A stretch of DNA of 64,000 nucleotides, taken from Oscillospiraceae bacterium. GTDB lineage: Bacteria; Bacillota; Clostridia; Oscillospirales; Oscillospiraceae. The notes beneath the pieces are model-generated. The model ran no database searches. It was not told the DNA's origin and saw only the letters and a list, made by a program, of their open reading frames with translations. Numbering within the stretch: the stretch's first letter is position 1; the number at the start of each line of letters is the position of its first letter. Positions 1-64,000 of the stretch are shown piece after piece. Location of the stretch: NCBI GenBank assembly GCA_016296235.1, contig JAEDJR010000001.1, positions 8,582-72,581 on the forward strand, in the 5' to 3' direction. A program made the position numbers and the translations under genes.

Positions 1-232
1 CTTCGGCATGCTGGCCATTGTGTCGGTTTTCCTGTTTCCCTTTCTGCAAATCGGCGTATCGTTTCTGATGCTGCGAATCACTTCGGCGCTCAGCGATATC
101 CTGGGAAGCTGCCACGCCGGTCTCCTGGAGGCCATTTCAAAGCTGATGGGCTATCTTCTGGCCATGATCGGCAGCTGTGCGCTGATGAGCCTGCTGTCCT
201 GCTGCTGTTTCCTGAAGGCGGTGCAGCTGTGA
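1..232 (+). CDS. spoIIIAE: stage III sporulation protein AE, C-terminal fragment (gene starts upstream of window)
   Basis: Frame is open to the window edge. Hydrophobic multi-TM tail. Stop overlaps the GTG start of the next gene (GTGA). Followed by AF/AG/AH-like genes in canonical spoIIIA order. Confidence 0.65.
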   Translation, partial: FGMLAIVSVFLFPFLQIGVSFLMLRITSALSDILGSCHAGLLEAISKLMGYLLAMIGSCALMSLLSCCCFLKAVQL

Positions 233-708
233 CGTCTTTGAAGAAATACCTGCTGTCCATCACGGCGGCGGCTCTGCTGCTGAGTCTGGTCATGGCGCTG
301 CTGCCCAGAGGCAGGCAGAGAAAGGTGGCGGCTTTTGTGGGCAGTCTGCTTCTGATTCTCACCGTGATTGCACCGGCCGTCCGTCTGGATCCGGCTCAAT
401 TGGCGGAATCCCTATCAAGACTTCGGATGGAGGCAGAAGCCATGCGAACGGGGATAGAAATCGGGAACCGGGAGATTGTTGCAGCGATCATAAAGGAGCA
501 ATGCGAGGCATATATATTGGACAAAGCTGCGTCGCGGGGCGTTTCACTGCTGGTGGAAATCCGGCTCAGTGAGGAAGGGAGCTACCCTTATCCCGTAGCA
601 GTCACGCTGCGCGGGCATGTTTTGGAACTCGACCGGGAAGCGATCTCCGCCATCATAGAGGAGGAGCTGGGTATTCCGAAGGACAGTCAGGAGTGGAGCA
701 CAAGGTGA
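229..708 (+). CDS. spoIIIAF: stage III sporulation protein AF
   Basis: 159 aa with N-terminal TM helices then a soluble domain. Sits between the AE and AG homologs. Called from position and architecture only. Confidence 0.6.
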   Translation: MTSLKKYLLSITAAALLLSLVMALLPRGRQRKVAAFVGSLLLILTVIAPAVRLDPAQLAESLSRLRMEAEAMRTGIEIGNREIVAAIIKEQCEAYILDKAASRGVSLLVEIRLSEEGSYPYPVAVTLRGHVLELDREAISAIIEEELGIPKDSQEWSTR

Positions 709-1220
709 GGAAGGAAGAATGGAAGCAGCGAGTCGGGAGCTGGCTGAATAAGCTGGGAAAGTACCGGTACACCGTCCTGATACTGCTGCTGGGCGTTGGC
801 CTGATGCTGATCCCCTTTGAAAAGAAAAGCGGCAGCGCTCCTACTGCGGCTCCCTCTGCCGTGGAGGAAGAGCCGCTGGAGGCCCGCCTGGAGCGCCTGC
901 TCAGTCAGGTGGATGGCGCCGGCGCGGTATCGGTCCTGCTGACGCTGGAGAAGGGCCCCCGGCAAACCTATCAGGAGGATACGCAGACCAAAAGCGACGC
1001 AGACGGAACCCAGAGCCAGAACCAGACCGTTCTGGTGTCCGCAGGAGGAGAAGAAGCGCCCGTGCCGGTTCAGACAACTTACCCCATTTACAAAGGCGCG
1101 GTGGTGGTCTGTCAAGGGGCAGACAGGGCCTCCGTGAAACTGGATATCATCCGGGCCGTTTCCAGTCTGACTGGATTGGGCAGCGACAAAATAACCGTCA
1201 TTAAAATGAAAGGCAACTAG
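693..1220 (+). CDS. spoIIIAG: stage III sporulation protein AG
   Basis: N-terminal TM (YTVLILLLGVGLMLI). C-terminal YPIYKGAVVVCQGA...KITVIKM segment typical of the SpoIIIAG ring domain. 16-nt overlap with AF. Confidence 0.7.
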   Translation: MEHKVRKEEWKQRVGSWLNKLGKYRYTVLILLLGVGLMLIPFEKKSGSAPTAAPSAVEEEPLEARLERLLSQVDGAGAVSVLLTLEKGPRQTYQEDTQTKSDADGTQSQNQTVLVSAGGEEAPVPVQTTYPIYKGAVVVCQGADRASVKLDIIRAVSSLTGLGSDKITVIKMKGN

Positions 1221-1231
1221 GAGGAGTCGGT

Positions 1232-1777
1232 ATGAAAATTTGGAAACGAAACGCAATTGTGGCAACGGTACTGGTGCTGATCTGCGCAGGCGTCTATCTG
1301 AACTGGAACGCCAGTCAGAAAACCGCCGTGGATCTGACCCAAACTCTGGATGCCCAGCAGGTCTTGGCCAGCGTCGGCGATTCGGCGGATGCAGCTGCGG
1401 AAGCGTCCGGATCTGCTGCCTCCACAACGGATTATTTCGCACAGATTCGCCTGAGCCGGCAGGAATCCCGGGACGGCGCCGTGGAATTGCTGCAGGAGAC
1501 CCTGGCCTATGAGGACGGCAGTGACAGTGCGGCGGCAGCTGCTGCGTCGCTGGATAGTTTGGTGCGGGACGCCCTGGCAGAATCTCAGATTGAGAGCCTG
1601 GTCATTGCCAAGGGCTTTGAGGACTGTGTGGCCTATATGGGAGAAGACAGGATCAACATCGCGGTTTCGGCTCCGGCGGAGGGCCTGGACACAGCCGATG
1701 TGGCGCTGATCTCCGACATTGTCACCACCCAGACGGACTATACCCTGGATGAGATTTACATTATTGAGGTAAAATAA
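1232..1777 (+). CDS. spoIIIAH: stage III sporulation protein AH
   Basis: AGGAGG SD about 7 nt upstream. N-terminal TM, Ala/Asp-rich linker and a C-terminal globular domain. Last gene of the spoIIIA cluster. Confidence 0.7.
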   Translation: MKIWKRNAIVATVLVLICAGVYLNWNASQKTAVDLTQTLDAQQVLASVGDSADAAAEASGSAASTTDYFAQIRLSRQESRDGAVELLQETLAYEDGSDSAAAAAASLDSLVRDALAESQIESLVIAKGFEDCVAYMGEDRINIAVSAPAEGLDTADVALISDIVTTQTDYTLDEIYIIEVK

Positions 1778-1844
1778 AGCGGACGGAACAAAGCCGCTGC
1801 TTTCCGGGCAAACCGGCTTTGCTGCGGGAGACATAAAAATAAGG

Positions 1845-1872
1845 TTGTCTTTTTTGCAATTTGTGGTACAAT
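1845..1872 (+). promoter_or_regulatory. sigma-A-type promoter with extended -10 (TTGTCT ... TGgTACAAT) for asp23
   Basis: Hexamers read directly from the sequence; about 45 nt upstream of the asp23 start. Confidence 0.45.
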
Positions 1873-1916
1873 GGAGGTAATCATGAAATCCCCATTGTAC
1901 ACGGAGGTCCCTCACT

Positions 1917-2297
1917 ATGAGCGAGAACAAAGAATACGTCTCCCAGACGCTGGATCAAGGGTCCATTCATATTTCCGAGGAGGTCGTCGCCTCCATCGTT
2001 TCCATGGCCGTTCAGGATGTGGAAGGCGTTTATGGATTAAACAGCAATATCGGTTCAGAGCTGGGCAAGATCGCAAAGAAGAACACGGGGAAAAGCATCC
2101 GCATTCTGATTTCAGACGAGGATGAAATTGCCATTGACTGCTACATTGTGGTGCTGTACGGCTATTCGGTGATCGAGGTCGCCAAGGCGGTGCAGGAGGC
2201 CGTGAGCTCCACGGTGGAATCCACCACCGGCCGCAGGGTCAGCAACGTGAATGTCAATATCAGCGGAATTTCCCTCCCGCGCAGCGCAAAAAAATAA
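1917..2297 (+). CDS. Asp23/Gls24 family alkaline-shock/envelope stress protein
   Basis: GGAGG SD 8 nt upstream. Sequence (IHISEEVVASIVSMAVQDVEGV...VNVNISGI) is typical of Asp23/Gls24. A position upstream of nusB is common in Firmicutes. Confidence 0.85.
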   Translation: MSENKEYVSQTLDQGSIHISEEVVASIVSMAVQDVEGVYGLNSNIGSELGKIAKKNTGKSIRILISDEDEIAIDCYIVVLYGYSVIEVAKAVQEAVSSTVESTTGRRVSNVNVNISGISLPRSAKK

Positions 2298-2307
2298 GGA
2301 AAAATAG

Positions 2308-2338
2308 ACCCTTTGTGAAAACAGAGGGTTTATTTTTT
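2308..2338 (+). terminator. rho-independent terminator after asp23
   Basis: 9-bp stem ACCCTTTGT/ACAGAGGGT (one G-U) with a GAAA loop, followed by TTATTTTTT. Confidence 0.7.
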
Positions 2339-2389
2339 GCGTTGTTCCCGGTATAATAGGGGCAGAAAAACACTGAGGAGATTTTTGAT

Positions 2390-2836
2390 ATGACCAGATC
2401 TAACGCCAGAGAAATCGTTGCGCATCTGATTTTTGAACTGAACTTCACCGGCGATTCTGCGGAACAGGCGGTGGACTCCACCATGGCGCCCGGTTATTAT
2501 GAGAGCCTGGCGGATGAAACGGAGATCTACGCCGAACGGCCTAACCAGAAGCAGCTGGACTACATCCGCTCCACCGTGGCCGGGATCCGGGAAAAGCAGG
2601 AAGAGCTGGACGGCTATATCAGCAAGTACGCCGTCAACTGGAGCGTTTCCCGGATTTCCAAGGTAGCCCGGGCGATCCTCCATGTGGCCATGTACGAATC
2701 GCTGTATGTTCAGGACGTGCCGGTCAGCGCTGCCATCAATGAGGCTGTGGAGCTGGCAAGAAAGTATGAAGACGAGGATGTTGTGGCCTTTGTCAACGGC
2801 ATTCTGGGCTCCTTTGCCCGGGATATGGAGCAGTAA
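2390..2836 (+). CDS. nusB: transcription antitermination factor NusB
   Basis: 148 aa with NusB-like sequence (REIVAHLIFE..., AINEAVELARKYEDEDVVAFVNGILG). Confidence 0.9.
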   Translation: MTRSNAREIVAHLIFELNFTGDSAEQAVDSTMAPGYYESLADETEIYAERPNQKQLDYIRSTVAGIREKQEELDGYISKYAVNWSVSRISKVARAILHVAMYESLYVQDVPVSAAINEAVELARKYEDEDVVAFVNGILGSFARDMEQ

Positions 2837-2838
2837 CC

Positions 2839-3762
2839 ATGGTTGTGGGCTTTGATACCAGCAATTATACCACATCTATCGCTGCCTTTGACGGCGTCCG
2901 GGGAGAGAACTGCTCCCGCCTGCTGGACGTCCGGCCCGGAGAGCTGGGCCTGCGCCAGAGTGACGCCCTGTTTGCCCATGTAAAGCGCCTGCCGGAACTG
3001 GCAGACGCTTTGTTCCGGTCTGTGGGAACCGGAGATATCCGGGCCATTGGCGTCAGCACCCGTCCCAGGGCGGTGGAAGGCTCCTATATGCCTTGCTTTC
3101 TGGCCGGTGTGTCAGCGGCAAAGACCATGGCGTCCGCCCTTGGGGTGCCCTGCTATGCGTTCTCCCACCAGCAGGGGCATATTGCCGCCGCGCTCTGGTC
3201 GGCGGATCGGATGGATCTGATGAAGAAGCCCCATTTGGCGTGGCATCTTTCCGGCGGCACCACGGAGCTTCTCCTGGTGGAACCGGAGGGGCGAAACGTG
3301 CGGGCCACGCAGCTGGGCGGCACCAGCGATATTTCTGCCGGACAGATAATGGACCGCACCGGAAAGCTGCTGGGACTGGATTTTCCGGCTGGGAAGGCCC
3401 TGGACCGGCTTTGCGCCGATGCGAACGGGAAGGACTTTTTCCGGGTTAAAACCGCTGAATTGACGTTCTCCTTCTCCGGCCTGGAGAATAAGGTGAATCA
3501 ATATCATCAAGCGGGCCACAGTGCGGCGGATACCGCGTACTTTGCCGTATGCTCTGTCTGCGATGTGGTCGTCCGAACCACCAGAGACGCCCTGCAGAAA
3601 TACCCGGGCCTGCCGGTTGTGTTTTCCGGCGGCGTGGCCTCCAACTCCATGCTGCGGCAGCTGTGCAGCGAGTTTTCTCCCGTTTTTGCCAAGCCTGCCC
3701 TGTCCACGGATAACGCCATGGGCATTGCCGTTCTGACCTGGCTCCAGGAGGTGGGGGAATGA
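2839..3762 (+). CDS. TsaD/Kae1-like (peptidase M22/glycoprotease family) protein, paralog-like
   Basis: ASKHA-fold N-terminus (VGFDTSNYTTSIA). HxxxH-type motif SHQQGH. C-terminal GGVASNSMLR and TDNAMGIA motifs typical of the TsaD/Kae1 family. Shorter (307 aa) than canonical TsaD. Confidence 0.7.
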   Translation: MVVGFDTSNYTTSIAAFDGVRGENCSRLLDVRPGELGLRQSDALFAHVKRLPELADALFRSVGTGDIRAIGVSTRPRAVEGSYMPCFLAGVSAAKTMASALGVPCYAFSHQQGHIAAALWSADRMDLMKKPHLAWHLSGGTTELLLVEPEGRNVRATQLGGTSDISAGQIMDRTGKLLGLDFPAGKALDRLCADANGKDFFRVKTAELTFSFSGLENKVNQYHQAGHSAADTAYFAVCSVCDVVVRTTRDALQKYPGLPVVFSGGVASNSMLRQLCSEFSPVFAKPALSTDNAMGIAVLTWLQEVGE

Positions 3763-4994
3763 TGCAGCAGGAAATTCTCTCTGTTTCCGACGTCAACCAG
3801 TACATCAAGGCCATGGTGGACCGGGACGGCCTGCTTTCTGGACTGTGCATCCGGGGTGAGGTCAGCAATTATAAGGTGTACCCCTCGGGCCATCACTATT
3901 TTACTCTCAAGGACGCCGGCGGCGCGCTGCGGTGCGTGATGTTCAAGGGAAACGCGTTTTCCCTGCGGTTCCGGCCGGAAAACGGTATGAAGGTTCTGGC
4001 TTTTGGCCGGATCAGCGTATTTCCCCGGGACGGCGCCTACCAGCTCTACTGTGAGCGTCTGACTCCCGAGGGCGTGGGGGACCTGTATGTGGCCTTCGAG
4101 CAGCTGAAGGTAAAGCTGAGCCAGGAGGGCCTGTTCGACCCCGCCCACAAGAAGCCCATCCCGGCCTATCCCCAGCGCATTGCCATTGTGACCTCCTCTG
4201 CCGGGGCGGCCATCCACGATATGCTGCGGATCTTGGGCAAGCGGTATCCCCTGACCAAGGTGATTCTGCTGCCCGTGCGGGTGCAGGGGGCTGAGGCGCC
4301 GCCGGAGATATGCGGAGCAATTCGTTATGTAAACCGCTTTCAACTGGCCGACGTCATCATCACCGGCCGGGGCGGCGGCTCTATGGAGGATCTGTGGGCC
4401 TTTAACGACGAGCGTGTGGCCCGAACCATCTATCAATCGGAGATTCCGGTGATCTCGGCCGTGGGCCACGAGCCGGATGTAACCATTTCCGATTTTGTGG
4501 CCGACCTGCGGGCAGCGACGCCGTCCAATGCGGCGGAGCTGGCGGTGCCGGATCAAACGGAGCTGCGGGAGCGGCTTCTGTCGGCCCAAAGCCGCCTGCA
4601 GCAGGCCCAGACGCGGCAGCTGAAGCTGGCCCGCCAGCGGTTGGACGGGTTGAAGAGTAAACGGGTTCTGCAAAGTCCCATGAACTATCTGCAGGACCGC
4701 AGGGTGCTGCTGGACTATCAGCAAAAGCAGCTGACCGCCTGCGCCAGGCAGCTGTTGGCCCAAAAAAAGCAGCGCTTTATTCGTTTGACGGCGGCGCTGG
4801 ATGCCATGAGCCCTTTGAAGGTGCTCTCCCGGGGCTATTCCATGACCCGGGATCAGGACGGCCATGTGCTGCGCGACGCAGGAACTGTGCAGGCCGGATC
4901 ACGGATTACCGTAACGCTGCAGACCGGAGAGATTGACGCAGTTGTGCATACCACACGAGGAGGTACCCATGAGCAAGCAGGAACGGAGCTTTGA
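3759..4994 (+). CDS. xseA: exodeoxyribonuclease VII large subunit
   Basis: N-terminal OB fold (LSVSDVNQYIKAMV...GEVSNYK..SGHHYFTLKD) and catalytic core (ITGRGGGSMEDLWAFNDE). Confidence 0.92.
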   Translation: MMQQEILSVSDVNQYIKAMVDRDGLLSGLCIRGEVSNYKVYPSGHHYFTLKDAGGALRCVMFKGNAFSLRFRPENGMKVLAFGRISVFPRDGAYQLYCERLTPEGVGDLYVAFEQLKVKLSQEGLFDPAHKKPIPAYPQRIAIVTSSAGAAIHDMLRILGKRYPLTKVILLPVRVQGAEAPPEICGAIRYVNRFQLADVIITGRGGGSMEDLWAFNDERVARTIYQSEIPVISAVGHEPDVTISDFVADLRAATPSNAAELAVPDQTELRERLLSAQSRLQQAQTRQLKLARQRLDGLKSKRVLQSPMNYLQDRRVLLDYQQKQLTACARQLLAQKKQRFIRLTAALDAMSPLKVLSRGYSMTRDQDGHVLRDAGTVQAGSRITVTLQTGEIDAVVHTTRGGTHEQAGTEL

Positions 4995-5208
4995 GGAATC
5001 GCTGCGGCGTCTGGAGGAAATCGTGCGCCAGATGGAGCAGGGGAATGTGCCGCTGGAGGAATCCCTGCGGCTGTTTGAGGAGGGAACCGGTCTGGTTTCC
5101 GCCTGCAGCAAGCAGCTGGACGAAGCGGAACTGAAGGTGGTCCGATTGATGAAGGGACCGGACGGCATGCCGGTGGAAGGGGAGTTTTCCGATGAGCAGG
5201 GAATTTGA
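4969..5208 (+). CDS. xseB: exodeoxyribonuclease VII small subunit
   Basis: GAGGAGG SD upstream of the ATG at 4969. SFEESLRRLEEIVRQMEQGNVPLEESLRLFEEG is typical of XseB. Overlaps the xseA end. Confidence 0.9.
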   Translation: MSKQERSFEESLRRLEEIVRQMEQGNVPLEESLRLFEEGTGLVSACSKQLDEAELKVVRLMKGPDGMPVEGEFSDEQGI

Positions 5209-6064
5209 AATCACCTTGAAGCAATACCAGACGGCTGTGGAGGCGTACCTCAACGGCTGCTTTACCAAGGACCGGCCGCAGAAAAAGCTGTTTGAAGCCA
5301 TGCGCTACAGCCTGCTGGCCGGCGGAAAACGGATCCGTCCGGTTTTGGTGCTGGAGTTCTGCCGGATCTGCGGCGGCGACTGGGAGAAGGCCATGCCCTT
5401 CGCGGCTGCCATTGAAATGGTGCATACCTACAGCCTGATCCACGACGACCTGCCCTGCATGGACAATGACGATTACCGCCGGGGCCGGCTGACCAACCAC
5501 AAGGTCTTCGGCGAGGCCCAGGCCGTGCTGGCGGGGGACGGGCTGCTGACGGCCGCGTTCCATACGGCTGCCACAGCGGATGCCGCACCGGAAACTGTGG
5601 TGAAAATCATCGGGATCCTGTCCGGCTGCGCCGGAGAGCTGGGCATGGTGGGAGGACAACAGCTGGACATCGAAGGGGAGAACCAGAACCTCGATGAGGA
5701 GCAGGTGCATACCATTCACCGGCTGAAAACCGGAGCCCTGATTGCCGCGGCCTGCCGCATGGGCGCCACGGCCGGCGGTGCGTCGCCGGAACAGCTGGAG
5801 GCCGCACGCGTATATGCCGAGGCCATCGGTCTGGCCTTCCAGATCCGGGACGATATGCTGGACGTTCTGGGAGACGCAAAAAAGCTGGGGAAGGCCACCC
5901 ACGTAGACGGGAATAAGAATACCTTTGTATCTCTTTATGGCGTGGAGGGCTGCAGGGAACGGATTGAGGAGGAGAACCGGAAAGCCCTCGATGCACTCCG
6001 GGCTTTTGAAGACAATGCGTTCCTCACAGAGCTGACCGCCCGCCTGGCCAGCCGGGAATTCTGA
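5192..6064 (+). CDS. ispA: polyprenyl (farnesyl/geranyl) diphosphate synthase
   Basis: First Asp-rich motif LIHDDLPCMDNDDYRRG and second Asp-rich motif FQIRDDMLD. Follows xseAB as in many Firmicutes. Confidence 0.9.
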   Translation: MSREFEITLKQYQTAVEAYLNGCFTKDRPQKKLFEAMRYSLLAGGKRIRPVLVLEFCRICGGDWEKAMPFAAAIEMVHTYSLIHDDLPCMDNDDYRRGRLTNHKVFGEAQAVLAGDGLLTAAFHTAATADAAPETVVKIIGILSGCAGELGMVGGQQLDIEGENQNLDEEQVHTIHRLKTGALIAAACRMGATAGGASPEQLEAARVYAEAIGLAFQIRDDMLDVLGDAKKLGKATHVDGNKNTFVSLYGVEGCRERIEEENRKALDALRAFEDNAFLTELTARLASREF

Positions 6065-6071
6065 ACGGAAA

Positions 6072-6108
6072 ACACACAGCGCCGAAAAAGTCGGCACTGT
6101 GTGTTTTT
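6072..6108 (+). terminator. rho-independent terminator after ispA
   Basis: 14-nt arms ACACACAGCGCCGA/TCGGCACTGTGTGT (one mismatch) with an AAAAG loop, followed by TTTTT. Confidence 0.7.
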
Positions 6109-6469
6109 GAATCACTGCGACCTGAAATGGAGTACGGTGAATGGGCGCAAAGACAAAAAGTGGAAACCGAAGTGATAGGGAGCCACACTCGGGCGAACCC
6201 GGCGGCCAGTATCCTCAATGCATCGGTTTCCACCGAGGTCAGTGTAGCAGATTTGCTGGAAGCTGTCAAGGCGGGGATCCTGGCAGAATCGGAAGAAGGC
6301 GCAGCGCCGTTCTGGACCGGGACCATCAAAGACGGCGCCCCCCGGCGGCGATACACCTTCTGATATTACTCTATTACAGAATATGATGAATGTCAAGCGG
6401 AGAGATACCGGCTATCCGCTGGATGGTGTAGGTGCTGCAATGTACGAACTGTATGACCATGAATACCTC

Positions 6470-6498
6470 TTGTATATTCGTGAATAATGTGATATACT
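6470..6498 (+). promoter_or_regulatory. sigma-A-type promoter, extended -10 (TTGTAT-17-TGaTATACT), predicted to drive the OLE-like RNA
   Basis: Hexamers and the TG motif read directly. An alternative -10 TATAAT lies at 6503-6508. Confidence 0.45.
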
Positions 6499-6504
6499 TA
6501 CCTA

Positions 6505-7140
6505 TAATAATGGCGCAGTATCCTAGTCAATGCTGCTGGCTCCCAGGAAGGGCCTAAAAATCCTTTAAAGGGCATAACTGTGAAACCCATGGTGCCTGCT
6601 TCTTACGCCCAGTTTGGGGTGGGTGCTGAGGGAAGGCGTAGCAATTACGCCTGCGGAGGAAGGGCGGCCTTCAATGGCATGAAGTCCCCGACCCTGCCTT
6701 TGCGGAGACCTGCCATTGTGCAGGAGCGTACTCCCCGCGTGGTAATCGACTCCTGTACGAGACAGGATGTGAACCTGTATTGCGGTGTGAACGAGGCTTG
6801 CCTCTCAGCGCTGTGTGCAGTGTAGCCTGCCTTGCGTGAACAGATCGGGATTGCGGTGTCAGGCGTGCAGACCTCTGGCCGGAGGCGAAGCACGATATTG
6901 CCGTATGAAAGCCTGTTTGCAAAAGAGGATAAGAGTCAGCGTGCGTTGTTGTGGAAATCACCTAGGCTGTCTGTTACAGAGCAGATAAGGGATTGCAGTA
7001 CGGACTAAGTGGCAATCGGGTCTCTTTCAGGGCAACGGAAAGACGGCTGCTTTCAAGGGAAACCACTTCGCCGGCGACGGGAAGCAGCGGCCGGGGAAAG
7101 CCTACCCGACCTAAGCCGTAAGCTTAATCTTATCTGCTGC
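6505..7140 (+). ncRNA. ole: OLE (ornate large extremophilic) RNA candidate; 5' boundary uncertain
   Basis: ORF-poor ~1.1 kb gap inside a tightly packed operon. Sits in the canonical OLE context ispA-[RNA]-oapA-dxs-tlyA-nadK-argR-recN. The ~630 nt size fits. Several local and long-range helices are visible: 6635-6651, 6672-6679/6711-6718, 7046-7052/7082-7088, 6980-6989/7129-7138. Confidence 0.75.
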
Positions 7141-7168
7141 CATTATTTTTGTGTTTAGGAGGAATTGT

Positions 7169-7765
7169 GTGAAGCGCGGCGGCGAGAAGCGATCGAATAA
7201 AATCCGCATTCAGCCGGATTGGAAGTGGATTACCTCCATTTTCGGCATCACCATTGGAATCTCCGCAACCATGTCCCTGGTTTCCAATGAGGCGCTCTCC
7301 GGAAGTGGGCTGGCGGTATCCTTTGTGGTTCTGCTGGCCATTGTTTTCCTGGGAGTGATCTTTGACATCATCGGCGTTGCCGTGACGGCAGCCGATGAGA
7401 AGCCCTTTCATTCCATGGCTGCGAAGAAAATGCCGGAGGCTGTAGTTGCCATCCGGATGCTGCGCCGGGCCGAACGGGTGTCTTCGTTCTGCAACGATGT
7501 GGTGGGTGATATCTGCGGCGTTGTTTCCGGCTCTGCGTCTGCTGTCATCGCTGCCCGGGCCGTGGTGGGAATGCAGCCTATCTGGGCCCGACTGCTGCAG
7601 CTTCTGATGTCGGCCTTTGTTGCCGGTCTGACCGTAGGCGGAAAAGCTTTTGGCAAGTCCGTTGCCATGAATAACAGCACCGTCATCATCCATACGGCAG
7701 CGAAGCTGATATATTGGTTCAAATCTTTACCCAAGCGTCTGGTCCGGTGGCTGCGCCGGACTTGA
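7169..7765 (+). CDS. oapA: OLE-associated membrane protein OapA-like
   Basis: AGGAGG SD 6 nt before the GTG at 7169. About 198 aa with four predicted TM segments. Lies directly between the OLE-like RNA and dxs, as described for oapA. Confidence 0.7.
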   Translation: MKRGGEKRSNKIRIQPDWKWITSIFGITIGISATMSLVSNEALSGSGLAVSFVVLLAIVFLGVIFDIIGVAVTAADEKPFHSMAAKKMPEAVVAIRMLRRAERVSSFCNDVVGDICGVVSGSASAVIAARAVVGMQPIWARLLQLLMSAFVAGLTVGGKAFGKSVAMNNSTVIIHTAAKLIYWFKSLPKRLVRWLRRT

Positions 7766-7778
7766 CCGGAGGCTTTTC

Positions 7779-9617
7779 ATGCTCGAACAAATCCATTCAC
7801 GCTCCGATCTTCTGCGGCTTACCCCCGAGGAGGACCGGCAGCTTTGCGGAGAAATCCGCGATTTCCTGGTGCAGAATATCGCCCATACAGGCGGCCACCT
7901 GGCTTCTAACCTGGGGGTTGTGGAGCTGACGGTGGCGCTGCACAAGGTCTACAACACGGAATGCGACCGCCTGTTATTTGACGTTGGACATCAGTCCTAT
8001 GTCCATAAAATGCTGACGGGCCGCATGGAGCAGTTTGACACGCTCCGAACGTATGGCGGCCTGGCGGGGTTTCCGAAGCCGTCGGAAAGCATTCATGACG
8101 CATTTATTGCCGGCCATGCTTCCGACGCGGTGTCGGTTGGCCTGGGAATGGCCCGTGCCAGAACGCTGCAGAATCAGGACTATCAGGTGGCTGTGGTGCT
8201 GGGCGATGGCGCATTGACCGGCGGCCTGGCCTACGAGGGGCTCAACGACGCCGGCGCCAGTAAGGAGCCGCTGGTCGTGGTGCTCAATGACAACGGCATG
8301 TCCATTACGCCCAATGTGGGAGGAATTGCCAGACACCTGTCTCTGCTGCGGCTGAAGCCGGGCTATTTTGGCCTGAAGAAGGTCTACCGGCAGTTCACCA
8401 AAAACGTGCCCGGCGGAAAGCAGCTTTACCGGCTGACCCACCAGATGAAAGTGTGGCTCCGCCGGAAGTTGATCGGTGTGACTGTTTTTGAAGAAATGGG
8501 CTTTACCTATCTCGGGCCGGTGGACGGTCACGATGTGCAGAAGCTGACGTTTCTTTTGAAGGAAGCCCGTGAAATGCAGGAGCCGGTGCTCCTTCATGTG
8601 ATTACAAAGAAGGGGAAGGGCTATATCCCGGCAGAGGTGATGCCGGCAGCGTTCCACGGAGTCGGAAAGTTCAACCCGGCTACGGGCTATTCAAAAAAAG
8701 CGGCAGAACGTACTTTTTCCGAAACCTTTGGGCAGACCCTGTGCCAACTGGCTATGGACGACGCACGCATCTGTGCCATTACTGCGGCAATGGAGCAGGG
8801 AACGGGGCTGAGTCTGTTTGCCTCCACTTACCGGGAGCGGTTCTTTGACGTAGGCATTGCGGAGGGCCATGCGGTGTGTATGGCTGCCGGGTTGGCCAAG
8901 CAGGGAATGATTCCCGTCTTTGCCGTCTATTCCACCTTCCTCCAGCGCAGCTATGATATGCTGATTCATGACGTTTCCCTGCAGAAGCTCCATGTGGTGC
9001 TGGCCGTAGACCGGGCGGGACTGGTGGGAGAGGATGGGGAAACCCACCACGGTGTGTTCGATGTTGGATTTCTGCGGCAGGTGCCTGGGATGGAAATCTT
9101 CTGCCCGGCCAGCCAGGCCGAGCTGCGGCGGATGCTGCGAGCGGCGGTGCTGGAGTGCGGCGGGCCTGTGGCGGTGCGGTATCCCAAGGGCGGAGACGGC
9201 GCTTATCAGGACGAGGTCTGGCAGGATCGCCTGGCGCCGGATGCGCGACTCACCATTGTTACTTACGGCAGTACGATTCATGATGCTCTGGCTGCTGCGG
9301 AAATGCTGATTGGAAGTGGGATTCCGACAGATTTAATAAAACTGGATCAGATCTGGCCGCTTTCGATTGACGCCGCTGCCGCGTCGGTTAAAAAGACCGG
9401 CGCCCTTCTGGTGGTGGAAGAAACTGCGGAGGCCGGCTGCATCGGCACGGAGATTGTGACGCAGCTATCATCCCTGGGACTGTTTCCGTCCGTCAGGCTT
9501 CTGAATCTGAAGGATGGCATTGTCCCCCATGGAGATCTGAAAACCCTGCGGAGCCTGGCAGGAATTGATAAAGAAGGTATTTTCCGGGCCGGAAAGGAGC
9601 TGCTGCATGAAGAATAA
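7779..9617 (+). CDS. dxs: 1-deoxy-D-xylulose-5-phosphate synthase
   Basis: 612 aa. TPP-binding GDGALTGG...LNDN motif and the transketolase-like domain order. Confidence 0.95.
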   Translation: MLEQIHSRSDLLRLTPEEDRQLCGEIRDFLVQNIAHTGGHLASNLGVVELTVALHKVYNTECDRLLFDVGHQSYVHKMLTGRMEQFDTLRTYGGLAGFPKPSESIHDAFIAGHASDAVSVGLGMARARTLQNQDYQVAVVLGDGALTGGLAYEGLNDAGASKEPLVVVLNDNGMSITPNVGGIARHLSLLRLKPGYFGLKKVYRQFTKNVPGGKQLYRLTHQMKVWLRRKLIGVTVFEEMGFTYLGPVDGHDVQKLTFLLKEAREMQEPVLLHVITKKGKGYIPAEVMPAAFHGVGKFNPATGYSKKAAERTFSETFGQTLCQLAMDDARICAITAAMEQGTGLSLFASTYRERFFDVGIAEGHAVCMAAGLAKQGMIPVFAVYSTFLQRSYDMLIHDVSLQKLHVVLAVDRAGLVGEDGETHHGVFDVGFLRQVPGMEIFCPASQAELRRMLRAAVLECGGPVAVRYPKGGDGAYQDEVWQDRLAPDARLTIVTYGSTIHDALAAAEMLIGSGIPTDLIKLDQIWPLSIDAAAASVKKTGALLVVEETAEAGCIGTEIVTQLSSLGLFPSVRLLNLKDGIVPHGDLKTLRSLAGIDKEGIFRAGKELLHEE

Positions 9618-10413
9618 AGAGCGCTTGGATGTTCTGCTTGTGGAGCGGGGCTTCTTTGACAGCCGTGCCAAAGCGCAGGCTGTGATTATGAGCGGCGAGG
9701 TCTATGTGGACGGGCAGAAGGCCGACAAGGCCGGCGCGTCCTATGGCCCGGAAGCCGCCATTGAGGTCCGGGGCAGCGTTTGTCCCTATGTCAGCCGCGG
9801 CGGACTGAAGCTGGAAAAAGCGCTGCGTGATTTCGGCGTGGATCCCACCGGCTTTGTCTGCAGCGATTCCGGCGCTTCCACCGGAGGCTTCACGGACTGC
9901 CTGCTGCAGCAGGGAGCCAAAAAGGTCTTTGCCATCGATGTGGGATACGGACAGCTGGCATGGAAAATCCGAAGTGATCCCCGTGTGGTGGTCATGGAGC
10001 GAACCAACATCCGGTATGTGACACAGGAGATGCTGGGAGAGCCCTTGGACTTGTCAGTGGTGGACGTATCCTTTATCTCCCTGAAGCTGGTTCTGCCGGT
10101 CATCAAAACCCTTCTGGTTCCGGAACGCGGACAGGTTTTGTGTCTGATTAAGCCGCAGTTTGAAGCCGGCAAAGAAAAAGTCGGCAAAAAAGGTGTGGTG
10201 CGGGATCCGGCAGTTCACCGGGAGGTACTGGAAGCCTTTGTGGAATTGGCAGATTCTCTGGGCTTTACGATCCGAAATCTCACATTTTCTCCGGTAAAAG
10301 GGCCGGAAGGCAATATTGAATTTCTGGGTCATCTATCCCTGGCCGGGGGCGAAAACGCTGTTCCGGATTTGGAGCAGCTGGTGCAGCAGGCCCATGAGAC
10401 GCTGAAAGGGTAG
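9607..10413 (+). CDS. tlyA: TlyA family rRNA (cytidine-2'-O)-methyltransferase
   Basis: S4 domain (RLDVLLVERGFFDSRAKAQAVI) plus an FtsJ-like MTase (DSGASTGGFTDCLLQQGAKKVFAIDVG). Confidence 0.9.
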   Translation: MKNKERLDVLLVERGFFDSRAKAQAVIMSGEVYVDGQKADKAGASYGPEAAIEVRGSVCPYVSRGGLKLEKALRDFGVDPTGFVCSDSGASTGGFTDCLLQQGAKKVFAIDVGYGQLAWKIRSDPRVVVMERTNIRYVTQEMLGEPLDLSVVDVSFISLKLVLPVIKTLLVPERGQVLCLIKPQFEAGKEKVGKKGVVRDPAVHREVLEAFVELADSLGFTIRNLTFSPVKGPEGNIEFLGHLSLAGGENAVPDLEQLVQQAHETLKG

Positions 10414-10416
10414 GCT

Positions 10417-11277
10417 ATGAAGATTGTTTTAACGCCGAATCCCTATCGGGATCGGAATTTCAAATATGTGGAGCAGGCCGTTTCCATCCTCCAGGATGCC
10501 GGAATTGAAACCCGGGTCTGCCTGCCGTTTGATGTGGATAAAAACTTTGAGCTGCCAAAGGATTTCAAACTCAATGATCTGAATAGAGAGATCAAAAATG
10601 CGGACATGCTCATCTGCTTTGGCGGCGATGGTACAATTCTCCATTCCTCAAAAATAGCAACCCGCCATCATGTCCCGATTCTTGGCGTCAACATCGGAAC
10701 CATGGGCTTTATGGCGGAGCTGGAGGCAGGGGAGCTGCCGATGCTTGCCAATCTGGCGCAGGGAGACTACAGGGTCGAAAAACGGATGATGCTGCGGGTG
10801 ACCGTCCATAATGAGGGGCGGGAGCTGTTCGATGAGACAGCCCTGAACGATGCGGCGATTACCAAGGGCGCCATAGCCCGTGTCATTCAGATGTCTGTGG
10901 AGTGCGATGGTGTGGAAGCAATCAGCTGCGCCGGTGATGGGCTTGTGGTCTGCACGCCCACAGGCTCCACGGCTTATTCCATGTCTGCCGGCGGGCCGAT
11001 TGTGGAGCCTTCGGCGCAGAACATCATCATCACACCCATCTGCGCCCATGCATTCCAGGCCAAGGGAATTGTCACTGCGCCATGGCGGACCATCTCCATA
11101 CGCCTGGGGAAACTGGGACGGCGCAATGCCTTTTTGTCTGTGGACGGCGGCCGGGCCTTCCGGCTCAATGTGGGAGATGTGGTAACAGTCAGAAAAGCGG
11201 AGCAGGAAACCAGGCTGGTACGCCTGAAGGATACCAGCTTTTATGAGATTCTCAACAATAAATTCTATGTCCGGTGA
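10417..11277 (+). CDS. nadK: NAD+ kinase
   Basis: GGDGTIL motif and NDAAI...GDGLVVCTPTGSTAYSMSAGGPIV. Confidence 0.92.
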   Translation: MKIVLTPNPYRDRNFKYVEQAVSILQDAGIETRVCLPFDVDKNFELPKDFKLNDLNREIKNADMLICFGGDGTILHSSKIATRHHVPILGVNIGTMGFMAELEAGELPMLANLAQGDYRVEKRMMLRVTVHNEGRELFDETALNDAAITKGAIARVIQMSVECDGVEAISCAGDGLVVCTPTGSTAYSMSAGGPIVEPSAQNIIITPICAHAFQAKGIVTAPWRTISIRLGKLGRRNAFLSVDGGRAFRLNVGDVVTVRKAEQETRLVRLKDTSFYEILNNKFYVR

Positions 11278-11288
11278 GGAGATGCCCT

Positions 11289-11744
11289 ATGAAACCAAAC
11301 AGACAGGCAAAGATTCTCGAACTGATTGCTGCCAAAGACATTGAAACGCAGGAGCAGCTGCTCAACGAGTTGGATTCCTGCGGCTTCCCGGCAACGCAGG
11401 CGACCATATCCCGGGATATCAAGGAGCTGCGGCTGATTAAGGAACTGGGGCCCAATGGCACATACCGCTACAGCGCCGCTGCCAAGCAGCGGGAACACAG
11501 CAGCTCCGCAAAACTCAACAGCATTTTCAAACAATGTGTAATTGCCTGTGACCATGCACAGAACATCGTGGTCATCAAGACCATGCCTGGTTTGGCTTCT
11601 GCTGCCTGCTCCGCCATAGACGCCATGGGATCGGACGATGTGGTAGGCACCCTGGCGGGAGATGATACGGCCTTTCTGCTGCTGCGGGACACGGCTTCCG
11701 CCACCAGCCTGTGCACGGATATCCGCCGGCAGATCACGGGATAG
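11289..11744 (+). CDS. argR: arginine repressor ArgR/AhrC
   Basis: GAGGAG SD 8 nt upstream. N-terminal winged helix (RQAKILELI...TQATISRDIKELRL) and a C-terminal oligomerisation domain (GTLAGDDT). Confidence 0.9.
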   Translation: MKPNRQAKILELIAAKDIETQEQLLNELDSCGFPATQATISRDIKELRLIKELGPNGTYRYSAAAKQREHSSSAKLNSIFKQCVIACDHAQNIVVIKTMPGLASAACSAIDAMGSDDVVGTLAGDDTAFLLLRDTASATSLCTDIRRQITG

Positions 11745-11761
11745 GAAAGGACGCACATCCT

Positions 11762-13414
11762 ATGCTGAATTTGCTCCAGATTGAGAATATCGCTGTCATT
11801 GAACAGGCGGAAATCCAGTTCAGCGGCGGATTTAATGTTCTGACCGGTGAAACGGGCGCCGGTAAATCGATCGTGATTGACGCCATTTCCGCGATCCTGG
11901 GGGAGCGGGCCTACCGGGATGTTATTCGCACAGGCACGTCCAAAGCGGGTGTCCGGGCGGTGTTTTCCCAGGTGCCGGAGCTTTCCTGGTTTGAAGAAAA
12001 CGGCGTGGAGTATGACCCCGGGGAGCTGCTGATACAGCGGGAAATCTATGCGGACGGAAAGAACGTCTGCCGCGTCAACGGACGGCCTGTCACAGTGGCC
12101 ATCCTGAAAAAACTGGGCGGCAGCCTGGTGAATATCCACGGCCAGCACGATTCCCAGCAGCTCTTTGACGAGAGCAACCACTTGACTTATCTGGATTTGT
12201 TTGCGCAGAATCAGCAGCAGCGCAGGGAATATGAGGATGCGTTCCAGAAGGCCGAGGCTGTCCGGCGGGAAATCCGCAGACTGTCCATGGACGAGGGAGA
12301 GAAGCTGCGGCGGGTGGAGGCTTTGCAGTTTCAGATTCAGGAAATCGAACGGGCAGAGCTGCAGCCCGGGGAGGACGAGGCCCTGGAGACCCGGCGGAAG
12401 GTGCTGCAGAATTCGGAAAAGCTGGTGGATGGTCTGGCCCGGGCGGTCTCGGCTCTGTACGGCGATGAGGACCGGGACGGCGCCGCTGGCCTGCTCAGCG
12501 AGGCTGAGCACGCGTTGGGACGGATTACCCGCTATGACGACGGTCTGCGTGACGCTGCGGAGCGGCTGTCGGAGCTGTCGTCAGCCGTTCAGGATTTGTC
12601 GGAGGAGCTGCGGGACCGTGTGGACGAGCTGTCCTACTCCGGTGAGGAGCTGGAGCAGATTGAGAGCCGTTTGGACGTGATTCACCGCCTGCGCCGGAAG
12701 TACGGCGGCGATGTGGCGGCCATTCTGGAATACCTGGAGCGGGCCCGGCAGGAGCTGGATGAGATCGAGTTCGCCAGCGACCGGATTGAGCAGCTGACCA
12801 AACAGCTGCGGGGCTTGGATCGGGAAGCGGAGCGGGCGGGCCTTGCTCTGCGGGAGACGCGCCTGCAGGCCGCCAAGGAGCTGGAGCGGCGGCTGGCCGG
12901 GGAACTGGCGGCCCTGGATATGCCCCGGGCGCAATTTGTCTGCCAGTTTGAGTCCCAGCCCATGGGGGAGAGCGGCATGGATCTGGTGCGGTTTCTCATG
13001 ACGGCCAATGTGGGGGAAGCCCTGAAGCCCATGAGCAAGGTAGCCTCCGGCGGCGAGCTGGCCCGGATTATGCTGGCCATCAAGAACGTCCTGGCGGAGC
13101 AGGATTCCGTGGGAACTCTGATTTTTGACGAGGTGGATGCCGGTGTCAGCGGAAGGGCCGCCCAGAAGGTGGCGGAAAAGCTCCGGGCCGTGTCCCGGGG
13201 CAAGCAGGTGCTCTGCGTGACCCATCTGCCGCAGATTGCGGCGGCGGCGGACCACCACCTGCTCATCGCCAAATCCGAGCGCGGTGGCCGCACCTATACC
13301 CATGTGACGCCCCTGGACAAAGAGGGCCGCAAGCGGGAAATTGCCCGTATCATCGGCGGCGCAGAGATCACCGAGACGACCCTGAAAAGCGCAGAAGAAA
13401 TGCTTGCCAATTGA
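11762..13414 (+). CDS. recN: DNA repair protein RecN
   Basis: Walker A GETGAGKS, a long coiled coil and the C-terminal ASGGELARIMLAIK...LIFDEVDAGVSG. Confidence 0.95.
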   Translation: MLNLLQIENIAVIEQAEIQFSGGFNVLTGETGAGKSIVIDAISAILGERAYRDVIRTGTSKAGVRAVFSQVPELSWFEENGVEYDPGELLIQREIYADGKNVCRVNGRPVTVAILKKLGGSLVNIHGQHDSQQLFDESNHLTYLDLFAQNQQQRREYEDAFQKAEAVRREIRRLSMDEGEKLRRVEALQFQIQEIERAELQPGEDEALETRRKVLQNSEKLVDGLARAVSALYGDEDRDGAAGLLSEAEHALGRITRYDDGLRDAAERLSELSSAVQDLSEELRDRVDELSYSGEELEQIESRLDVIHRLRRKYGGDVAAILEYLERARQELDEIEFASDRIEQLTKQLRGLDREAERAGLALRETRLQAAKELERRLAGELAALDMPRAQFVCQFESQPMGESGMDLVRFLMTANVGEALKPMSKVASGGELARIMLAIKNVLAEQDSVGTLIFDEVDAGVSGRAAQKVAEKLRAVSRGKQVLCVTHLPQIAAAADHHLLIAKSERGGRTYTHVTPLDKEGRKREIARIIGGAEITETTLKSAEEMLAN

Positions 13415-13440
13415 AATGATCGAGCCTATAATAAAGTCAG

Positions 13441-13475
13441 ACCGCTGCCTGTCCAACGGGCGGCGGTACTTTTGA
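13441..13475 (+). terminator. rho-independent terminator after recN
   Basis: Stem ACCGCTGCC/GGCGGCGGT (one G-U) followed by ACTTTT. Confidence 0.6.
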
Positions 13476-13574
13476 TTAGGGAGTGATTCTTTATGACAAG
13501 AACAACAGAATCGGTGCGTGTCAGGAGGGTTCACGCCTAATCCAAAGCCCTCCAAATCAGACTTGGAGGATACT

Positions 13575-14555
13575 ATGATAATTACATTGCAACCAATCAA
13601 CGAATTCAATTATCCGGATGCCCTGCGCGTACAGCGCCGTCCGGGACAGGAAGCTTACGTCGCTGATTCAGCGGAGATTCTGGCCCGGGCCTATGCCTAT
13701 CGGGCTCACCGGGCCACAGCCTGGGGGATTTACGAGGATCAAAAAATCGTGGGCCTGGCCCTGTTGGAGGATCTGGAGGATGAGCCGGCCTGCTACCACC
13801 TGTCGGAGCTGCTGATTCACGGCCCGGAGCAGGGGAGAGGTTATGGATCCCAGGCCCTGGCTCTGCTGCTGGATCACTGCCGCCGGGAACGGACGTACCC
13901 AACGGTGGAGGTCTGCGTGAAACAAGCCGACGCTGCCGCCATTCACGTCTATGAGAAGGCCGGCTTCCGGAATACGGGCTTTATCGACCCGGATGCGCCG
14001 GACAGCCTGATTCTGAGTTTTGCGCTGCCGGAAGTGCGGCAGACAAATCTGGAATTCCATCTGACAGCGCAGGCTGATCTGCCCAACGTGCAGCGTCTCT
14101 GGGCGGATCCGGCGGTGATGTCCTTTGTGGGCTTTCCGGAAGGGCTGCAGGAATCCCTGGGCAATCTGGAGCATCAGTGGCTCCCCTGGGTGCAGCAGCC
14201 GCCCAAGCGGCAGCATTGGTCGGTCTATGACGGCGATGAATACTGCGGCGAGACGTTCTATGACGTGGACGAAACAGGTCTGGCCTCCATGGACATCAAG
14301 CTGCTGCCTGCTGCCCGTGGCCGCGGCATAGCCTTTGCGGCACTGTCATACGCCCTGGATGCCGCGTTCCGGGTGGGCGGAGCAAAGCGTGCCTATGTGG
14401 ATCCCAATCCGGAAAACGGGAAGGCCCTTGCACTCTATGCCAGGCTGGGCTTCCTACCGGCTGCGCGCCCCGCCCATTTGGAGGAGCCGGATGTGCCCTA
14501 TGTCTATCTGGAATTGACCGCCGGGAACTGGGAGGCACGCAATGGGATATCATGA
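13575..14555 (+). CDS. tandem GNAT-domain N-acetyltransferase
   Basis: GGAGGA SD before the ATG at 13575. Two acetyl-CoA-type motifs (QGRGYGSQAL...YEKAGF and ARGRGIAFAAL...YARLGF). Confidence 0.75.
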   Translation: MIITLQPINEFNYPDALRVQRRPGQEAYVADSAEILARAYAYRAHRATAWGIYEDQKIVGLALLEDLEDEPACYHLSELLIHGPEQGRGYGSQALALLLDHCRRERTYPTVEVCVKQADAAAIHVYEKAGFRNTGFIDPDAPDSLILSFALPEVRQTNLEFHLTAQADLPNVQRLWADPAVMSFVGFPEGLQESLGNLEHQWLPWVQQPPKRQHWSVYDGDEYCGETFYDVDETGLASMDIKLLPAARGRGIAFAALSYALDAAFRVGGAKRAYVDPNPENGKALALYARLGFLPAARPAHLEEPDVPYVYLELTAGNWEARNGIS

Positions 14556-14592
14556 ACCTGGAATGGGAGAGCAGTTGAAGGAGAACCTTCGC

Positions 14593-15423
14593 ATGCTGGA
14601 ACTGCAGGAGGAAACGTCACAGACCGTATGGGAGACCTATAAGCGGAAGCCGGCTTTCTTTGAGCGGGCAGCCAAAGAAGCCTATGCGGGGGAACTTCCC
14701 GATTACCCCATCTGTAGGCGCAGCCCCTTGGAACGACTGGTAATCTGGTGCTGCCATCTGACGCAGCTGCGGATACGGATGTCCCGATTTCCCTATGAGG
14801 TGCTGACAGATACCTGGCGGGACATTACCCTGCGCGCGGGACTGTACCGGGAAAAAACCGGGCGGGTGGGGCTGTCCCGGGAGGATGTGCTCTGGTTCCG
14901 TCACCTGGAGCACGGAGTCCTCTTCAAACTTGGAACCCTGCAGTTTCAGCTGTTTCGTATGGTCTACCTGGACGAGGCGGGCTGCGGGGAGGCTTACATG
15001 TCGTTCTCCGAGGAACAGAAGCAGCGCCTGCCGCCGGAGAGCCCGGTTCTCAATGTCCACGTCCAGGCCGGCGCTGATCTGACAGGAGAGGCGGTGGCAA
15101 ATTCCTTCCGCCGGGCTGATGTGTTTTTCCAAACCTACTTCCCGGAACACAAGGCCCGTGTATTCCTGTGCTATTCTTGGCTTCTGTACCCGGACCTGCG
15201 GGCCCTGCTGCCGCCGGAGAGCAGAATTGCACAGTTTGCGCAGAATTTCACCATCATCAGTCAGGTTCCCGATCCGGAAGAGGCCCTGGAGCGAATCTAC
15301 GGAAAACGTCGGCCGCGGAAGGCTGACTGCCTCCAGGAAACGTCCCTGCAGCGGGCGGCTTTGAACCGGCGCGACTGCCTGGGCTATGCCTGCGGGATAT
15401 TGGAAATTCCCCAAACCACTTGA
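14593..15423 (+). CDS. hypothetical protein, possibly acyltransferase-like (GNAT-like C-terminal fold); function unknown
   Basis: GAAGGAG SD 9 nt before the ATG at 14593. Coding-like GC3 bias. Family assignment is a recollection only. Confidence 0.45.
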   Translation: MLELQEETSQTVWETYKRKPAFFERAAKEAYAGELPDYPICRRSPLERLVIWCCHLTQLRIRMSRFPYEVLTDTWRDITLRAGLYREKTGRVGLSREDVLWFRHLEHGVLFKLGTLQFQLFRMVYLDEAGCGEAYMSFSEEQKQRLPPESPVLNVHVQAGADLTGEAVANSFRRADVFFQTYFPEHKARVFLCYSWLLYPDLRALLPPESRIAQFAQNFTIISQVPDPEEALERIYGKRRPRKADCLQETSLQRAALNRRDCLGYACGILEIPQTT

Positions 15424-15448
15424 CAAGTTTCCCGTTCTTTGCTAGGAT
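15420..15448 (+). promoter_or_regulatory. sigma-A-type promoter (TTGACA-17-TAGGAT) for the T-box leader
   Basis: Hexamers read directly. The -35 overlaps the stop codon of the upstream gene. Confidence 0.5.
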
Positions 15449-15454
15449 AACAGG

Positions 15455-15710
15455 CAGTCATACGCGGTGAAGGGAAGAAGTACCCGGTATTTCGCTTTCA
15501 GAGAGCCCCCGGATGGTGCAAGGAGGCAGGCGAACCCGGCGAACTACATCCCGGAGCGGCCTGCCTGAACCAGCAGTAGGGCGGGACGGGAGCGCCCGTT
15601 ACAGCGTTGGAGTCTCAGACTCCCCGAGACCGTCTTTGCGAGAAGGCGGCAAACTGAGGTGGTACCGCGTTCAGACGCCCTCTGTCCAAGGAGACAGGGG
15701 GCGTTTTATT
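15455..15710 (+). promoter_or_regulatory. T-box riboswitch leader, tyrosine specifier (UAC at 15545-15547)
   Basis: GAAGAAGUA specifier-loop 5' side. AGAGAG bulge (15500-15505). GGUGCAA distal loop. GAAC-UAC-A specifier. F-box CCGUUA (15596-15601). T-box AAACUGAGGUGGUACCGCG (15651-15669). Terminator stem 15675-15704 plus U-run. Confidence 0.9.
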
Positions 15711-16664
15711 ATGGACAAGCCGATGGACGTGCTGCGGGATTTCCCGGTGCGCAAAAGCAAGAAACAAAAAGAGCAATTCCGGGCGGCGGTCCGGTCTTAT
15801 GCGGAGAGCTTGGGATATACGTATCAGGAGGAGCCGGGAAGCTTCAGCAGCCGCAATGTGGTGCTGGGCGACCCGGAACAGGCGGAGATTCTCATCACGG
15901 CCCACTATGACACCTGCGCCCATTTGCCGTTTCCCAATCTGATTACGCCGTGCAATCTGCTGCTGTTTCTCCTGTACCAGCTGCTTCTGGTGGTTGTGCT
16001 GCTGGCGGTGGTCTTCGGCGTCTCCATCGGATTGGGAATCCTGCTGCAAAGTCCGATGGCAGGTATCGCCGGCTATTATCTGCTTCTGATTGCTCTGGTC
16101 TGGTTCATGCTCTGCGGCCCGGCCAACCGGAATAACGCAAACGACAACACCTCCGGCGTGGTGACGGTGCTGGAAACCGCCGCCGGCCTGCCGCCTGACC
16201 TGCGGGATAAGGTCTGCTTCGTCCTCTTCGACCTGGAAGAAGCTGGCCTGGTAGGCTCTTCGTCTTACCGAAAGCGCCACCGCAAGGCCATCGGCCGGCA
16301 GTGGATGTTCAACCTGGACTGTGTGGGAGACGGGGATGAAATTCTGCTGTTTCCTTCCAAAGCCATCAAGAAAAACGGAGCTATGACAGATTGGCTCCGG
16401 GCATTCTGTCCGCCGGCAGGAAAGAAGACTCTGACTGTTCGGGATCGGGGGTTTGCCTTTTACCCATCTGACCAGGCGGGCTTTCCCCTGGGCGTCGGCG
16501 TGGCTGCGCTGCACCGAAGCTCCTGGGCGGGTCTGTATCTGGGCCGGATTCATACCAACCGGGATACCGTCCTGGAGGAAGCAAACGTCAGACTACTGCG
16601 GGATTATCTGCTTAGAATCATTGAAAATACGCATAGAAAGGATACAAATTATGACACTCTATGA
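15711..16664 (+). CDS. membrane-anchored M28 family metallopeptidase
   Basis: M28 metal-ligand motifs in order: [41 protein letters not shown]. Two TM helices are inserted after the first motif. Confidence 0.75.
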
Positions 16665-17874
16665 AGAACTGGTCGCCCGCGGCCTCATCGCCCAGGTGAC
16701 CAACGAGGAAGAAATCAAGGAAATGATTAACAACGGCAAGGCCACTTTCTATATTGGCTTTGACTGCACCGCCGACAGCCTCACCGCAGGCCATTTCATG
16801 GCCCTGACCCTGATGAAGCGGCTGCAGATGGCCGGCAACAAACCCATCGCTTTGATTGGCGGCGGTACCACCATGATCGGCGATCCCTCCGGCCGGACGG
16901 ATATGCGCAAGATGCTGACCAAGGAGGACATCGACCACAACGCTGCCTGCTTCAAGCGCCAGATGGAGCGGTTCATTGACTTCTCCGAGGGCAAGGCTCT
17001 GATGATTAACAATGCCGATTGGCTGTTGAACCTGAACTATGTGGAAATGCTCCGGGATGTGGGCGCCTGCTTCTCCGTGAACAATATGCTCCGGGCCGAG
17101 TGCTACAAGCAGCGCATGGAAAAGGGACTGAGCTTCCTGGAATTCAACTATATGATTATGCAGTCCTACGATTTCTACTACCTGTTCCAGCATTACAACT
17201 GCAACATGCAGTTCGGCGGCGACGACCAGTGGAGCAATATGCTGGGCGGCACGGAGCTGATCCGCCGGAAGCTTGGTAAGGACGCCCACGCCATGACCAT
17301 CACCCTGCTGACGGACTCCCAGGGCAAGAAGATGGGCAAGACCGCCGGCAACGCCGTGTGGTTGGATCCCAATAAGACCAGTCCCTTTGACTTCTACCAG
17401 TACTGGCGCAATGTGGACGATGCCGATGTCATGAAGTGCATCCGCATGCTGACCTTCCTGCCCATGGAGGAGATTGAGGCCATGGCCGCCTGGGAGGGCA
17501 GCCAGCTGAACAAGGCCAAGGAGATTCTGGCCTTCGAGCTGACCAAAATGGTTCACGGCGAAGAAGAGGCTGTCAAGGCACAGACCGCCGCCAAGGCCCT
17601 GTTCTCCGGCGGCGCCGATGACAGCAATATGCCCACCACGGCCCTGTCCGAGGATCAGCTGACCGACGGCGCGATCGGCGTCATGGATCTGCTGGTGGCC
17701 TGCTCTCTGGCAGCCAGCAAATCCGAAGCCCGGCGCCTGGTGCAGCAGGGCGGCGTCTTTGCAAACGACGAAAAGGTGGCATCTATTGACGCGAAGTTCA
17801 CTGCCGACCAGCTCCGGGACGGCTTGAAGATCCGAAAAGGCAAAAAGGTCTTCCACAAGGCCACTTTGGCATAA
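16651..17874 (+). CDS. tyrS: tyrosine--tRNA ligase
   Basis: HIGH-type motif (TADSLTAGH), KMSKS-type motif (KMGKT) and a C-terminal S4 domain. 14-nt overlap with the upstream gene. Confidence 0.95.
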
Positions 17875-17876
17875 AA

Positions 17877-17914
17877 ACAACAAGCACCCAACTGAAGAGC
17901 TGGGTGCTTGTTTC
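17877..17914. terminator. bidirectional terminator between convergent tyrS and asd
   Basis: 10-bp stem CAAGCACCCA/TGGGTGCTTG flanked by an A-run and a T-run. Confidence 0.7.
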
Positions 17915-17926
17915 TATCACCGGAAC

Positions 17927-19006
17927 TCAGATGTAGCCTTCCGCGCAGAGCAGCTCGGCCAGGAGAACGGCGCCGCCGGCGGCGCCCCGCAGGGTGTTGT
18001 GGGACAGACAGACGAACTTGTAGTCATACTGGGTGTCGGGCCGCAGGCGGCCGATGGACACGGCCATGCCGCCCTCCAGCATCCGGTCCAGCTTGGTCTG
18101 GGGCCGGTTGTCCTCTTCAAAGTAGTGCAGGAACTGTTTGGGGGCAGAGGGCAGGTTCAGCTCCTGGGCCCGGCCGGAGAAATTTGCCCAGCAGGCCTTG
18201 ATCTCCTCCATGGAGGGCTTTTCGCCCTTGAACTTCATGAAGCAGGCGGCCATGTGACCGTTGCTGCAGGGTACCCGCAGACACTGGGCGGTGATGGCGG
18301 GTTCCGAGGCATTGACAATTTTGCCGTCCTCGATGTGGCCCCAGAGCTTCAGAGGCTCCTTCTCGGACTTTTCTTCTTCACCGCCGATGTAGGGGATGAC
18401 GTTGTCCACCATCTCGGGCCAGGTTTCGAAGGTCTTGCCCGCGCCGGAAATGGCCTGATAGGTGCAGACCAGAGCGGAATCCAGGCCGAATTTTTTCAGG
18501 GGGTGCAAAGCCGGAACATAGCTCTGCAGGCTGCAGTTGGACTTGACGGCGATGAAGCCCCGCTTGGTGCCCAGACGCTTGCGCTGGGCGTCGATGATCC
18601 TGATGTGATCGGCGTTGATCTCCGGCACTACCATGGGAACGTCTTCTGTCCAGCGATGGGCGGAGTTATTGGAAACCACAGGGCACTCCAGCTTGGCATA
18701 GCGCTCTTCCAGGGCCTTGATTTCATCTTTTTTCATATCCACGGCGCAGAATACGAAATCTACCATGGCGGCGATTTTTTCTGCATCAGCCTGGGCGTCC
18801 ATCACCACCATGGAAGCGGCAGCCTCGGGCATGGGCTCCTCCATGGCCCAGCGGGATCCGATGGCGTCACGGTAGGTTTTTCCGGCACTGCGGGAGCTGG
18901 CGGCCAGGACGGTCAGTTCAAACCAGGGGTGAACACTGTTCAGACATACGAAACGCTGTCCGACCATGCCTGTTGCGCCAATGACGCCGACTTTGTATTT
19001 CTTCAT
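17927..19006 (-). CDS. asd: aspartate-semialdehyde dehydrogenase
   Basis: MKKYKVGVIGATGMVGQRF N-terminus. Active-site region SNCSLQ. C-terminal HNTLRGAAGGAVL. Confidence 0.93.
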   Translation of the reverse strand: MKKYKVGVIGATGMVGQRFVCLNSVHPWFELTVLAASSRSAGKTYRDAIGSRWAMEEPMPEAAASMVVMDAQADAEKIAAMVDFVFCAVDMKKDEIKALEERYAKLECPVVSNNSAHRWTEDVPMVVPEINADHIRIIDAQRKRLGTKRGFIAVKSNCSLQSYVPALHPLKKFGLDSALVCTYQAISGAGKTFETWPEMVDNVIPYIGGEEEKSEKEPLKLWGHIEDGKIVNASEPAITAQCLRVPCSNGHMAACFMKFKGEKPSMEEIKACWANFSGRAQELNLPSAPKQFLHYFEEDNRPQTKLDRMLEGGMAVSIGRLRPDTQYDYKFVCLSHNTLRGAAGGAVLLAELLCAEGYI

Positions 19007-19123
19007 TATGAATCGCTCCAATCTCAAAGATCTCGGAAAAGCCCTGTGCAGGTTTGCAAAATTCTCCTGGTTCAATTTGCCAGTGTACGCGCCGCAAAAG
19101 CATTTGTCCGTAAAATATGCATT

Positions 19124-19152
19124 ATCATAGCATAACGCATCTTCTCTGTCAA
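19124..19152 (-). promoter_or_regulatory. sigma-A-type promoter (TTGACA-17-TATGAT) for asd
   Basis: Hexamers read on the minus strand. Confidence 0.5.
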
Positions 19153-19195
19153 GATATCTGTGAACTTTTCATTCGAAAGCCCGATCCTGCATTTC

Positions 19196-19224
19196 TTGAC
19201 ATTTACATAGCCCTTCGATATAAT
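19196..19224 (+). promoter_or_regulatory. consensus sigma-A promoter (TTGACA-17-TATAAT) for the SLH/SGNH-MBOAT cluster
   Basis: Perfect hexamers with 17-nt spacing, about 35 nt upstream of the start codon. Confidence 0.6.
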
Positions 19225-19259
19225 ATTTCTAGTTTCGGCATTTTGAAAGGTGAGGAATA

Positions 19260-20639
19260 ATGAAGAATAATCCGGTACGTTTTGCAGCCTGGCTGCTGTT
19301 GGCTGCAATGCTTCTGACGGTTCCGGCAATGGCTGTGAATCGGGGCAGCGAATGGGATAACCCCTATGCCGATGTGACCGCGGAGATGTGGAGCTATCGG
19401 TATATTCGGGAGCTGAGCCAGGCCGGCGTTCTACCGGAGAGCGAAACATTTGGCGGCGCCGGCTATGAAACCCGGATTGGGTTTGTGACGTGTCTCTATG
19501 CCTTGGATCGGGCCTTGGGAGGGAAAGCTGTAACCGTGAAGGAAGCGCCCTTCGAGGATGTCCCGGCGGAGGATGCCGGTGCTGCAGCAGTAACCTGGGC
19601 CAAAAAACACGGCGTGGTCAACGGCGTCAGCGAGACGCATTTCGCCCCCAAAGCCAACCTGACCAGGGAAGATATCTGTACAATATTGATCCGCTATGCC
19701 AATTATTCCCGCATTCGCCTGGCCAAGAAATTCGAACCGTCTCAGTTTTCCGATTCCTTAAAAATCAGCGGATATGCCAGAACGGCGGTGGCAGCGTGCC
19801 AGATGGCCGGAATTGTCAATGGGTATGAAAACGGCATGTTCCGTCCCGCCTGGAATATCACCCGGGAGGAATGCGCTGCGGTTCTCTGGAGAATCATGGA
19901 CGCGGCGAAGAATAAGGCTTCCGGTGAGCTGGTTGAGACCGCAGCCGGCGCATATGATGACCTGTATGACAGCTTCCTGCCGCCTTTTGATCCCACAACG
20001 CCGGCCGGGAAGGAAGTGGACTTGTCCTATTTTGACAATGTGGCCATCGTGGGAGATTCCGTCTCCCTGATGCTGCAGTACTATTGCGCCTCCACCAAGG
20101 CCCTGGGGAATGCCACATTCCTGTGCGCCGGCAGCCTCAGCGCCACAAACGCCCTGTGGGACGTCAGCGATCAATCGGTACATCCCTCATACCAGGGAAA
20201 GAAGGTCCTGGTGGAGGACGGTGTGGCCCAATCCGGGGCCAAGATCGTATACCTGATGCTGGGGATCAATAACATTGGCTATGGCATTGACCGGGCCACC
20301 GGAGACATGGTGACGCTCATTGACCGGATATTAGAGAAGTCACCCGATGTTTCGATCGTGATCGAGTCTGTTACACCCATGGCTGAGAGCAGCAACATTC
20401 TGACCAACCAGCTCAACAATGCGCAGATTCAGGCCTATAATACCAGGATGCAGGAGATTTGCTCCGAACGTGGTTGGTATTATGTCAACGTGGCCGAGGT
20501 TGTTACCGATAAAAACGGCTGGCTCAAGGCTGAGTACTGCAGCGATGGCGGCTCCATGGGTATCCATTTTACCACCAGCGCAGCGAAGGTATGGGTGGAC
20601 TATCTGAAAACCCATGTTCCTGCGGCGCTTCTCAACTGA
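19260..20639 (+). CDS. secreted SLH-domain protein with C-terminal SGNH/GDSL-like hydrolase/acyltransferase domain
   Basis: Signal peptide. Three SLH-like repeats (e.g. VTWAKKHGVVNGVSETHFAP..LTREDI). GDS block (VAIVGDSVS), GINN block and a C-terminal D..H. Confidence 0.75.
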   Translation: MKNNPVRFAAWLLLAAMLLTVPAMAVNRGSEWDNPYADVTAEMWSYRYIRELSQAGVLPESETFGGAGYETRIGFVTCLYALDRALGGKAVTVKEAPFEDVPAEDAGAAAVTWAKKHGVVNGVSETHFAPKANLTREDICTILIRYANYSRIRLAKKFEPSQFSDSLKISGYARTAVAACQMAGIVNGYENGMFRPAWNITREECAAVLWRIMDAAKNKASGELVETAAGAYDDLYDSFLPPFDPTTPAGKEVDLSYFDNVAIVGDSVSLMLQYYCASTKALGNATFLCAGSLSATNALWDVSDQSVHPSYQGKKVLVEDGVAQSGAKIVYLMLGINNIGYGIDRATGDMVTLIDRILEKSPDVSIVIESVTPMAESSNILTNQLNNAQIQAYNTRMQEICSERGWYYVNVAEVVTDKNGWLKAEYCSDGGSMGIHFTTSAAKVWVDYLKTHVPAALLN

Positions 20640-20670
20640 CCTGTTATCAATCGGAAGAAAGGTTCCTGCT

Positions 20671-21282
20671 ATGAAAAAACGGATTATAGTTTTGCTGTTG
20701 ATTTTGTCGATCCTGGCTGTTTTTGCAGCCTGCGGAGAAAAGGCTGCTCCCGTAGATACCCCGGCGCCGGAAGCACCCGCGCCGGAACAAGCCGCGCCTG
20801 CTGCGCCAGAGCCGGAAGAAGCATCGGAGGAAGAGATCCTGCCCGAAGAACCGTCCCGGGATCCGGAGCAGGAAGAGCCGGAAGCTCCGGTGACGGTCGA
20901 CCTTGACCAGGTGCGTACCGCCATGATGGACCAGCTGGAAATCGCCGACCCGTTCCTCCTGGACACCGATGCGCTGCTGAACCTCTACGGCATCGACAGC
21001 GCCTGGGTGGCCCAATCTGCCAGTTTTGTCACCATGTCCGGCACATTCCCTGACGAGGTCATCCTGACTGAGGCTGTGGATGCGGATGCCGCGGCCTCCA
21101 TCGCGCAGTGCCTGCAGAACCGTCTCGACGAAGTTCTGGTGCAGTCCAAGAGCTATGATGCGGAAAACTACGCCGCTGCGCAGGCTTGCCAGGTGCGCAC
21201 TGACGGACTGTATGTTTGTCTGCTGCTTTCCCCCAAGCAGGCGGAGATGGCTGAGATCTACCAGAGTCTGATTCAAGACTGA
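20671..21282 (+). CDS. DUF4358-like lipoprotein
   Basis: Lipobox LAVFAAC after MKKRIIVLLL. Pro/Ala/Glu-rich linker, then a globular domain. Family name is from memory. Confidence 0.55.
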   Translation: MKKRIIVLLLILSILAVFAACGEKAAPVDTPAPEAPAPEQAAPAAPEPEEASEEEILPEEPSRDPEQEEPEAPVTVDLDQVRTAMMDQLEIADPFLLDTDALLNLYGIDSAWVAQSASFVTMSGTFPDEVILTEAVDADAAASIAQCLQNRLDEVLVQSKSYDAENYAAAQACQVRTDGLYVCLLLSPKQAEMAEIYQSLIQD

Positions 21283-21321
21283 ACCTTCTGGCGATAACGC
21301 CGGTCATTTTGGAGGGCGTCC

Positions 21322-22683
21322 ATGGTTTTTTCCAGCCTCCCGTTTTTGTTCCTGTTCCTGCCTGCCGTGCTGCTGATGCATAGTTTGCTGCCCGGCAGGC
21401 TTCGCAACGGCTTTTTGCTGTTGGCGAATTTAATTTTTTATGCCTATGGCGAGCCGGTGTATGTTCTGCTGATGCTGGCGTCGATTGTGGTCAACGATCT
21501 GGCGGCCAGGCTGCTGCAGCGGATGAAACCGTCCTGGTGCAGAAAGGCCCTGCTGATTGCAGCGGTGGCCTTGAATTTGTCTGCCCTGGGATGGTTCAAG
21601 TATGCGCCCCTTCTGGCGCAGACCCTGGGTCTGCCGCCGGTGAATGTGGCTCTTCCCATCGGAATTTCTTTCTATACGTTCCAGGCCATGTCCTATGTCA
21701 TCGACGTCTACCGGGGCGACTGCCGGCCGGCGAAGCGGTTTGTGGATTTCGCGGCCTACATCTCTCTGTTCCCCCAGCTGATTGCCGGCCCCATTGTACG
21801 CTACAGCGATGTGGCCGCACAATTACAGGACAGGTCTCTGTCTGCGGAAAAGTTCTCCTGGGGCGTGCGGACGTTCGTCATTGGCCTGGCCAAAAAGGTA
21901 CTCCTGGCCAACCAGTTCGCCTTGCTGTGGGAGCAGGTATCGGCAAATCCCGCCGGATATGGTACCCTGGCGGCCTGGTGCGCCATTGCAGCCTATACGC
22001 TGCAGATCTATTTTGACTTCGGCGGCTATTCCGATATGGCCCGTGGCCTGGGTGCCATGCTGGGCTTTGATTTCTGCATCAACTTTCATTATCCGTATCT
22101 CTCCGGGAGTATTACGGAGTTCTGGCGGCGGTGGCACATTTCTCTGAGCAGCTGGTTCCGGGACTATGTCTACATCCCCCTGGGCGGCAGCCGGAAGGGA
22201 AAGGCCCGCACCGCCTGCAACCTGATGATCGTATGGATGCTGACAGGATTCTGGCACGGAGCAGGATGGAATTTCCTGTTTTGGGGATTCTATTATGGAA
22301 TCCTGCTGCTGGTGGAAAAATTCCTCCTGGGTTCACGACTGGAGAAGCTGCCCGCTATGCTGCGCTGGTGCTATACCATGGTGCTGGTGATGTTGGGATG
22401 GGTGTTTTTTGCCTCGCCGGATTTGTCTGCGGCCTGGGCCTATCTGCGGGTTCTGTTTGGCGGGATCCCGGGGCAGAACGCCGCGCGTCTGCTGTCCTGG
22501 CTGCCCCTGGGCCTGGCCGGTGTCCTGGCCGCCACCCCCCTGGCCGCCAAGGCCTGGAAGCGTCTGGACCGGAAGGCGGCAGCCCCCTGGCTGGAGGCGG
22601 TGCTGTGTCTGGCAGGATTGCTTCTTTGCACAGCCAGCCTGGTCAGCGGCAGCTATAACCCGTTCCTCTATTTCCGCTTCTAG
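21322..22683 (+). CDS. MBOAT family O-acyltransferase (AlgI/DltB-like)
   Basis: Polytopic membrane protein with the conserved FWRRWHISLSSWFRDYVYIPLGG histidine motif. Confidence 0.88.
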   Translation: MVFSSLPFLFLFLPAVLLMHSLLPGRLRNGFLLLANLIFYAYGEPVYVLLMLASIVVNDLAARLLQRMKPSWCRKALLIAAVALNLSALGWFKYAPLLAQTLGLPPVNVALPIGISFYTFQAMSYVIDVYRGDCRPAKRFVDFAAYISLFPQLIAGPIVRYSDVAAQLQDRSLSAEKFSWGVRTFVIGLAKKVLLANQFALLWEQVSANPAGYGTLAAWCAIAAYTLQIYFDFGGYSDMARGLGAMLGFDFCINFHYPYLSGSITEFWRRWHISLSSWFRDYVYIPLGGSRKGKARTACNLMIVWMLTGFWHGAGWNFLFWGFYYGILLLVEKFLLGSRLEKLPAMLRWCYTMVLVMLGWVFFASPDLSAAWAYLRVLFGGIPGQNAARLLSWLPLGLAGVLAATPLAAKAWKRLDRKAAAPWLEAVLCLAGLLLCTASLVSGSYNPFLYFRF

Positions 22684-22695
22684 GAGGTGCAGACC

Positions 22696-23817
22696 ATGAA
22701 AAAACAGCACGCGTGGCTCTGCACGGCTGTGTTTTGCGCATTCCTGCTTGGAGTGACGCTGCTCCTGTTTCTGCTTCCGAAGAAAGACTACTCCCAGCGG
22801 GAGAAGCGTTATCTGGCCGCTGCGCCGGTGGTTTCCTGGTCCGGCCTGCTGGACGGCTCCGTTCAGACGCAATTGGAAGATTGGATGGCCGATCAATTCC
22901 CCGGCCGGGACGGCTGGGTGGGGCTGAATGCCTATTGGAATCTGGCCACGGGGCGCAATGCGCAGCAGGACTTTTATCACGCCAAGGACGGCTATTTGAT
23001 TGCGGCTCCGGCCGGGCAGGATCTGACCAACTACAAAAAGACGCTCCAGCGCTTTGATAGCTTTGCAGCATCCTGCGAGGTGCCTGCCTCCATGGTTCTG
23101 GTACCCTCCACCGGCTGGTTGAAGGAAGATTTGCTCCCCATGGGTCACGAACCCTATCCCGACGACGCCATGTTCGATCTGGCAGGGGAGCTGGAGAATC
23201 TGACCGTCTATGACTTCCGCAAGGATTTGCTCCAAGCCGATATCCAGGAACCTGTGGCATATCGCACCGACCACCATCTGACCTCCTGGGGGAACTACAC
23301 TCTCTATGCTGCCTGGCGGGAAGCCCGGGGTCTGCCATATCCGGAGCCTGGGGATTACGCCGTGGAGACCTCGGAGGGCTTTTGCGGCACCACCTGGTCC
23401 GGCAGCGGCTACTGGCTCACGGAGCCGGACGATCTGGAGCTGTGGGACAGCGGCGTCCGGGCGAACGTCACCATCACCGACGGAGGCGAAGCGCCGGTGT
23501 CCGGGGACAGCCTGTTTTTCCGCAGTCATCTGAAAGAGCTGGATCAGTACCCGGTGTTCCTGGACGGAAACCACTGTCAGGTGGAGATCTCCAATCCTGA
23601 CGCGCCGGAGGGCAGCATCCTGCTGATTAAGGATTCCTATGCGCACTGCTTTGCCACTTTCCTGGCGGAGCATTACAGGCACGTCTATATGCTGGATTTG
23701 CGGTACTACCGTGGCTCGATCTCAGATTTTATCGCGCAGAACGCCGTGGATGAGGTTTTGTTTTTGTATGGAACGAGTACGCTGCTGACTGATACCAACT
23801 CCGCATGGCTGTTTTAA
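22696..23817 (+). CDS. DHHW family protein (AlgJ/AlgX-like partner of MBOAT)
   Basis: AGGAGG SD 8 nt upstream. N-terminal TM anchor. YRTDHHLTSWG (DHHW motif). Confidence 0.8.
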   Translation: MKKQHAWLCTAVFCAFLLGVTLLLFLLPKKDYSQREKRYLAAAPVVSWSGLLDGSVQTQLEDWMADQFPGRDGWVGLNAYWNLATGRNAQQDFYHAKDGYLIAAPAGQDLTNYKKTLQRFDSFAASCEVPASMVLVPSTGWLKEDLLPMGHEPYPDDAMFDLAGELENLTVYDFRKDLLQADIQEPVAYRTDHHLTSWGNYTLYAAWREARGLPYPEPGDYAVETSEGFCGTTWSGSGYWLTEPDDLELWDSGVRANVTITDGGEAPVSGDSLFFRSHLKELDQYPVFLDGNHCQVEISNPDAPEGSILLIKDSYAHCFATFLAEHYRHVYMLDLRYYRGSISDFIAQNAVDEVLFLYGTSTLLTDTNSAWLF

Positions 23818-23829
23818 GGAGAGGATTGC

Positions 23830-24855
23830 TTGAAAACTCATGATTTTTACTATGATTTGCCGGAGGAGCTGATTGCCCAGACGCCTCTGCAGCAGCGGGA
23901 CGCCTCCCGTCTCATGACTCTGGACCGGAGAACCGGGGACATCGGCCACCGGCATTTTTCTGACATTTTGGAGCTGCTGAATCCCGGAGACTGCCTGGTG
24001 CTCAACAACTCCCGGGTGCTGCCGGCACGCCTTCTGGGCCACCGGGTGCCCACTCTGGGGGCCGTGGAGGTTCTGCTGCTCAAGGACAAGGGAGACGGCG
24101 TCTGGGAATGCCTGACCAAGCCGGGCCGCAAGACCCAGCCCGGCACGGAGCTGTCCTTCGGCGATGGCGCCCTGACCGCCACGGTCGTGGATGCCCTGGA
24201 CACGGGCAACAAGCTGATTCGGTTCCACTATGAGGGCATCTTCCTGGAGGTTCTGGAGCGCCTGGGCAAGATGCCCCTGCCGCCCTATATCAAGGAGGAG
24301 CTGGCCGACGGAGAACGCTATCAGACGGTGTATTCCAAAATCAACGGCTCCGCCGCCGCCCCCACCGCCGGTCTGCATTTTACCCGGGAACTGTTGGAGA
24401 AGATCCAGGGCAAGGGCGTGAAGCTGGCCTATGTGACCCTCCATGTGGGCCTGGGCACCTTCCGCCCCGTGAAGGCCGAGGAGGTCACGGAGCATCATAT
24501 GCACTCGGAATTCTGCATGATGTCCAGTGAAACGGCGGAGCTGCTCAATGAAACCCGCCGCTCAGGCGGCAGAATTGTCTGCGTGGGCACCACCTCCTGC
24601 CGCACCCTGGAATCCCTGGTGAAGGACGACGGAACCTTTGAAGAGCGTTCCGCCTGGACGGAAATCTTCATCTATCCCGGCTACCGGTTCAAGGCCATGG
24701 ACGCCCTCATCACCAACTTCCACCTGCCGGAGAGCACCCTGGTGATGCTGGTCTCTGCCTTTGCCGGAAGGGAACACGTTCTGCATGCCTACAACGTAGC
24801 TGTGCAGGAGCGCTACCGGTTCTTCTCCTTCGGCGATGCCATGTTTATTTCGTGA
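23830..24855 (+). CDS. queA: tRNA preQ1(34) S-adenosylmethionine ribosyltransferase-isomerase
   Basis: TTG start with [22 protein letters not shown] and [10 protein letters not shown] motifs. Confidence 0.93.
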
Positions 24856-24865
24856 GGAAACGGCT

Positions 24866-26558
<1,693 letters not shown>

Positions 26559-26565
26559 TTTTTTC

Positions 26566-26594
26566 TTGCAATTACCGGATAACCTTTGTATAAT
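26566..26594 (+). promoter_or_regulatory. sigma-A-type promoter (TTGCAA-17-TATAAT) for yajC
   Basis: Hexamers read directly. Confidence 0.5.
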
Positions 26595-26623
26595 AATCAC
26601 ATTAACACAACGGAGGCTAAGTC

Positions 26624-26983
26624 ATGTTTCTTACTGCAACAACCGGAGCAGCCGGCGGCGGCTCCATGATCTTCATGCTGGTTCTGATGATCGCTGTTTT
26701 CTATTTCTTCATGATCCGTCCGGAAAACAAAAAGAAGAAGGAAGCCGCGGAGATGCGCAATGCGCTGAAGGCTGGTGACAACATCACCACCATCGGCGGC
26801 GTGATTGGTGATATCGTCAGCGTAAAGGACGATACCATTGTGATCGAGACCAGCAGTGACAAGGTTCGTGTGGAGTTCACCAAGTGGGCCGTGTCCACCA
26901 ACAACACTGCGGATAAGGCTGCTGCGAAGGCCAAAGAGGCTGCCTTGGCTGCCAAGAAGGCTGCAAAAAAAGAAAAGAAGTAA
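26624..26983 (+). CDS. yajC: preprotein translocase subunit YajC
   Basis: Single TM followed by FFMIRPENKKKKE...GDNITTIGGVIGDIVSV, then a Lys/Ala-rich tail. Confidence 0.88.
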   Translation: MFLTATTGAAGGGSMIFMLVLMIAVFYFFMIRPENKKKKEAAEMRNALKAGDNITTIGGVIGDIVSVKDDTIVIETSSDKVRVEFTKWAVSTNNTADKAAAKAKEAALAAKKAAKKEKK

Positions 26984-26991
26984 TCACGCAA

Positions 26992-27019
26992 AACCGCTGC
27001 TGCCTGCAGCGGTTTTTGC
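26992..27019 (+). terminator. rho-independent terminator after yajC
   Basis: Stem ACCGCTGC/GCAGCGGT followed by TTTTT. Confidence 0.65.
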
Positions 27020-27188
27020 TTTATTGTCACCATTCCGGAAAAACGCATATACTGGAAAAGACTCGATCATACAGATTTCGCAAAACTACAACAATAAATC
27101 AGTATGACCCGGCGCTTTTATCTCCGTGAAATTGATCCTGCAAACCTGCGGTTTGCCGGAAAAAACAGTATAAGGAGTGATTCCGGCG

Positions 27189-27425
27189 ATGGATTTGATG
27201 ATGCTCAGCGAATTGAAGCCCGGAGAGGCCTGCGAGATCAGGGAGCTCCGGCTGTACGGAGGGATGCGGCGCAGGCTGCGTGACTTGGGACTTTTGCCCG
27301 GTGTTCGCCTGCAGTGCGCATTCACCGCACCCTCTGGTTCGCCGATGGCTTTCTGGGTCAAGGGCGCTATGATTGCCCTGCGCAAGAATGACTGCAAACG
27401 GATTGCGGGATACCGCTGCGCCTGA
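27189..27425 (+). CDS. feoA: ferrous iron transport protein A
   Basis: SH3-like FeoA pattern (LSELKPGEACEIREL...RRRLRDLGLLPGVRL). AAGGAG SD upstream. Start at ATG 27189 or GTG 27177. Confidence 0.85.
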   Translation: MDLMMLSELKPGEACEIRELRLYGGMRRRLRDLGLLPGVRLQCAFTAPSGSPMAFWVKGAMIALRKNDCKRIAGYRCA

Positions 27426-27465
27426 GCTGGCACAGTGCGTGATTCGGAAGAAGGAAGAATCGGAT

Positions 27466-29289
27466 GTGATTGTTGCTCTGATCGGAAACCCAAATGTGGG
27501 AAAGAGCACACTCTTCAACGCGCTGACCGGTCTCAACCAGCATACAGGAAACTGGCCGGGCAAAACGGTTGCCATTGCGCAGGGGCGATATACATATAAA
27601 GGCAGGGGCTATATTTTGGTGGATCTGCCGGGAACGTACTCTCTGCTGTCGCAATCGGAGGAGGAACGAATTACAGCGGAATTCCTGCTCTCCGGTCAAG
27701 CGGACTGCGCCCTGGTGCTGGCCGATGCCACTTGTCTGGAGCGCAATTTGAATCTTGCACTCCAAGTGCTGGAATTGACCGATAAAACGATACTTTGCGT
27801 GAATTTGCTGGATGAGGCAGAACGCCATGGGATCGAAATTGACCTGCGGGCGCTGGAAAGAGAATTGGGAATTCCCGTGGCAGGTACGGCGGCCGGGAAC
27901 GGCCGCGGGCTGGAGCAGCTGCAGGAGAAGCTGCGCAATCTCAACGACGGCTTTCTGAGCGTCCATCCGGGACGGCTTTTCTCCGGAAGGGAGGCCATGC
28001 TTGATGACCTCAACCAGGCCTGCTCAGACCGTGTCTCCGCTCTGATCTCAGACCGGGCGGAAGCGATTGCCGCAGGCTGCGTCAGGAGCAGCGCTGCGCC
28101 GGCGCCGCATTGGATGGATCGGATCGCACTGGGACGGTGGAGCGGAAGAGTGTTGTTGGTTCTTTTGCTGCTGACGGTATTTTGGCTGACCATCCGGGGA
28201 GCAAACTACCCATCCATGCTGCTGCAAGCAGCGTTTGACCGGCTCGGCGCATATCTGCACCGATGGATGGCAGCGTGGCCGTGGTGGATCTCCGGACTGT
28301 TGCTGGATGGTGTATATTCCACTTCGGCCAGGGTTATTTCCGTGATGCTGCCGCCCATGGCGATTTTCTTTCCGCTGTTCACGGTGCTGGAGGATTTGGG
28401 CTATCTGCCAAGAGCGGCGTTTCTGATGGATCACTGCTTCCAATGCTGCGGCTCCTGCGGAAAGCAGGTGCTGACCATGTCCATGGGCTTTGGCTGCAAT
28501 GCCGCCGGTGTCATTGGATGCAGGATTATTGCGTCTCCGAGAGAACGGCTCCTGGCGATTGTGACCAACGCGCTGGTGCCCTGCAATGGAAGATTCCCGG
28601 CCCTGATTACACTGATCTGCCTGTTTTTCTCCGAGCGCTCGCTGCCGGCAGCCGCAATGCTCACGGGGTTCGTACTGTTGGGTGTGGGCGCCACGCTGCT
28701 GTCTTCCAGACTCCTGAACCGAACGGTACTGGCCGGAAAAGAATCCCATTTCATTATGGAAATGCCGCCCTACCGCCGGCCTCAGATTGGGAAAATTCTG
28801 CTGCGTGCACTTCTGGACAGGACGCTGTTTGTTCTGGCACGCGCAGCAGCAGTGGCGGCGCCGGCCGGGGCGGTCATCTGGTGCCTGAGCCAGCTGACCT
28901 GGAAAGGAATGCCGCTGCTGCAGTCTGCTGCCGCCCTTCTGGATCCCGTGGGGATGTTCCTGGGGATGAACGGCGCGGTGCTTCTGGCGTTCTTCCTGTC
29001 ATTTCCGGCCAATGAACTGCTGATACCCTTGACGGTGATGATTCTGCAAGGAACCCAGGGCGCCTTGGCAGAAGTGGGAGACGCGGCCCTTGGCACGATT
29101 CTGACGGCTGGGGGATGGACGCAGCGAACAGCCTTGTGCGTCATGGTATTTCTGCTGTTTCACTGGCCCTGCAGCACCACCTGCCTGACCATCCGAAAAG
29201 AGACCGGCTCCTGGAAATGGACCCTTGCCGCCATGCTGCTGCCAACGGCAATCGGCGTCTTCCTGTGCAGCCTGCTTGGACATCTGTAA
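27466..29289 (+). CDS. feoB: ferrous iron transporter FeoB
   Basis: G-domain IALIGNPNVGKSTLFNALTG...DLPGTYSL followed by a polytopic membrane domain. GTG start is inferred. Confidence 0.9.
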   Translation: MIVALIGNPNVGKSTLFNALTGLNQHTGNWPGKTVAIAQGRYTYKGRGYILVDLPGTYSLLSQSEEERITAEFLLSGQADCALVLADATCLERNLNLALQVLELTDKTILCVNLLDEAERHGIEIDLRALERELGIPVAGTAAGNGRGLEQLQEKLRNLNDGFLSVHPGRLFSGREAMLDDLNQACSDRVSALISDRAEAIAAGCVRSSAAPAPHWMDRIALGRWSGRVLLVLLLLTVFWLTIRGANYPSMLLQAAFDRLGAYLHRWMAAWPWWISGLLLDGVYSTSARVISVMLPPMAIFFPLFTVLEDLGYLPRAAFLMDHCFQCCGSCGKQVLTMSMGFGCNAAGVIGCRIIASPRERLLAIVTNALVPCNGRFPALITLICLFFSERSLPAAAMLTGFVLLGVGATLLSSRLLNRTVLAGKESHFIMEMPPYRRPQIGKILLRALLDRTLFVLARAAAVAAPAGAVIWCLSQLTWKGMPLLQSAAALLDPVGMFLGMNGAVLLAFFLSFPANELLIPLTVMILQGTQGALAEVGDAALGTILTAGGWTQRTALCVMVFLLFHWPCSTTCLTIRKETGSWKWTLAAMLLPTAIGVFLCSLLGHL

Positions 29290-29294
29290 CAACG

Positions 29295-29325
29295 GCCCGC
29301 CGTAAGACATCTGCTTACGGCGGGC
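29295..29325. terminator. bidirectional terminator hairpin between convergent feoB and the NYN-like gene
   Basis: Perfect 12-bp stem GCCCGCCGTAAG/CTTACGGCGGGC. Confidence 0.6.
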
Positions 29326-29331
29326 TTAGAA

Positions 29332-29895
29332 TCAATGCCCTTTTTTATTGGCGATGAAGGGCTTAATGACCCGGTAGATTTCGCTGGTCTTTTTATTGTC
29401 AAACTGCTTCATCAGGGCATTGTTCAGCCCCTGTTTGGTTTTGTATTTGTCGATGAGCTCCAGGACTGTCTGCACATCCGACTGCTCCAGCAGTTCGCTG
29501 AGCTTTTCCTGCAGCTCGTTGTGGGCCTGACGGGTGTTGACCACATCCAGATTGGGCATCCGGAGAAGCTTAACGTTCTGCTTACCCCAGAAATTCACAA
29601 CGCCGTCAAAGCCGCTGTCCTTGGAGATAATATAATAGCTCTCACCCGCGGATCCGGCGATCAGATAGCCCAGATAGGTGGACAGCTGAAAATCCAGGGC
29701 GTTTTTTGTGCCGCTCTCCACTTTGTAATACCGGATTTGTGCTTGGCTCTCAATGAGCCTGCGGTGAGCGTCAAAGGTGAGACGGTCCGCGTTCTCGGTA
29801 TAGAAGATGTAAACCACATCCTCCCGGGACAGGGTTTCAAGCCCATCCAGGCCGGATGCGCTGACGTTTTCATAGTCGATTAAAAAGGTTGCCAT
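29332..29895 (-). CDS. NYN/LabA-like (PIN-fold) putative ribonuclease with C-terminal helical domain
   Basis: GGAGG SD 7 nt upstream. Acidic-residue pattern FLIDYENV / GTKNALDFQL / IISKDSGFDGV resembles the LabA/NYN catalytic layout. Visibly more AT-rich than its neighbours. Confidence 0.55.
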   Translation of the reverse strand: MATFLIDYENVSASGLDGLETLSREDVVYIFYTENADRLTFDAHRRLIESQAQIRYYKVESGTKNALDFQLSTYLGYLIAGSAGESYYIISKDSGFDGVVNFWGKQNVKLLRMPNLDVVNTRQAHNELQEKLSELLEQSDVQTVLELIDKYKTKQGLNNALMKQFDNKKTSEIYRVIKPFIANKKGH

Positions 29896-29978
29896 AAGGG
29901 AGCCTCCATTTGGAACAGATTGAATTGCAATTTCATCATTGTCATGCTAAAATAAAGAAAAAAGCGAGGAGTGGTCAT

Positions 29979-30731
29979 ATGCAGGACGGGAAGACGATAC
30001 AGTCCGTGTCAAAAGCCATGAAGCTGCTGGATTTGCTTGCCGAATCCCCTCAGCCCATGACCCTGGCGGAAATCAGTCAGAAAACCGGTTGGCCAAAGAG
30101 CACAGTCCACGGACTGCTCTCTACCATGCGGGAATTCTCGGTCATTGCCCAGGATGGGGAAGGACGGTATATGCTGGGAATTCGGCTCTTTGAATATGGC
30201 TGCACGCTGAGCAGCTCCTGGACGATCATTGAAACGGCCAAGCCCTATATCCAGCACATTTCTTATACCACCGGTGAAGCGGTCTTTCTTTCCATTCTGG
30301 ATCGGGGAGAGGTCATCACCCTGGACCGGGCAGACAACCGTACCGGCCTGTGGATTTCTGCGGAGATGGGATGCCGTCTGCCGATCCATTGTACATCCCA
30401 GGGGAAGCTTTTCCTGGCCTATATGCCGGAACAGGATCGGAAGAGCATTCTCAAGCGCACGGATCTGAAGCCCTATACGGAGCATACCATTACCACCCAG
30501 GCGGCACTGCAGCGGGAATTGGATGAGATCCGCAAACGTGGCTACGCAACGGAAAATGGGGAATACAAAACCGGCATGAGATCGGTCGCCGCGCCGATTT
30601 TCGATGAAAACGGCGATGTACGCTATGCCATCGGAATCATCGGGATGTTCCGTCAGATCGAATCCAACCAGTTCAACAAGGCCATAGCAGTAGTACGGGA
30701 AACGGCGGAAAAAATTTCCAAGGCACTATAA
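29979..30731 (+). CDS. IclR family transcriptional regulator
   Basis: AGGAG SD. N-terminal wHTH (SVSKAMKLLDLLAESPQPMTLAEISQKTGWPKSTVHGLL) and a C-terminal IclR effector domain. Confidence 0.88.
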   Translation: MQDGKTIQSVSKAMKLLDLLAESPQPMTLAEISQKTGWPKSTVHGLLSTMREFSVIAQDGEGRYMLGIRLFEYGCTLSSSWTIIETAKPYIQHISYTTGEAVFLSILDRGEVITLDRADNRTGLWISAEMGCRLPIHCTSQGKLFLAYMPEQDRKSILKRTDLKPYTEHTITTQAALQRELDEIRKRGYATENGEYKTGMRSVAAPIFDENGDVRYAIGIIGMFRQIESNQFNKAIAVVRETAEKISKAL

Positions 30732-30809
30732 ACGGAGGATATTTCCAGTCATCAATCGGCCCAAACAGGCCATACTACTTCTGCAATCCAGAAAAGGAGG
30801 CTGAAAGGT

Positions 30810-30974
30810 ATGAACTGTCAGGCCAACAAGTCCATTGAGTGCACCGTCAATCAGTGCGCCCACCACTGTGATATGGAGAACTACTGCTCTCTGAACAAGA
30901 TCAGGGTCGGCACCCACGAGAGCAATCCCACCGTGGATCAGTGCACCGACTGCCTGTCCTTTGTGCGCAAGTAA
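30810..30974 (+). CDS. DUF1540 domain small Cys-rich protein (54 aa; below the ORF-track cutoff)
   Basis: AAGGAGG SD about 10 nt upstream. IECTVNQCAHHCDMENYCSLNKIRVG...CTDCLSFVRK matches the DUF1540 Cys pattern. Followed by a terminator. Confidence 0.7.
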   Translation: MNCQANKSIECTVNQCAHHCDMENYCSLNKIRVGTHESNPTVDQCTDCLSFVRK

Positions 30975-30986
30975 GGAATTGCGAAA

Positions 30987-31012
30987 GCCTCTCCGGCCTG
31001 TGCCGGAGAGGC
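30987..31012. terminator. bidirectional terminator hairpin between the DUF1540 gene and the J-domain gene
   Basis: Perfect 11-bp stem GCCTCTCCGGC/GCCGGAGAGGC with a CTGT loop. Confidence 0.6.
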
Positions 31013-31026
31013 CGGGACAAGTACAT

Positions 31027-31647
31027 TCAGCAGAAAAGGAAGAACCCGGGGAAACGGCAGGTCATCAGATTGTAGCAGATACAGAAGCCCAGACAGATCC
31101 GGCACGGATCCACCTGGCCGAAGTGAAATCCCTGCTGCTGTGTTTCATAGGCCTGTCCCTGCCGTTCGATCTGATCCCGGATCATCTGGTATTGATAGTT
31201 GTCCGGCTCCATGCGGCATGCCTGGTTGATATGTTCATAGGCCAAAACACGATTGCCCAGGTTCGCGTTGGCGATGGCGCTGAGATAGTACCATTCAGCG
31301 GAGCGCCGGGAGGACGGAATGTTGTTCAGAACATACACCGCTTCCTGGTAGCTGCCTGCCTGAACATAGTGCCGTGCGGTCTGGAACTCCGAAGACTGAT
31401 CCTGACCTGTTTGCTGCTGACTCCAGCCGGCGAATGGATCGTAGGCGCTGCGGGTTGTGGTTTGCCGGGGCGGGTTCTTGATTTGGTCATAGGCGGCATT
31501 GATGTCATTCATCATTTTTGCGGCGTGAGGATCGCCCGGGTTCATATCCGGGTGGTATTTTTTTGCCAACTGCCGGTAGGCACGCTTGACCTCTTCCTCG
31601 GAAGCCCCGGGTTTCAGGCCCAAAATACGATATGGATCGTCAAACAT
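31027..31647 (-). CDS. J-domain protein with TPR-like middle region and Cys-rich hydrophobic C-terminal tail
   Basis: AAGGAGG SD. J domain [33 protein letters not shown] (HPD motif). TPR-like segment. Tail [25 protein letters not shown]. Confidence 0.8.
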
Positions 31648-32479
31648 GGTGTTCCTCCTTGCCGGGCTTCCGGTCATTCCAATAGAACCGCGTCCAAACG
31701 CCAGAATAAAGAATATTGCGCATCAGACTCAGATCCTGCAGCAGCGGCAGCCGCTCAAACGCCTGGGTGCATTCGCCCATCAGGATTTTCAGAACCGGCA
31801 GAAGATCCTCTTTTTGAATGCCCTGTGCGGCTCTGGTGCGGAATGGATTATAGGCGCCGTGCTTCAGATCGGACGGAAGATCCAGAATTGCGTCGGTTAA
31901 GTAGATAAACCGTCCGAGGGATTCGCCCATCTGCCGCAGAAGCGGCGCCCAGCGGTCGTTCTTCCAGACAAACAGCTGGCCCATCAGCCGGCCGAAGGCG
32001 CTTGCGCCGGCGTCAGGCTCCTGAACATCGTCGGCCTCAATACGGGACAGCGTCTCCATACACCGAATGACCGCATCGCGCTGCTCCGGATAGGCAGCAG
32101 ATGCCTCCCCGGCACTGCGGCGAAATAAGCGGGCCTGCAGCAGGGAGCGGAGTGTCCGGTCGTCATGCCAATCGTCCATGCAATTATAATAAGCCAGCAC
32201 CATGTTCATGGCGGCGGCATATTCGGTGGACGGCGTCTGCCAGGCAGAGTGCTGCTTCAAAGGATGGGCGGCACAGCGCCCCAGGCTCGTCTGCTCCTCC
32301 GGTTCATAGAGCGAGGACAACAGCAGGACCAGAAAGGTCAAATCATAGCTGAGCGCAGCACGCTGAAAAGAACCGTAGCGCTGGCCGATGCAGCGGCAAA
32401 GACCGCAGTAGCAGCTCTGATACCGCTGCAAGTCCTCCGGACTGAGGGAGGCACGCTCCGCTACCACATAGCCGAACAT
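31640..32479 (-). CDS. DUF5685-like protein (N-terminal CxCxxCxC cluster); function unknown
   Basis: MFGYV...[17 protein letters not shown]...[13 protein letters not shown]-terminus as I recall for DUF5685. 8-nt overlap with the downstream J-domain gene. Confidence 0.6.
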
Positions 32480-32512
32480 CCGCCGATCCCTCCCGTTTCT
32501 GCATGATAGTAT

Positions 32513-32541
32513 ATTCTATCATATCCGGTGATAAATGCCAA
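32513..32541 (-). promoter_or_regulatory. sigma-A-type promoter (TTGGCA-17-TAGAAT) for the DUF5685/J-domain operon
   Basis: Hexamers read on the minus strand. The -10 lies inside the palindrome ATGATAG-N6-CTATCAT (32503-32522). Confidence 0.45.
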
Positions 32542-32550
32542 ATGAATATT

Positions 32551-33405
32551 TCATGAACGCCCGGAAAAAGTGTCTTTCAGGATCAGAAGAGGGCGATATT
32601 GACCACCGGCCAGCAGCTGTGCCAGCAGGCCGCCGCACAGCACCAGCACCATACAGCTGTGCACCCAGACCGCAGCCAGCAGCATCACACCGAGACCACC
32701 GTAAAGACGGTCCATATTGGAAATGTAGTTTACATAAATCGAGAATCCCAGAGACAGAATGAGCCATCCGGCTGCAGAAAACACCCCGCCCGCCAGGCAG
32801 TAACGGAAGCGTAAACGCCTGGCAGGCAAAAAATAAAACACCGCCGCAAATAAGAAACCAAAAGGCAGCGCGGTATAAACAGCACGCAGCTGCAGGAGCA
32901 GGCGCATCAGCTCAGAGAATCCGGGGAACCATTGCAGGCAGCCGTCCAACAGCTGACGGCCAAAAACATAGAGCCCCAGCATGGCCAGAAGGCCTGCTTC
33001 CAGAAGCAGAAAATAAGCAATGGCTGTTAAGCGGCGGAGGATATACAGCTTTGTGTGGCGCATGGAAAGAACGGCATTGAGTCCGTCCATCAATGCCAGG
33101 ATGCCCTTGGACGCCGACCAGAGGGCGGTCAAAGCGGAAAGAGAGAGCATGGCGGCGGAGCGCCTGGCGGCAGCGGCCTGCAGCAACGCGAAGACGATGG
33201 GGAGGAACGGAGCAGGGAAGGCCTGCTCCAGGATCTGGGTCCATGTGGTCTGTGTAACCGGCAAATAGGGAAGCAGCGCCAGGAAAAACGCCGAAGCCGG
33301 CAGCGCAGAAAGAAGCATATAGAAGCTTGCGCCTGCCGCGTAGAGGGAAATGGGGCTGCGTATAAAGGGAGCCCAAAGCTGCCGCAGAGATTCCCAGCAC
33401 CTCAT
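32551..33405 (-). CDS. YihY/BrkB family membrane protein
   Basis: Polytopic membrane protein with a YAAGASFYMLLSALPA N-terminal signature and YGGLGVMLLAAVWV near the C-terminus. Confidence 0.8.
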   Translation of the reverse strand: MRCWESLRQLWAPFIRSPISLYAAGASFYMLLSALPASAFFLALLPYLPVTQTTWTQILEQAFPAPFLPIVFALLQAAAARRSAAMLSLSALTALWSASKGILALMDGLNAVLSMRHTKLYILRRLTAIAYFLLLEAGLLAMLGLYVFGRQLLDGCLQWFPGFSELMRLLLQLRAVYTALPFGFLFAAVFYFLPARRLRFRYCLAGGVFSAAGWLILSLGFSIYVNYISNMDRLYGGLGVMLLAAVWVHSCMVLVLCGGLLAQLLAGGQYRPLLILKDTFSGRS

Positions 33406-33417
33406 GGTTTACCTCCC

Positions 33418-33446
33418 TAGACAAATGACGATTTCTTTGATATAAT
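33418..33446 (+). promoter_or_regulatory. sigma-A-type promoter (TAGACA-17-TATAAT) for nrdR
   Basis: Hexamers read directly. Confidence 0.4.
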
Positions 33447-33480
33447 ACACTTATATGACGAGAAAGAGAGGATGATCCTC

Positions 33481-33936
33481 ATGAAATGTCCTTACTGTGG
33501 TTTCCAGGAAAGTAAAGTTGTGGATTCCCGTCACTCCGATGACAGCACCTCCATTCGCCGGAGACGCGAGTGTCTTTCCTGTCAGAAGCGCTTTACCACC
33601 TATGAGACGGTGGAGAGCCTGCCTATGATCGTGGTGAAGAAAGACAACAGCCGCCAGTCCTTCGACCGGAATAAGGTTCTCAACGGCATGGTCCGCGCCT
33701 GTGAAAAGCGTCCTGTTCCCATGGCGGACCTGGAGAATGCAGCGGATGAGATTGAACAGATCATCCAGAACTCTCTGGACCGGGAGGTTTCTGCCGCCCA
33801 CATCGGCGAATTGGTCATGGAACGGCTCAAGCCTTTGGACGAGGTAGCTTACGTCCGTTTCGCTTCGGTCTACCGCCAGTTTAAGGATATCAACAGCTTT
33901 ATGCAGGAGCTGAACAAAATCCTGGCGGAGAAATAA
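33481..33936 (+). CDS. nrdR: transcriptional repressor NrdR
   Basis: MKCPYCG...[17 protein letters not shown] zinc ribbon plus an ATP-cone. Confidence 0.95.
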
Positions 33937-33946
33937 CAATACGTTG

Positions 33947-33981
33947 ACCTGGACACCGGTGAAATTGGTGTCCAGGTTTTG
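33947..33981. terminator. terminator hairpin between convergent nrdR and the DUF4363 gene
   Basis: 11-bp stem ACCTGGACACC/GGTGTCCAGGT followed by TTTTG. Confidence 0.7.
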
Positions 33982-33982
33982 T

Positions 33983-34363
33983 TTACAACAGATTATACAG
34001 ATAGGGCCATTCCATTTCCCGGATGTGCTTGAGGGTAGCCAGCAAGGCAGCGCAATTACTGAGGTATTCCTCTGTATCCTGTGTGTCTGCATAGGACTCC
34101 AGACGGGAGAATTCCCGGATGACGTCGTCCACCTCATCATGGCGCAGGACGGTGCCGAAATATGCCTGATGGCTGTTCCAACGGTCAGCCGCCCAATGGG
34201 TCATGGCGGCGGCGTCTGCGTAACGGTCTTGCTGCTGCAGCGCCATGGCATCCGTCAGCAGAAGCTCTGTTTCCTCCACCGCATGGGAAACGTAAGCCGC
34301 AGAGAACAGGCAAAGCCCCAGAAGAAGGGAAAACAGAAGAAGACTGGACAGAATAAATTTCAT
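33983..34363 (-). CDS. DUF4363 family protein
   Basis: Signal/TM anchor followed by a helical domain. Overlaps the end of the upstream DUF421 gene by 4 nt, which is the usual DUF421/DUF4363 pairing. Confidence 0.65.
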   Translation of the reverse strand: MKFILSSLLLFSLLLGLCLFSAAYVSHAVEETELLLTDAMALQQQDRYADAAAMTHWAADRWNSHQAYFGTVLRHDEVDDVIREFSRLESYADTQDTEEYLSNCAALLATLKHIREMEWPYLYNLL

Positions 34364-35037
34364 GATACCTCCTGCTTAGTGGCCAGATACAGTGTCCCGG
34401 ATGCGTCCACGGTCAGGAGCACCACGTCGGATAGACGGCAGTGATGCTCCGTAAGGGTCTTTCGCACCCATTCCTCGGACCGCCCGGAAAGCTTCAGGTT
34501 CTCTTTCAGCAGCCTGCCGCTGCTGATGATGGTAACCGGAAGCTCCAAAGGCTGCGCTTTTTTTCCTGCATCTTTCACGGTCAGCGGTTGATATCTTGCA
34601 TCCAGCAGCGCGCTGATCTGCCCGTTGGTTTCCAGAATGGCGAATTTCACGGTGGTCAGATCCACAATGCCCTTTTCCCGAAGATGCTCGGTCAGCTCAT
34701 CCGGCGTTAGACGTGTTTTTTGCAGGCTTTTCAGGAGAATCTTTCCATTCTCCATCAAGATGACCGGTTTGCCGCACAACAGCTTTCGGATGGGAATAAA
34801 ATGATAGGCCAGGGCAGAAAACAGAACCTCTATGGACAGTACGGTCAGGATCGGGATCACGCCAGAGAGCAGAGGAATGCCCAGATCCTGCATGGGAACG
34901 GACGCCAAATCCGCAATCAGCATTGTGACGACGAATTCCGACGGTTCCATTTCGCCGATCTGGCGCTTGCCCATCAGACGGATCACCAGAATCAACAAAA
35001 GATACAAAATAACGGATCGGAGCAGACATACCAGCAT
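34360..35037 (-). CDS. DUF421 (YetF-like) membrane protein
   Basis: GGAGG SD 7 nt before the ATG at 35037. RSVILYLLLILVIRLMGKRQIGEMEPSEFVV is typical of the YetF/DUF421 N-terminus. Confidence 0.75.
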   Translation of the reverse strand: MLVCLLRSVILYLLLILVIRLMGKRQIGEMEPSEFVVTMLIADLASVPMQDLGIPLLSGVIPILTVLSIEVLFSALAYHFIPIRKLLCGKPVILMENGKILLKSLQKTRLTPDELTEHLREKGIVDLTTVKFAILETNGQISALLDARYQPLTVKDAGKKAQPLELPVTIISSGRLLKENLKLSGRSEEWVRKTLTEHHCRLSDVVLLTVDASGTLYLATKQEVS

Positions 35038-35169
35038 TTTCAAACCTCCAGAACAGGCTGTAGCCAGTATGCCCGGTTTTTCCCCGGTATATCCGGCAAA
35101 AATAAACCTGTTCAACGGATAAAAGCTGTGCTATAATAACCTGGAATGCATCTGGAAAGGAATGATTGC

Positions 35170-35346
35170 ATGAATCGCAGTACGGAAGAACTGGAGCATT
35201 ACAGCGCCGGTCAGAAGCCGGAAGAACCTGAAAAAGCACACCCGCGGCCATTCTGGCACAGACTGCTGTCGTGGTTTCTGATTGCTGTGGTGTTGTTTGC
35301 ATTTTTGGGCACCTGCTATTGGCTGGCCTTTTATGGAAGGGTTTGA
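35170..35346 (+). CDS. small hypothetical membrane protein upstream of chrA
   Basis: 58 codons with a C-terminal TM (LLSWFLIAVVLFAFLGTCYWLAF). Its stop TGA abuts the chrA ATG (TGAGATG). Weak SD. Confidence 0.3.
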   Translation: MNRSTEELEHYSAGQKPEEPEKAHPRPFWHRLLSWFLIAVVLFAFLGTCYWLAFYGRV

Positions 35347-35347
35347 G

Positions 35348-35890
35348 ATGCGCATATTACTGGACTTATTTGTTTCGTTTTTCAAAATTGGTTTGTTCAC
35401 CTTCGGCGGCGGCTATGCCATGCTGCCCATGCTGCAGCGGGAGATCGTCGATCAGCACCATTGGGTGACGGAGGAGGACGTGCTGGACTACTATGCCATT
35501 TCACAGTGTACTCCAGGCGTCATAGCGGTCAACACGGCTACCTTTGTGGGCACTAAGCTCAAAGGCGCCCTGGGCGGTGCCGTATCAACCCTGGCAGTGG
35601 TGACGCCGTCTCTGATTATTATTACCGTCATCAGCACCATTCTGAAGAGCTTTTCCTCCTATGCGGTGGTGCAGCACGCATTTGCCGGGATTCGCGTGGC
35701 GGTCGCAGCACTGGTGGTGGTTTCCGTGGCGAAATTGTACCGAAAAGGCGTCAAGGGCGCTCTCGGCAACGGGATCTTTGCCGCATCGCTGCTGCTGGTA
35801 TTTCTGCTGAACCTTTCGCCTGTCTGGGTTGTGGCCGCCTGCCTGATCCTTGGCGTGGCGTTGGCCTGGAAGGAGATGCACCGGACATGA
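35348..35890 (+). CDS. chrA: chromate transporter family protein (short CHR, first half)
   Basis: FFKIGLFTFGGGYAMLPMLQREIV signature. Confidence 0.85.
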   Translation: MRILLDLFVSFFKIGLFTFGGGYAMLPMLQREIVDQHHWVTEEDVLDYYAISQCTPGVIAVNTATFVGTKLKGALGGAVSTLAVVTPSLIIITVISTILKSFSSYAVVQHAFAGIRVAVAALVVVSVAKLYRKGVKGALGNGIFAASLLLVFLLNLSPVWVVAACLILGVALAWKEMHRT

Positions 35891-36450
35891 TCTATCTGCG
35901 CCTTTTCTGGGAGTTTTTCAAAACGGGCCTGTTTGCGGTAGGCGGTGGCCTGGCGACCCTTCCGTTTCTCAGCAAAATGGGAAGTAACTACGGTTGGTTT
36001 ACGCAGACAGAGCTGGCCAATATGCTGGCTGTCTCCGAGTCCACACCCGGCCCCATCGGCATCAATATGGCAACCTATGTGGGCGTGACCGCAGGCGGGC
36101 TTCCGGGAGGCCTGTTAGCCACGCTGTCGCTGGTACTGCCGTCCTATCTGGTCATTCTGGCGGTGGCCAAGGTGATGGAGCGGTTCAGGGAAAACGCCTA
36201 TGTCCAGGGCGCCATGCGTACCCTGCGGCCTGCGTCTGTGGGCATGGTGTCCGCTGCGGTACTGGGAGTGCTGCAATCGGTTCTGCTCCGCATGGACGCG
36301 GTTGCTGCGCTCCAGTGGACCAACATGGTGGCACTGCCCAGCCTTCTGCTGTTCCTGGTGCTCCTGGCATTCTATCTGAAATTCAACAAGCTCCATCCCG
36401 TTGTGATCCTTGCCATTGGGGCGGCGGCGGGAATTGTGCTGCAGCTGTGA
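35887..36450 (+). CDS. chrA: chromate transporter family protein (short CHR, second half)
   Basis: FFKTGLFAVGGGLATLPFL signature. 4-nt overlap with the first half. Confidence 0.85.
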   Translation: MIYLRLFWEFFKTGLFAVGGGLATLPFLSKMGSNYGWFTQTELANMLAVSESTPGPIGINMATYVGVTAGGLPGGLLATLSLVLPSYLVILAVAKVMERFRENAYVQGAMRTLRPASVGMVSAAVLGVLQSVLLRMDAVAALQWTNMVALPSLLLFLVLLAFYLKFNKLHPVVILAIGAAAGIVLQL

Positions 36451-36458
36451 GGAACGCC

Positions 36459-36950
36459 ATGCGTATTTTAGGCATTGATCCCGGATATGCCACCATCGGT
36501 TTTGGTATTTTGGAAGCCGCAAGGGGCAGCGTTCAGCTGCAGCAATACGGCACCATCACAACGCCGCCGGAGCTGGAGTTTTCCCAGCGCCTGCTGGTGA
36601 TCTACGAGGATATGAACCGGCTGATTGACACGGTGAAGCCGGACTGTATGGCCATTGAGGAACTGTTCTGGGGCCACAATGTCACGACCGGAATTGGTGT
36701 GTCCCATGGACGGGGCGTCATTCTCCTGGCTGCGGCCCAGCGGCAGCTGCCGGTCTATGAATATACGCCCATGCAGATCAAACAGGCGGTTGTAGGCTAT
36801 GGAAATGCAACCAAACTGCAGGTGATGGATATGACAAAGCGGATTTTAAAAATGGAGAAGGTCGCCCGTCCCGATGACGCTGCGGACGCCATTGCCGTGG
36901 CCCTGTGTCACGCCCGCAGCGCAACCAGCCTCCTGAGCCGCATTCAGTAA
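36459..36950 (+). CDS. ruvC: crossover junction endodeoxyribonuclease RuvC
   Basis: MRILGIDPGYATIGFGILE...EELFWGHN...DAADAIAVALCH. Confidence 0.93.
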   Translation: MRILGIDPGYATIGFGILEAARGSVQLQQYGTITTPPELEFSQRLLVIYEDMNRLIDTVKPDCMAIEELFWGHNVTTGIGVSHGRGVILLAAAQRQLPVYEYTPMQIKQAVVGYGNATKLQVMDMTKRILKMEKVARPDDAADAIAVALCHARSATSLLSRIQ

Positions 36951-36962
36951 GAAGGTGACGCT

Positions 36963-37559
36963 ATGTTTTACTATATCAACGGAACCGTGACGGTGCTGGA
37001 AGCCAACTTGGCAGTTCTGGACTGCGGCGGCGTGGGTTACGCCTGCCATACCACGGGCTACACCCTTTCCCAGCTCCAGGTGGGAAAACAGCAGAAGCTC
37101 TATACCTATTGCAATATCAAGGAAGACGCCTTTGACATTTTTGGCTTCTCCACCAAGGAGGAGCTGAACTGCTTCAACCGGCTGATTGGCGTATCCGGCG
37201 TGGGGCCCAAGGTTGCGCTGGCGATTTTGTCCTCCACAAGTCCCAGCCAGTTTACGCTGGCGGTGATGACCGGGGATGAAAAAACGCTGACCATGGCGCC
37301 CGGCGTTGGAAAAAAGATGGCGCAGCGGATCATCCTGGAGCTGAAGGATAAGCTGACCGGCGAATTGCCGGAAATGGGAGGCGCCGCTGCAGTTGTTCCC
37401 ACAGCGGCAGGGAACAAAGCCTCCGAGGCCGCCGCTGCTCTTGCGTCCCTGGGATACTCCCAGAGCGAGATTGGACTGGCGCTGAAGGGTGTCGATGTGG
37501 AGCACCTTTCCCTGGAAGAAATTGTCCGCAGCGCCCTGCGCGCGATGGTCATGCAGTAA
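36963..37559 (+). CDS. ruvA: Holliday junction branch migration protein RuvA
   Basis: MFYYINGTV...LIGVSGVGPKVALAILS...PGVGKKMAQRIILELK. Confidence 0.93.
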   Translation: MFYYINGTVTVLEANLAVLDCGGVGYACHTTGYTLSQLQVGKQQKLYTYCNIKEDAFDIFGFSTKEELNCFNRLIGVSGVGPKVALAILSSTSPSQFTLAVMTGDEKTLTMAPGVGKKMAQRIILELKDKLTGELPEMGGAAAVVPTAAGNKASEAAAALASLGYSQSEIGLALKGVDVEHLSLEEIVRSALRAMVMQ

Positions 37560-37571
37560 AGGAGGCCGGAA

Positions 37572-38624
37572 ATGAGTCTGGATTTTTCTCAGGAATATGA
37601 GGCACCTCTGATTACAACTTCCATGACGCCCCTGGATGACGGAGAGGGATCTCTGCGTCCCAGGACGCTGGCGGATTATACCGGCCAGGAGAAGGCGAAG
37701 GGAAACCTTGCGGTCTATATCGAGGCTGCCCGCCGAAGAAATGAGCCGCTGGACCACGTCCTGCTTTACGGCCCGCCCGGTTTGGGCAAGACCACCATGG
37801 CCGGAGTCATCGCCAATGAAATGGGCGTCAATATCCGGATCACCTCCGGCCCGGCCATAGAAAAAGCCGGTGATCTGGCGGCGCTGCTGACCAATCTCAA
37901 TGCCGGTGATATTCTGTTTATTGACGAGATTCACCGTCTGAACCGCGCGGTGGAGGAGATTCTCTACCCCGCCATGGAGGATTTCGCCATTGATATCATC
38001 GTGGGGAAGGGGCCTTCCGCCAACTCCATCCGTCTGGATCTGCCAAAATTTACGTTGATCGGCGCCACGACCCGTGCCGGACAGCTTTCCAGCCCGCTTC
38101 GGGATCGCTTCGGCGTTTCCCTGCGTCTGGAGCTGTATACCAATCAGGAGCTGGCCAGGATTGTGACCCGTTCCGCCGCACTGCTCGGCATGGAGATTGC
38201 GCCGGACGGCGCGATGGAGATTGCCTCCCGGTCCCGGGGAACCCCCAGAATTGCCAACCGGATGCTGCGCCGGGTTCGGGATTTCGCGCAGGTCTACCAT
38301 GACGGCGTCATCACCAGAGCGGCGGCGGATCACGCCTTGAGCTGTCTGGAGGTAGATCATCTGGGCCTGGACGCCACGGACCGGCGGATGCTGGAATCCA
38401 TTATTCGAAATTACAATGGCGGCCCCGTGGGCCTGGAAACCCTGGCAGCCACCATTGGAGAAGAGGCTGTCACGCTGGAGGATGTCTATGAACCCTACCT
38501 GATGCAGATTGGGTTCCTGACCAGAACGCCCCGGGGGCGCTGCGTGACACAGCTGGCATATGAGCATTTACATCTTGCTGCACCACGGGAGGAACCGGAG
38601 CAGCTGAGTTTTCGGGTTGAATAG
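37572..38624 (+). CDS. ruvB: Holliday junction DNA helicase RuvB
   Basis: Walker [10 protein letters not shown], Walker B FIDEIHRL and [17 protein letters not shown]. Confidence 0.96.
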
Positions 38625-38635
38625 GAGATAATACG

Positions 38636-39985
38636 ATGGGTAAACTGTTTGGTACGGACGGAATTCGCGGCATTGCCAATGAAACATTGGATTGTGAGCT
38701 GGCATACCGCATTGGTCAGGCTGCGGCAATTTGCCTCTCCGAGAGAAAATCGGAGAAGCCGACTGTGGTCATTGGAAAGGATACGCGTATTTCCTCGGAT
38801 ATGCTGGAGAATGCGCTGCTGGCAGGACTGTGTGCCTGCGGCTGCAATGCGGTGCGCCTGGGCGTGATTCCCACCCCTGCGGTCGCCTATCTTACTGTGT
38901 TTTATCATGCAGATGCGGGCGTTGTGATTTCTGCGTCCCACAATCCGTATGAATACAATGGCATTAAAATGTTCTCTGCCGAAGGATTTAAGCTCAATGA
39001 CGCCCTGGAGGAAGAGATCGAGTCGCTGATATTGTCCGGCGAGAAGCTGCCGCTGAAAACAGGAGACGCCCTTGGCCGTGTGCTGGATGGAAAGCATGCG
39101 TCAGAATACTATATTCGCCATCTGGCGTCCACGGTGGACGATATTTCCGGATTAAGGGTTCTGGTGGACTGCGCCAACGGCGCGGCTTCCACAACGGCAC
39201 AGCGTCTGTTTAACCGGTTCGATCTCGATGCTGTGGTGATTAACGACAATCCCGACGGCGTCAATATCAACGACCATTGTGGTTCCACCCATCTGGAAGG
39301 CCTGGCCCAGCGGGTCAGAAACGGGTATTATGACTTGGGCATCGCCTTTGACGGAGACGCTGACCGCTGCCTTGTGGTGGATCAGGATGGCTGTGAGGTG
39401 GATGGCGATAAGATCATGGCAATCTGTGCCAAGTATCTGCACAACCAGGGCAGATTGCAGCAGGATGGCTTTGTTGCGACCGTGATGTCCAATTTGGGTT
39501 TACATAAGTACTGCGCCGAAAACGGCTTGAAGCTTCTGTGTGCGGCTGTAGGTGACCGGAATGTCCTGGAGCTGATGCAAAAGGAGCACATGGTTCTGGG
39601 CGGCGAGCAGTCCGGCCACATCATTTTCCTGGAACATATGACCACTGGCGACGGCCAGCTGGCAGCCCTGCAGTTCCTCCAAATCCTCTGTGAGAGCGGC
39701 AAAACCGTCAGCCAGCTGGCAGGGGAGATCTCCCGTTATCCGCAGGAGCTGATCAATGTAGCGGCGCCCCATGACGCTGCAGCGAGAAAAGCCCTGATTG
39801 CCTGTGAGCAGGTCCAGGCTGCCATTGCGCAGGGAGAAGCGTCTCTGTCTGGTGATGGACGGATTCTGGTCCGTGCATCCGGTACGGAAGCGCTGATTCG
39901 CGTCATGGTAGAGGCTTCGACCGTGGAGAAGGCGCACGCGGTTGCGCAATTGGTGGCGACTACCGTCGAAAACATACAAAAATAA
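38636..39985 (+). CDS. glmM: phosphoglucosamine mutase
   Basis: KLFGTDGIRG, active-site SASHNPYEYNGIK, FDGDADR and GGEQSGH. Confidence 0.95.
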   Translation: MGKLFGTDGIRGIANETLDCELAYRIGQAAAICLSERKSEKPTVVIGKDTRISSDMLENALLAGLCACGCNAVRLGVIPTPAVAYLTVFYHADAGVVISASHNPYEYNGIKMFSAEGFKLNDALEEEIESLILSGEKLPLKTGDALGRVLDGKHASEYYIRHLASTVDDISGLRVLVDCANGAASTTAQRLFNRFDLDAVVINDNPDGVNINDHCGSTHLEGLAQRVRNGYYDLGIAFDGDADRCLVVDQDGCEVDGDKIMAICAKYLHNQGRLQQDGFVATVMSNLGLHKYCAENGLKLLCAAVGDRNVLELMQKEHMVLGGEQSGHIIFLEHMTTGDGQLAALQFLQILCESGKTVSQLAGEISRYPQELINVAAPHDAAARKALIACEQVQAAIAQGEASLSGDGRILVRASGTEALIRVMVEASTVEKAHAVAQLVATTVENIQK

Positions 39986-40014
39986 AGAATAAATCGAAAA
40001 CAGTTTTATTATTA

Positions 40015-40044
40015 TTGACAAATACCCGCTTGGTGATATATAAT
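40015..40044 (+). promoter_or_regulatory. near-consensus sigma-A promoter (TTGACA-18-TATAAT) for the Zn-ribbon gene
   Basis: Hexamers read directly. Leaves a leader of about 115-120 nt. Confidence 0.55.
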
Positions 40045-40165
40045 ACTCTTGTGCCAAAAAAATGGCATATCAGAGTGCGGGAATTCTTGATGCCCGCTCG
40101 CAGACCCTGACCGAATGCCTTTGGGAAATACTTCAGGGAACAATTGCTAAAGAGAGGTAAGATCA

Positions 40166-40444
40166 ATGTACGAAGACAAGACTTTAGTTTGCAAGGAATG
40201 TGGCGCCGAATTTGTGTTCACTGCCGGTGAGCAGGAGTTCTATGCGGAGCGTGGCTTCCAGAACGAACCCCAGCGCTGCAAGGCCTGCCGTGATGCCCGC
40301 AAGAATGCGGCCCGCGGTCCCAGAGAGTATTTCACCGCTACCTGTGCTGCCTGCGGCGGCGAGGCGAAGGTTCCCTTCGAGCCCAAGTCCGACCGTCCCG
40401 TGTACTGCAGCGATTGCTTCGCTCGCATGAAGGGTCAGGGCTGA
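40166..40444 (+). CDS. zinc-ribbon domain protein (two CxxC...CxxC units)
   Basis: GAGAGG SD. LVCKECGAEFVFTAGEQEFYAERGFQNEPQRCKACR and TCAACGGEAKVPFEPKSDRPVYCSDCF. Confidence 0.7.
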   Translation: MYEDKTLVCKECGAEFVFTAGEQEFYAERGFQNEPQRCKACRDARKNAARGPREYFTATCAACGGEAKVPFEPKSDRPVYCSDCFARMKGQG

Positions 40445-40459
40445 TTTACCAAGACAGAA

Positions 40460-40491
40460 AAGGGCATGGCGTTCAGCCATGCCCTTCTTTT
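40460..40491. terminator. bidirectional terminator between the Zn-ribbon gene and hisIE
   Basis: 11-bp stem AAGGGCATGGC/GCCATGCCCTT followed by CTTTTAT. Confidence 0.7.
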
Positions 40492-41137
40492 ATACCATTT
40501 TCTCCTGCTTGATTTTCTTGTCAATCACATGGCGGGAGGCCAATTCTCTGCGGATGTCCTCCAGGGAGATTCCCATTTCAATCATCAATACCAGAACATG
40601 ATAGGTCAGATCCGCAATTTCATAGACCGTTTCCCCTTTGTCTCCTGCTTTTCCGGCGATGATTACCTCCGTGGTTTCTTCGCCGACTTTTTTCAGAATC
40701 TTGTCTATGCCCTTTTCAAACAGGTAGGAAGTATAGGAGCCCTCCTTCTTTTCCTGCTTTCGGCCGACCAGCATCTCCATCAAGCCGTCCAGGGAAAAAG
40801 GATGGAGATCCTCATTTTCCCAGACCGGCGTCTCAAAGCAGGAGTCGGTACCCAGGTGACAGGCCGGCCCGTCTTTCTCTACCAGGACTGTCAGGGCGTC
40901 CCGGTCGCAGTCGGCGGTGATGGAGACGATGTGCTGCACATTGCCGCTGGTCTCGCCCTTCCGCCAGAGGGTCTGACGGGAGCGGCTCCAGAAGCAGGTG
41001 CGCTTTTCCCGGATGGAAATCTCCAGGCTTTCGCGGTTCATGTAGGCCAGGGTCAAAACTTTTTTTGTTTCAGCGTCAACCACAATGGCAGGAATCAATC
41101 CATTTTCGTCAAATTTCAAGGTATTCAGATCCAGCAT
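40490..41137 (-). CDS. hisIE: bifunctional phosphoribosyl-AMP cyclohydrolase / phosphoribosyl-ATP diphosphatase
   Basis: HisI motifs (LIPAIVVD...[17 protein letters not shown]...DCDRDALT) followed by a HisE segment ([18 protein letters not shown]). Confidence 0.93.
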
Positions 41138-41138
41138 T

Positions 41139-41897
41139 TCAATCCCTCACATGAATATTGTGTTCCCGAAGTGTCTGCTTCAGAACCGGAATTTCCAACT
41201 CTCCGAAATGGAAAATGGAGGCGGCCAGTCCGGCGGATACATCGGGGATTTTTTGGAACAAGGTGACAAAGTCCTCTGCAGATCCCGCACCGCCGGAGGC
41301 AATAACCGGGACGTTGACTGCGGAGCAGACGGCCTCCAGCATGGGTAAATCGAAGCCCTGGCGGACGCCGTCGGTATCGATGGAATTGACCACAACTTCT
41401 CCGGCTCCGGCGGCGACGCAGGATTTGATCCAGGAAATGGCCTCTAGACCCGTATCCTCCCGGCCGCCTTTGGCAAAGACCCGGAATTGTCCGGCAACTC
41501 GTTTTACGTCACAGGACAGCACAACACACTGGTTGCCGTATTTCTTTGCAGCCTCCCCAATCAGGGAGGGATTTCGGATGGCACCGGAATTGACGCTGAC
41601 CTTGTCGGCGCCGCATTTCAGCACACGATCAAAATCGTCAATGGTGTTTATGCCGCCGCCCACGGTCAGCGGAATAAATACCTGGCTGGCAGTTTCCCGG
41701 AGAATGTCCGTAAACAGTGCCCGGCCTTCGGCGGAGGCCGTGATATCATAGAACACCAGCTCATCTGCGCCGCAGTCGCTGTAGAACTGGGCCAGCTTCA
41801 CAGGGGAGGAAACATCTGACAGGCCCAGGAAATTGACGCCTTTGACCACGCGGCCGTCCTTTACGTCCAGACAGGGGATAATCCGTTTTGTAATCAT
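41139..41897 (-). CDS. hisF: imidazole glycerol phosphate synthase cyclase subunit
   Basis: [17 protein letters not shown]...PLTVGGGI...ASIFHF. Confidence 0.95.
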
Positions 41898-42607
41898 GAT
41901 GCCACCTCGATTGCCTGGCGCAGGTCAATGGCGCCGGTATAATAGGCTTTTCCGATGATCGCACCGTAGAGATCCATCTCCCGCAGGGCTTTGACATCTG
42001 CCAGGGAGGACACCCCGCCGGAGGCCACAATGTCCATCCGGTAGGCCTGCGACAGCTGCCGGTAGAGGTTCAGATTGGTGCCCGCCATGGCGCCGTCCCG
42101 GGAGATATCCGTGCAGATAATGGTTTGAACCCCCAATTTTTGCATCTTTTCAAAAAATTGGCTGCAGGTATATGCGGACTGCTCCGTCCATCCTTTGATG
42201 GAAACATAGCCGTCCCGGATATCGACGCCCACAGCGATGCGGCTGCCCCATGCGGCAACGGCCTGCCGCAGAAAAGCTTCATCGGTAACGGCGGCTGTGC
42301 CCAGAATCACACGGCTGACGCCGGCTGTGAGATAGGTTTCCACCGTTTCCATGGAGCGAATCCCGCCGCCGACCTCCGTAAAGAGGGAAGTCTCCGACAC
42401 AATGCGGGTAATCACCTCCAGATTGGGGGTTCCGCCGTTTTTCGCTCCTTCCAAATCCACCAAGTGCAGGCAGGATGCGCCCTGGGACTGGAATGTCCGG
42501 GCGACCCGCAGGGGATCGGTGTCATAGACGGTCATCTGGGCATAGTCGCCCTGGTACAGGCGCACGGCCTGCCCCTGTACCAGATCAATTGCCGGAAAAA
42601 TCAGCAT
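41894..42607 (-). CDS. hisA: ProFAR isomerase (1-(5-phosphoribosyl)-5-[(5-phosphoribosylamino)methylideneamino]imidazole-4-carboxamide isomerase)
   Basis: MLIFPAIDLVQGQAVRLYQGDY...HLVDLEGA...GGGIRS. Confidence 0.93.
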   Translation of the reverse strand: MLIFPAIDLVQGQAVRLYQGDYAQMTVYDTDPLRVARTFQSQGASCLHLVDLEGAKNGGTPNLEVITRIVSETSLFTEVGGGIRSMETVETYLTAGVSRVILGTAAVTDEAFLRQAVAAWGSRIAVGVDIRDGYVSIKGWTEQSAYTCSQFFEKMQKLGVQTIICTDISRDGAMAGTNLNLYRQLSQAYRMDIVASGGVSSLADVKALREMDLYGAIIGKAYYTGAIDLRQAIEVAS

Positions 42608-42608
42608 C

Positions 42609-43229
42609 TCAAACCTCCAAATCGCAGAACGCTTTCAGAATCTGCAAACCGACCCGGCCGCTTTTTTCCGGATGGAACTGACAGCCGTAGACATTTCCCT
42701 GGGCTACCGCCGCTGTCAGTTCCGCACCGTACTGGGCGGTGGCAGCCAGACTGTCGGCACAGTCCACTGCGTAGTAGGAGTGGACAAAATAGACAAAGTC
42801 TCCCTCCTGAATGCCTGAAAAGAGGGGACAGGCCGGCTGCTGAAAATGCAGGGCATTCCATCCCATGTGAGGGATGGGCAGGGAAACGGGAATTCGCCCC
42901 TCCATGGAAACCACGCGCCCCCGGAGCAGGCCCAATCCCTGATGTTCCCCGTATTCCTCGCTGGTTTGAAAAAGCAGCTGCATTCCGAGACAGATTCCCA
43001 ACAGCGGTTTGCTCCTTGAGACTTCCTCCAGTATGATCTGGTCGAGGCCGCTGGTTCTCAATTTCCCGGCCGCATCGCCAAAGGCGCCCACGCCCGGCAG
43101 AATCAGCTTTTCTGCCTGCCGCAGTACGGCGGGATCGTGAGAAACAACCACATCCGCGCCTACCTTTTCCAGGGAACAGCGGAGGGAAAACAGGTTCCCA
43201 ACGCCATAGTCAATGATCGCCAGCATCAC
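42609..43229 (-). CDS. hisH: imidazole glycerol phosphate synthase glutamine amidotransferase subunit
   Basis: IAIIDYGVGNLFS...GICLGMQLL...HSY...FHPEKS. Confidence 0.95.
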   Translation of the reverse strand: MMLAIIDYGVGNLFSLRCSLEKVGADVVVSHDPAVLRQAEKLILPGVGAFGDAAGKLRTSGLDQIILEEVSRSKPLLGICLGMQLLFQTSEEYGEHQGLGLLRGRVVSMEGRIPVSLPIPHMGWNALHFQQPACPLFSGIQEGDFVYFVHSYYAVDCADSLAATAQYGAELTAAVAQGNVYGCQFHPEKSGRVGLQILKAFCDLEV

Positions 43230-43813
43230 AGAACCCCTTTCGTCGAAGGAATCTCTCCGGCAGCGGCAGGATCCGGCGCCACGGCCTGCCGGAGGCTTCG
43301 GGCAGCCGACTTGAAGGCACCTTCCACGATATGGTGGCTGTTGCGCCCGGCCAATTGGCGGATGTGCAGCGTCAGGTTGGCGCAGCGGGAGAAGGCCTGC
43401 CAGAACTCCTCCGTCAATTCCGTATCAAAGGTGCCGATTTTCTCCGTCGGAATCTCCAGGCCATAGGCCAGAAGTCCCCGGCCGGAACAATCGACGGCAG
43501 TGAGAATCAGAGCTTCGTCCATGGGGAGCGTCGCGGATCCATAGCGGTTGATGCCCCGGCGATCGCCGAGGGCCTGGTCAAAGGCCTTCCCCAGGCAGAT
43601 TCCGATATCCTCCACGGTGTGGTGGTCGTCCACCCGGGTATCTCCCCGGCACTGCACGTCCAGATCAAAGCGGCCGTGCCTGGCAAAGAGCGTCAGCATA
43701 TGATCCAGGAATCCGCAGCCGGTATCAATCCGGCTGCTCCCGGTGCCGTCCAGGTTCAGGGAAAGGGAAATCTGGGTTTCTGCTGTTTTGCGTTCCAATT
43801 GTGCTGTTCTCAT
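43226..43813 (-). CDS. hisB: imidazoleglycerol-phosphate dehydratase
   Basis: RKTAETQISLSLNLDG...DHHTVEDIGI...GRNSHHIVEGAFK. Confidence 0.95.
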   Translation of the reverse strand: MRTAQLERKTAETQISLSLNLDGTGSSRIDTGCGFLDHMLTLFARHGRFDLDVQCRGDTRVDDHHTVEDIGICLGKAFDQALGDRRGINRYGSATLPMDEALILTAVDCSGRGLLAYGLEIPTEKIGTFDTELTEEFWQAFSRCANLTLHIRQLAGRNSHHIVEGAFKSAARSLRQAVAPDPAAAGEIPSTKGVL

Positions 43814-44877
43814 ACGCTGCCTCCCAGAATGTCGGAGATGGTGCTGACCAGAAGCTGCATTTGCTCCATGGTGCCGATGGTGATGCGGTTGAAGTTTCGG
43901 ATTCTCGGCTCCTCAAAATGGCGCACCAGAATGCCGCGCCGCTTTAACTCTGCGTATAAATCCATTCCGCTCACTTGAGAATGGGCGGCAAATATAAAGT
44001 TTGACTGAGAGGGGATCACCGTAAAGCCCAGACCTTCCAGCGCCTGCGCGGCATACTCCCTGGCCGCCATGATCTTTTGACAGTTGGTTTCGTAGTACGC
44101 CGTGGCGTCCAGGGCCGCAATGCCGGCAGCCATGGTCAGCCGGTTGATATTATAGGGATTGGTGGAATACTTCAGCCGGTTCAGATCGGCAATCAGGTCC
44201 CGATTGCCGATGGCAAAGCCCAGACGCGCACCGGCCAGACTGCGGGACTTGGAAAAGGTCTGAACCACCAAAAGGTTGGGGTATTTTTTAATCAAAGGCA
44301 CACAGCTCTCCGCGCCGAAGTCCACATAGGCCTCGTCCACCAGCACCACATGATCGGGATTGGTGGCGATGATTTCCTCCATCTGCCACAGGGGCAGCGC
44401 CCGGCCCACCTGGGCATTGGGATTGGCCAGCACGATCATGGAATCCTGATGGCAATAATCTCGGTAATCCACGGAAAAATCCTCGGCCAGCGGGATCTTT
44501 TTGGCTTCAATCTGATACAGATCCGCATAGACCTGATAAAAGCCGTAGGTGATGTCCGGAAAGATTGCCCGTCCCGGAGTGCCGGAGAATGCCATAAAGG
44601 CGAAATTCAAAATATCGTCGGAGCCATTGGAGACATACACATTCTCCGGCGTCACATGATACGTCTGAGCCAGCTTTTCCAGCAGAGGCTTGCAGGTGGG
44701 ATCGGAATACAGCCGCAGGTCTTGCAGCTCCTTTTCCCCAATGGCGGCGACCACCTGCGGCGCTGCGGGGAAGGGGGATTCGTTGGTGTTCAGTTTGACA
44801 TAGACCTGATCCTGAGGCTGTTCGCCGGGGGTGTAGACACACAGGCTCTGATAACGGTCATTTAAGTACTTACTCAT
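43810..44877 (-). CDS. hisC: histidinol-phosphate aminotransferase
   Basis: LNTNESP...YSD...NPNAQVG...TFSKSRSLAGARLG (PLP lysine). Confidence 0.93.
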   Translation of the reverse strand: MSKYLNDRYQSLCVYTPGEQPQDQVYVKLNTNESPFPAAPQVVAAIGEKELQDLRLYSDPTCKPLLEKLAQTYHVTPENVYVSNGSDDILNFAFMAFSGTPGRAIFPDITYGFYQVYADLYQIEAKKIPLAEDFSVDYRDYCHQDSMIVLANPNAQVGRALPLWQMEEIIATNPDHVVLVDEAYVDFGAESCVPLIKKYPNLLVVQTFSKSRSLAGARLGFAIGNRDLIADLNRLKYSTNPYNINRLTMAAGIAALDATAYYETNCQKIMAAREYAAQALEGLGFTVIPSQSNFIFAAHSQVSGMDLYAELKRRGILVRHFEEPRIRNFNRITIGTMEQMQLLVSTISDILGGSV

Positions 44878-46157
44878 GACTGGGACTCCTCAAACCGGAT
44901 CAGGGCGCTGCGGGCGTGGGCCTGCAGGCCCTCTTTTTCTGCAAAGGCAGCGATGCTGCCGGATACTTTCTGCAGCGCTTCCCGGGTAAAATAGGTGTAT
45001 TGGGACCTTTTCACAAAATCATCCACGGAGAGGGGACTGGAGAAGCGGGCTGTGCCGCTGGTGGGCAGGGTATGGTTGGGGCCGGCCAGATAATCCCCCA
45101 GCGCTTCCGGACAATAACGGCCCAGGAAGATGGAGCCGGCATTGCGGACGGCGTCCAGATAATCAAAGGGATTATCCACGCACAGCTCCAGATGCTCCGG
45201 GGCCAGATCATTGGCGATGTCGATGGCCCTGGAAATGCTGTCCGTTACAATGATTTTGCCGTTGCTGTCTATAGAGACCCTGGCAATCTCCTGCCGCGGC
45301 AGACGCCGCAGCTGGCATTCCACTTCTTTTTGTACAGCTTCAGCCAATGCCATGCTGTCGGTGATTAAAACCGCGCTGGCCATGCGGTCGTGCTCCGCCT
45401 GGCTCAGCAGATCGGAGGCCAGGTGGACGGGATTGCTGTTGCCGTCGGCTACAACCAGAATCTCGCTGGGGCCGGCGATCATATCGATCGATACCAGGCC
45501 AAAGACCTGTCGCTTTGCTTCCGCCACATAGGCGTTGCCAGGCCCGACAATTTTGTCCACTTTGGGAATGGACTGGGTGCCGTAGGCCAGAGCGCCAATG
45601 GCCTGGGCGCCGCCGACCTTGAAGACCCGGTCAACGCCTGCGATGCTGGCTGCGGCCAGAATGGCGTCCGGCAGCTTGCCGCCAGGGCCGGGAGGCGTAA
45701 CAATGACGATCTCCCGGCAGCCTGCCAGCTTGGCGGGGATGGCGTCCATCAGTACCGTGGAGGGATAGGCAGCTGTGCCGCCGGGCACATACAGGCCCAC
45801 TTTTTCAATGGGGATGATTTTCTGTCCCATGACCACGCCTGGCTTCTCGGTCAGAATAAAGCTGCTGCGCAGCTGCTGCCGGTGGAAGCTTCGAATGTTC
45901 TCTGCGGCTTCCCGCAGAATGTCCAGAAAACCGGGATCCGTTGCGGCGATTGCAGCGTCGATTTCCTCCTGGCTGACTTCCAGTGCAGTCAGATGAGCAT
46001 GGTCGAAGCGCTCACAGTATTGAAACAGGGCGGAATCGCCGTTTTGCCGCACATCCGCAAGGATTGCGGAAACAGTGGCCGATACATCCACGCCGGATCC
46101 GGCCCGTGCAAGGATCTCCCGGGCGGAGACGTCGCTTTCCTTGAGTATTCTCATCAT
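44874..46157 (-). CDS. hisD: histidinol dehydrogenase
   Basis: VPGGTAAYPSTVLM, AGPSEILVVAD, QAEHD and GDYLAGPNHTLPT. Confidence 0.95.
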   Translation of the reverse strand: MMRILKESDVSAREILARAGSGVDVSATVSAILADVRQNGDSALFQYCERFDHAHLTALEVSQEEIDAAIAATDPGFLDILREAAENIRSFHRQQLRSSFILTEKPGVVMGQKIIPIEKVGLYVPGGTAAYPSTVLMDAIPAKLAGCREIVIVTPPGPGGKLPDAILAAASIAGVDRVFKVGGAQAIGALAYGTQSIPKVDKIVGPGNAYVAEAKRQVFGLVSIDMIAGPSEILVVADGNSNPVHLASDLLSQAEHDRMASAVLITDSMALAEAVQKEVECQLRRLPRQEIARVSIDSNGKIIVTDSISRAIDIANDLAPEHLELCVDNPFDYLDAVRNAGSIFLGRYCPEALGDYLAGPNHTLPTSGTARFSSPLSVDDFVKRSQYTYFTREALQKVSGSIAAFAEKEGLQAHARSALIRFEESQS

Positions 46158-46780
46158 CAGGGGTTCACCTGGCCTTTCAGTGCCGCAGCTATGGTTGAGA
46201 TTTCAGAGTATTTGAACTGATAGGAGACTTTGTTGCTGATCAGACGTGCGCTGATGGGAACGATTGTTTCAAAGGGAACCAGGTCGTTTTCTTTCAGCGT
46301 GGTACCCGTCTCCACAATATCCACGATCACATCGGACAATCCCAGAATGGGGGCCAGCTCAATGGAGCCGTTGAGATGGATGATGTCGATGTCGCGGCAC
46401 TGCGCGCTGTAGTATTTCTTTGCAATATTGGTATACTTCGTAGCAACGCGCAGGGTCTTGTCCGGATCGTCCCGGAAGCCGCGTTTGGAGGCTACAGCCA
46501 TGCGGCAATTGCCCATGTGCAGATCCAGCAGCTCGTAAACCTGCGGTGCATATTCCAGCAGAATGTCTTTTCCCGCAACGCCGAGATCGGCCGCGCCCCG
46601 TTCCACATAGATTGCCACGTCAGACGGCTTCACCCAGAAGAACCGAACACCGGCGCCTTCGTTTTCAAAAATCAGCTTTCGGCTGTTTTCGCGGATAGAC
46701 GGGCAGCCGTATCCGGACGCCTCAAACAGATCATAGACCTTTTCTCCCAGGCGCCCTTTGGGGAGAGCGATATTAACCAT
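46157..46780 (-). CDS. hisG: ATP phosphoribosyltransferase, short (HisZ-dependent) form
   Basis: MVNIALPKGRL...DIVETGTTLKENDL. About 207 aa, consistent with the short form. Confidence 0.93.
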   Translation of the reverse strand: MVNIALPKGRLGEKVYDLFEASGYGCPSIRENSRKLIFENEGAGVRFFWVKPSDVAIYVERGAADLGVAGKDILLEYAPQVYELLDLHMGNCRMAVASKRGFRDDPDKTLRVATKYTNIAKKYYSAQCRDIDIIHLNGSIELAPILGLSDVIVDIVETGTTLKENDLVPFETIVPISARLISNKVSYQFKYSEISTIAAALKGQVNP

Positions 46781-47858
46781 GGTATTCAATCTCTGTGACC
46801 CTCCCATTCTGAAAGCGCATGACACGGCGGCAGGTCAGACGCGGCGGCATGGATTTGGTAAGCAGCACACCGTTTTCGGCCAGCTGATCGGCCGCAGCTG
46901 AAAGAGCCAAAGGATCTGCTTCGTCTGAATAGATCAGAACTGTGTCAACATCATAGGTTTTTTTCCGGTCTTCCAACAGCTCCAGCTGATCCAGATACAC
47001 AGCAAAGCCAACGCCCTTGGCGTGCTTGTTCAGGCGTATCAGAAGCCGGTCATACTGGCCGCCGGACAGAACCTCCGATGGAATTCCTTCAATATAGCCC
47101 CGGAATACGATTCCGTTGTAATAATTGCGATCACCGATAATCGAGAAATCCAACCGAACGTGGTCTGCCAGTCCTGCCTGCTCCAGCAGTGCGGCCACCG
47201 TCTGCAATTCCGAGCGGGCCTTCCCGGGCGGCAGCGCGTTGACCGCCTGCAAGATGCAGCTGTTCTGCATCATCAGTGAAGCCAACTGTTCCACCAGCTC
47301 CGCCGGTGCGCCGCTGCAGCAATCCCGGAGGGATGCCTCATTCTTTTCGCGCAGGCACTGCAGGGCTGTCTGGGAAGCTTCGTCCCCGAGCTGCATCTCC
47401 TGCAGAAGCGGTTCAATGATCCCCAGATGGGAGACCGTCAGCAAAAAGCTGGGGGAGATACACTGCAGGCTTCTGGCTGCAAGAAGAAGAACCTCTCCCA
47501 GCTCATATATTCCGATATCGCCCAGACACTCCAACCCTGTCTGCATGATTTCTCGGAAGCCCTTTCCCGGTCCGGCAATGCGGTAGACATTCTCACTGTA
47601 GCAGACCTTTTGAAGGGAGTCGTGACCATCGCGGCAGTTTTTGACAATGGACAGTGTCACATCCGGCTTCAGGGCCAGCAGGGCGCCGTCTGTATCCGTG
47701 AAAGTAATCACGCCTTCTGAGACGAGAAATTCTTTATTTTGCAGATAGAGCGAGTAGGGTTCAAACTTGCTCATTTTGAATTGTGCGTAGCCGTAACGGT
47801 GGTACAACGCCCGCAGGGAGAAGGATACTTGTTCTTCCAGCTTCATCAGCTCAGTCAT
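46773..47858 (-). CDS. hisZ: ATP phosphoribosyltransferase regulatory subunit
   Basis: GGAGG-like SD. HisRS-like core without an anticodon domain. Directly upstream of short hisG with an 8-nt overlap. Confidence 0.85.
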   Translation of the reverse strand: MTELMKLEEQVSFSLRALYHRYGYAQFKMSKFEPYSLYLQNKEFLVSEGVITFTDTDGALLALKPDVTLSIVKNCRDGHDSLQKVCYSENVYRIAGPGKGFREIMQTGLECLGDIGIYELGEVLLLAARSLQCISPSFLLTVSHLGIIEPLLQEMQLGDEASQTALQCLREKNEASLRDCCSGAPAELVEQLASLMMQNSCILQAVNALPPGKARSELQTVAALLEQAGLADHVRLDFSIIGDRNYYNGIVFRGYIEGIPSEVLSGGQYDRLLIRLNKHAKGVGFAVYLDQLELLEDRKKTYDVDTVLIYSDEADPLALSAAADQLAENGVLLTKSMPPRLTCRRVMRFQNGRVTEIEYHG

Positions 47859-48153
47859 GATTGTCCTCCGTTGGGCAGATGCGCTCCAAAACCGTCCGGT
47901 AACCGCTGTTGCCGTACAACAGGCACTTCTTGACACGGCAAATGGTTGCCGTACTGGCACCGGAGGACTGGTTGATGGCACTGTAGCTTTTCCCTTGCCA
48001 CAGCTGGGAGGCGACCTCAAAACGCTGCGCGATCTCCTGAATCTCCTTGATGGTACAGGCGTCCTCAAAAAACGCGTAGCATTCCTCAGGGGTTTTCAAA
48101 GACAAGATTGCCCGGAACAGAAGGTCGACATTTTCCTGATGCAGAATATCCAT
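47851..48153 (-). CDS. yerC: YerC/YecD family TrpR-like DNA-binding protein (start at 48153 or 48180)
   Basis: LFRAILSLKTPEECYAFFEDACTIKEIQEIAQRFEVA...STATICRVKKCL is the YerC/TrpR-like pattern. 8-nt overlap with hisZ. Confidence 0.8.
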   Translation of the reverse strand: MDILHQENVDLLFRAILSLKTPEECYAFFEDACTIKEIQEIAQRFEVASQLWQGKSYSAINQSSGASTATICRVKKCLLYGNSGYRTVLERICPTEDNHD

Positions 48154-48186
48154 GGCCCATTTCCTTTCTTTTACTACCATGGTAAT

Positions 48187-48215
48187 ATTCTAATGCTCTA
48201 CCGCGCTAAAATCAA
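48187..48215 (-). promoter_or_regulatory. sigma-A-type promoter (TTGATT-17-TAGAAT) for the yerC-his operon
   Basis: Hexamers read on the minus strand. The predicted TSS near 48180 favours the internal ATG at 48153 as the yerC start. Confidence 0.45.
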
Positions 48216-48271
48216 TAGAAACCTTTTTGGCGGATTTCACAAAACAATTTGCGTTGGGCAAGGAGTACCCT

Positions 48272-48318
48272 GGCAAAAAGAACAAGGCAGCATGACTCGT
48301 GCCATGCTGCCTTGTTCT
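48272..48318 (-). terminator. rho-independent terminator of rnpB
   Basis: Perfect 16-bp stem (48279-48294 / 48303-48318) followed on the minus strand by CTTTTTG. Confidence 0.8.
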
Positions 48319-48663
48319 GCGATCGGGTCTGTAAGCCGGGTTCTGTAATCGACAGTCATCTATCTAGACGCAGTGTTGCCGCTGCGTTCCAGCCACCTTC
48401 TCGGAAGCAGCCGGGCCAGCCTTGCTTCCTCTGCGGTGTTGCTCCGGATAGAGTTTACAGCGATGGATGCTTCCACACCATCGGGGGCGCTCTTACCGCA
48501 CCTTTCCACCCTTACCCCACGAAAGCGGGGCGGTATCTCTCTGTTGCACTTTTCCTGAAGTCGCCTTCGGCGGGCGTTACCCGTTATCCTTGCCCTGTGG
48601 AGCCCGGACTTTCCTCATGTACGGCCTTTCGGCACTGCACACGCGACTGTCCGACCTGGTCGC
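48319..48663 (-). ncRNA. rnpB: RNase P RNA (bacterial type A-like)
   Basis: The minus strand contains universally conserved GAGGAAAGTCCGGGCTCCACAGGGCA (CR-I region) and ACAGAACCCGGCTTACAG (CR-V region). Terminal P1-like pairing. Own promoter and terminator. Confidence 0.92.
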
Positions 48664-48669
48664 AGCGTT

Positions 48670-48698
48670 ATTTTACTTTATTTTTGCCTGCTTGTCAA
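48670..48698 (-). promoter_or_regulatory. sigma-A-type promoter (TTGACA-17-TAAAAT) for rnpB
   Basis: Hexamers read on the minus strand, with the -10 ending about 7 nt from the predicted 5' end. Confidence 0.6.
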
Positions 48699-48703
48699 AT
48701 GAA

Positions 48704-48732
48704 TTGCAAAGCAGCAGCAAAGCGGATATAAT
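48704..48732 (+). promoter_or_regulatory. sigma-A-type promoter (TTGCAA-17-TATAAT) for murD
   Basis: Hexamers read directly. Back-to-back with the rnpB promoter. Confidence 0.55.
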
Positions 48733-48744
48733 ATAAATAGCTTT

Positions 48745-48880
48745 TATGATGATCGGCTTCAATAAGCATTGCAATTTGTCATTGCGAGCCAGTCCGCAGA
48801 CTGGCGCGGCAATCCGCAATGACAGTGCGGGTCGGAGTCCGTCATAGAAATAAGCGTGCGTATGAAAACCGATCATCATA
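48745..48880 (+). repeat. 136-nt element bounded by perfect 12-nt inverted repeats (TATGATGATCGG / CCGATCATCATA) in the murD leader
   Basis: Inverted repeats read directly. Nested internal hairpins GTCATTGCG/CGCAATGAC (48778-86/48815-23) and GCCAGTC-CGCA-GACTGGC (48788-48805). Confidence 0.6.
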
Positions 48881-48898
48881 TAACTAGGAGAATTAGAA

Positions 48899-48916
48899 AT
48901 GAGGCGATTCGCATGA
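48899..48916 (+). CDS. candidate 5-codon upstream ORF (MRRFA) overlapping the murD start (ATGA)
   Basis: The only strong SD in the leader (AGGAG 48886-48890) sits 8 nt before this out-of-frame ATG. Its TGA overlaps the murD ATG. Confidence 0.25.
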   Translation: MRRFA

Positions 48917-50286
48917 ATTCTCTGATGAAATCCTATTTCAATGCGCTGCGGGGCAAACGAACGGTTGTGCTCGGAATTGGCGTCAGCAACCGTCCCTTGA
49001 TCCGGCTTTTGCTGCAGTATGGGATTTCTGTGACCGCTTGTGACAAAACGCCGCGGGAGGATCTGGAACCGGAGGTTCTGGAACTGGAGCAAGCCGGCGC
49101 GGTGCTGCACGTCGGGCCGGATTATCTGGAAAACCTGACGGCAGATGTGGTGTTCCGGACCCCGGGCATGCATCCCAATATTCCTGCATTGCAGAAGCTG
49201 CGGGAACAGGGAGCCGTGGTGACTTCGGAGATGGAAGCGTTTTTCTCCGTCTGCCCCTGTCCCATTGTGGCAGTTACGGGTTCAGACGGAAAGACCACCA
49301 CGACCACGCTGATTGCGGAGATTCTCCGCCATGCCGGAAAAACAGTCTGGATTGGCGGCAACATTGGGCAGCCGCTGCTGCCTTTGGCAGATCAAATGGC
49401 GCCGGATCACCTAGCAGTGGTGGAGCTGAGTTCTTTCCAGCTGATGAACATGACGCAGTCTCCGCATATTGCCGTGGTTACCAATCTGGCGCCCAATCAT
49501 CTGGATATTCACAAGGATATGGAGGAGTACGTCCGGGCCAAAGAGAATATCTATCTGCACCAGCGTGCGGGCGATCTTCTGGTGCTCAATCTGGACAATG
49601 ACATCACCGCATCCTTTGCGCCAAAGGCTCCGGGGAATGTCTCCTGGTTCTCCAGAAAGTCCGTTCCGCCCTGCGGAGCCTGGCTGGAAGGGGATACGGT
49701 GTATTTCCAGGGGAAAGCGGTTATGACCCGCTCCGGGATTTTACTGCCCGGCCTGCACAATGTGGAAAACTATATGGCAGCTCTGTGCGCCACCCAGGAA
49801 TATGCATCCCCGGAGGATGTGGCGGCGGTGGCCGGGAGCTTTGGCGGCGTGGAGCACCGGATCGAGCTGGTGCGCACACTGGACGGCGTCCGGTACTACA
49901 ACGATTCCATCGCCAGCAGCCCCAGCCGGACCATTGCCGGTCTGCATTCCTTTGACCAAAAGGTCATCCTCATTGCCGGAGGCTATGATAAGCACATCCC
50001 GTTTGATGTGTTAGGTCCGGAAATTACCGCCCATGTCAAGCGGCTGATTCTATGCGGCCATACGGCGGAAAAAATCCGGGAGGCTGTATTGCAGTCGCCG
50101 GACTATCGGGAGGGCGCACCGGAAATCCAGCTCGTCTCCTCCTTGGAGGAAGCCGTAAAGGCTGCCCATGCGCATGCCGAGGCGGGAGATGTAGTAACGC
50201 TTTCGCCGGCCTGTGCTGCCTTTGACCAATTCAAAAACTTTATGGTGCGCGGCAAAGTCTATAAAGATCTGGTGCATGCGCTGTAA
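48913..50286 (+). CDS. murD: UDP-N-acetylmuramoyl-L-alanine--D-glutamate ligase
   Basis: Rossmann N-terminus KRTVVLGIGVSNRPL, P-loop VTGSDGKTTTT and Mur ligase middle and C-terminal domains. Confidence 0.93.
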   Translation: MNSLMKSYFNALRGKRTVVLGIGVSNRPLIRLLLQYGISVTACDKTPREDLEPEVLELEQAGAVLHVGPDYLENLTADVVFRTPGMHPNIPALQKLREQGAVVTSEMEAFFSVCPCPIVAVTGSDGKTTTTTLIAEILRHAGKTVWIGGNIGQPLLPLADQMAPDHLAVVELSSFQLMNMTQSPHIAVVTNLAPNHLDIHKDMEEYVRAKENIYLHQRAGDLLVLNLDNDITASFAPKAPGNVSWFSRKSVPPCGAWLEGDTVYFQGKAVMTRSGILLPGLHNVENYMAALCATQEYASPEDVAAVAGSFGGVEHRIELVRTLDGVRYYNDSIASSPSRTIAGLHSFDQKVILIAGGYDKHIPFDVLGPEITAHVKRLILCGHTAEKIREAVLQSPDYREGAPEIQLVSSLEEAVKAAHAHAEAGDVVTLSPACAAFDQFKNFMVRGKVYKDLVHAL

Positions 50287-50301
50287 GGGAGGACGTGTTC
50301 T

Positions 50302-51021
50302 ATGCTCCATGCTTTGAAGCAATTCCGAAAAAAAACGGAAACCTGCGCAGCTGTGATTGTCGCTGCCGGGAGTTCCAGCCGGATGCAGGGAACGGATAAG
50401 ATTTTGACCTCCCTGCATGGAGAACCGCTGATTGTCCATACCATTCGTGCCTTCCAGCAATGTGACGAGATTACTGAAATTGTGATTGTTACAAGAGAAG
50501 CACTGCTGTCTCAGATGAGCCGCCTCTGCCAGACAAACGGCTTTGACAAAGTATCCATCATCGTTCCCGGCGGCGCCAGCCGGGCGGAATCCGTTTATAG
50601 GGGTCTGGATCATGTATCGGACGCAGAGCTGGTGGCCGTTCACGACGGGGCCAGACCTTTGATTACACCGGAGATTATTGAGAAAACGGTCCGGAAGGCG
50701 GCTGCTTTTCATGCAGCAGCACCGGCTGTTCCCGTAAAGGATACCATCAAAACGGCCGAAAACCGGATTGTCACAGGAACGCCGGATCGTTCGTCCCTCT
50801 TCGCCGTGCAGACGCCCCAGGTGTTTGACTTTGATCTGCTGCGCGGCGCTCTGAAACGGGCTTTGGAAGAAAAACTGCCTGTTACGGACGACTGCTCTGC
50901 AGTGGAAGCCCTGGGCATGTCCGTCTATCTGACCGACGGCTCTGACGAGAATATCAAGGTCACCACGCCGGTGGACCTTTTGCTGGCGGAAGCAATTTTG
51001 AAGGAGAGAACACGTCAATGA
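50302..51021 (+). CDS. ispD: 2-C-methyl-D-erythritol 4-phosphate cytidylyltransferase
   Basis: [13 protein letters not shown]...[11 protein letters not shown]...VQTPQVF. Confidence 0.93.
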
Positions 51022-51491
51022 GAATTGGACACGGCTATGACGTCCACCGCCTGACGGAAGGCAGAAAGCTGATCCTCGGCGGCGTGGAGATTCCCTATAC
51101 CAGAGGACTGGACGGGCATTCTGACGCAGATGTGCTGCTCCATGCCATGATGGATGCGATGCTGGGCGCGGCAGCCCTGGGGGACATTGGAGGAATGTTT
51201 CCGGATACGGACGATGCCTATCTGGGCGCCGACAGTACCGTGCTTCTGAAGGAAGTTTGTCTGGCCATTGGACGCAAGGGCTATGGCGTGGGCAATCTTG
51301 ACGCCACCATACTGGCCCAGAAGCCCAAGCTCTCGCCGTATATTCCGGAAATGAAACAGCGGATCGCCCGGGTTCTGCAGGTGGATGCGGACCGGGTCAA
51401 TATCAAAGCGACAACGGAGGAGCACCTGGGCTTTACAGGCAGGGAGGAGGGCATTGCCGCCCACGCTGTCTGTCTGCTGGAGGAGCTGTGA
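51018..51491 (+). CDS. ispF: 2-C-methyl-D-erythritol 2,4-cyclodiphosphate synthase
   Basis: [12 protein letters not shown]...[26 protein letters not shown]. Confidence 0.95.
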
Positions 51492-51504
51492 AAAAACGCG
51501 ATAT

Positions 51505-51546
51505 GCCGGCTTTCTGAGGAGAAAACAGAGAGCCGGCGTTTCTTTT
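51505..51546 (+). terminator. rho-independent terminator after ispF
   Basis: 12-bp stem GCCGGCTTTCTG/CAGAGAGCCGGC (one G-U) followed by GTTTCTTTTT. Confidence 0.7.
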
Positions 51547-51584
51547 TGCGGGCAGCGGCATAAGATGGACGGGAGGGTAGACCT

Positions 51585-51839
51585 ATGTATCAGTTTTATC
51601 TCACATTTCGCTCCATGACCCGTGCGCAGAGCGCGGCGATGGCACTGCTCCGAAACGGAATAGCGGCAGCATTTTTGCGATCGCCCAAAAGCCTATCTGC
51701 CCAGGGGTGCGGTTATGCGCTGCAGCTGGATGGCACCAATCTGCAGGCAGCGGCGCTGGTTCTGCGAAGAGAAGGGTTATTCTTTGAACATGCGTACCGA
51801 GTGTATCCCGGCCTGCCTCCGCAGGAGGTGCCGGTTTGA
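51585..51839 (+). CDS. DUF3343-like small protein (putative S/Se carrier-like)
   Basis: 84 aa. FRSMTRAQSAAMALLRNGIAA....P......GCGYAL pattern as I recall for DUF3343. 4-nt overlap with the downstream aminotransferase. Confidence 0.55.
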   Translation: MYQFYLTFRSMTRAQSAAMALLRNGIAAAFLRSPKSLSAQGCGYALQLDGTNLQAAALVLRREGLFFEHAYRVYPGLPPQEVPV

Positions 51840-52948
51840 TCTATCTGGATAACGCGGCAACCAGCATGCCGAAGCCACCGGAAGTCTATGCCGCAGTACA
51901 GGAAGCCATGTTGTCCTGTGCGAGCCTTGGCCGCAGCGGCCATGCCGCAGCCAGAAAAGCAGCCGAGACAGCGTTTCTCTGCCGGCAAGAAGCCGGAGAA
52001 TTGTTTGGAACCGATCCGGAACAGGTTGTCTTTACCATGAATGCGACCCATGGGCTGAATCTCGCAATCAAAACACTGGTAAAGCCGGGAGACCGCGTGG
52101 TTGTGTCCGGCTTTGAGCATAACGCGGTCATGCGGCCGCTCCATCATCTGGGCGCCCAAATTGAAACCGCCGGCTCCAGGCTTTTTGACCCGGATGATAC
52201 CCTGGACGCCTTTGACCACGCTATCACGCGGGATACAAAAGCCGTTATTTGCACGCACGTTTCCAATGTATTTGGCTACGTTCTGCCTGTTGAACAAGTG
52301 GCGGCCCTCTGCCGCCGGCGGGGAGTACCGCTGATTGTGGATGCGGCCCAATCCGCGGGAATTCTGCCGTTATCCCTGAAACAGCTGCAGGCTGCCTTTA
52401 TTGCAATGCCGGGGCACAAGGGCCTGTACGGGCCCCAGGGAACCGGAATGCTGCTTTGCGGCCAAACACCGGACACTTTATTCGAGGGCGGTACGGGGAG
52501 CCTGTCCGCCTCCTTGGATATGCCGGATTTTCTTCCGGACCGGGTGGAGGCCGGAACGCACAATGTACCGGGGATCGCGGGCCTGTTGGCCGGAATCCGA
52601 TACCTGAAGCGGCGCGGTTTGACTGCGGTTCGGCAGGGGGAGAACGCCCTGTTGAGGAAGCTTCATCGGGAGCTGAGAGACCTTCCGATACGGCAGTATT
52701 ATGCCGGCGGCACCCTGCAAACGGGCGTTCTCTCGCTGACTGCCGAAGGCTGGGACTGCGAGGAACTGGCCGCCAGGCTCTCTGATGCGGGGATTGCCGT
52801 TCGGGCGGGTCTGCACTGCGCGCCCATGGCCCACAAATGCGCCGGAACGCTGGAAACCGGAACGATCCGTGTCAGCCTTTCTGACTTCACAACGCCGCAG
52901 GAGATCGACCGTTTTGCGGAAACCTTAGGCGGTATTCTTGGAAATTGA
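51836..52948 (+). CDS. class V aminotransferase (cysteine desulfurase / selenocysteine lyase-like)
   Basis: TTG start with AGGAGG SD. IYLDNAATS...THVSNVFG...DAAQSAG...GHKGLYGPQGTG (PLP lysine). Confidence 0.8.
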   Translation: MIYLDNAATSMPKPPEVYAAVQEAMLSCASLGRSGHAAARKAAETAFLCRQEAGELFGTDPEQVVFTMNATHGLNLAIKTLVKPGDRVVVSGFEHNAVMRPLHHLGAQIETAGSRLFDPDDTLDAFDHAITRDTKAVICTHVSNVFGYVLPVEQVAALCRRRGVPLIVDAAQSAGILPLSLKQLQAAFIAMPGHKGLYGPQGTGMLLCGQTPDTLFEGGTGSLSASLDMPDFLPDRVEAGTHNVPGIAGLLAGIRYLKRRGLTAVRQGENALLRKLHRELRDLPIRQYYAGGTLQTGVLSLTAEGWDCEELAARLSDAGIAVRAGLHCAPMAHKCAGTLETGTIRVSLSDFTTPQEIDRFAETLGGILGN

Positions 52949-53039
52949 TTTTTTTCATTCCCCACCCTTGCCAACCGGCCTCATGTGGGCTATAATTACA
53001 ATGATTATTTGTAGACATTTAGAATGGTGGTGTGGGCCC

Positions 53040-53912
53040 TTGCACGAGATAGCGGATTTTCTCCGGGGCGCTCTGTTCGCATTCCAGAATATGGGTGTGA
53101 CGGATATCCTGGATATCCTGATTGTGTCATTCCTGATATACAAGCTGATCAATTTGGTCCATTCTACCAGTGCTGCAAGAGTGGCCAAAGGCATCATCCT
53201 GATTCTGCTCCTGACCCTGCTGACCGATGTGATGGATTTCTATATGCTGAATTTCATCCTCAGCAAAATCCTGGAGCTGGGATTCATCGCACTGGTGATT
53301 CTGTTTCAGCCGGAATTGCGCCGCGCCCTGGAACGGTTTGGCGGGAAAAACGTAGTGAAGGATCTGGTCAACGGGAAAACGCCGCGCGGCGAAACAGAAA
53401 AGGCCATTTTAGCAACTGTCTCTGCCTGCGAAATCCTGTCCAAAGAGCGCGTCGGTGTTCTTTTGATATTTGAAAGAGAAGCATCCCTGGAAGAATATTT
53501 CAAAACAGGCACTCTGGTTGACGCAAAAACCACGGAGCAGCTGCTGCGCAACCTGTTTTTCCCCAAAGCGTCTCTGCATGACGGAGCCGTGATTATCCGG
53601 GACGGCCGTGTGGCAGCCGCCGGCTGTGTCATGCCGCTGTCGGAGAATCCGCACCTCAACAGCGATCTCGGCACCAGACACCGTGCCGGTATTGGCACCA
53701 GTGAAGTGTCTGACGCAGTGGTGGTGATTGTTTCGGAAGAAACCGGAACCATCTCCGTGGCCATCGGCGGTATGCTGAAACGGCATCTGGCGCCGCAGAC
53801 CCTGGAAAAGCTGCTGATGGCAGAGCTGATTCCCAGCGAAGAAGAGCAGAAAACCCTGATTATCCGCCTGAAACAATTTTTGACCAAGAGGAAGCATACC
53901 AATGCAAAATAA
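53040..53912 (+). CDS. cdaA: diadenylate cyclase CdaA (start uncertain, 52938-53091)
   Basis: Three N-terminal TM helices (DILDILIVSFLIYKL...). DAC domain DGAVIIRDGRVAAAGCVMPLS...GTRHRAGIG...VVVIVSEETG. Confidence 0.9.
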   Translation: MHEIADFLRGALFAFQNMGVTDILDILIVSFLIYKLINLVHSTSAARVAKGIILILLLTLLTDVMDFYMLNFILSKILELGFIALVILFQPELRRALERFGGKNVVKDLVNGKTPRGETEKAILATVSACEILSKERVGVLLIFEREASLEEYFKTGTLVDAKTTEQLLRNLFFPKASLHDGAVIIRDGRVAAAGCVMPLSENPHLNSDLGTRHRAGIGTSEVSDAVVVIVSEETGTISVAIGGMLKRHLAPQTLEKLLMAELIPSEEEQKTLIIRLKQFLTKRKHTNAK

Positions 53913-55185
53913 AAAATGGCTCAGTTTGTTGTGTGCCATTGTGGTTTCCCTGGGACTGTGGGTATATGTGGTCACCGTGGAAAACCCGGAGGGCAGCATT
54001 ACCATCTATAATATTCCGGTGACCTTCTCCGGTCAGGATCTGCTGCGGGAGGACTATGACCTCCTGATTACGGACAGCAACGTTGCCAATGGTGTGGAGC
54101 TGTCCTTTACCGGAAAGCGTTCCGTTCTCACAAAACTGCAGGAGAATAAATCCGAACTGCAGCTGGCAATCAATGTGACCTACCTCAGAAGCGCACAGAC
54201 CTACAGCCTGTCCTATGACATCAACGACCTGACGCTGCCGTCTTCCGTGTCCATCCAGGATCTGGTGCTGGGCACGAAGGACCCGTCTGCCGTGTCCGTT
54301 ACTCTGGAAAACCAGATCAAAAAGACAATCCCCATTGTAATTCAGCAGAATGTCCGCCTCCAGGAAGGTTATATGACGGACCGCCTGACGCAGAATTATT
54401 CTGAAGTTGTGATTGAGGGGCCGCAGAAGGTTATTGATCAGATCAGCAAGGCGCAGGCTGTGCTGGATCGTGAAAATGTCGGGCAGACCATTACGGCGAC
54501 CTTGCCCCTGACGATTGTGAACGATAACGGAGAGCCTGTGGACACCACTTCTCTGTCCTGCAATGTGACAGAGGTGGAAGTGACGCTGCCTGTATTGATG
54601 TATAAAGACGTTCCGCTGGAAGCGCCGCTGATTGAAGGCGGAGGCGCTACCTCGGCGGACGTGGTTCTGGATATCAAGCCGAGGAGTATCCGTCTGTCCG
54701 GCGATCCTGCCGTATTGGAGAGCCTGACCAGCATCAAGCTGTCCAATGTGGACCTGTCCAGCCTGATGACCAACAACGAGACGTTGAGCAGAACCATCGT
54801 GATTCCGGAAGGCTGCACCAACATCAGCGGAGAGCAGGAAGCATCGGTGAACGTGCAGATCAAGAACAAAGCCATTCGCCAGATGCGGATTTCCAGCAGC
54901 AACTTTCAATATATCGGGCTTTCTCCGGAATACGGCGTGAAGTTCAAGACCACGCTGCTTCTGGTGACCATCCGTGCCGGAGAGAAGGACATCAGTCAGA
55001 TCACGGAAGACAATCTCCGGGTGGTTGCCGACTTCACTGCCGTGGAGCCTGGCGATGCAATCTACGTGCCTGTGAAGATTTATATCGACGGCTTTGAAGG
55101 CGCCGGTGTTGTGGCGCCGGACGACTACAGAATACTCGTAGATATTGTCCCTGTGGATGAAATGGGAGAAAGCACAGCGGAATAA
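53902..55185 (+). CDS. cdaR: CdaR (YbbR-like repeat) regulator of CdaA
   Basis: N-terminal TM then repeated YbbR-like beta domains. Overlaps the cdaA end by 11 nt. Confidence 0.8.
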   Translation: MQNKKWLSLLCAIVVSLGLWVYVVTVENPEGSITIYNIPVTFSGQDLLREDYDLLITDSNVANGVELSFTGKRSVLTKLQENKSELQLAINVTYLRSAQTYSLSYDINDLTLPSSVSIQDLVLGTKDPSAVSVTLENQIKKTIPIVIQQNVRLQEGYMTDRLTQNYSEVVIEGPQKVIDQISKAQAVLDRENVGQTITATLPLTIVNDNGEPVDTTSLSCNVTEVEVTLPVLMYKDVPLEAPLIEGGGATSADVVLDIKPRSIRLSGDPAVLESLTSIKLSNVDLSSLMTNNETLSRTIVIPEGCTNISGEQEASVNVQIKNKAIRQMRISSSNFQYIGLSPEYGVKFKTTLLLVTIRAGEKDISQITEDNLRVVADFTAVEPGDAIYVPVKIYIDGFEGAGVVAPDDYRILVDIVPVDEMGESTAE

Positions 55186-55214
55186 CCGCGCATCAGAGCA
55201 TGGAGGGGTTCGTC

Positions 55215-56093
55215 TTGATTAAAAGTATGACCGGATATGGCCGCGCATGCCGTAGTTTTGAGAACCGCGAAATCACGGTTGAGATCCGTTCCGTAAACAA
55301 CCGCTATTTGGATTGCACAGTTAAGCTTCCGAGGATTTATGGCTTTGCTGAGGATCGTATCAAACAGCTGGTCAAGGAACATGTGACACGCGGCAAGGTA
55401 GATGTATTCATTACTGTCGTCAATATGGCCGGTGATGCGGTTCGGATTTCTCTGAATCGCCCGGTGCTGGAAGGATATCTGTCCGCCATGCAAACCATGG
55501 CGGCGGACTATCCGGTGAAGAACGATATTTCCGTAACGGCCTTATCCCGCTTGCCGGATGTATTTTTGGTTGAAAAGGCAGACATGGATGAGGAGGCGCA
55601 GGCCCAGGAGATCCTGACGGCAACGGAGGAAGCGCTCCGGCAGTATGATGCCATGCGTGCTGCAGAGGGAAATGCAATGGAGCAGGATCTGTCGAATCGG
55701 AAAGCTGCGATTCTGGACCTGGTCGCGAAGGTGGAGGCCAGGAGCCCTGTGACAGTTGCGGAGTACCGCGCACGGCTGCAGGCAAAGATGCAGGAGGTGC
55801 TGGCCAGTACCTCCATTGATGAAAGCCGGATCCTGACGGAAGCTGCAGTTTTTGCGGACAAGATTGCCGTTGATGAGGAAACCGTTCGTCTGCGCAGCCA
55901 TTTGAATCAACTGGGCAATATGCTTTCGACCGGCGGCCCCATTGGACGCAAGCTGGATTTCCTCCTGCAGGAGATGAATCGGGAGGCCAATACCATCGGG
56001 TCCAAGGGCAATGATCTGGAGCAGGCGCGTGTTGTTGTTGAGATCAAGGCGGAGCTGGAGAAGATCCGCGAGCAGACACAGAATATTGAATAA
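55215..56093 (+). CDS. YicC family stress-induced protein
   Basis: GGAGGGG SD 6 nt before the TTG. IKSMTGYGRA N-terminus. C-terminal REANTIGSK...IKAELEKIREQTQNIE. Confidence 0.88.
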   Translation: MIKSMTGYGRACRSFENREITVEIRSVNNRYLDCTVKLPRIYGFAEDRIKQLVKEHVTRGKVDVFITVVNMAGDAVRISLNRPVLEGYLSAMQTMAADYPVKNDISVTALSRLPDVFLVEKADMDEEAQAQEILTATEEALRQYDAMRAAEGNAMEQDLSNRKAAILDLVAKVEARSPVTVAEYRARLQAKMQEVLASTSIDESRILTEAAVFADKIAVDEETVRLRSHLNQLGNMLSTGGPIGRKLDFLLQEMNREANTIGSKGNDLEQARVVVEIKAELEKIREQTQNIE

Positions 56094-56105
56094 GCGGGAG
56101 GCCCT

Positions 56106-56378
56106 ATGAAACTAATCAATATTGGCTTTGGCAATATGGTTTCCTCCGGGCGTCTTTTGGCGATTGTCAGCCCGGAATCGGCTCCCATCAAGCGGATTAT
56201 TCAGGAAGCCAAGGACAGAGGCATGCTTGTGGATGCGACCTACGGCCGGCGGACCCGCGCTGTGATTATTATGGATACGGATCATGTGATTTTATCTGCC
56301 ATTCAGCCGGAGACCATTGCCGGTCGAGCGGCAGGGAAAATGGATAACAATGCAGCTGAGGAGGCGGAACTGACATGA
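56106..56378 (+). CDS. remA: RemA/DUF370 family regulator
   Basis: [55 protein letters not shown]. Confidence 0.9.
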
Positions 56379-56977
56379 GCGGAAAACTGATCGTCATCTC
56401 CGGCCCTTCCGGCGTTGGAAAGAGCACGGTTCTGAAAAGGGTCATGGAACAGACGCCAAATCTCCATTTTTCGGTTTCGGCTACGACACGTCCCATGCGT
56501 CCCGGAGAAATCGATGGCGTGAATTATTTCTTTGTTTCGCGGGAAGCCTTTCAGCAGATGATCTCCGATGGCGCACTGCTGGAATATGCAGAATATGTCG
56601 GCAACTACTACGGAACCCCTGAAGCACCTCTGGACAAGGCTTTGGCGGAGGGCAGGGATATCCTGCTGGACATTGAAGTGCAGGGCGCCCTGAACGTCAA
56701 ACGCAGACGTCCGGATGCGGTGCTGATCTTTATGCTGGCGCCCTCCTTCCGGGATATTGAAAAACGTCTGACGGGACGCGGAGATACGGCTCCGGACTTG
56801 GTGCGCGGACGCCTGGAACGCGCCCGCTGGGAATATGCCCAGGCTCCCAATTATGATTATCTTGTCATCAATGATGATGTGGATAAGGCCGCGAAGGAGA
56901 TCATCTCCATTCTGACGGCCGAAAAATGTAAAACTGCAGAACGCGTACATTTACTTACGCGCAAGGAGGACGAATAA
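56375..56977 (+). CDS. gmk: guanylate kinase
   Basis: GPSGVGKST...[19 protein letters not shown]. Confidence 0.95.
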
Positions 56978-56978
56978 C

Positions 56979-57185
56979 ATGCTTTACCCCCCCATGTCTG
57001 AACTTCTCAAGCATATTGACAGCCGCTATCTTCTGGTCAACGTGGTTGCACGCCGTGCCAGACAGATTTCCATCGAAGCGGAGCAGGAGGGCTATGCCCT
57101 GGCTGATAAGCCCGTCACGCTTGCCATCCGGGAGGTTGCCGACGGCAAGCTCACCGCGTCTGTGAAAGAAGAGTACCTGAGATAA
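56979..57185 (+). CDS. rpoZ: DNA-directed RNA polymerase subunit omega
   Basis: 68 aa. MLYPPMSELLKHIDSRYLLVNVVARRARQI. Follows gmk. Confidence 0.9.
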   Translation: MLYPPMSELLKHIDSRYLLVNVVARRARQISIEAEQEGYALADKPVTLAIREVADGKLTASVKEEYLR

Positions 57186-57209
57186 GAAGTCGGCAGCATC
57201 GGCGAAGAG

Positions 57210-57290
57210 CGAAGAGAGAAAAGAAGAGGGCGTTGCCTGGTCAGGGAGAGTCTCCTCTTCGATTCACTTTTCACTCTTTGTTATTTTCCA
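57210..57290 (+). terminator. long imperfect purine/pyrimidine hairpin, possible terminator or attenuator between rpoZ and priA
   Basis: CGAAGAGAGAAAAGAAGAGG (57210-57229) pairs imperfectly with CCTCTTC..CTTTTCACTCTTTG (57254-57280), followed by TTATTTTCC. Confidence 0.35.
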
Positions 57291-57310
57291 AATGAGTAGG
57301 AGGGTCAGCT

Positions 57311-59761
57311 TTGGTCGCGTTGGTTGCAGTATCTGCCGCAGTATTCGCCAGTGACAAGCCATACTCCTATTCGATCGCACCCGGCCTGGACGTTCGTCCG
57401 GGCATGCGGGTCATTGTTCCCTTTGGCCGGGCAAACCGGCGATGCGAGGGGATTGTGCTGGATGTGCAGGAGAAGAATCCGGAAGGATTGAAGCACATCG
57501 AGCGGGTCATGGATCAGGAACCGGTTCTGTCGGAAGACTTCCTTCGTATGGCGGCATTTCTGCGGGAGCGGTACTTCTGCACGTTCTATGATGCCATGAA
57601 GACCATGCTGCCTGCGGGACTGTGGTTTGATACGGCGGAGGCCTATGAACGAACCGAGCAGCCTCTGACAGAGAAGATGCTGTCAGCCTATCCCATGGCA
57701 GTAAAAATTGTTCAAATCATAGCAGAACACGGCGGCTCCGTCCCTGCCGGTGATCTGAAAAAATGCTTTCCGTCAGAATTGGACGAGCTGGAACGAACGG
57801 TACAGCAGATGCTGAAAAAGAAGCTGCTTCGTTCCAACCTGGACTTTTCCAGAAAGATTCATGATAAAACGGAGAAAATCGCGGTTTTGGCGGTTCCTGC
57901 GGAGCAAGCCATGGTTTATGCCGAACGCAAACGCCGTGCTGCACCGCTGCAGGCGGAAGTGCTGCGGCTGCTCTGCGCGGTGGGGAACGGAAGCGTCAAG
58001 GAGCTTTGCTATCTCACAGGCGCATCCCGGCAGACGCTGAGCCGCCTTGAAAAGCTGGGGTGGATCACCACAACGGTGCAGGATGTGTTCCGGACGGCAC
58101 TTCCGTCCGGCGTCGCACCGGCCGAGCCGCTTCAGCTCAATGCGGAGCAATCCCGGGCTTTTGATGCATTGCTGTCCCAGAGCCGCCAAGATCGGCCCGG
58201 CGTCAGTCTCCTCTATGGTGTGACGGGAAGCGGAAAGACATCCGTCTATCTGGCGCTGATCCGGCAGATGCTGGATCAGGGTCTTGATTCGATTTTGCTT
58301 GTTCCGGAAATATCCCTGACGCCGCAGCTCATCCGCCTGCTGATGTCTCATTTCGGAGAGACCGTGGCGGTATTGCACAGTGCCCTTCGCGTCTCCGAAC
58401 GCTATGACGCCTGGAAACGGATCAGGCAGGGACAGGCCCATGTGGTCATCGGAACCAGATCGGCTGTCTTTGCCCCCGTCCAGAAGCTGGGGCTCCTCAT
58501 TGTGGACGAGGAGCAGGAGCATACCTATAAGTCTGAAAATTCACCCCGGTACCATGCCAGAGAGGTGGCAATCTATCGGGGAAGCAAAGAATCGGCGTTG
58601 GTCGTGCTGGGTTCCGCGACACCGTCGGTGGAAACCATGCACCTGGCCAAAACCGGCGTTTATACGCTGCACCGGTTGAACAACCGGTATAACGGGAAGC
58701 AGCTGCCCCGGGTTGAAATCCTGGATATGAAGGAGGAAATCCGGCAGGGGAATAGCCTCTGTCTCAGCCGCCCTCTGCAGCAGGCACTGGCAGAGAATAT
58801 CCGCGATGGCAGGCAGAGTATTCTGTTTCTCAACCGGCGCGGCGCAGGGCGTTGTGTGATCTGCGTGGAATGCGGAGAAGTTCCCCAATGCCCCAGATGC
58901 AGCGTCAGTCTGACCTATCATGCGGCGAACCACCGCCTGATGTGCCACTATTGTGGATTTTCCCAGCCGGTTTTTCAGAGGTGTCCCATTTGCGGCGGTG
59001 CCATGAAAACAGTTGGAACCGGAACCCAGAAGGTGGAACAGGAGATCCGGCAGCTGTTTCCGGATATTGAAGTTCTCCGGATGGACGCGGATACTGTATC
59101 TGCCGCCAACAGCCACGAGGCAATCCTGGAACGCTTTCAGAAGGAGAGAATCCCGGTTTTAATTGGCACCCAAATGGTCACCAAGGGCCTGAACTTTGAA
59201 AATGTAACCTTGGTCGGTGTGGTTGACGCCGATATGTCGCTCTATGTCAATCATTTCCGGGCTGCTGAAACGACGTTCTCCATGCTGACGCAGGTGATCG
59301 GGCGTTCAGGACGCGGTGAAATGGCGGGCCGGGCCATGATCCAGACCATGACACCGGAGCATACGGTGATTTCCCTGGCGGCGCAGCAGGACTATGACGC
59401 CTTTTTTGACCTGGAGATCACCATGCGGCAAATGCACCGCTGTCCGCCCTTTGGAGATTTGTTCTCCATTCATTTTTCCGGCCCCTTTGAGACCCAGACA
59501 CAGGCGTCCGCCTATTGGTTCCGTCAGCAGCTGGAGGCTGCCATCGGCCAGTCGGAGTTTGCAAATGCAGGGTATCAGGTGCTGGGGCCTTCTCCGGCTG
59601 CCGTAGCAAAGGTGAACAACACGTTCCGGTATGGCCTGACGCTCCGCTGCGCCAACAGCCGGGCGCTGCGGCTGCTGCTGGCGCAATTGCTGAAGCGGTT
59701 TTCAAAAGAAAAATGCAACAAGGGAATTACCGCGTTTGCGGATATCAATTCTTATGAATAG
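57311..59761 (+). CDS. priA: primosomal replication restart protein N' (PriA helicase)
   Basis: TTG start with AGGAGG SD. Walker A GVTGSGKT. DEEQ box (VDEEQEH). Cys-rich Zn motif CVECGEVPQCPRCSVSLTYH...CHYCG....CP.CG. Confidence 0.95.
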   Translation: MVALVAVSAAVFASDKPYSYSIAPGLDVRPGMRVIVPFGRANRRCEGIVLDVQEKNPEGLKHIERVMDQEPVLSEDFLRMAAFLRERYFCTFYDAMKTMLPAGLWFDTAEAYERTEQPLTEKMLSAYPMAVKIVQIIAEHGGSVPAGDLKKCFPSELDELERTVQQMLKKKLLRSNLDFSRKIHDKTEKIAVLAVPAEQAMVYAERKRRAAPLQAEVLRLLCAVGNGSVKELCYLTGASRQTLSRLEKLGWITTTVQDVFRTALPSGVAPAEPLQLNAEQSRAFDALLSQSRQDRPGVSLLYGVTGSGKTSVYLALIRQMLDQGLDSILLVPEISLTPQLIRLLMSHFGETVAVLHSALRVSERYDAWKRIRQGQAHVVIGTRSAVFAPVQKLGLLIVDEEQEHTYKSENSPRYHAREVAIYRGSKESALVVLGSATPSVETMHLAKTGVYTLHRLNNRYNGKQLPRVEILDMKEEIRQGNSLCLSRPLQQALAENIRDGRQSILFLNRRGAGRCVICVECGEVPQCPRCSVSLTYHAANHRLMCHYCGFSQPVFQRCPICGGAMKTVGTGTQKVEQEIRQLFPDIEVLRMDADTVSAANSHEAILERFQKERIPVLIGTQMVTKGLNFENVTLVGVVDADMSLYVNHFRAAETTFSMLTQVIGRSGRGEMAGRAMIQTMTPEHTVISLAAQQDYDAFFDLEITMRQMHRCPPFGDLFSIHFSGPFETQTQASAYWFRQQLEAAIGQSEFANAGYQVLGPSPAAVAKVNNTFRYGLTLRCANSRALRLLLAQLLKRFSKEKCNKGITAFADINSYE

Positions 59762-59770
59762 AGGGATACT

Positions 59771-60265
59771 ATGGCACTGAGAAACATTGTTACGGTGGGG
59801 GACAGCGTCCTGAATACGGTTTGCCGTCCTGTTACGAAGTTTGATAAGCGGCTTCATGTGCTGCTGGATGATATGGCCGACACCCTGGCGGATGCCAACG
59901 GTGTGGGTCTGGCCGCGCCCCAGGTGGGGGTTCTGCGCCGGGTAGTTTTGGTGGATACGGGAGAAGACGGCGTTTTGGAGCTGATAAATCCTGTCATTAC
60001 GGAACAGAGCGGCGAGCAGACCGGCTTGGAGGGCTGCCTCAGCGTGCCCGGTCAGTACGGCATTGTGACACGTCCCAATGTGGTGAAGGTGCGGGCACAG
60101 GATCGCTTCGGAGCGTGGTTTGAAGCGGAAGGGGAAGGCCTGACCGCCCGCTGTTTCTGTCATGAATTGGCGCATCTGGACGGACAGCTCTATACGGCTG
60201 TGGCAGACCGGATGCTCACGCCGGAGGAACTGGAAGAACTGGCAAGCGAGGACGACGAAGCATGA
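59771..60265 (+). CDS. def: peptide deformylase
   Basis: GVGLAAPQ, EGCLS and HELAHLDG motifs. Confidence 0.95.
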   Translation: MALRNIVTVGDSVLNTVCRPVTKFDKRLHVLLDDMADTLADANGVGLAAPQVGVLRRVVLVDTGEDGVLELINPVITEQSGEQTGLEGCLSVPGQYGIVTRPNVVKVRAQDRFGAWFEAEGEGLTARCFCHELAHLDGQLYTAVADRMLTPEELEELASEDDEA

Positions 60266-61185
60266 AGCTGGTATTTATGGGAACGCCGGAGATTGCCCGC
60301 ACATGTCTCAAGCGCGTCTGCGAAGCCGGCTATGAGGTGGCAGGCGTGTTTACAAAGCCGGATACGCCGAAGAACCGCGGGATGAAGCTGGCCATGTCTC
60401 CGGTGAAGGAATATGCGCTGGAGCAGGGGATCCCCGTCTTCCAGCCCGTGACATTCAAGGACGAGGCTGTGCTGGACACGCTGCGGGAATTGCAGCCGGA
60501 TCTGATTCTGGTGGTGGCATATGGCAAGCTGCTGCCCCAGCGTGTGCTGGATCTGCCGCCTCTGGGCTGCATCAATATGCATGCCAGCATTCTTCCCGAG
60601 CTTCGGGGCGCCGGACCGGTGCAATGGTCCATTCTCAACCATTGCCGGGAAACCGGTATTACCGCCATGTATATGTCCGCCGGTATGGATGAGGGCGATA
60701 TCATTCAAGTGGTCAGGACCCCAATTGATCCCATGGAAACCGGCGCCGAACTGATGGACCGGCTGGCTGATCTGGCTGCCGGATTGGCTTGCGATACCAT
60801 TCGTGCTGCTGTGGACGGCACCATCACCAGAACGCCGCAGGCGCACGAGAAAGCCACCTATGCGCCCATGCTGACCAAGGCATTGTGCCCCATCGATTGG
60901 TCCCAGAGCCTGCAATACGTCATTGACCAGGTTCGCGGGCTGATTCCCTGGCCGGTTGCAACCACCGTAATTCAGGGAAAAACCTTCAAAGTGTTTCGCG
61001 TGGAGGATGCGGGCTATCAGACCAATGCCGAGCCGGGAACACTCCTTGCTCTGTCAAAGCGGGGCTTGGAGGTCGCCTGCGGCGGCGGGCAGGCCGGCTG
61101 CATCACACAGCTGCAGGCCGAGGGCGGTAAGCGCATGTCTGCCGCAGATTATTTCCGCGGACATCCCATCAATCTGAAAGCGTAA
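60262..61185 (+). CDS. fmt: methionyl-tRNA formyltransferase
   Basis: MKLVFMGTPE...INMHASILPELRGAGPVQW... Confidence 0.95.
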   Translation: MKLVFMGTPEIARTCLKRVCEAGYEVAGVFTKPDTPKNRGMKLAMSPVKEYALEQGIPVFQPVTFKDEAVLDTLRELQPDLILVVAYGKLLPQRVLDLPPLGCINMHASILPELRGAGPVQWSILNHCRETGITAMYMSAGMDEGDIIQVVRTPIDPMETGAELMDRLADLAAGLACDTIRAAVDGTITRTPQAHEKATYAPMLTKALCPIDWSQSLQYVIDQVRGLIPWPVATTVIQGKTFKVFRVEDAGYQTNAEPGTLLALSKRGLEVACGGGQAGCITQLQAEGGKRMSAADYFRGHPINLKA

Positions 61186-61194
61186 GGTGTCGAT

Positions 61195-62502
61195 ATGAAT
61201 GCCAGAACCACAGCCCTGGCGGCTCTGATTGCCTGCAGAAAGCAAGGCGCCTGGGCCGACGGTGTCTTAAAAGAATATATTGTCAGGGATAAGCTTGACA
61301 AGCGGGATGCTGCCCTGGCCAGCAGGCTGTGCTATGGTGTTCTGCAAAACAGGATGCTGCTGGACTTTGAGATACAGGCGTGCCTGAACGGGCCTCTCAA
61401 AAAGCTTCAGCCGGTTGTCCTGGATATTCTGCGGCTTGGAATGTTCCAGATTCTGTTTCTGGACAAGGTACCTGTCTCTGCGGCAGTCAATGAGGCGGTG
61501 GAGCAGGGGAAAAAGTATGCCAATCGCAGCGCGGCCGGCATGATTAACGGCGTTCTTCGCCATGTAGCCCGGGAAAAGGAGCACCTGCCGGTTCCGGAGA
61601 GCCTCAGCATACGCTACAGCCATCCGGAGCCGTTGGTGGAACTTCTGAAGGAAAATGTCGGCGCCGATCAGATCGAGGCGCTTCTGGCCAGCCACAACCA
61701 AACGCCGAAGACCCTGATTCAATTGAATCCGTTGGCAGGGGAGCCAAAGCGTCTTTTGGAGGAGTTGCAGGACAGCGGCTTGACTCTGGAAGCGCACTCC
61801 TGGCTGGAGAATGCCTATTGGATTTCCGGTACGGGCAATCTGGAGACTCTTTCCATGTTCCGGGAGGGTGCGTTCTTCGTGCAGGACGCAGCGGCAAGGC
61901 TGGCAGTGGAGGCTTCCGGTGCGGCGCCCGGCATGCATGTGCTGGATTGCTGCGCAGCGCCCGGCGGAAAGAGCTTTTCCGCCGCGATCATGATGAACAA
62001 CAGCGGCGCGATCCTTTCCTGCGACCTTCATCCGCACAAGATCCAATTGCTTGAAAAAGGTGCGGAGCGGCTGCATATTTCCATTATGAAAGCAAAATTG
62101 CAGGATGCCACGGTGGACGTTCCCCAGTGGCATGATGCGATGGACGTGGTTTTGGCGGATGTTCCGTGCTCCGGACTTGGCGTGATTCGCAAGAAGCCGG
62201 ATATCCGCTATAAGGATTTGTCCAGGCTGTCCGAACTGCCGGCTGTGCAGCTTCGGATTTTGGAGACGGTTTCGTCCTATGTGAAACCGGGCGGCGTGCT
62301 GCTGTACAGCACCTGCACCATCCTCCACCGGGAGAATGAGGCTGTGGTCCGGCAGTTTCTCCAGACACACACCGGCTTTGAAACGGAGTGCTTTGCACTT
62401 CCCCGGGCGCTTGGGGGTTCCTGCGCGGGTATGTTGACGCTGCTGCCCCATGTTCATGATACGGACGGGTTCTTTATCTGCAGAATGAGGAGAAAGGCAT
62501 GA
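61195..62502 (+). CDS. rsmB: 16S rRNA (cytosine967-C5)-methyltransferase
   Basis: NusB-like N-domain. SAM site DCCAAPGGKS. Catalytic DVPCSGLGV and TCT (STCTI). Confidence 0.92.
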   Translation: MNARTTALAALIACRKQGAWADGVLKEYIVRDKLDKRDAALASRLCYGVLQNRMLLDFEIQACLNGPLKKLQPVVLDILRLGMFQILFLDKVPVSAAVNEAVEQGKKYANRSAAGMINGVLRHVAREKEHLPVPESLSIRYSHPEPLVELLKENVGADQIEALLASHNQTPKTLIQLNPLAGEPKRLLEELQDSGLTLEAHSWLENAYWISGTGNLETLSMFREGAFFVQDAAARLAVEASGAAPGMHVLDCCAAPGGKSFSAAIMMNNSGAILSCDLHPHKIQLLEKGAERLHISIMKAKLQDATVDVPQWHDAMDVVLADVPCSGLGVIRKKPDIRYKDLSRLSELPAVQLRILETVSSYVKPGGVLLYSTCTILHRENEAVVRQFLQTHTGFETECFALPRALGGSCAGMLTLLPHVHDTDGFFICRMRRKA

Positions 62503-63533
62503 AGCAGGACATCAAATCGATGAATCTGACGGAAATGACGCAGGCGCTCCAGGCTCTGGGCGAGCCGCAGTTCCGCGCAAAGCAGATCTTCACCTGGCTG
62601 CACAGAGGTGCGCGGAGCTTTGATGAGATGACCAACCTTTCCAAGCCGCTTCGTCAGAAGCTGGACGCACAATATGAAATCACTGTCCCGCAGATTGTCC
62701 GGAAGCAGCAATCCGCCAAGGACGGAACCATCAAGTATCTCTGGAGGCTGCGGGACGGTAACTGCGTGGAGACCGTTTTGATGCGGTATCATTACGGGAA
62801 TTCCGTGTGCATCTCCTCGGAGGTTGGCTGCGCCATGGGCTGTGCCTTCTGCGCGTCTACCAAGGGCGGCCTGGTTCGCCGCCTGGCACCGTCGGAAATG
62901 GTGGATCAGGTGCTGTTTGCCTCCTTGGATTCCGGCCTGGAGATCTCTAATATCGTCCTGATGGGAATCGGAGAGCCGCTGGATAATTATGATACAGTGC
63001 TGCGCTTTCTGGAGCTGATTAACAGTCCCGACGGTATGAACATCGGTATGCGGCACATCAGCCTGTCCACCTGTGGATTGGTGGACAGAATCAACCGGCT
63101 GGCAGAGGAGAAATTGCAGCTGACGCTGTCTGTATCGCTCCATGCGCCGCTGAACGAGATCCGGTCAACAATCATGCCGGTGAACAAACGGTATCCCGTA
63201 GAAGTGCTGCTGGAGGCCTGCAAGGCATACTATCAGAAGACCGGCAGAAGAATATCCTTTGAATATGCGATGATCCGGGATCTCAACGACTCCAGAGAGA
63301 TGGCTGAGATTCTGGCAAAGAAGCTGGACGGGATTGCCGCCCATGTGAATTTGATTCCCTTGAATAATATCGAAGAAAGTCCCTTGAAACCCAGTACCAG
63401 AAAGACTGTCATGGAATTTCAGCAGGTATTGGAAGGGCATGGAATTCCGGCTACGGTTCGCAGAACCCTGGGGAGCGATATTGACGCTTCCTGCGGCCAG
63501 CTTCGGAGAAAATACGAAAGCAAGGAGGCATGA
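62499..63533 (+). CDS. rlmN: 23S rRNA (adenine2503-C2)-methyltransferase, radical SAM
   Basis: CAMGCAFCAS radical-SAM cluster, GIGEPL and C-terminal GSDIDASCGQL. Confidence 0.95.
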   Translation: MKQDIKSMNLTEMTQALQALGEPQFRAKQIFTWLHRGARSFDEMTNLSKPLRQKLDAQYEITVPQIVRKQQSAKDGTIKYLWRLRDGNCVETVLMRYHYGNSVCISSEVGCAMGCAFCASTKGGLVRRLAPSEMVDQVLFASLDSGLEISNIVLMGIGEPLDNYDTVLRFLELINSPDGMNIGMRHISLSTCGLVDRINRLAEEKLQLTLSVSLHAPLNEIRSTIMPVNKRYPVEVLLEACKAYYQKTGRRISFEYAMIRDLNDSREMAEILAKKLDGIAAHVNLIPLNNIEESPLKPSTRKTVMEFQQVLEGHGIPATVRRTLGSDIDASCGQLRRKYESKEA

Positions 63534-63535
63534 CC

Positions 63536-64000
63536 ATGCAAGCATGGGGATTGACCGATCCCGGTATGATGCGCACCCAGAACCAGGATTACTACAGCAT
63601 TCTGAAATTGAGCCGGGATCAGCTGCTGGTTATTGTCTGCGACGGAATGGGCGGCGCCAGGGCCGGCAACATTGCCAGCAAAATGGCTGTGGAGGTTTTT
63701 ACCGGTGAAGTACGCCGCACGGTCCGCAGCAATATGCGGCAGGATCGGATTGACAGTATGCTTTGCGCCGCCCTGGAATTGGCGAACAAGGCTGTTTATG
63801 AGCAGTCCAAACTCAGTGAAGAGTATAAAGGGATGGGAACGACGCTGGTGGCGGCCTTTTTCCAGCGTGACCGGGTGACCATTGCCAACGTGGGTGACAG
63901 CCGGGCCTATTTGTTTAATAAGGATGGTGTTTCCACCATCACCACAGACCATTCTTTGGTTGAGATGATGGTACAGCGGGGAGAATTGACCCGGGAAGCA
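63536..64000 (+). CDS. stp: PP2C-family Ser/Thr phosphatase (Stp/PrpC), N-terminal fragment running off the window
   Basis: LTDPGMMRTQNQDYY...VCDGMGGARAGNIAS...GMGTTLV...ANVGDSRAY. Canonical position after rlmN. Confidence 0.88.
   Translation, partial: MQAWGLTDPGMMRTQNQDYYSILKLSRDQLLVIVCDGMGGARAGNIASKMAVEVFTGEVRRTVRSNMRQDRIDSMLCAALELANKAVYEQSKLSEEYKGMGTTLVAAFFQRDRVTIANVGDSRAYLFNKDGVSTITTDHSLVEMMVQRGELTREA

What the first reader, a model, noticed from the sequence alone, without database searches (positions are those of the whole stretch)
6505..7140. OLE-like large structured ncRNA in the canonical ispA / oapA / dxs slot
A ~1.1 kb stretch (6065-7168) interrupts an otherwise overlapping, tightly packed gene series. 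It has no credible ORF: only short, mutually overlapping frames on both strands, none with an SD.

The 3' ~630 nt are dense in complementarity:
- GGCGTA/TACGCC hairpin with a GCAAT loop (6635-6651)
- CAATGGCA/TGCCATTG (6672-6679 / 6711-6718)
- GCTGCTT/AAGCAGC (7046-7052 / 7082-7088)
- a 10-bp domain-closing helix AGCAGATAAG/CTTATCTGCT (6980-6989 / 7129-7138)

The flanking order xseA-xseB-ispA-[RNA]-small 4-TM protein-dxs-tlyA-nadK-argR-recN is the published context of OLE RNA and its membrane partner OapA in Bacillus halodurans and anaerobic Firmicutes. The expected size (about 600 nt) fits. OLE is a known but mechanistically unresolved RNP, and a copy in a GC-rich sporeformer is a useful comparative data point.
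Basis: partly seen in the sequence, partly recalled or inferred. Interest (0 to 1): 0.7.

Follow-up and report, generated by a model that had tools for sequence, protein, structure and literature searches.

The report
OLE RNA gene with partner oapA

Summary
Confirmed, and already known. Rfam's OLE model (RF01071) matches window 6494-7159 on the + strand at 408.8 bits (threshold 50, E 1e-116), over the whole model.

- **Pairing:** 143 of 159 consensus pairs are canonical in this sequence. In 64 related OLEs the structure is 87.7% paired, with compensatory changes at 136 of 193 pairs.
- **Not coding:** substitutions show no codon periodicity.
- **OapA:** the 198-aa ORF at 7169-7765 has four hydrophobic segments, an invariant DxxxD motif, basic termini and a CNNM-like predicted fold. 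Its homologues lie directly downstream of an OLE in all 77 loci with enough upstream sequence.
- **Gene order:** xseA-xseB-ispA-[OLE-oapA]-dxs-tlyA-nadK-argR-recN is verified.
of the four helices, one is a consensus helix and one is a real clade-specific extra hairpin. The other two are not supported; one of them is a 3-nt slipped register.

Local details:
- A terminator follows ispA.
- A non-conserved 400-nt spacer follows it.
- OLE has its own extended -10 promoter, conserved in 61 of 64 relatives.
- A 7-bp hairpin (6634-6652) is inserted in J5/6, where the OapC k-turn forms in H. halodurans.

The host is an uncultured gut Clostridia bacterium, Oscillospiraceae-like.

The parts
6068..6108 (+). 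Intrinsic terminator of the xseA-xseB-ispA unit: a 12+5 bp hairpin followed by UUUUU.
   Evidence: folding 6062-6115 gives -27.6 kcal/mol, with the hairpin at 6068-6108 followed by a U run. One search finds the inner stem. The sequence is identical in four other assemblies.
6109..6469 (.). Species-specific spacer with no conserved ORF and no detectable RNA family.
   Evidence: - Only the last ~30 nt before OLE are shared with the nearest relatives.
- A 116-aa ORF called in contigs L001-L004 is broken in the window by a -1 and a +1 homopolymer indel.
- Pfam and NCBIfam give no hit.
- Rfam gives no hit at E<=1.
- The fold z-score is -1.3.
6470..6498 (+). Predicted sigma-A-type promoter of OLE. 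The -35 is TTGTAT (6470-6475), followed by a 17-nt spacer, TG (6490-6491) and the -10 TATACT (6493-6498). The expected transcription start is about 6505.
   Evidence: - Read directly from the sequence.
- The same TTGNNN-N13-15-TGnTAnnnT arrangement precedes P1 in 61 of 64 related loci.
- Transcription has not been measured.
6494..7159 (+). OLE RNA as matched by Rfam RF01071. The structural core runs from P1 to P1, 6506-7147.
   Evidence: -: 408.8 bits, E 1.2e-116, model positions 1-616 of 616.
- 143 of 159 consensus pairs are canonical.
- covariation in 64 relatives.
- 152 of 182 consensus-derived pairs recur in the MFE fold.
6506..6539 (+). 5' strands of the long-range helices. They pair as follows:
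- P1 6506-6514 with 7139-7147
- P2 6515-6518 and 6523-6526 with 6962-6970
- P3 6528-6533 with 6943-6948
- P3.1 6534-6539 with 6936-6941

P3 plus P3.1 gives 12 bp.
   Evidence: These pairs are not in the Rfam structure line. I added them by hand and tested them. In P1, 7 of 9 pairs are compensatory. In P3/P3.1, 12 of 12 pairs have double changes. P2 is invariant. The 12-bp P3+P3.1 length matches PMC12265935.
6547..6566 (+). P4 hairpin with the conserved A-rich loop CCUAAAAAUCC (6553-6563). This loop is a dimer contact in the cryo-EM structures.
   Evidence: The loop is identical in 58 of 64 relatives. Its role is taken from PMC12265935 and PMC12286853.
6586..6632 (+). P5/P5.1 hairpin with the conserved loop ACGCCCAGU (6605-6613).
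   Evidence: helix 6, 90% paired; 54 of 64 identical.
6634..6652 (+). Clade-specific extra hairpin in J5/6: 7 bp from A6634-U6652 to A6640-U6646, with loop GCAAU. It has no counterpart in the Rfam consensus.
   Evidence: - It is shown as an insertion.
- It is present in 26 of 64 relatives, 96.5% paired, with 5 of 7 pairs compensatory (helix 7).
- It co-occurs with altered J4a/5 and J5/6 sequences.
6655..6701 (+). P6/P6.1 hairpin with the conserved GGG/CCC pairs (6662-6664 with 6692-6694) and the loop CAAUGGCAUG (6672-6681).
   Evidence: In H. halodurans the G-C pairs are determinants of bS21 binding (PMC12054373).
6709..6929 (+). P7 (6709-6766), P8 (6775-6820) and the long P9 arm (6829-6929). 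P9 carries the palindromic loop UGGCCG (6876-6881). P7 and P8 carry local insertions at 6734-6747 and 6790-6806.
   Evidence: The GGCC core is present in 62 of 64 relatives. Because P7 and P8 are present, this is a full-length OLE and not variant 1 or 2 (PMC11332333).
6951..7138 (+). 3' domain (domain 2):
- small hairpins at 6951-6961 and 6971-6979
- an 11-bp closing helix, 6980-6990 with 7128-7138
- inner helices 6999-7003/7116-7120 and 7016-7021/7104-7109
- the P13 hairpin with GNRA loop GCAA (7032-7035)
- P14/P14.1 with GNRA loop GCGA (7074-7077)
   Evidence: (helices 19-24, 82-99% paired). The GNRA loops are the OapB contact sites in H. halodurans (PMC7936274).
7157..7162 (+). Shine-Dalgarno AGGAGG of oapA. 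It lies 6 nt before the GTG start and inside the 3' tail of the Rfam OLE match.
7169..7765 (+). oapA: a 198-aa membrane protein that is the partner of OLE.
   Evidence: - An identical 198-aa protein is present in public assemblies.
- Four hydrophobic segments and K/R-rich termini and central loop.
- D110-x3-D114 is invariant in a 46-sequence family alignment.
- OLE lies upstream in all informative loci.
- 38 of 46 family members weakly match Pfam CNNM.
- The five best Foldseek PDB hits are CorB/CorC.
- Third-codon-position substitutions are in excess.
7779..13414 (+). Downstream genes of the conserved cluster: dxs, tlyA, nadK, argR and recN.

Best explanation
Window 6494-7159 (+) encodes a full-length OLE (ornate, large, extremophilic) RNA. 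7169-7765 encodes its membrane partner OapA.

**Shown here**
- Sequence and secondary structure fit the OLE family over the whole model.
- The helices covary in relatives.
- The region is not coding.
- All loops used for RNA dimerisation (P4 A-rich loop, P5.1 and P6.1 loops, P9 GGCC loop) are intact.
- The GNRA loops of P13 and P14.1 are intact.
- The downstream protein has the OapA hallmarks.

**Inferred from the sequence**
- The upstream operon ends at a strong terminator after ispA.
- OLE is transcribed from its own extended -10 promoter, starting at about 6505, the first base of P1.
- oapA, and probably dxs and the genes after it, are read through from the same transcript. Its ribosome-binding site lies in the U-rich 3' tail of OLE and there is no room for another promoter.

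**Inferred from published work on H. halodurans and Clostridium OLE RNAs**
- The RNA folds into two domains and dimerises.
- An OapA dimer holds it at the cell membrane. OapA is a distant CNNM/MpfA-like protein and a putative divalent-cation transporter.
- The particle helps the cell cope with stress: short-chain alcohols, cold, excess Mg2+ and poor carbon sources.
- My preferred mechanism is that the RNA acts as a regulatory or sensing module on OapA-mediated ion handling. It would stand in for the cytoplasmic CBS and CorC domains that MpfA has and OapA lacks. This last step is a published hypothesis, not a demonstrated mechanism.
For: **The RNA**
- RF01071 at 408.8 bits against a threshold of 50, E 1.2e-116, model positions 1-616 of 616, + strand only.
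- 143 of 159 consensus pairs are canonical.
- on 64 related OLEs, 87.7% of cells are paired against 75.5% in shuffles and at most 45% when partners are slid. 136 of 193 pairs have double changes. 0 of 500 shuffles reach any of the measures.
- no 3-nt periodicity in OLE (144/126/143) against 199/89/470 in oapA. The internal ORFs differ in length by non-multiples of 3 in relatives.
- the P4, P5.1, P6.1, P9, P13 and P14.1 loops match the family.

**OapA**
- OLE lies directly upstream of the OapA homologue in 20 of 20 loci (Rfam) and 77 of 80 loci (nhmmer). The 3 misses have under 200 nt of upstream sequence.
- DxxxD motif, 4 hydrophobic segments, basic clusters.
- CNNM-like at family and fold level.

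**Transcription signals and context**
- the terminator and the conserved promoter.
- the canonical gene neighbourhood, including Asp23/yqhY, nusB, xseAB, ispA, dxs, tlyA, nadK, argR and recN.

**Literature**
- PMC12265935, PMC11332333, PMC9723947, PMC12054373, PMC7936274 and PMC12286853.
Against: Nothing contradicts the identification. Several limits apply.
- No expression, size, abundance or localisation data exist for this organism.
- The promoter and the read-through into oapA are predictions.
- I could not align the protein directly to H. halodurans OapA (WP_010898928.1), because that sequence was not on hand.
- The window protein gives no Pfam or NCBIfam hit on its own and no PDB sequence hit.
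- The structural model is of moderate confidence (pLDDT 70). The Foldseek matches have modest E-values (0.003-0.25) and TM-scores of 0.4-0.55.
- The J5/6 segment that forms the OapC k-turn in H. halodurans is replaced here by a hairpin. That part of the published mechanism may therefore not transfer.
- The biochemical function of OLE RNA is unknown in any organism.
Confidence: 0.97

Rival explanations
1. The structured region is mainly a cis-acting leader of the oapA-dxs operon. It would control downstream expression by attenuation or processing, rather than being a free-standing RNA that forms a particle.
For: - The 3' tail of the OLE match overlaps the oapA ribosome-binding site, and there is no separate promoter for oapA.
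- The closing helices are followed by a U-rich tract (7143-7156) that could act as a partial terminator.
- OLE is co-transcribed with neighbouring genes in H. halodurans (PMC12265935).
Against: - In H. halodurans OLE accumulates as an abundant discrete RNA that binds OapA, OapB, OapC and bS21 and localises to the membrane (PMC12265935).
- A 640-nt RNA with about 25 covarying helices and conserved intermolecular dimer contacts is far more than a leader needs.
- In some relatives, 200-900 nt separate OLE from oapA (L041, L042, L058, L065).
Confidence: 0.05
2. The locus is a decaying or non-functional OLE copy, a relic left after the organism lost the need for the particle.
For: - The score (409 bits) is lower than for Clostridium species (529-557 bits).
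- 16 consensus pairs are non-canonical.
- There are three insertions relative to the model.
- A strain-variable spacer lies upstream.
Against: - All Oscillospiraceae-like relatives score 385-455 bits, so the lower score is a lineage property.
- The invariant nucleotides of the family are all retained.
- The insertions are themselves paired, and the J5/6 hairpin covaries.
- oapA is intact and under purifying selection.
- The promoter is conserved.
- The OLE sequence is nearly identical in the four independent metagenome contigs (one search shows L001 aligned with the window).
Confidence: 0.01
3. The region encodes one or more small proteins: the 81-96-aa ORFs at 6580-6825 (+), 6645-6893 (-) and 6671-6961 (-).
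For: ORFs of 81-96 codons exist on both strands. Several stay open in two or three of the four nearest relatives.
Against: - Substitutions show no codon-position bias in any of the frames.
- Lengths differ by non-multiples of three between relatives.
- The ORFs have no Shine-Dalgarno sequence and overlap each other.
- The whole stretch is explained by a 409-bit covariance-model match.
Confidence: 0.01

Closest known systems
OLE RNA, full-length type (Rfam RF01071; Puerta-Fernandez et al. 2006; Fernando and Breaker 2024, PMC11332333)
   Same: - It matches the whole model, and all consensus helices from P1 to P15 are present and covarying.
- The conserved loops are present: P4 A-rich, P5.1, P6.1, P9 GGCC, and the P13 and P14.1 GNRA loops.
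- P3 plus P3.1 gives 12 bp.
- It sits between ispA and oapA-dxs in the usual gene cluster.
- The host is an anaerobic member of Bacillota.
   Different: - It is 642-666 nt long rather than about 610.
- An extra 7-bp hairpin is inserted in J5/6, and J4a/5 and J5/6 are altered. This feature is shared with 25 of the 63 other OLEs in the alignment.
- P7 and P8 carry local extensions.
- It is preceded by a terminator and its own promoter, whereas in H. halodurans it is embedded in one polycistronic transcript.
OapA of Halalkalibacterium halodurans (BH2780, WP_010898928.1)
   Same: - It is the immediate downstream neighbour of ole on the same strand.
- It is about 200 aa long with four predicted membrane helices.
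- It has the DxxxD motif and clusters of basic residues.
- It has distant CNNM-like sequence and fold similarity. CorB 7M1U is among the top structural matches, as reported for the H. halodurans model in PMC11332333.
   Different: No direct alignment to the reference protein was possible here. The window protein falls below Pfam CNNM detection, although most of its family members reach it weakly.
OLE RNA variants 1 and 2 (TANB77 and RF39 clades; PMC11332333)
   Same: They also come from uncultured gut Bacillota and also depart from the consensus.
   Different: Those variants shorten or lose P7-P9 and the OapB site. This RNA keeps all of them and adds a hairpin elsewhere, in J5/6.
MpfA / CorB / CorC CNNM-family Mg2+ transporters
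   Same: The transmembrane fold of the OapA model resembles the CNNM domain. Published work proposes overlapping functions.
   Different: OapA has four membrane helices, not three. It has DxxxD and lacks the CBS and CorC domains. It works with an RNA.

Membership tests
OLE RNA (RF01071) | Covariance-model score above the curated threshold, on the strand of the flanking genes | tested here: met
   408.8 bits against 50, E 1.2e-116, + strand. There is no hit on the - strand.
OLE RNA (RF01071) | Full-length architecture of about 600 nt, with P7, P8 and P9 present | tested here: met
   model positions 1-616 of 616. P7 (17 pairs), P8 (13 pairs) and the P9 arm (35 pairs) are all present.
OLE RNA (RF01071) | Consensus helices are formed in this sequence and maintained by compensatory changes in relatives | tested here: met
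   143 of 159 pairs canonical; 87.7% paired, 136 of 193 pairs with double changes, 0 of 500 shuffles, and slid controls at most 45% paired.
OLE RNA (RF01071) | Highly conserved loops used for dimerisation: the P4 A-rich loop, the complementary P5.1 and P6.1 loops, and the palindromic P9 loop | tested here: met
   CCUAAAAAUCC, ACGCCCAGU, CAAUGGCAUG and UGGCCG are present. Their roles are taken from PMC12265935 and PMC12286853. Dimerisation itself was not tested.
OLE RNA (RF01071) | OapB site: a GNRA tetraloop on P13 with a bulged stem, plus a second GNRA loop on P14.1 | tested here: met
   GCAA at 7032-7035 and GCGA at 7074-7077. The P13 stem has an asymmetric interruption at 7028-7030/7037-7038. 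Binding was not tested, and no oapB gene was looked for outside the window.
OLE RNA (RF01071) | [quoted passage not shown] | tested here: inconclusive
   - J4a/5 keeps C6578, a 3-nt bulge and G6582-A6583.
- J5/6 (UUAAGG in hairpin-less OLEs) is replaced by AAGG-hairpin-CCUGCGG.
- I could not draw a standard k-turn by hand.
OLE RNA (RF01071) | oapA gene immediately downstream | tested here: met
   The oapA start at 7169 is 10 nt after the end of the Rfam match.
OLE RNA (RF01071) | Host in Bacillota, typically anaerobic or extremophilic | tested here: met
   - The nearest genome records are Clostridia and Oscillospiraceae MAGs from animal guts.
- spoIIIA genes are in the window.
OLE RNA (RF01071) | Abundant stable transcript, membrane localisation and stress phenotypes | not testable with these tools
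   This needs RNA-seq or Northern blots, fractionation and genetics.
OapA | Encoded directly downstream of ole, on the same strand, across species | tested here: met
   20 of 20 loci by Rfam. By nhmmer, 77 of 80 loci; the other 3 have under 200 nt of upstream sequence.
OapA | Four predicted transmembrane helices | tested here: met
   hydrophobic segments at about 21-39, 52-70, 111-133 and 138-158. Searches give long helices at the same places.
OapA | DxxxD motif | tested here: met
   D110-V-V-G-D114. Both aspartates are invariant in 46 diverse and in 68 further family members.
OapA | Cluster of positively charged residues on the cytoplasmic face | tested here: met
   7 K/R in residues 1-20, 7 in residues 72-106 and 6 in residues 183-198. 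The topology is inferred from the positive-inside rule.
OapA | Distant relative of the CNNM domain in sequence and fold | tested here: met
   - 38 of 46 family members hit PF01595 (best E 2.3e-7). The window protein itself does not.
- the top five PDB matches are 7M1T, 7M1U and 7CFF (probability 0.99-1.00, TM 0.38-0.55), from a model with pLDDT 70.
OapA | Significant direct similarity to H. halodurans OapA (WP_010898928.1) | not tested
No OapA chain is in the PDB copy.
OLE variant 1 / variant 2 | Shortened or missing P7-P9, with a missing OapB site | tested here: not met
   P7, P8, P9 and the P13 GNRA loop are all present.

The most novel reading that the evidence does not exclude
The 7-bp hairpin inserted in J5/6 occurs together with changes in the flanking joining regions:
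- J4a/5: AUCGAUGAAGUCC becomes A[AGU]C[UG][GA]UGAA[ACU]CC.
- J5/6: UUAAGG becomes UGCGG.

This combination would define an undescribed structural subclass of full-length OLE RNA, found in part of the Oscillospiraceae-like Clostridia. In this subclass the switch between the P5/P6 stems and the OapC or bS21 k-turn would be rebuilt. It could become a three-way junction, or OapC binding could be lost.

The held papers describe natural variation only from J6/7 to P8 and at the OapB site.
Probability: 0.25. Interest if true: 0.35.

Novelty: already known. Interest (0 to 1): 0.15.

Why it matters
OLE RNA is one of the largest bacterial non-coding RNAs whose biochemical function is still unknown, so the family matters. 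This copy adds little. Any Rfam-based annotation would find it, and thousands of representatives are already catalogued.

Three modest points are useful to specialists:
- In these gut Clostridia the gene carries its own strongly conserved extended -10 promoter just after a terminator. That makes it a clean transcription unit for expression studies.
- A subclass carries a covarying hairpin exactly where the OapC and bS21 binding switch lies. It offers a natural variant for testing how essential that switch is.
- The OapA family alignment confirms the invariant residues D66, D110, D114, K159 and K163 as candidates for ion or RNA contacts.

Tried and rejected
- **Exact k-mer complementarity and MFE z-score as evidence of structure.** They are not above chance, or only weakly so. 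The covariance model and covariation carry the case.
They show no covariation. The second is a slipped register of the consensus.
- **PDB sequence searches.** Neither the protein nor the family profile gives a hit.
- **First AlphaFold run.** With a shallow alignment it gave pLDDT 57, and I discarded it. A deeper alignment gave pLDDT 70.
- **The spacer 6065-6493.**
  - It has no protein family.
  - It has no Rfam match.
  - It has no significant fold.
  - It is not conserved in relatives.
  - Its ORF is frame-broken between strains.
  - I treat it as non-functional or strain-specific DNA.
- **The conserved promoter block.** I read CTTGTATATTCA(TGAATA) by eye against the consensus sites for ArgR (ARG box), Rex, Fur/Zur and sigma-G/sigma-F. 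None fitted convincingly, and I make no claim.
- **Drawing the k-turn.** I tried to draw a standard k-turn or a k-junction for the hairpin-bearing J4a/5-P5-J5/6 region by hand. No convincing C-helix emerged, so this is left open.
- **Partner genes in the window.** I looked for oapB (KOW/SBB), oapC (L7Ae-like) or rpsU among the ORFs I scanned. None was found, and not all ORFs were scanned.
- **Literature search.** A search for OLE RNA together with Oscillospiraceae returned nothing relevant.
Full report
**Observation.** The interval between the stop of ispA (6064) and the next convincing gene (start at 7169) holds only short, overlapping ORFs on both strands. The number of exact complementary k-mers in 6494-7159 is not unusual. 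There are 6 eight-mers against 2.9 +/- 2.4 in shuffles, with 28 of 200 shuffles as high, and 1 ten-mer against 0.2. The minimum-free-energy fold is only 2.4 sd better than shuffles. The description is accurate, but it would not establish a structured RNA on its own.

**Identification.** A scan of the whole window against Rfam 15 gives one match to OLE (RF01071) at 6494-7159 on the + strand. It scores 408.8 bits against a gathering score of 50, with E 1.2e-116, and covers model positions 1-616 of 616. I transferred the consensus structure line to window coordinates. Of its 159 pairs, 143 are canonical in this sequence. The Rfam line omits the long-range helices P1, P2, P3 and P3.1, so I added them by hand:
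- P1: 6506-6514 with 7139-7147
- P2: 6515-6518 and 6523-6526 with 6962-6970
- P3: 6528-6533 with 6943-6948
- P3.1: 6534-6539 with 6936-6941

P3 plus P3.1 gives 12 bp, the length quoted for the proposed membrane-spanning stem (PMC12265935). Of the 182 consensus-derived pairs, 152 recur in the unconstrained MFE fold.

**Related sequences.** A profile of 46 diverse homologues of the downstream protein retrieved 80 loci from the GTDB species genomes. Most are Oscillospiraceae or unclassified Clostridia MAGs from animal guts. The nearest are 'Candidatus Avilachnospira sp.' at 70-72% protein identity, and the set also includes Clostridium subterminale, C. rectalis and C. neuense. Rfam finds a full-length OLE directly upstream, on the same strand, in 20 of 20 loci tested, at 385-557 bits. 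nhmmer with the window's OLE finds it in 77 of 80 loci, and the three misses have fewer than 200 nt of upstream sequence.

On a MAFFT alignment of 64 full-length OLEs, the structure comprised the Rfam pairs, P1-P3.1 and the extra hairpin. It gave the following results:
- 87.7% of cells are paired, against 75.5% in column shuffles.
- Paired cells fall to 37-45% when the 3' partners are slid by 1-3 columns.
- 136 of 193 pairs show changes on both sides.
- None of 500 shuffles reaches any measure.

Against the four nearest relatives, substitutions in OLE fall evenly on the three phases (144/126/143). In oapA they fall 199/89/470. The internal ORFs differ in length by non-multiples of three. The region is therefore a structured RNA and not coding.

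- 6980-6989/7129-7138 is the consensus 11-bp helix that closes the 3' domain. It is 97.9% paired, and 10 of 11 pairs are compensatory.
- 6635-6651 is shown by Infernal as an insertion, but it is real. A 7-bp hairpin (6634-6652) is present in 26 of the 64 sequences. It is 96.5% paired, and 5 of 7 pairs have compensatory changes (helix 7).
- 7046-7052/7082-7088 is displaced by 3 nt from the consensus helices (C7044-G7093..U7051-A7086 and C7066-G7084..). It is paired in only 51.9% of cells, and sliding by +3 restores the covariation signal.
- 6672-6679/6711-6718 joins the conserved P6.1 loop to the 5' strand of P7. It is paired in about 80% of cells only because both sides are conserved, and it has no compensatory support. 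In the cryo-EM structures the P6.1 loop pairs with the P5.1 loop of the other RNA in the dimer (PMC12265935).

**Functional elements.** The conserved elements are all present in the window:
- the A-rich P4 loop CCUAAAAAUCC
- the P5.1 loop ACGCCCAGU
- the P6.1 loop CAAUGGCAUG
- the palindromic P9 loop UGGCCG
- the GNRA loop of P13 (GCAA)
- the GNRA loop of P14.1 (GCGA)

According to the literature these are the dimer contacts (PMC12265935, PMC12286853) and the OapB contact sites (PMC7936274). P7, P8 and P9 are present, so this is the full-length type and not the reduced variants 1 or 2 (PMC11332333).

**The protein.** The ORF starts at GTG 7169, six bases after AGGAGG (7157-7162). It encodes 198 residues, identical to a protein seen on 15 public contigs. 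Its features are as follows:
- It has four hydrophobic segments.
- It has basic clusters at both termini and in the central loop.
- The motif D110-VVG-D114 is invariant across the family, together with D66, K159 and K163.
- Pfam and NCBIfam give nothing for this protein alone.
- 38 of 46 family members weakly match the CNNM domain PF01595.
- Several database relatives carry that annotation.

An AlphaFold model from a 68-sequence alignment reached pLDDT 70 and pTM 0.56. Its five best PDB matches are the CNNM transporters CorB (7M1T, 7M1U) and CorC (7CFF), with Foldseek probability 0.99-1.00 but modest E-values and TM-scores. This reproduces what Fernando and Breaker reported for H. halodurans OapA. 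I could not make a direct alignment to that reference protein.

**Surroundings.** The gene order is:

spoIIIAF-(AG)-AH, Asp23/yqhY, nusB, a TsaD-like gene, xseA, xseB, ispA, [OLE, oapA], dxs, tlyA, nadK, argR, recN.

A strong terminator follows ispA at 6068-6108, at -27.6 kcal/mol. The next 360 nt or so are specific to this species. They differ between strains by frame-shifting indels, match no family and do not fold unusually well.

Immediately before P1 lies a promoter: TTGTAT, 17 nt, then TGaTATACT (6470-6498). The same arrangement precedes P1 in 61 of 64 related loci, with consensus CTTGtATATTca..aa...TaTG.TATaAT. I infer that OLE is a primary transcript starting at about 6505, and that oapA is expressed by read-through.

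[quoted passage not shown] That segment is also adjacent to the P6 duplex bound by bS21 (PMC12054373). Hairpin-bearing OLEs differ systematically in J4a/5 and in the residues that replace UUAAGG. I could not draw a standard k-turn for them. I found no description of this variant in the papers held, but I could not see the published figures or alignments.

**Verdict.** The element is a member of a long-known, curated RNA family that standard annotation detects, in a lineage where it is universal among the relatives sampled. Interest is low. The only possibly new element is the J5/6 hairpin subclass.

Noticed in passing
window 6470-6498, and the 60 nt upstream of OLE in L001-L081: A conserved extended -10 promoter sits directly before P1 in 61 of 64 OLE loci. 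It includes a conserved block CTTGTATATTCA. In 14 loci there is an inverted repeat TATTCATGAATA between -35 and -10 that could be an operator. No known regulator site fitted by eye.
   Followed up: partly
window 6109-6469: The spacer is species-specific. A 116-aa ORF called in pig-gut contigs (L001-L004) is frame-broken in the window by a -1 indel in an A-run (~6155) and a +1 indel in a C-run (~6339). A small hairpin at 6189-6202 differs between strains by compensatory changes (CGGG/CCCG against CCGGA/UCCGG). Two promoter-like sites with a perfect TTGACA lie on the minus strand (6396->6368, 6269->6241).
   Followed up: partly
window 6570-6660; alignment A3 columns 84-176: OLEs with the J5/6 hairpin also have a different J4a/5 (for example AACUGUGAAACCC instead of AUCGAUGAAGUCC) and UGCGG instead of UAAGG. 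The OapC k-turn region therefore changes as a block.
   Followed up: partly
L070 2238-2911; L049 and L051; L075 and L079; L065: Other natural OLE variants appear among the relatives:
- L070 has a ~50-nt insertion in place of the P13 GNRA loop.
- L049 and L051 lack the P13 loop region.
- L075 and L079 carry long P7 insertions.
- L065 has about 940 nt between OLE and oapA.
   Followed up: no
window 15458-15685 (+): A T-box leader (117 bits) lies upstream of a tyrosyl-tRNA synthetase gene (ORF 16453-17874).
   Followed up: no
window 48316-48662 (-): Bacterial RNase P RNA, class A (265.9 bits).
   Followed up: no
window 2839-3762 (+): A TsaD/Kae1-like protein scores far below the TsaD equivalog cut-off (131 bits against 296). 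It sits between nusB and xseA, where folD sits in Bacillus according to my recollection of that gene order. It may be a divergent paralogue.
   Followed up: no
window 20614-23817 (+): A DUF4358 - MBOAT - DHHW gene trio that looks like an alginate or teichoic-acid O-acyltransferase system. It follows an SLH-domain GDSL lipase (19260-20639).
   Followed up: no
window 6672-6679 / 6711-6718: The conserved P6.1 loop (CAAUGGCA) is complementary to the conserved 5' strand of P7 in about 80% of cells across 64 OLEs, but without any covariation. This could be a coincidence of two conserved segments or an alternative pairing. It is unresolved.
   Followed up: partly
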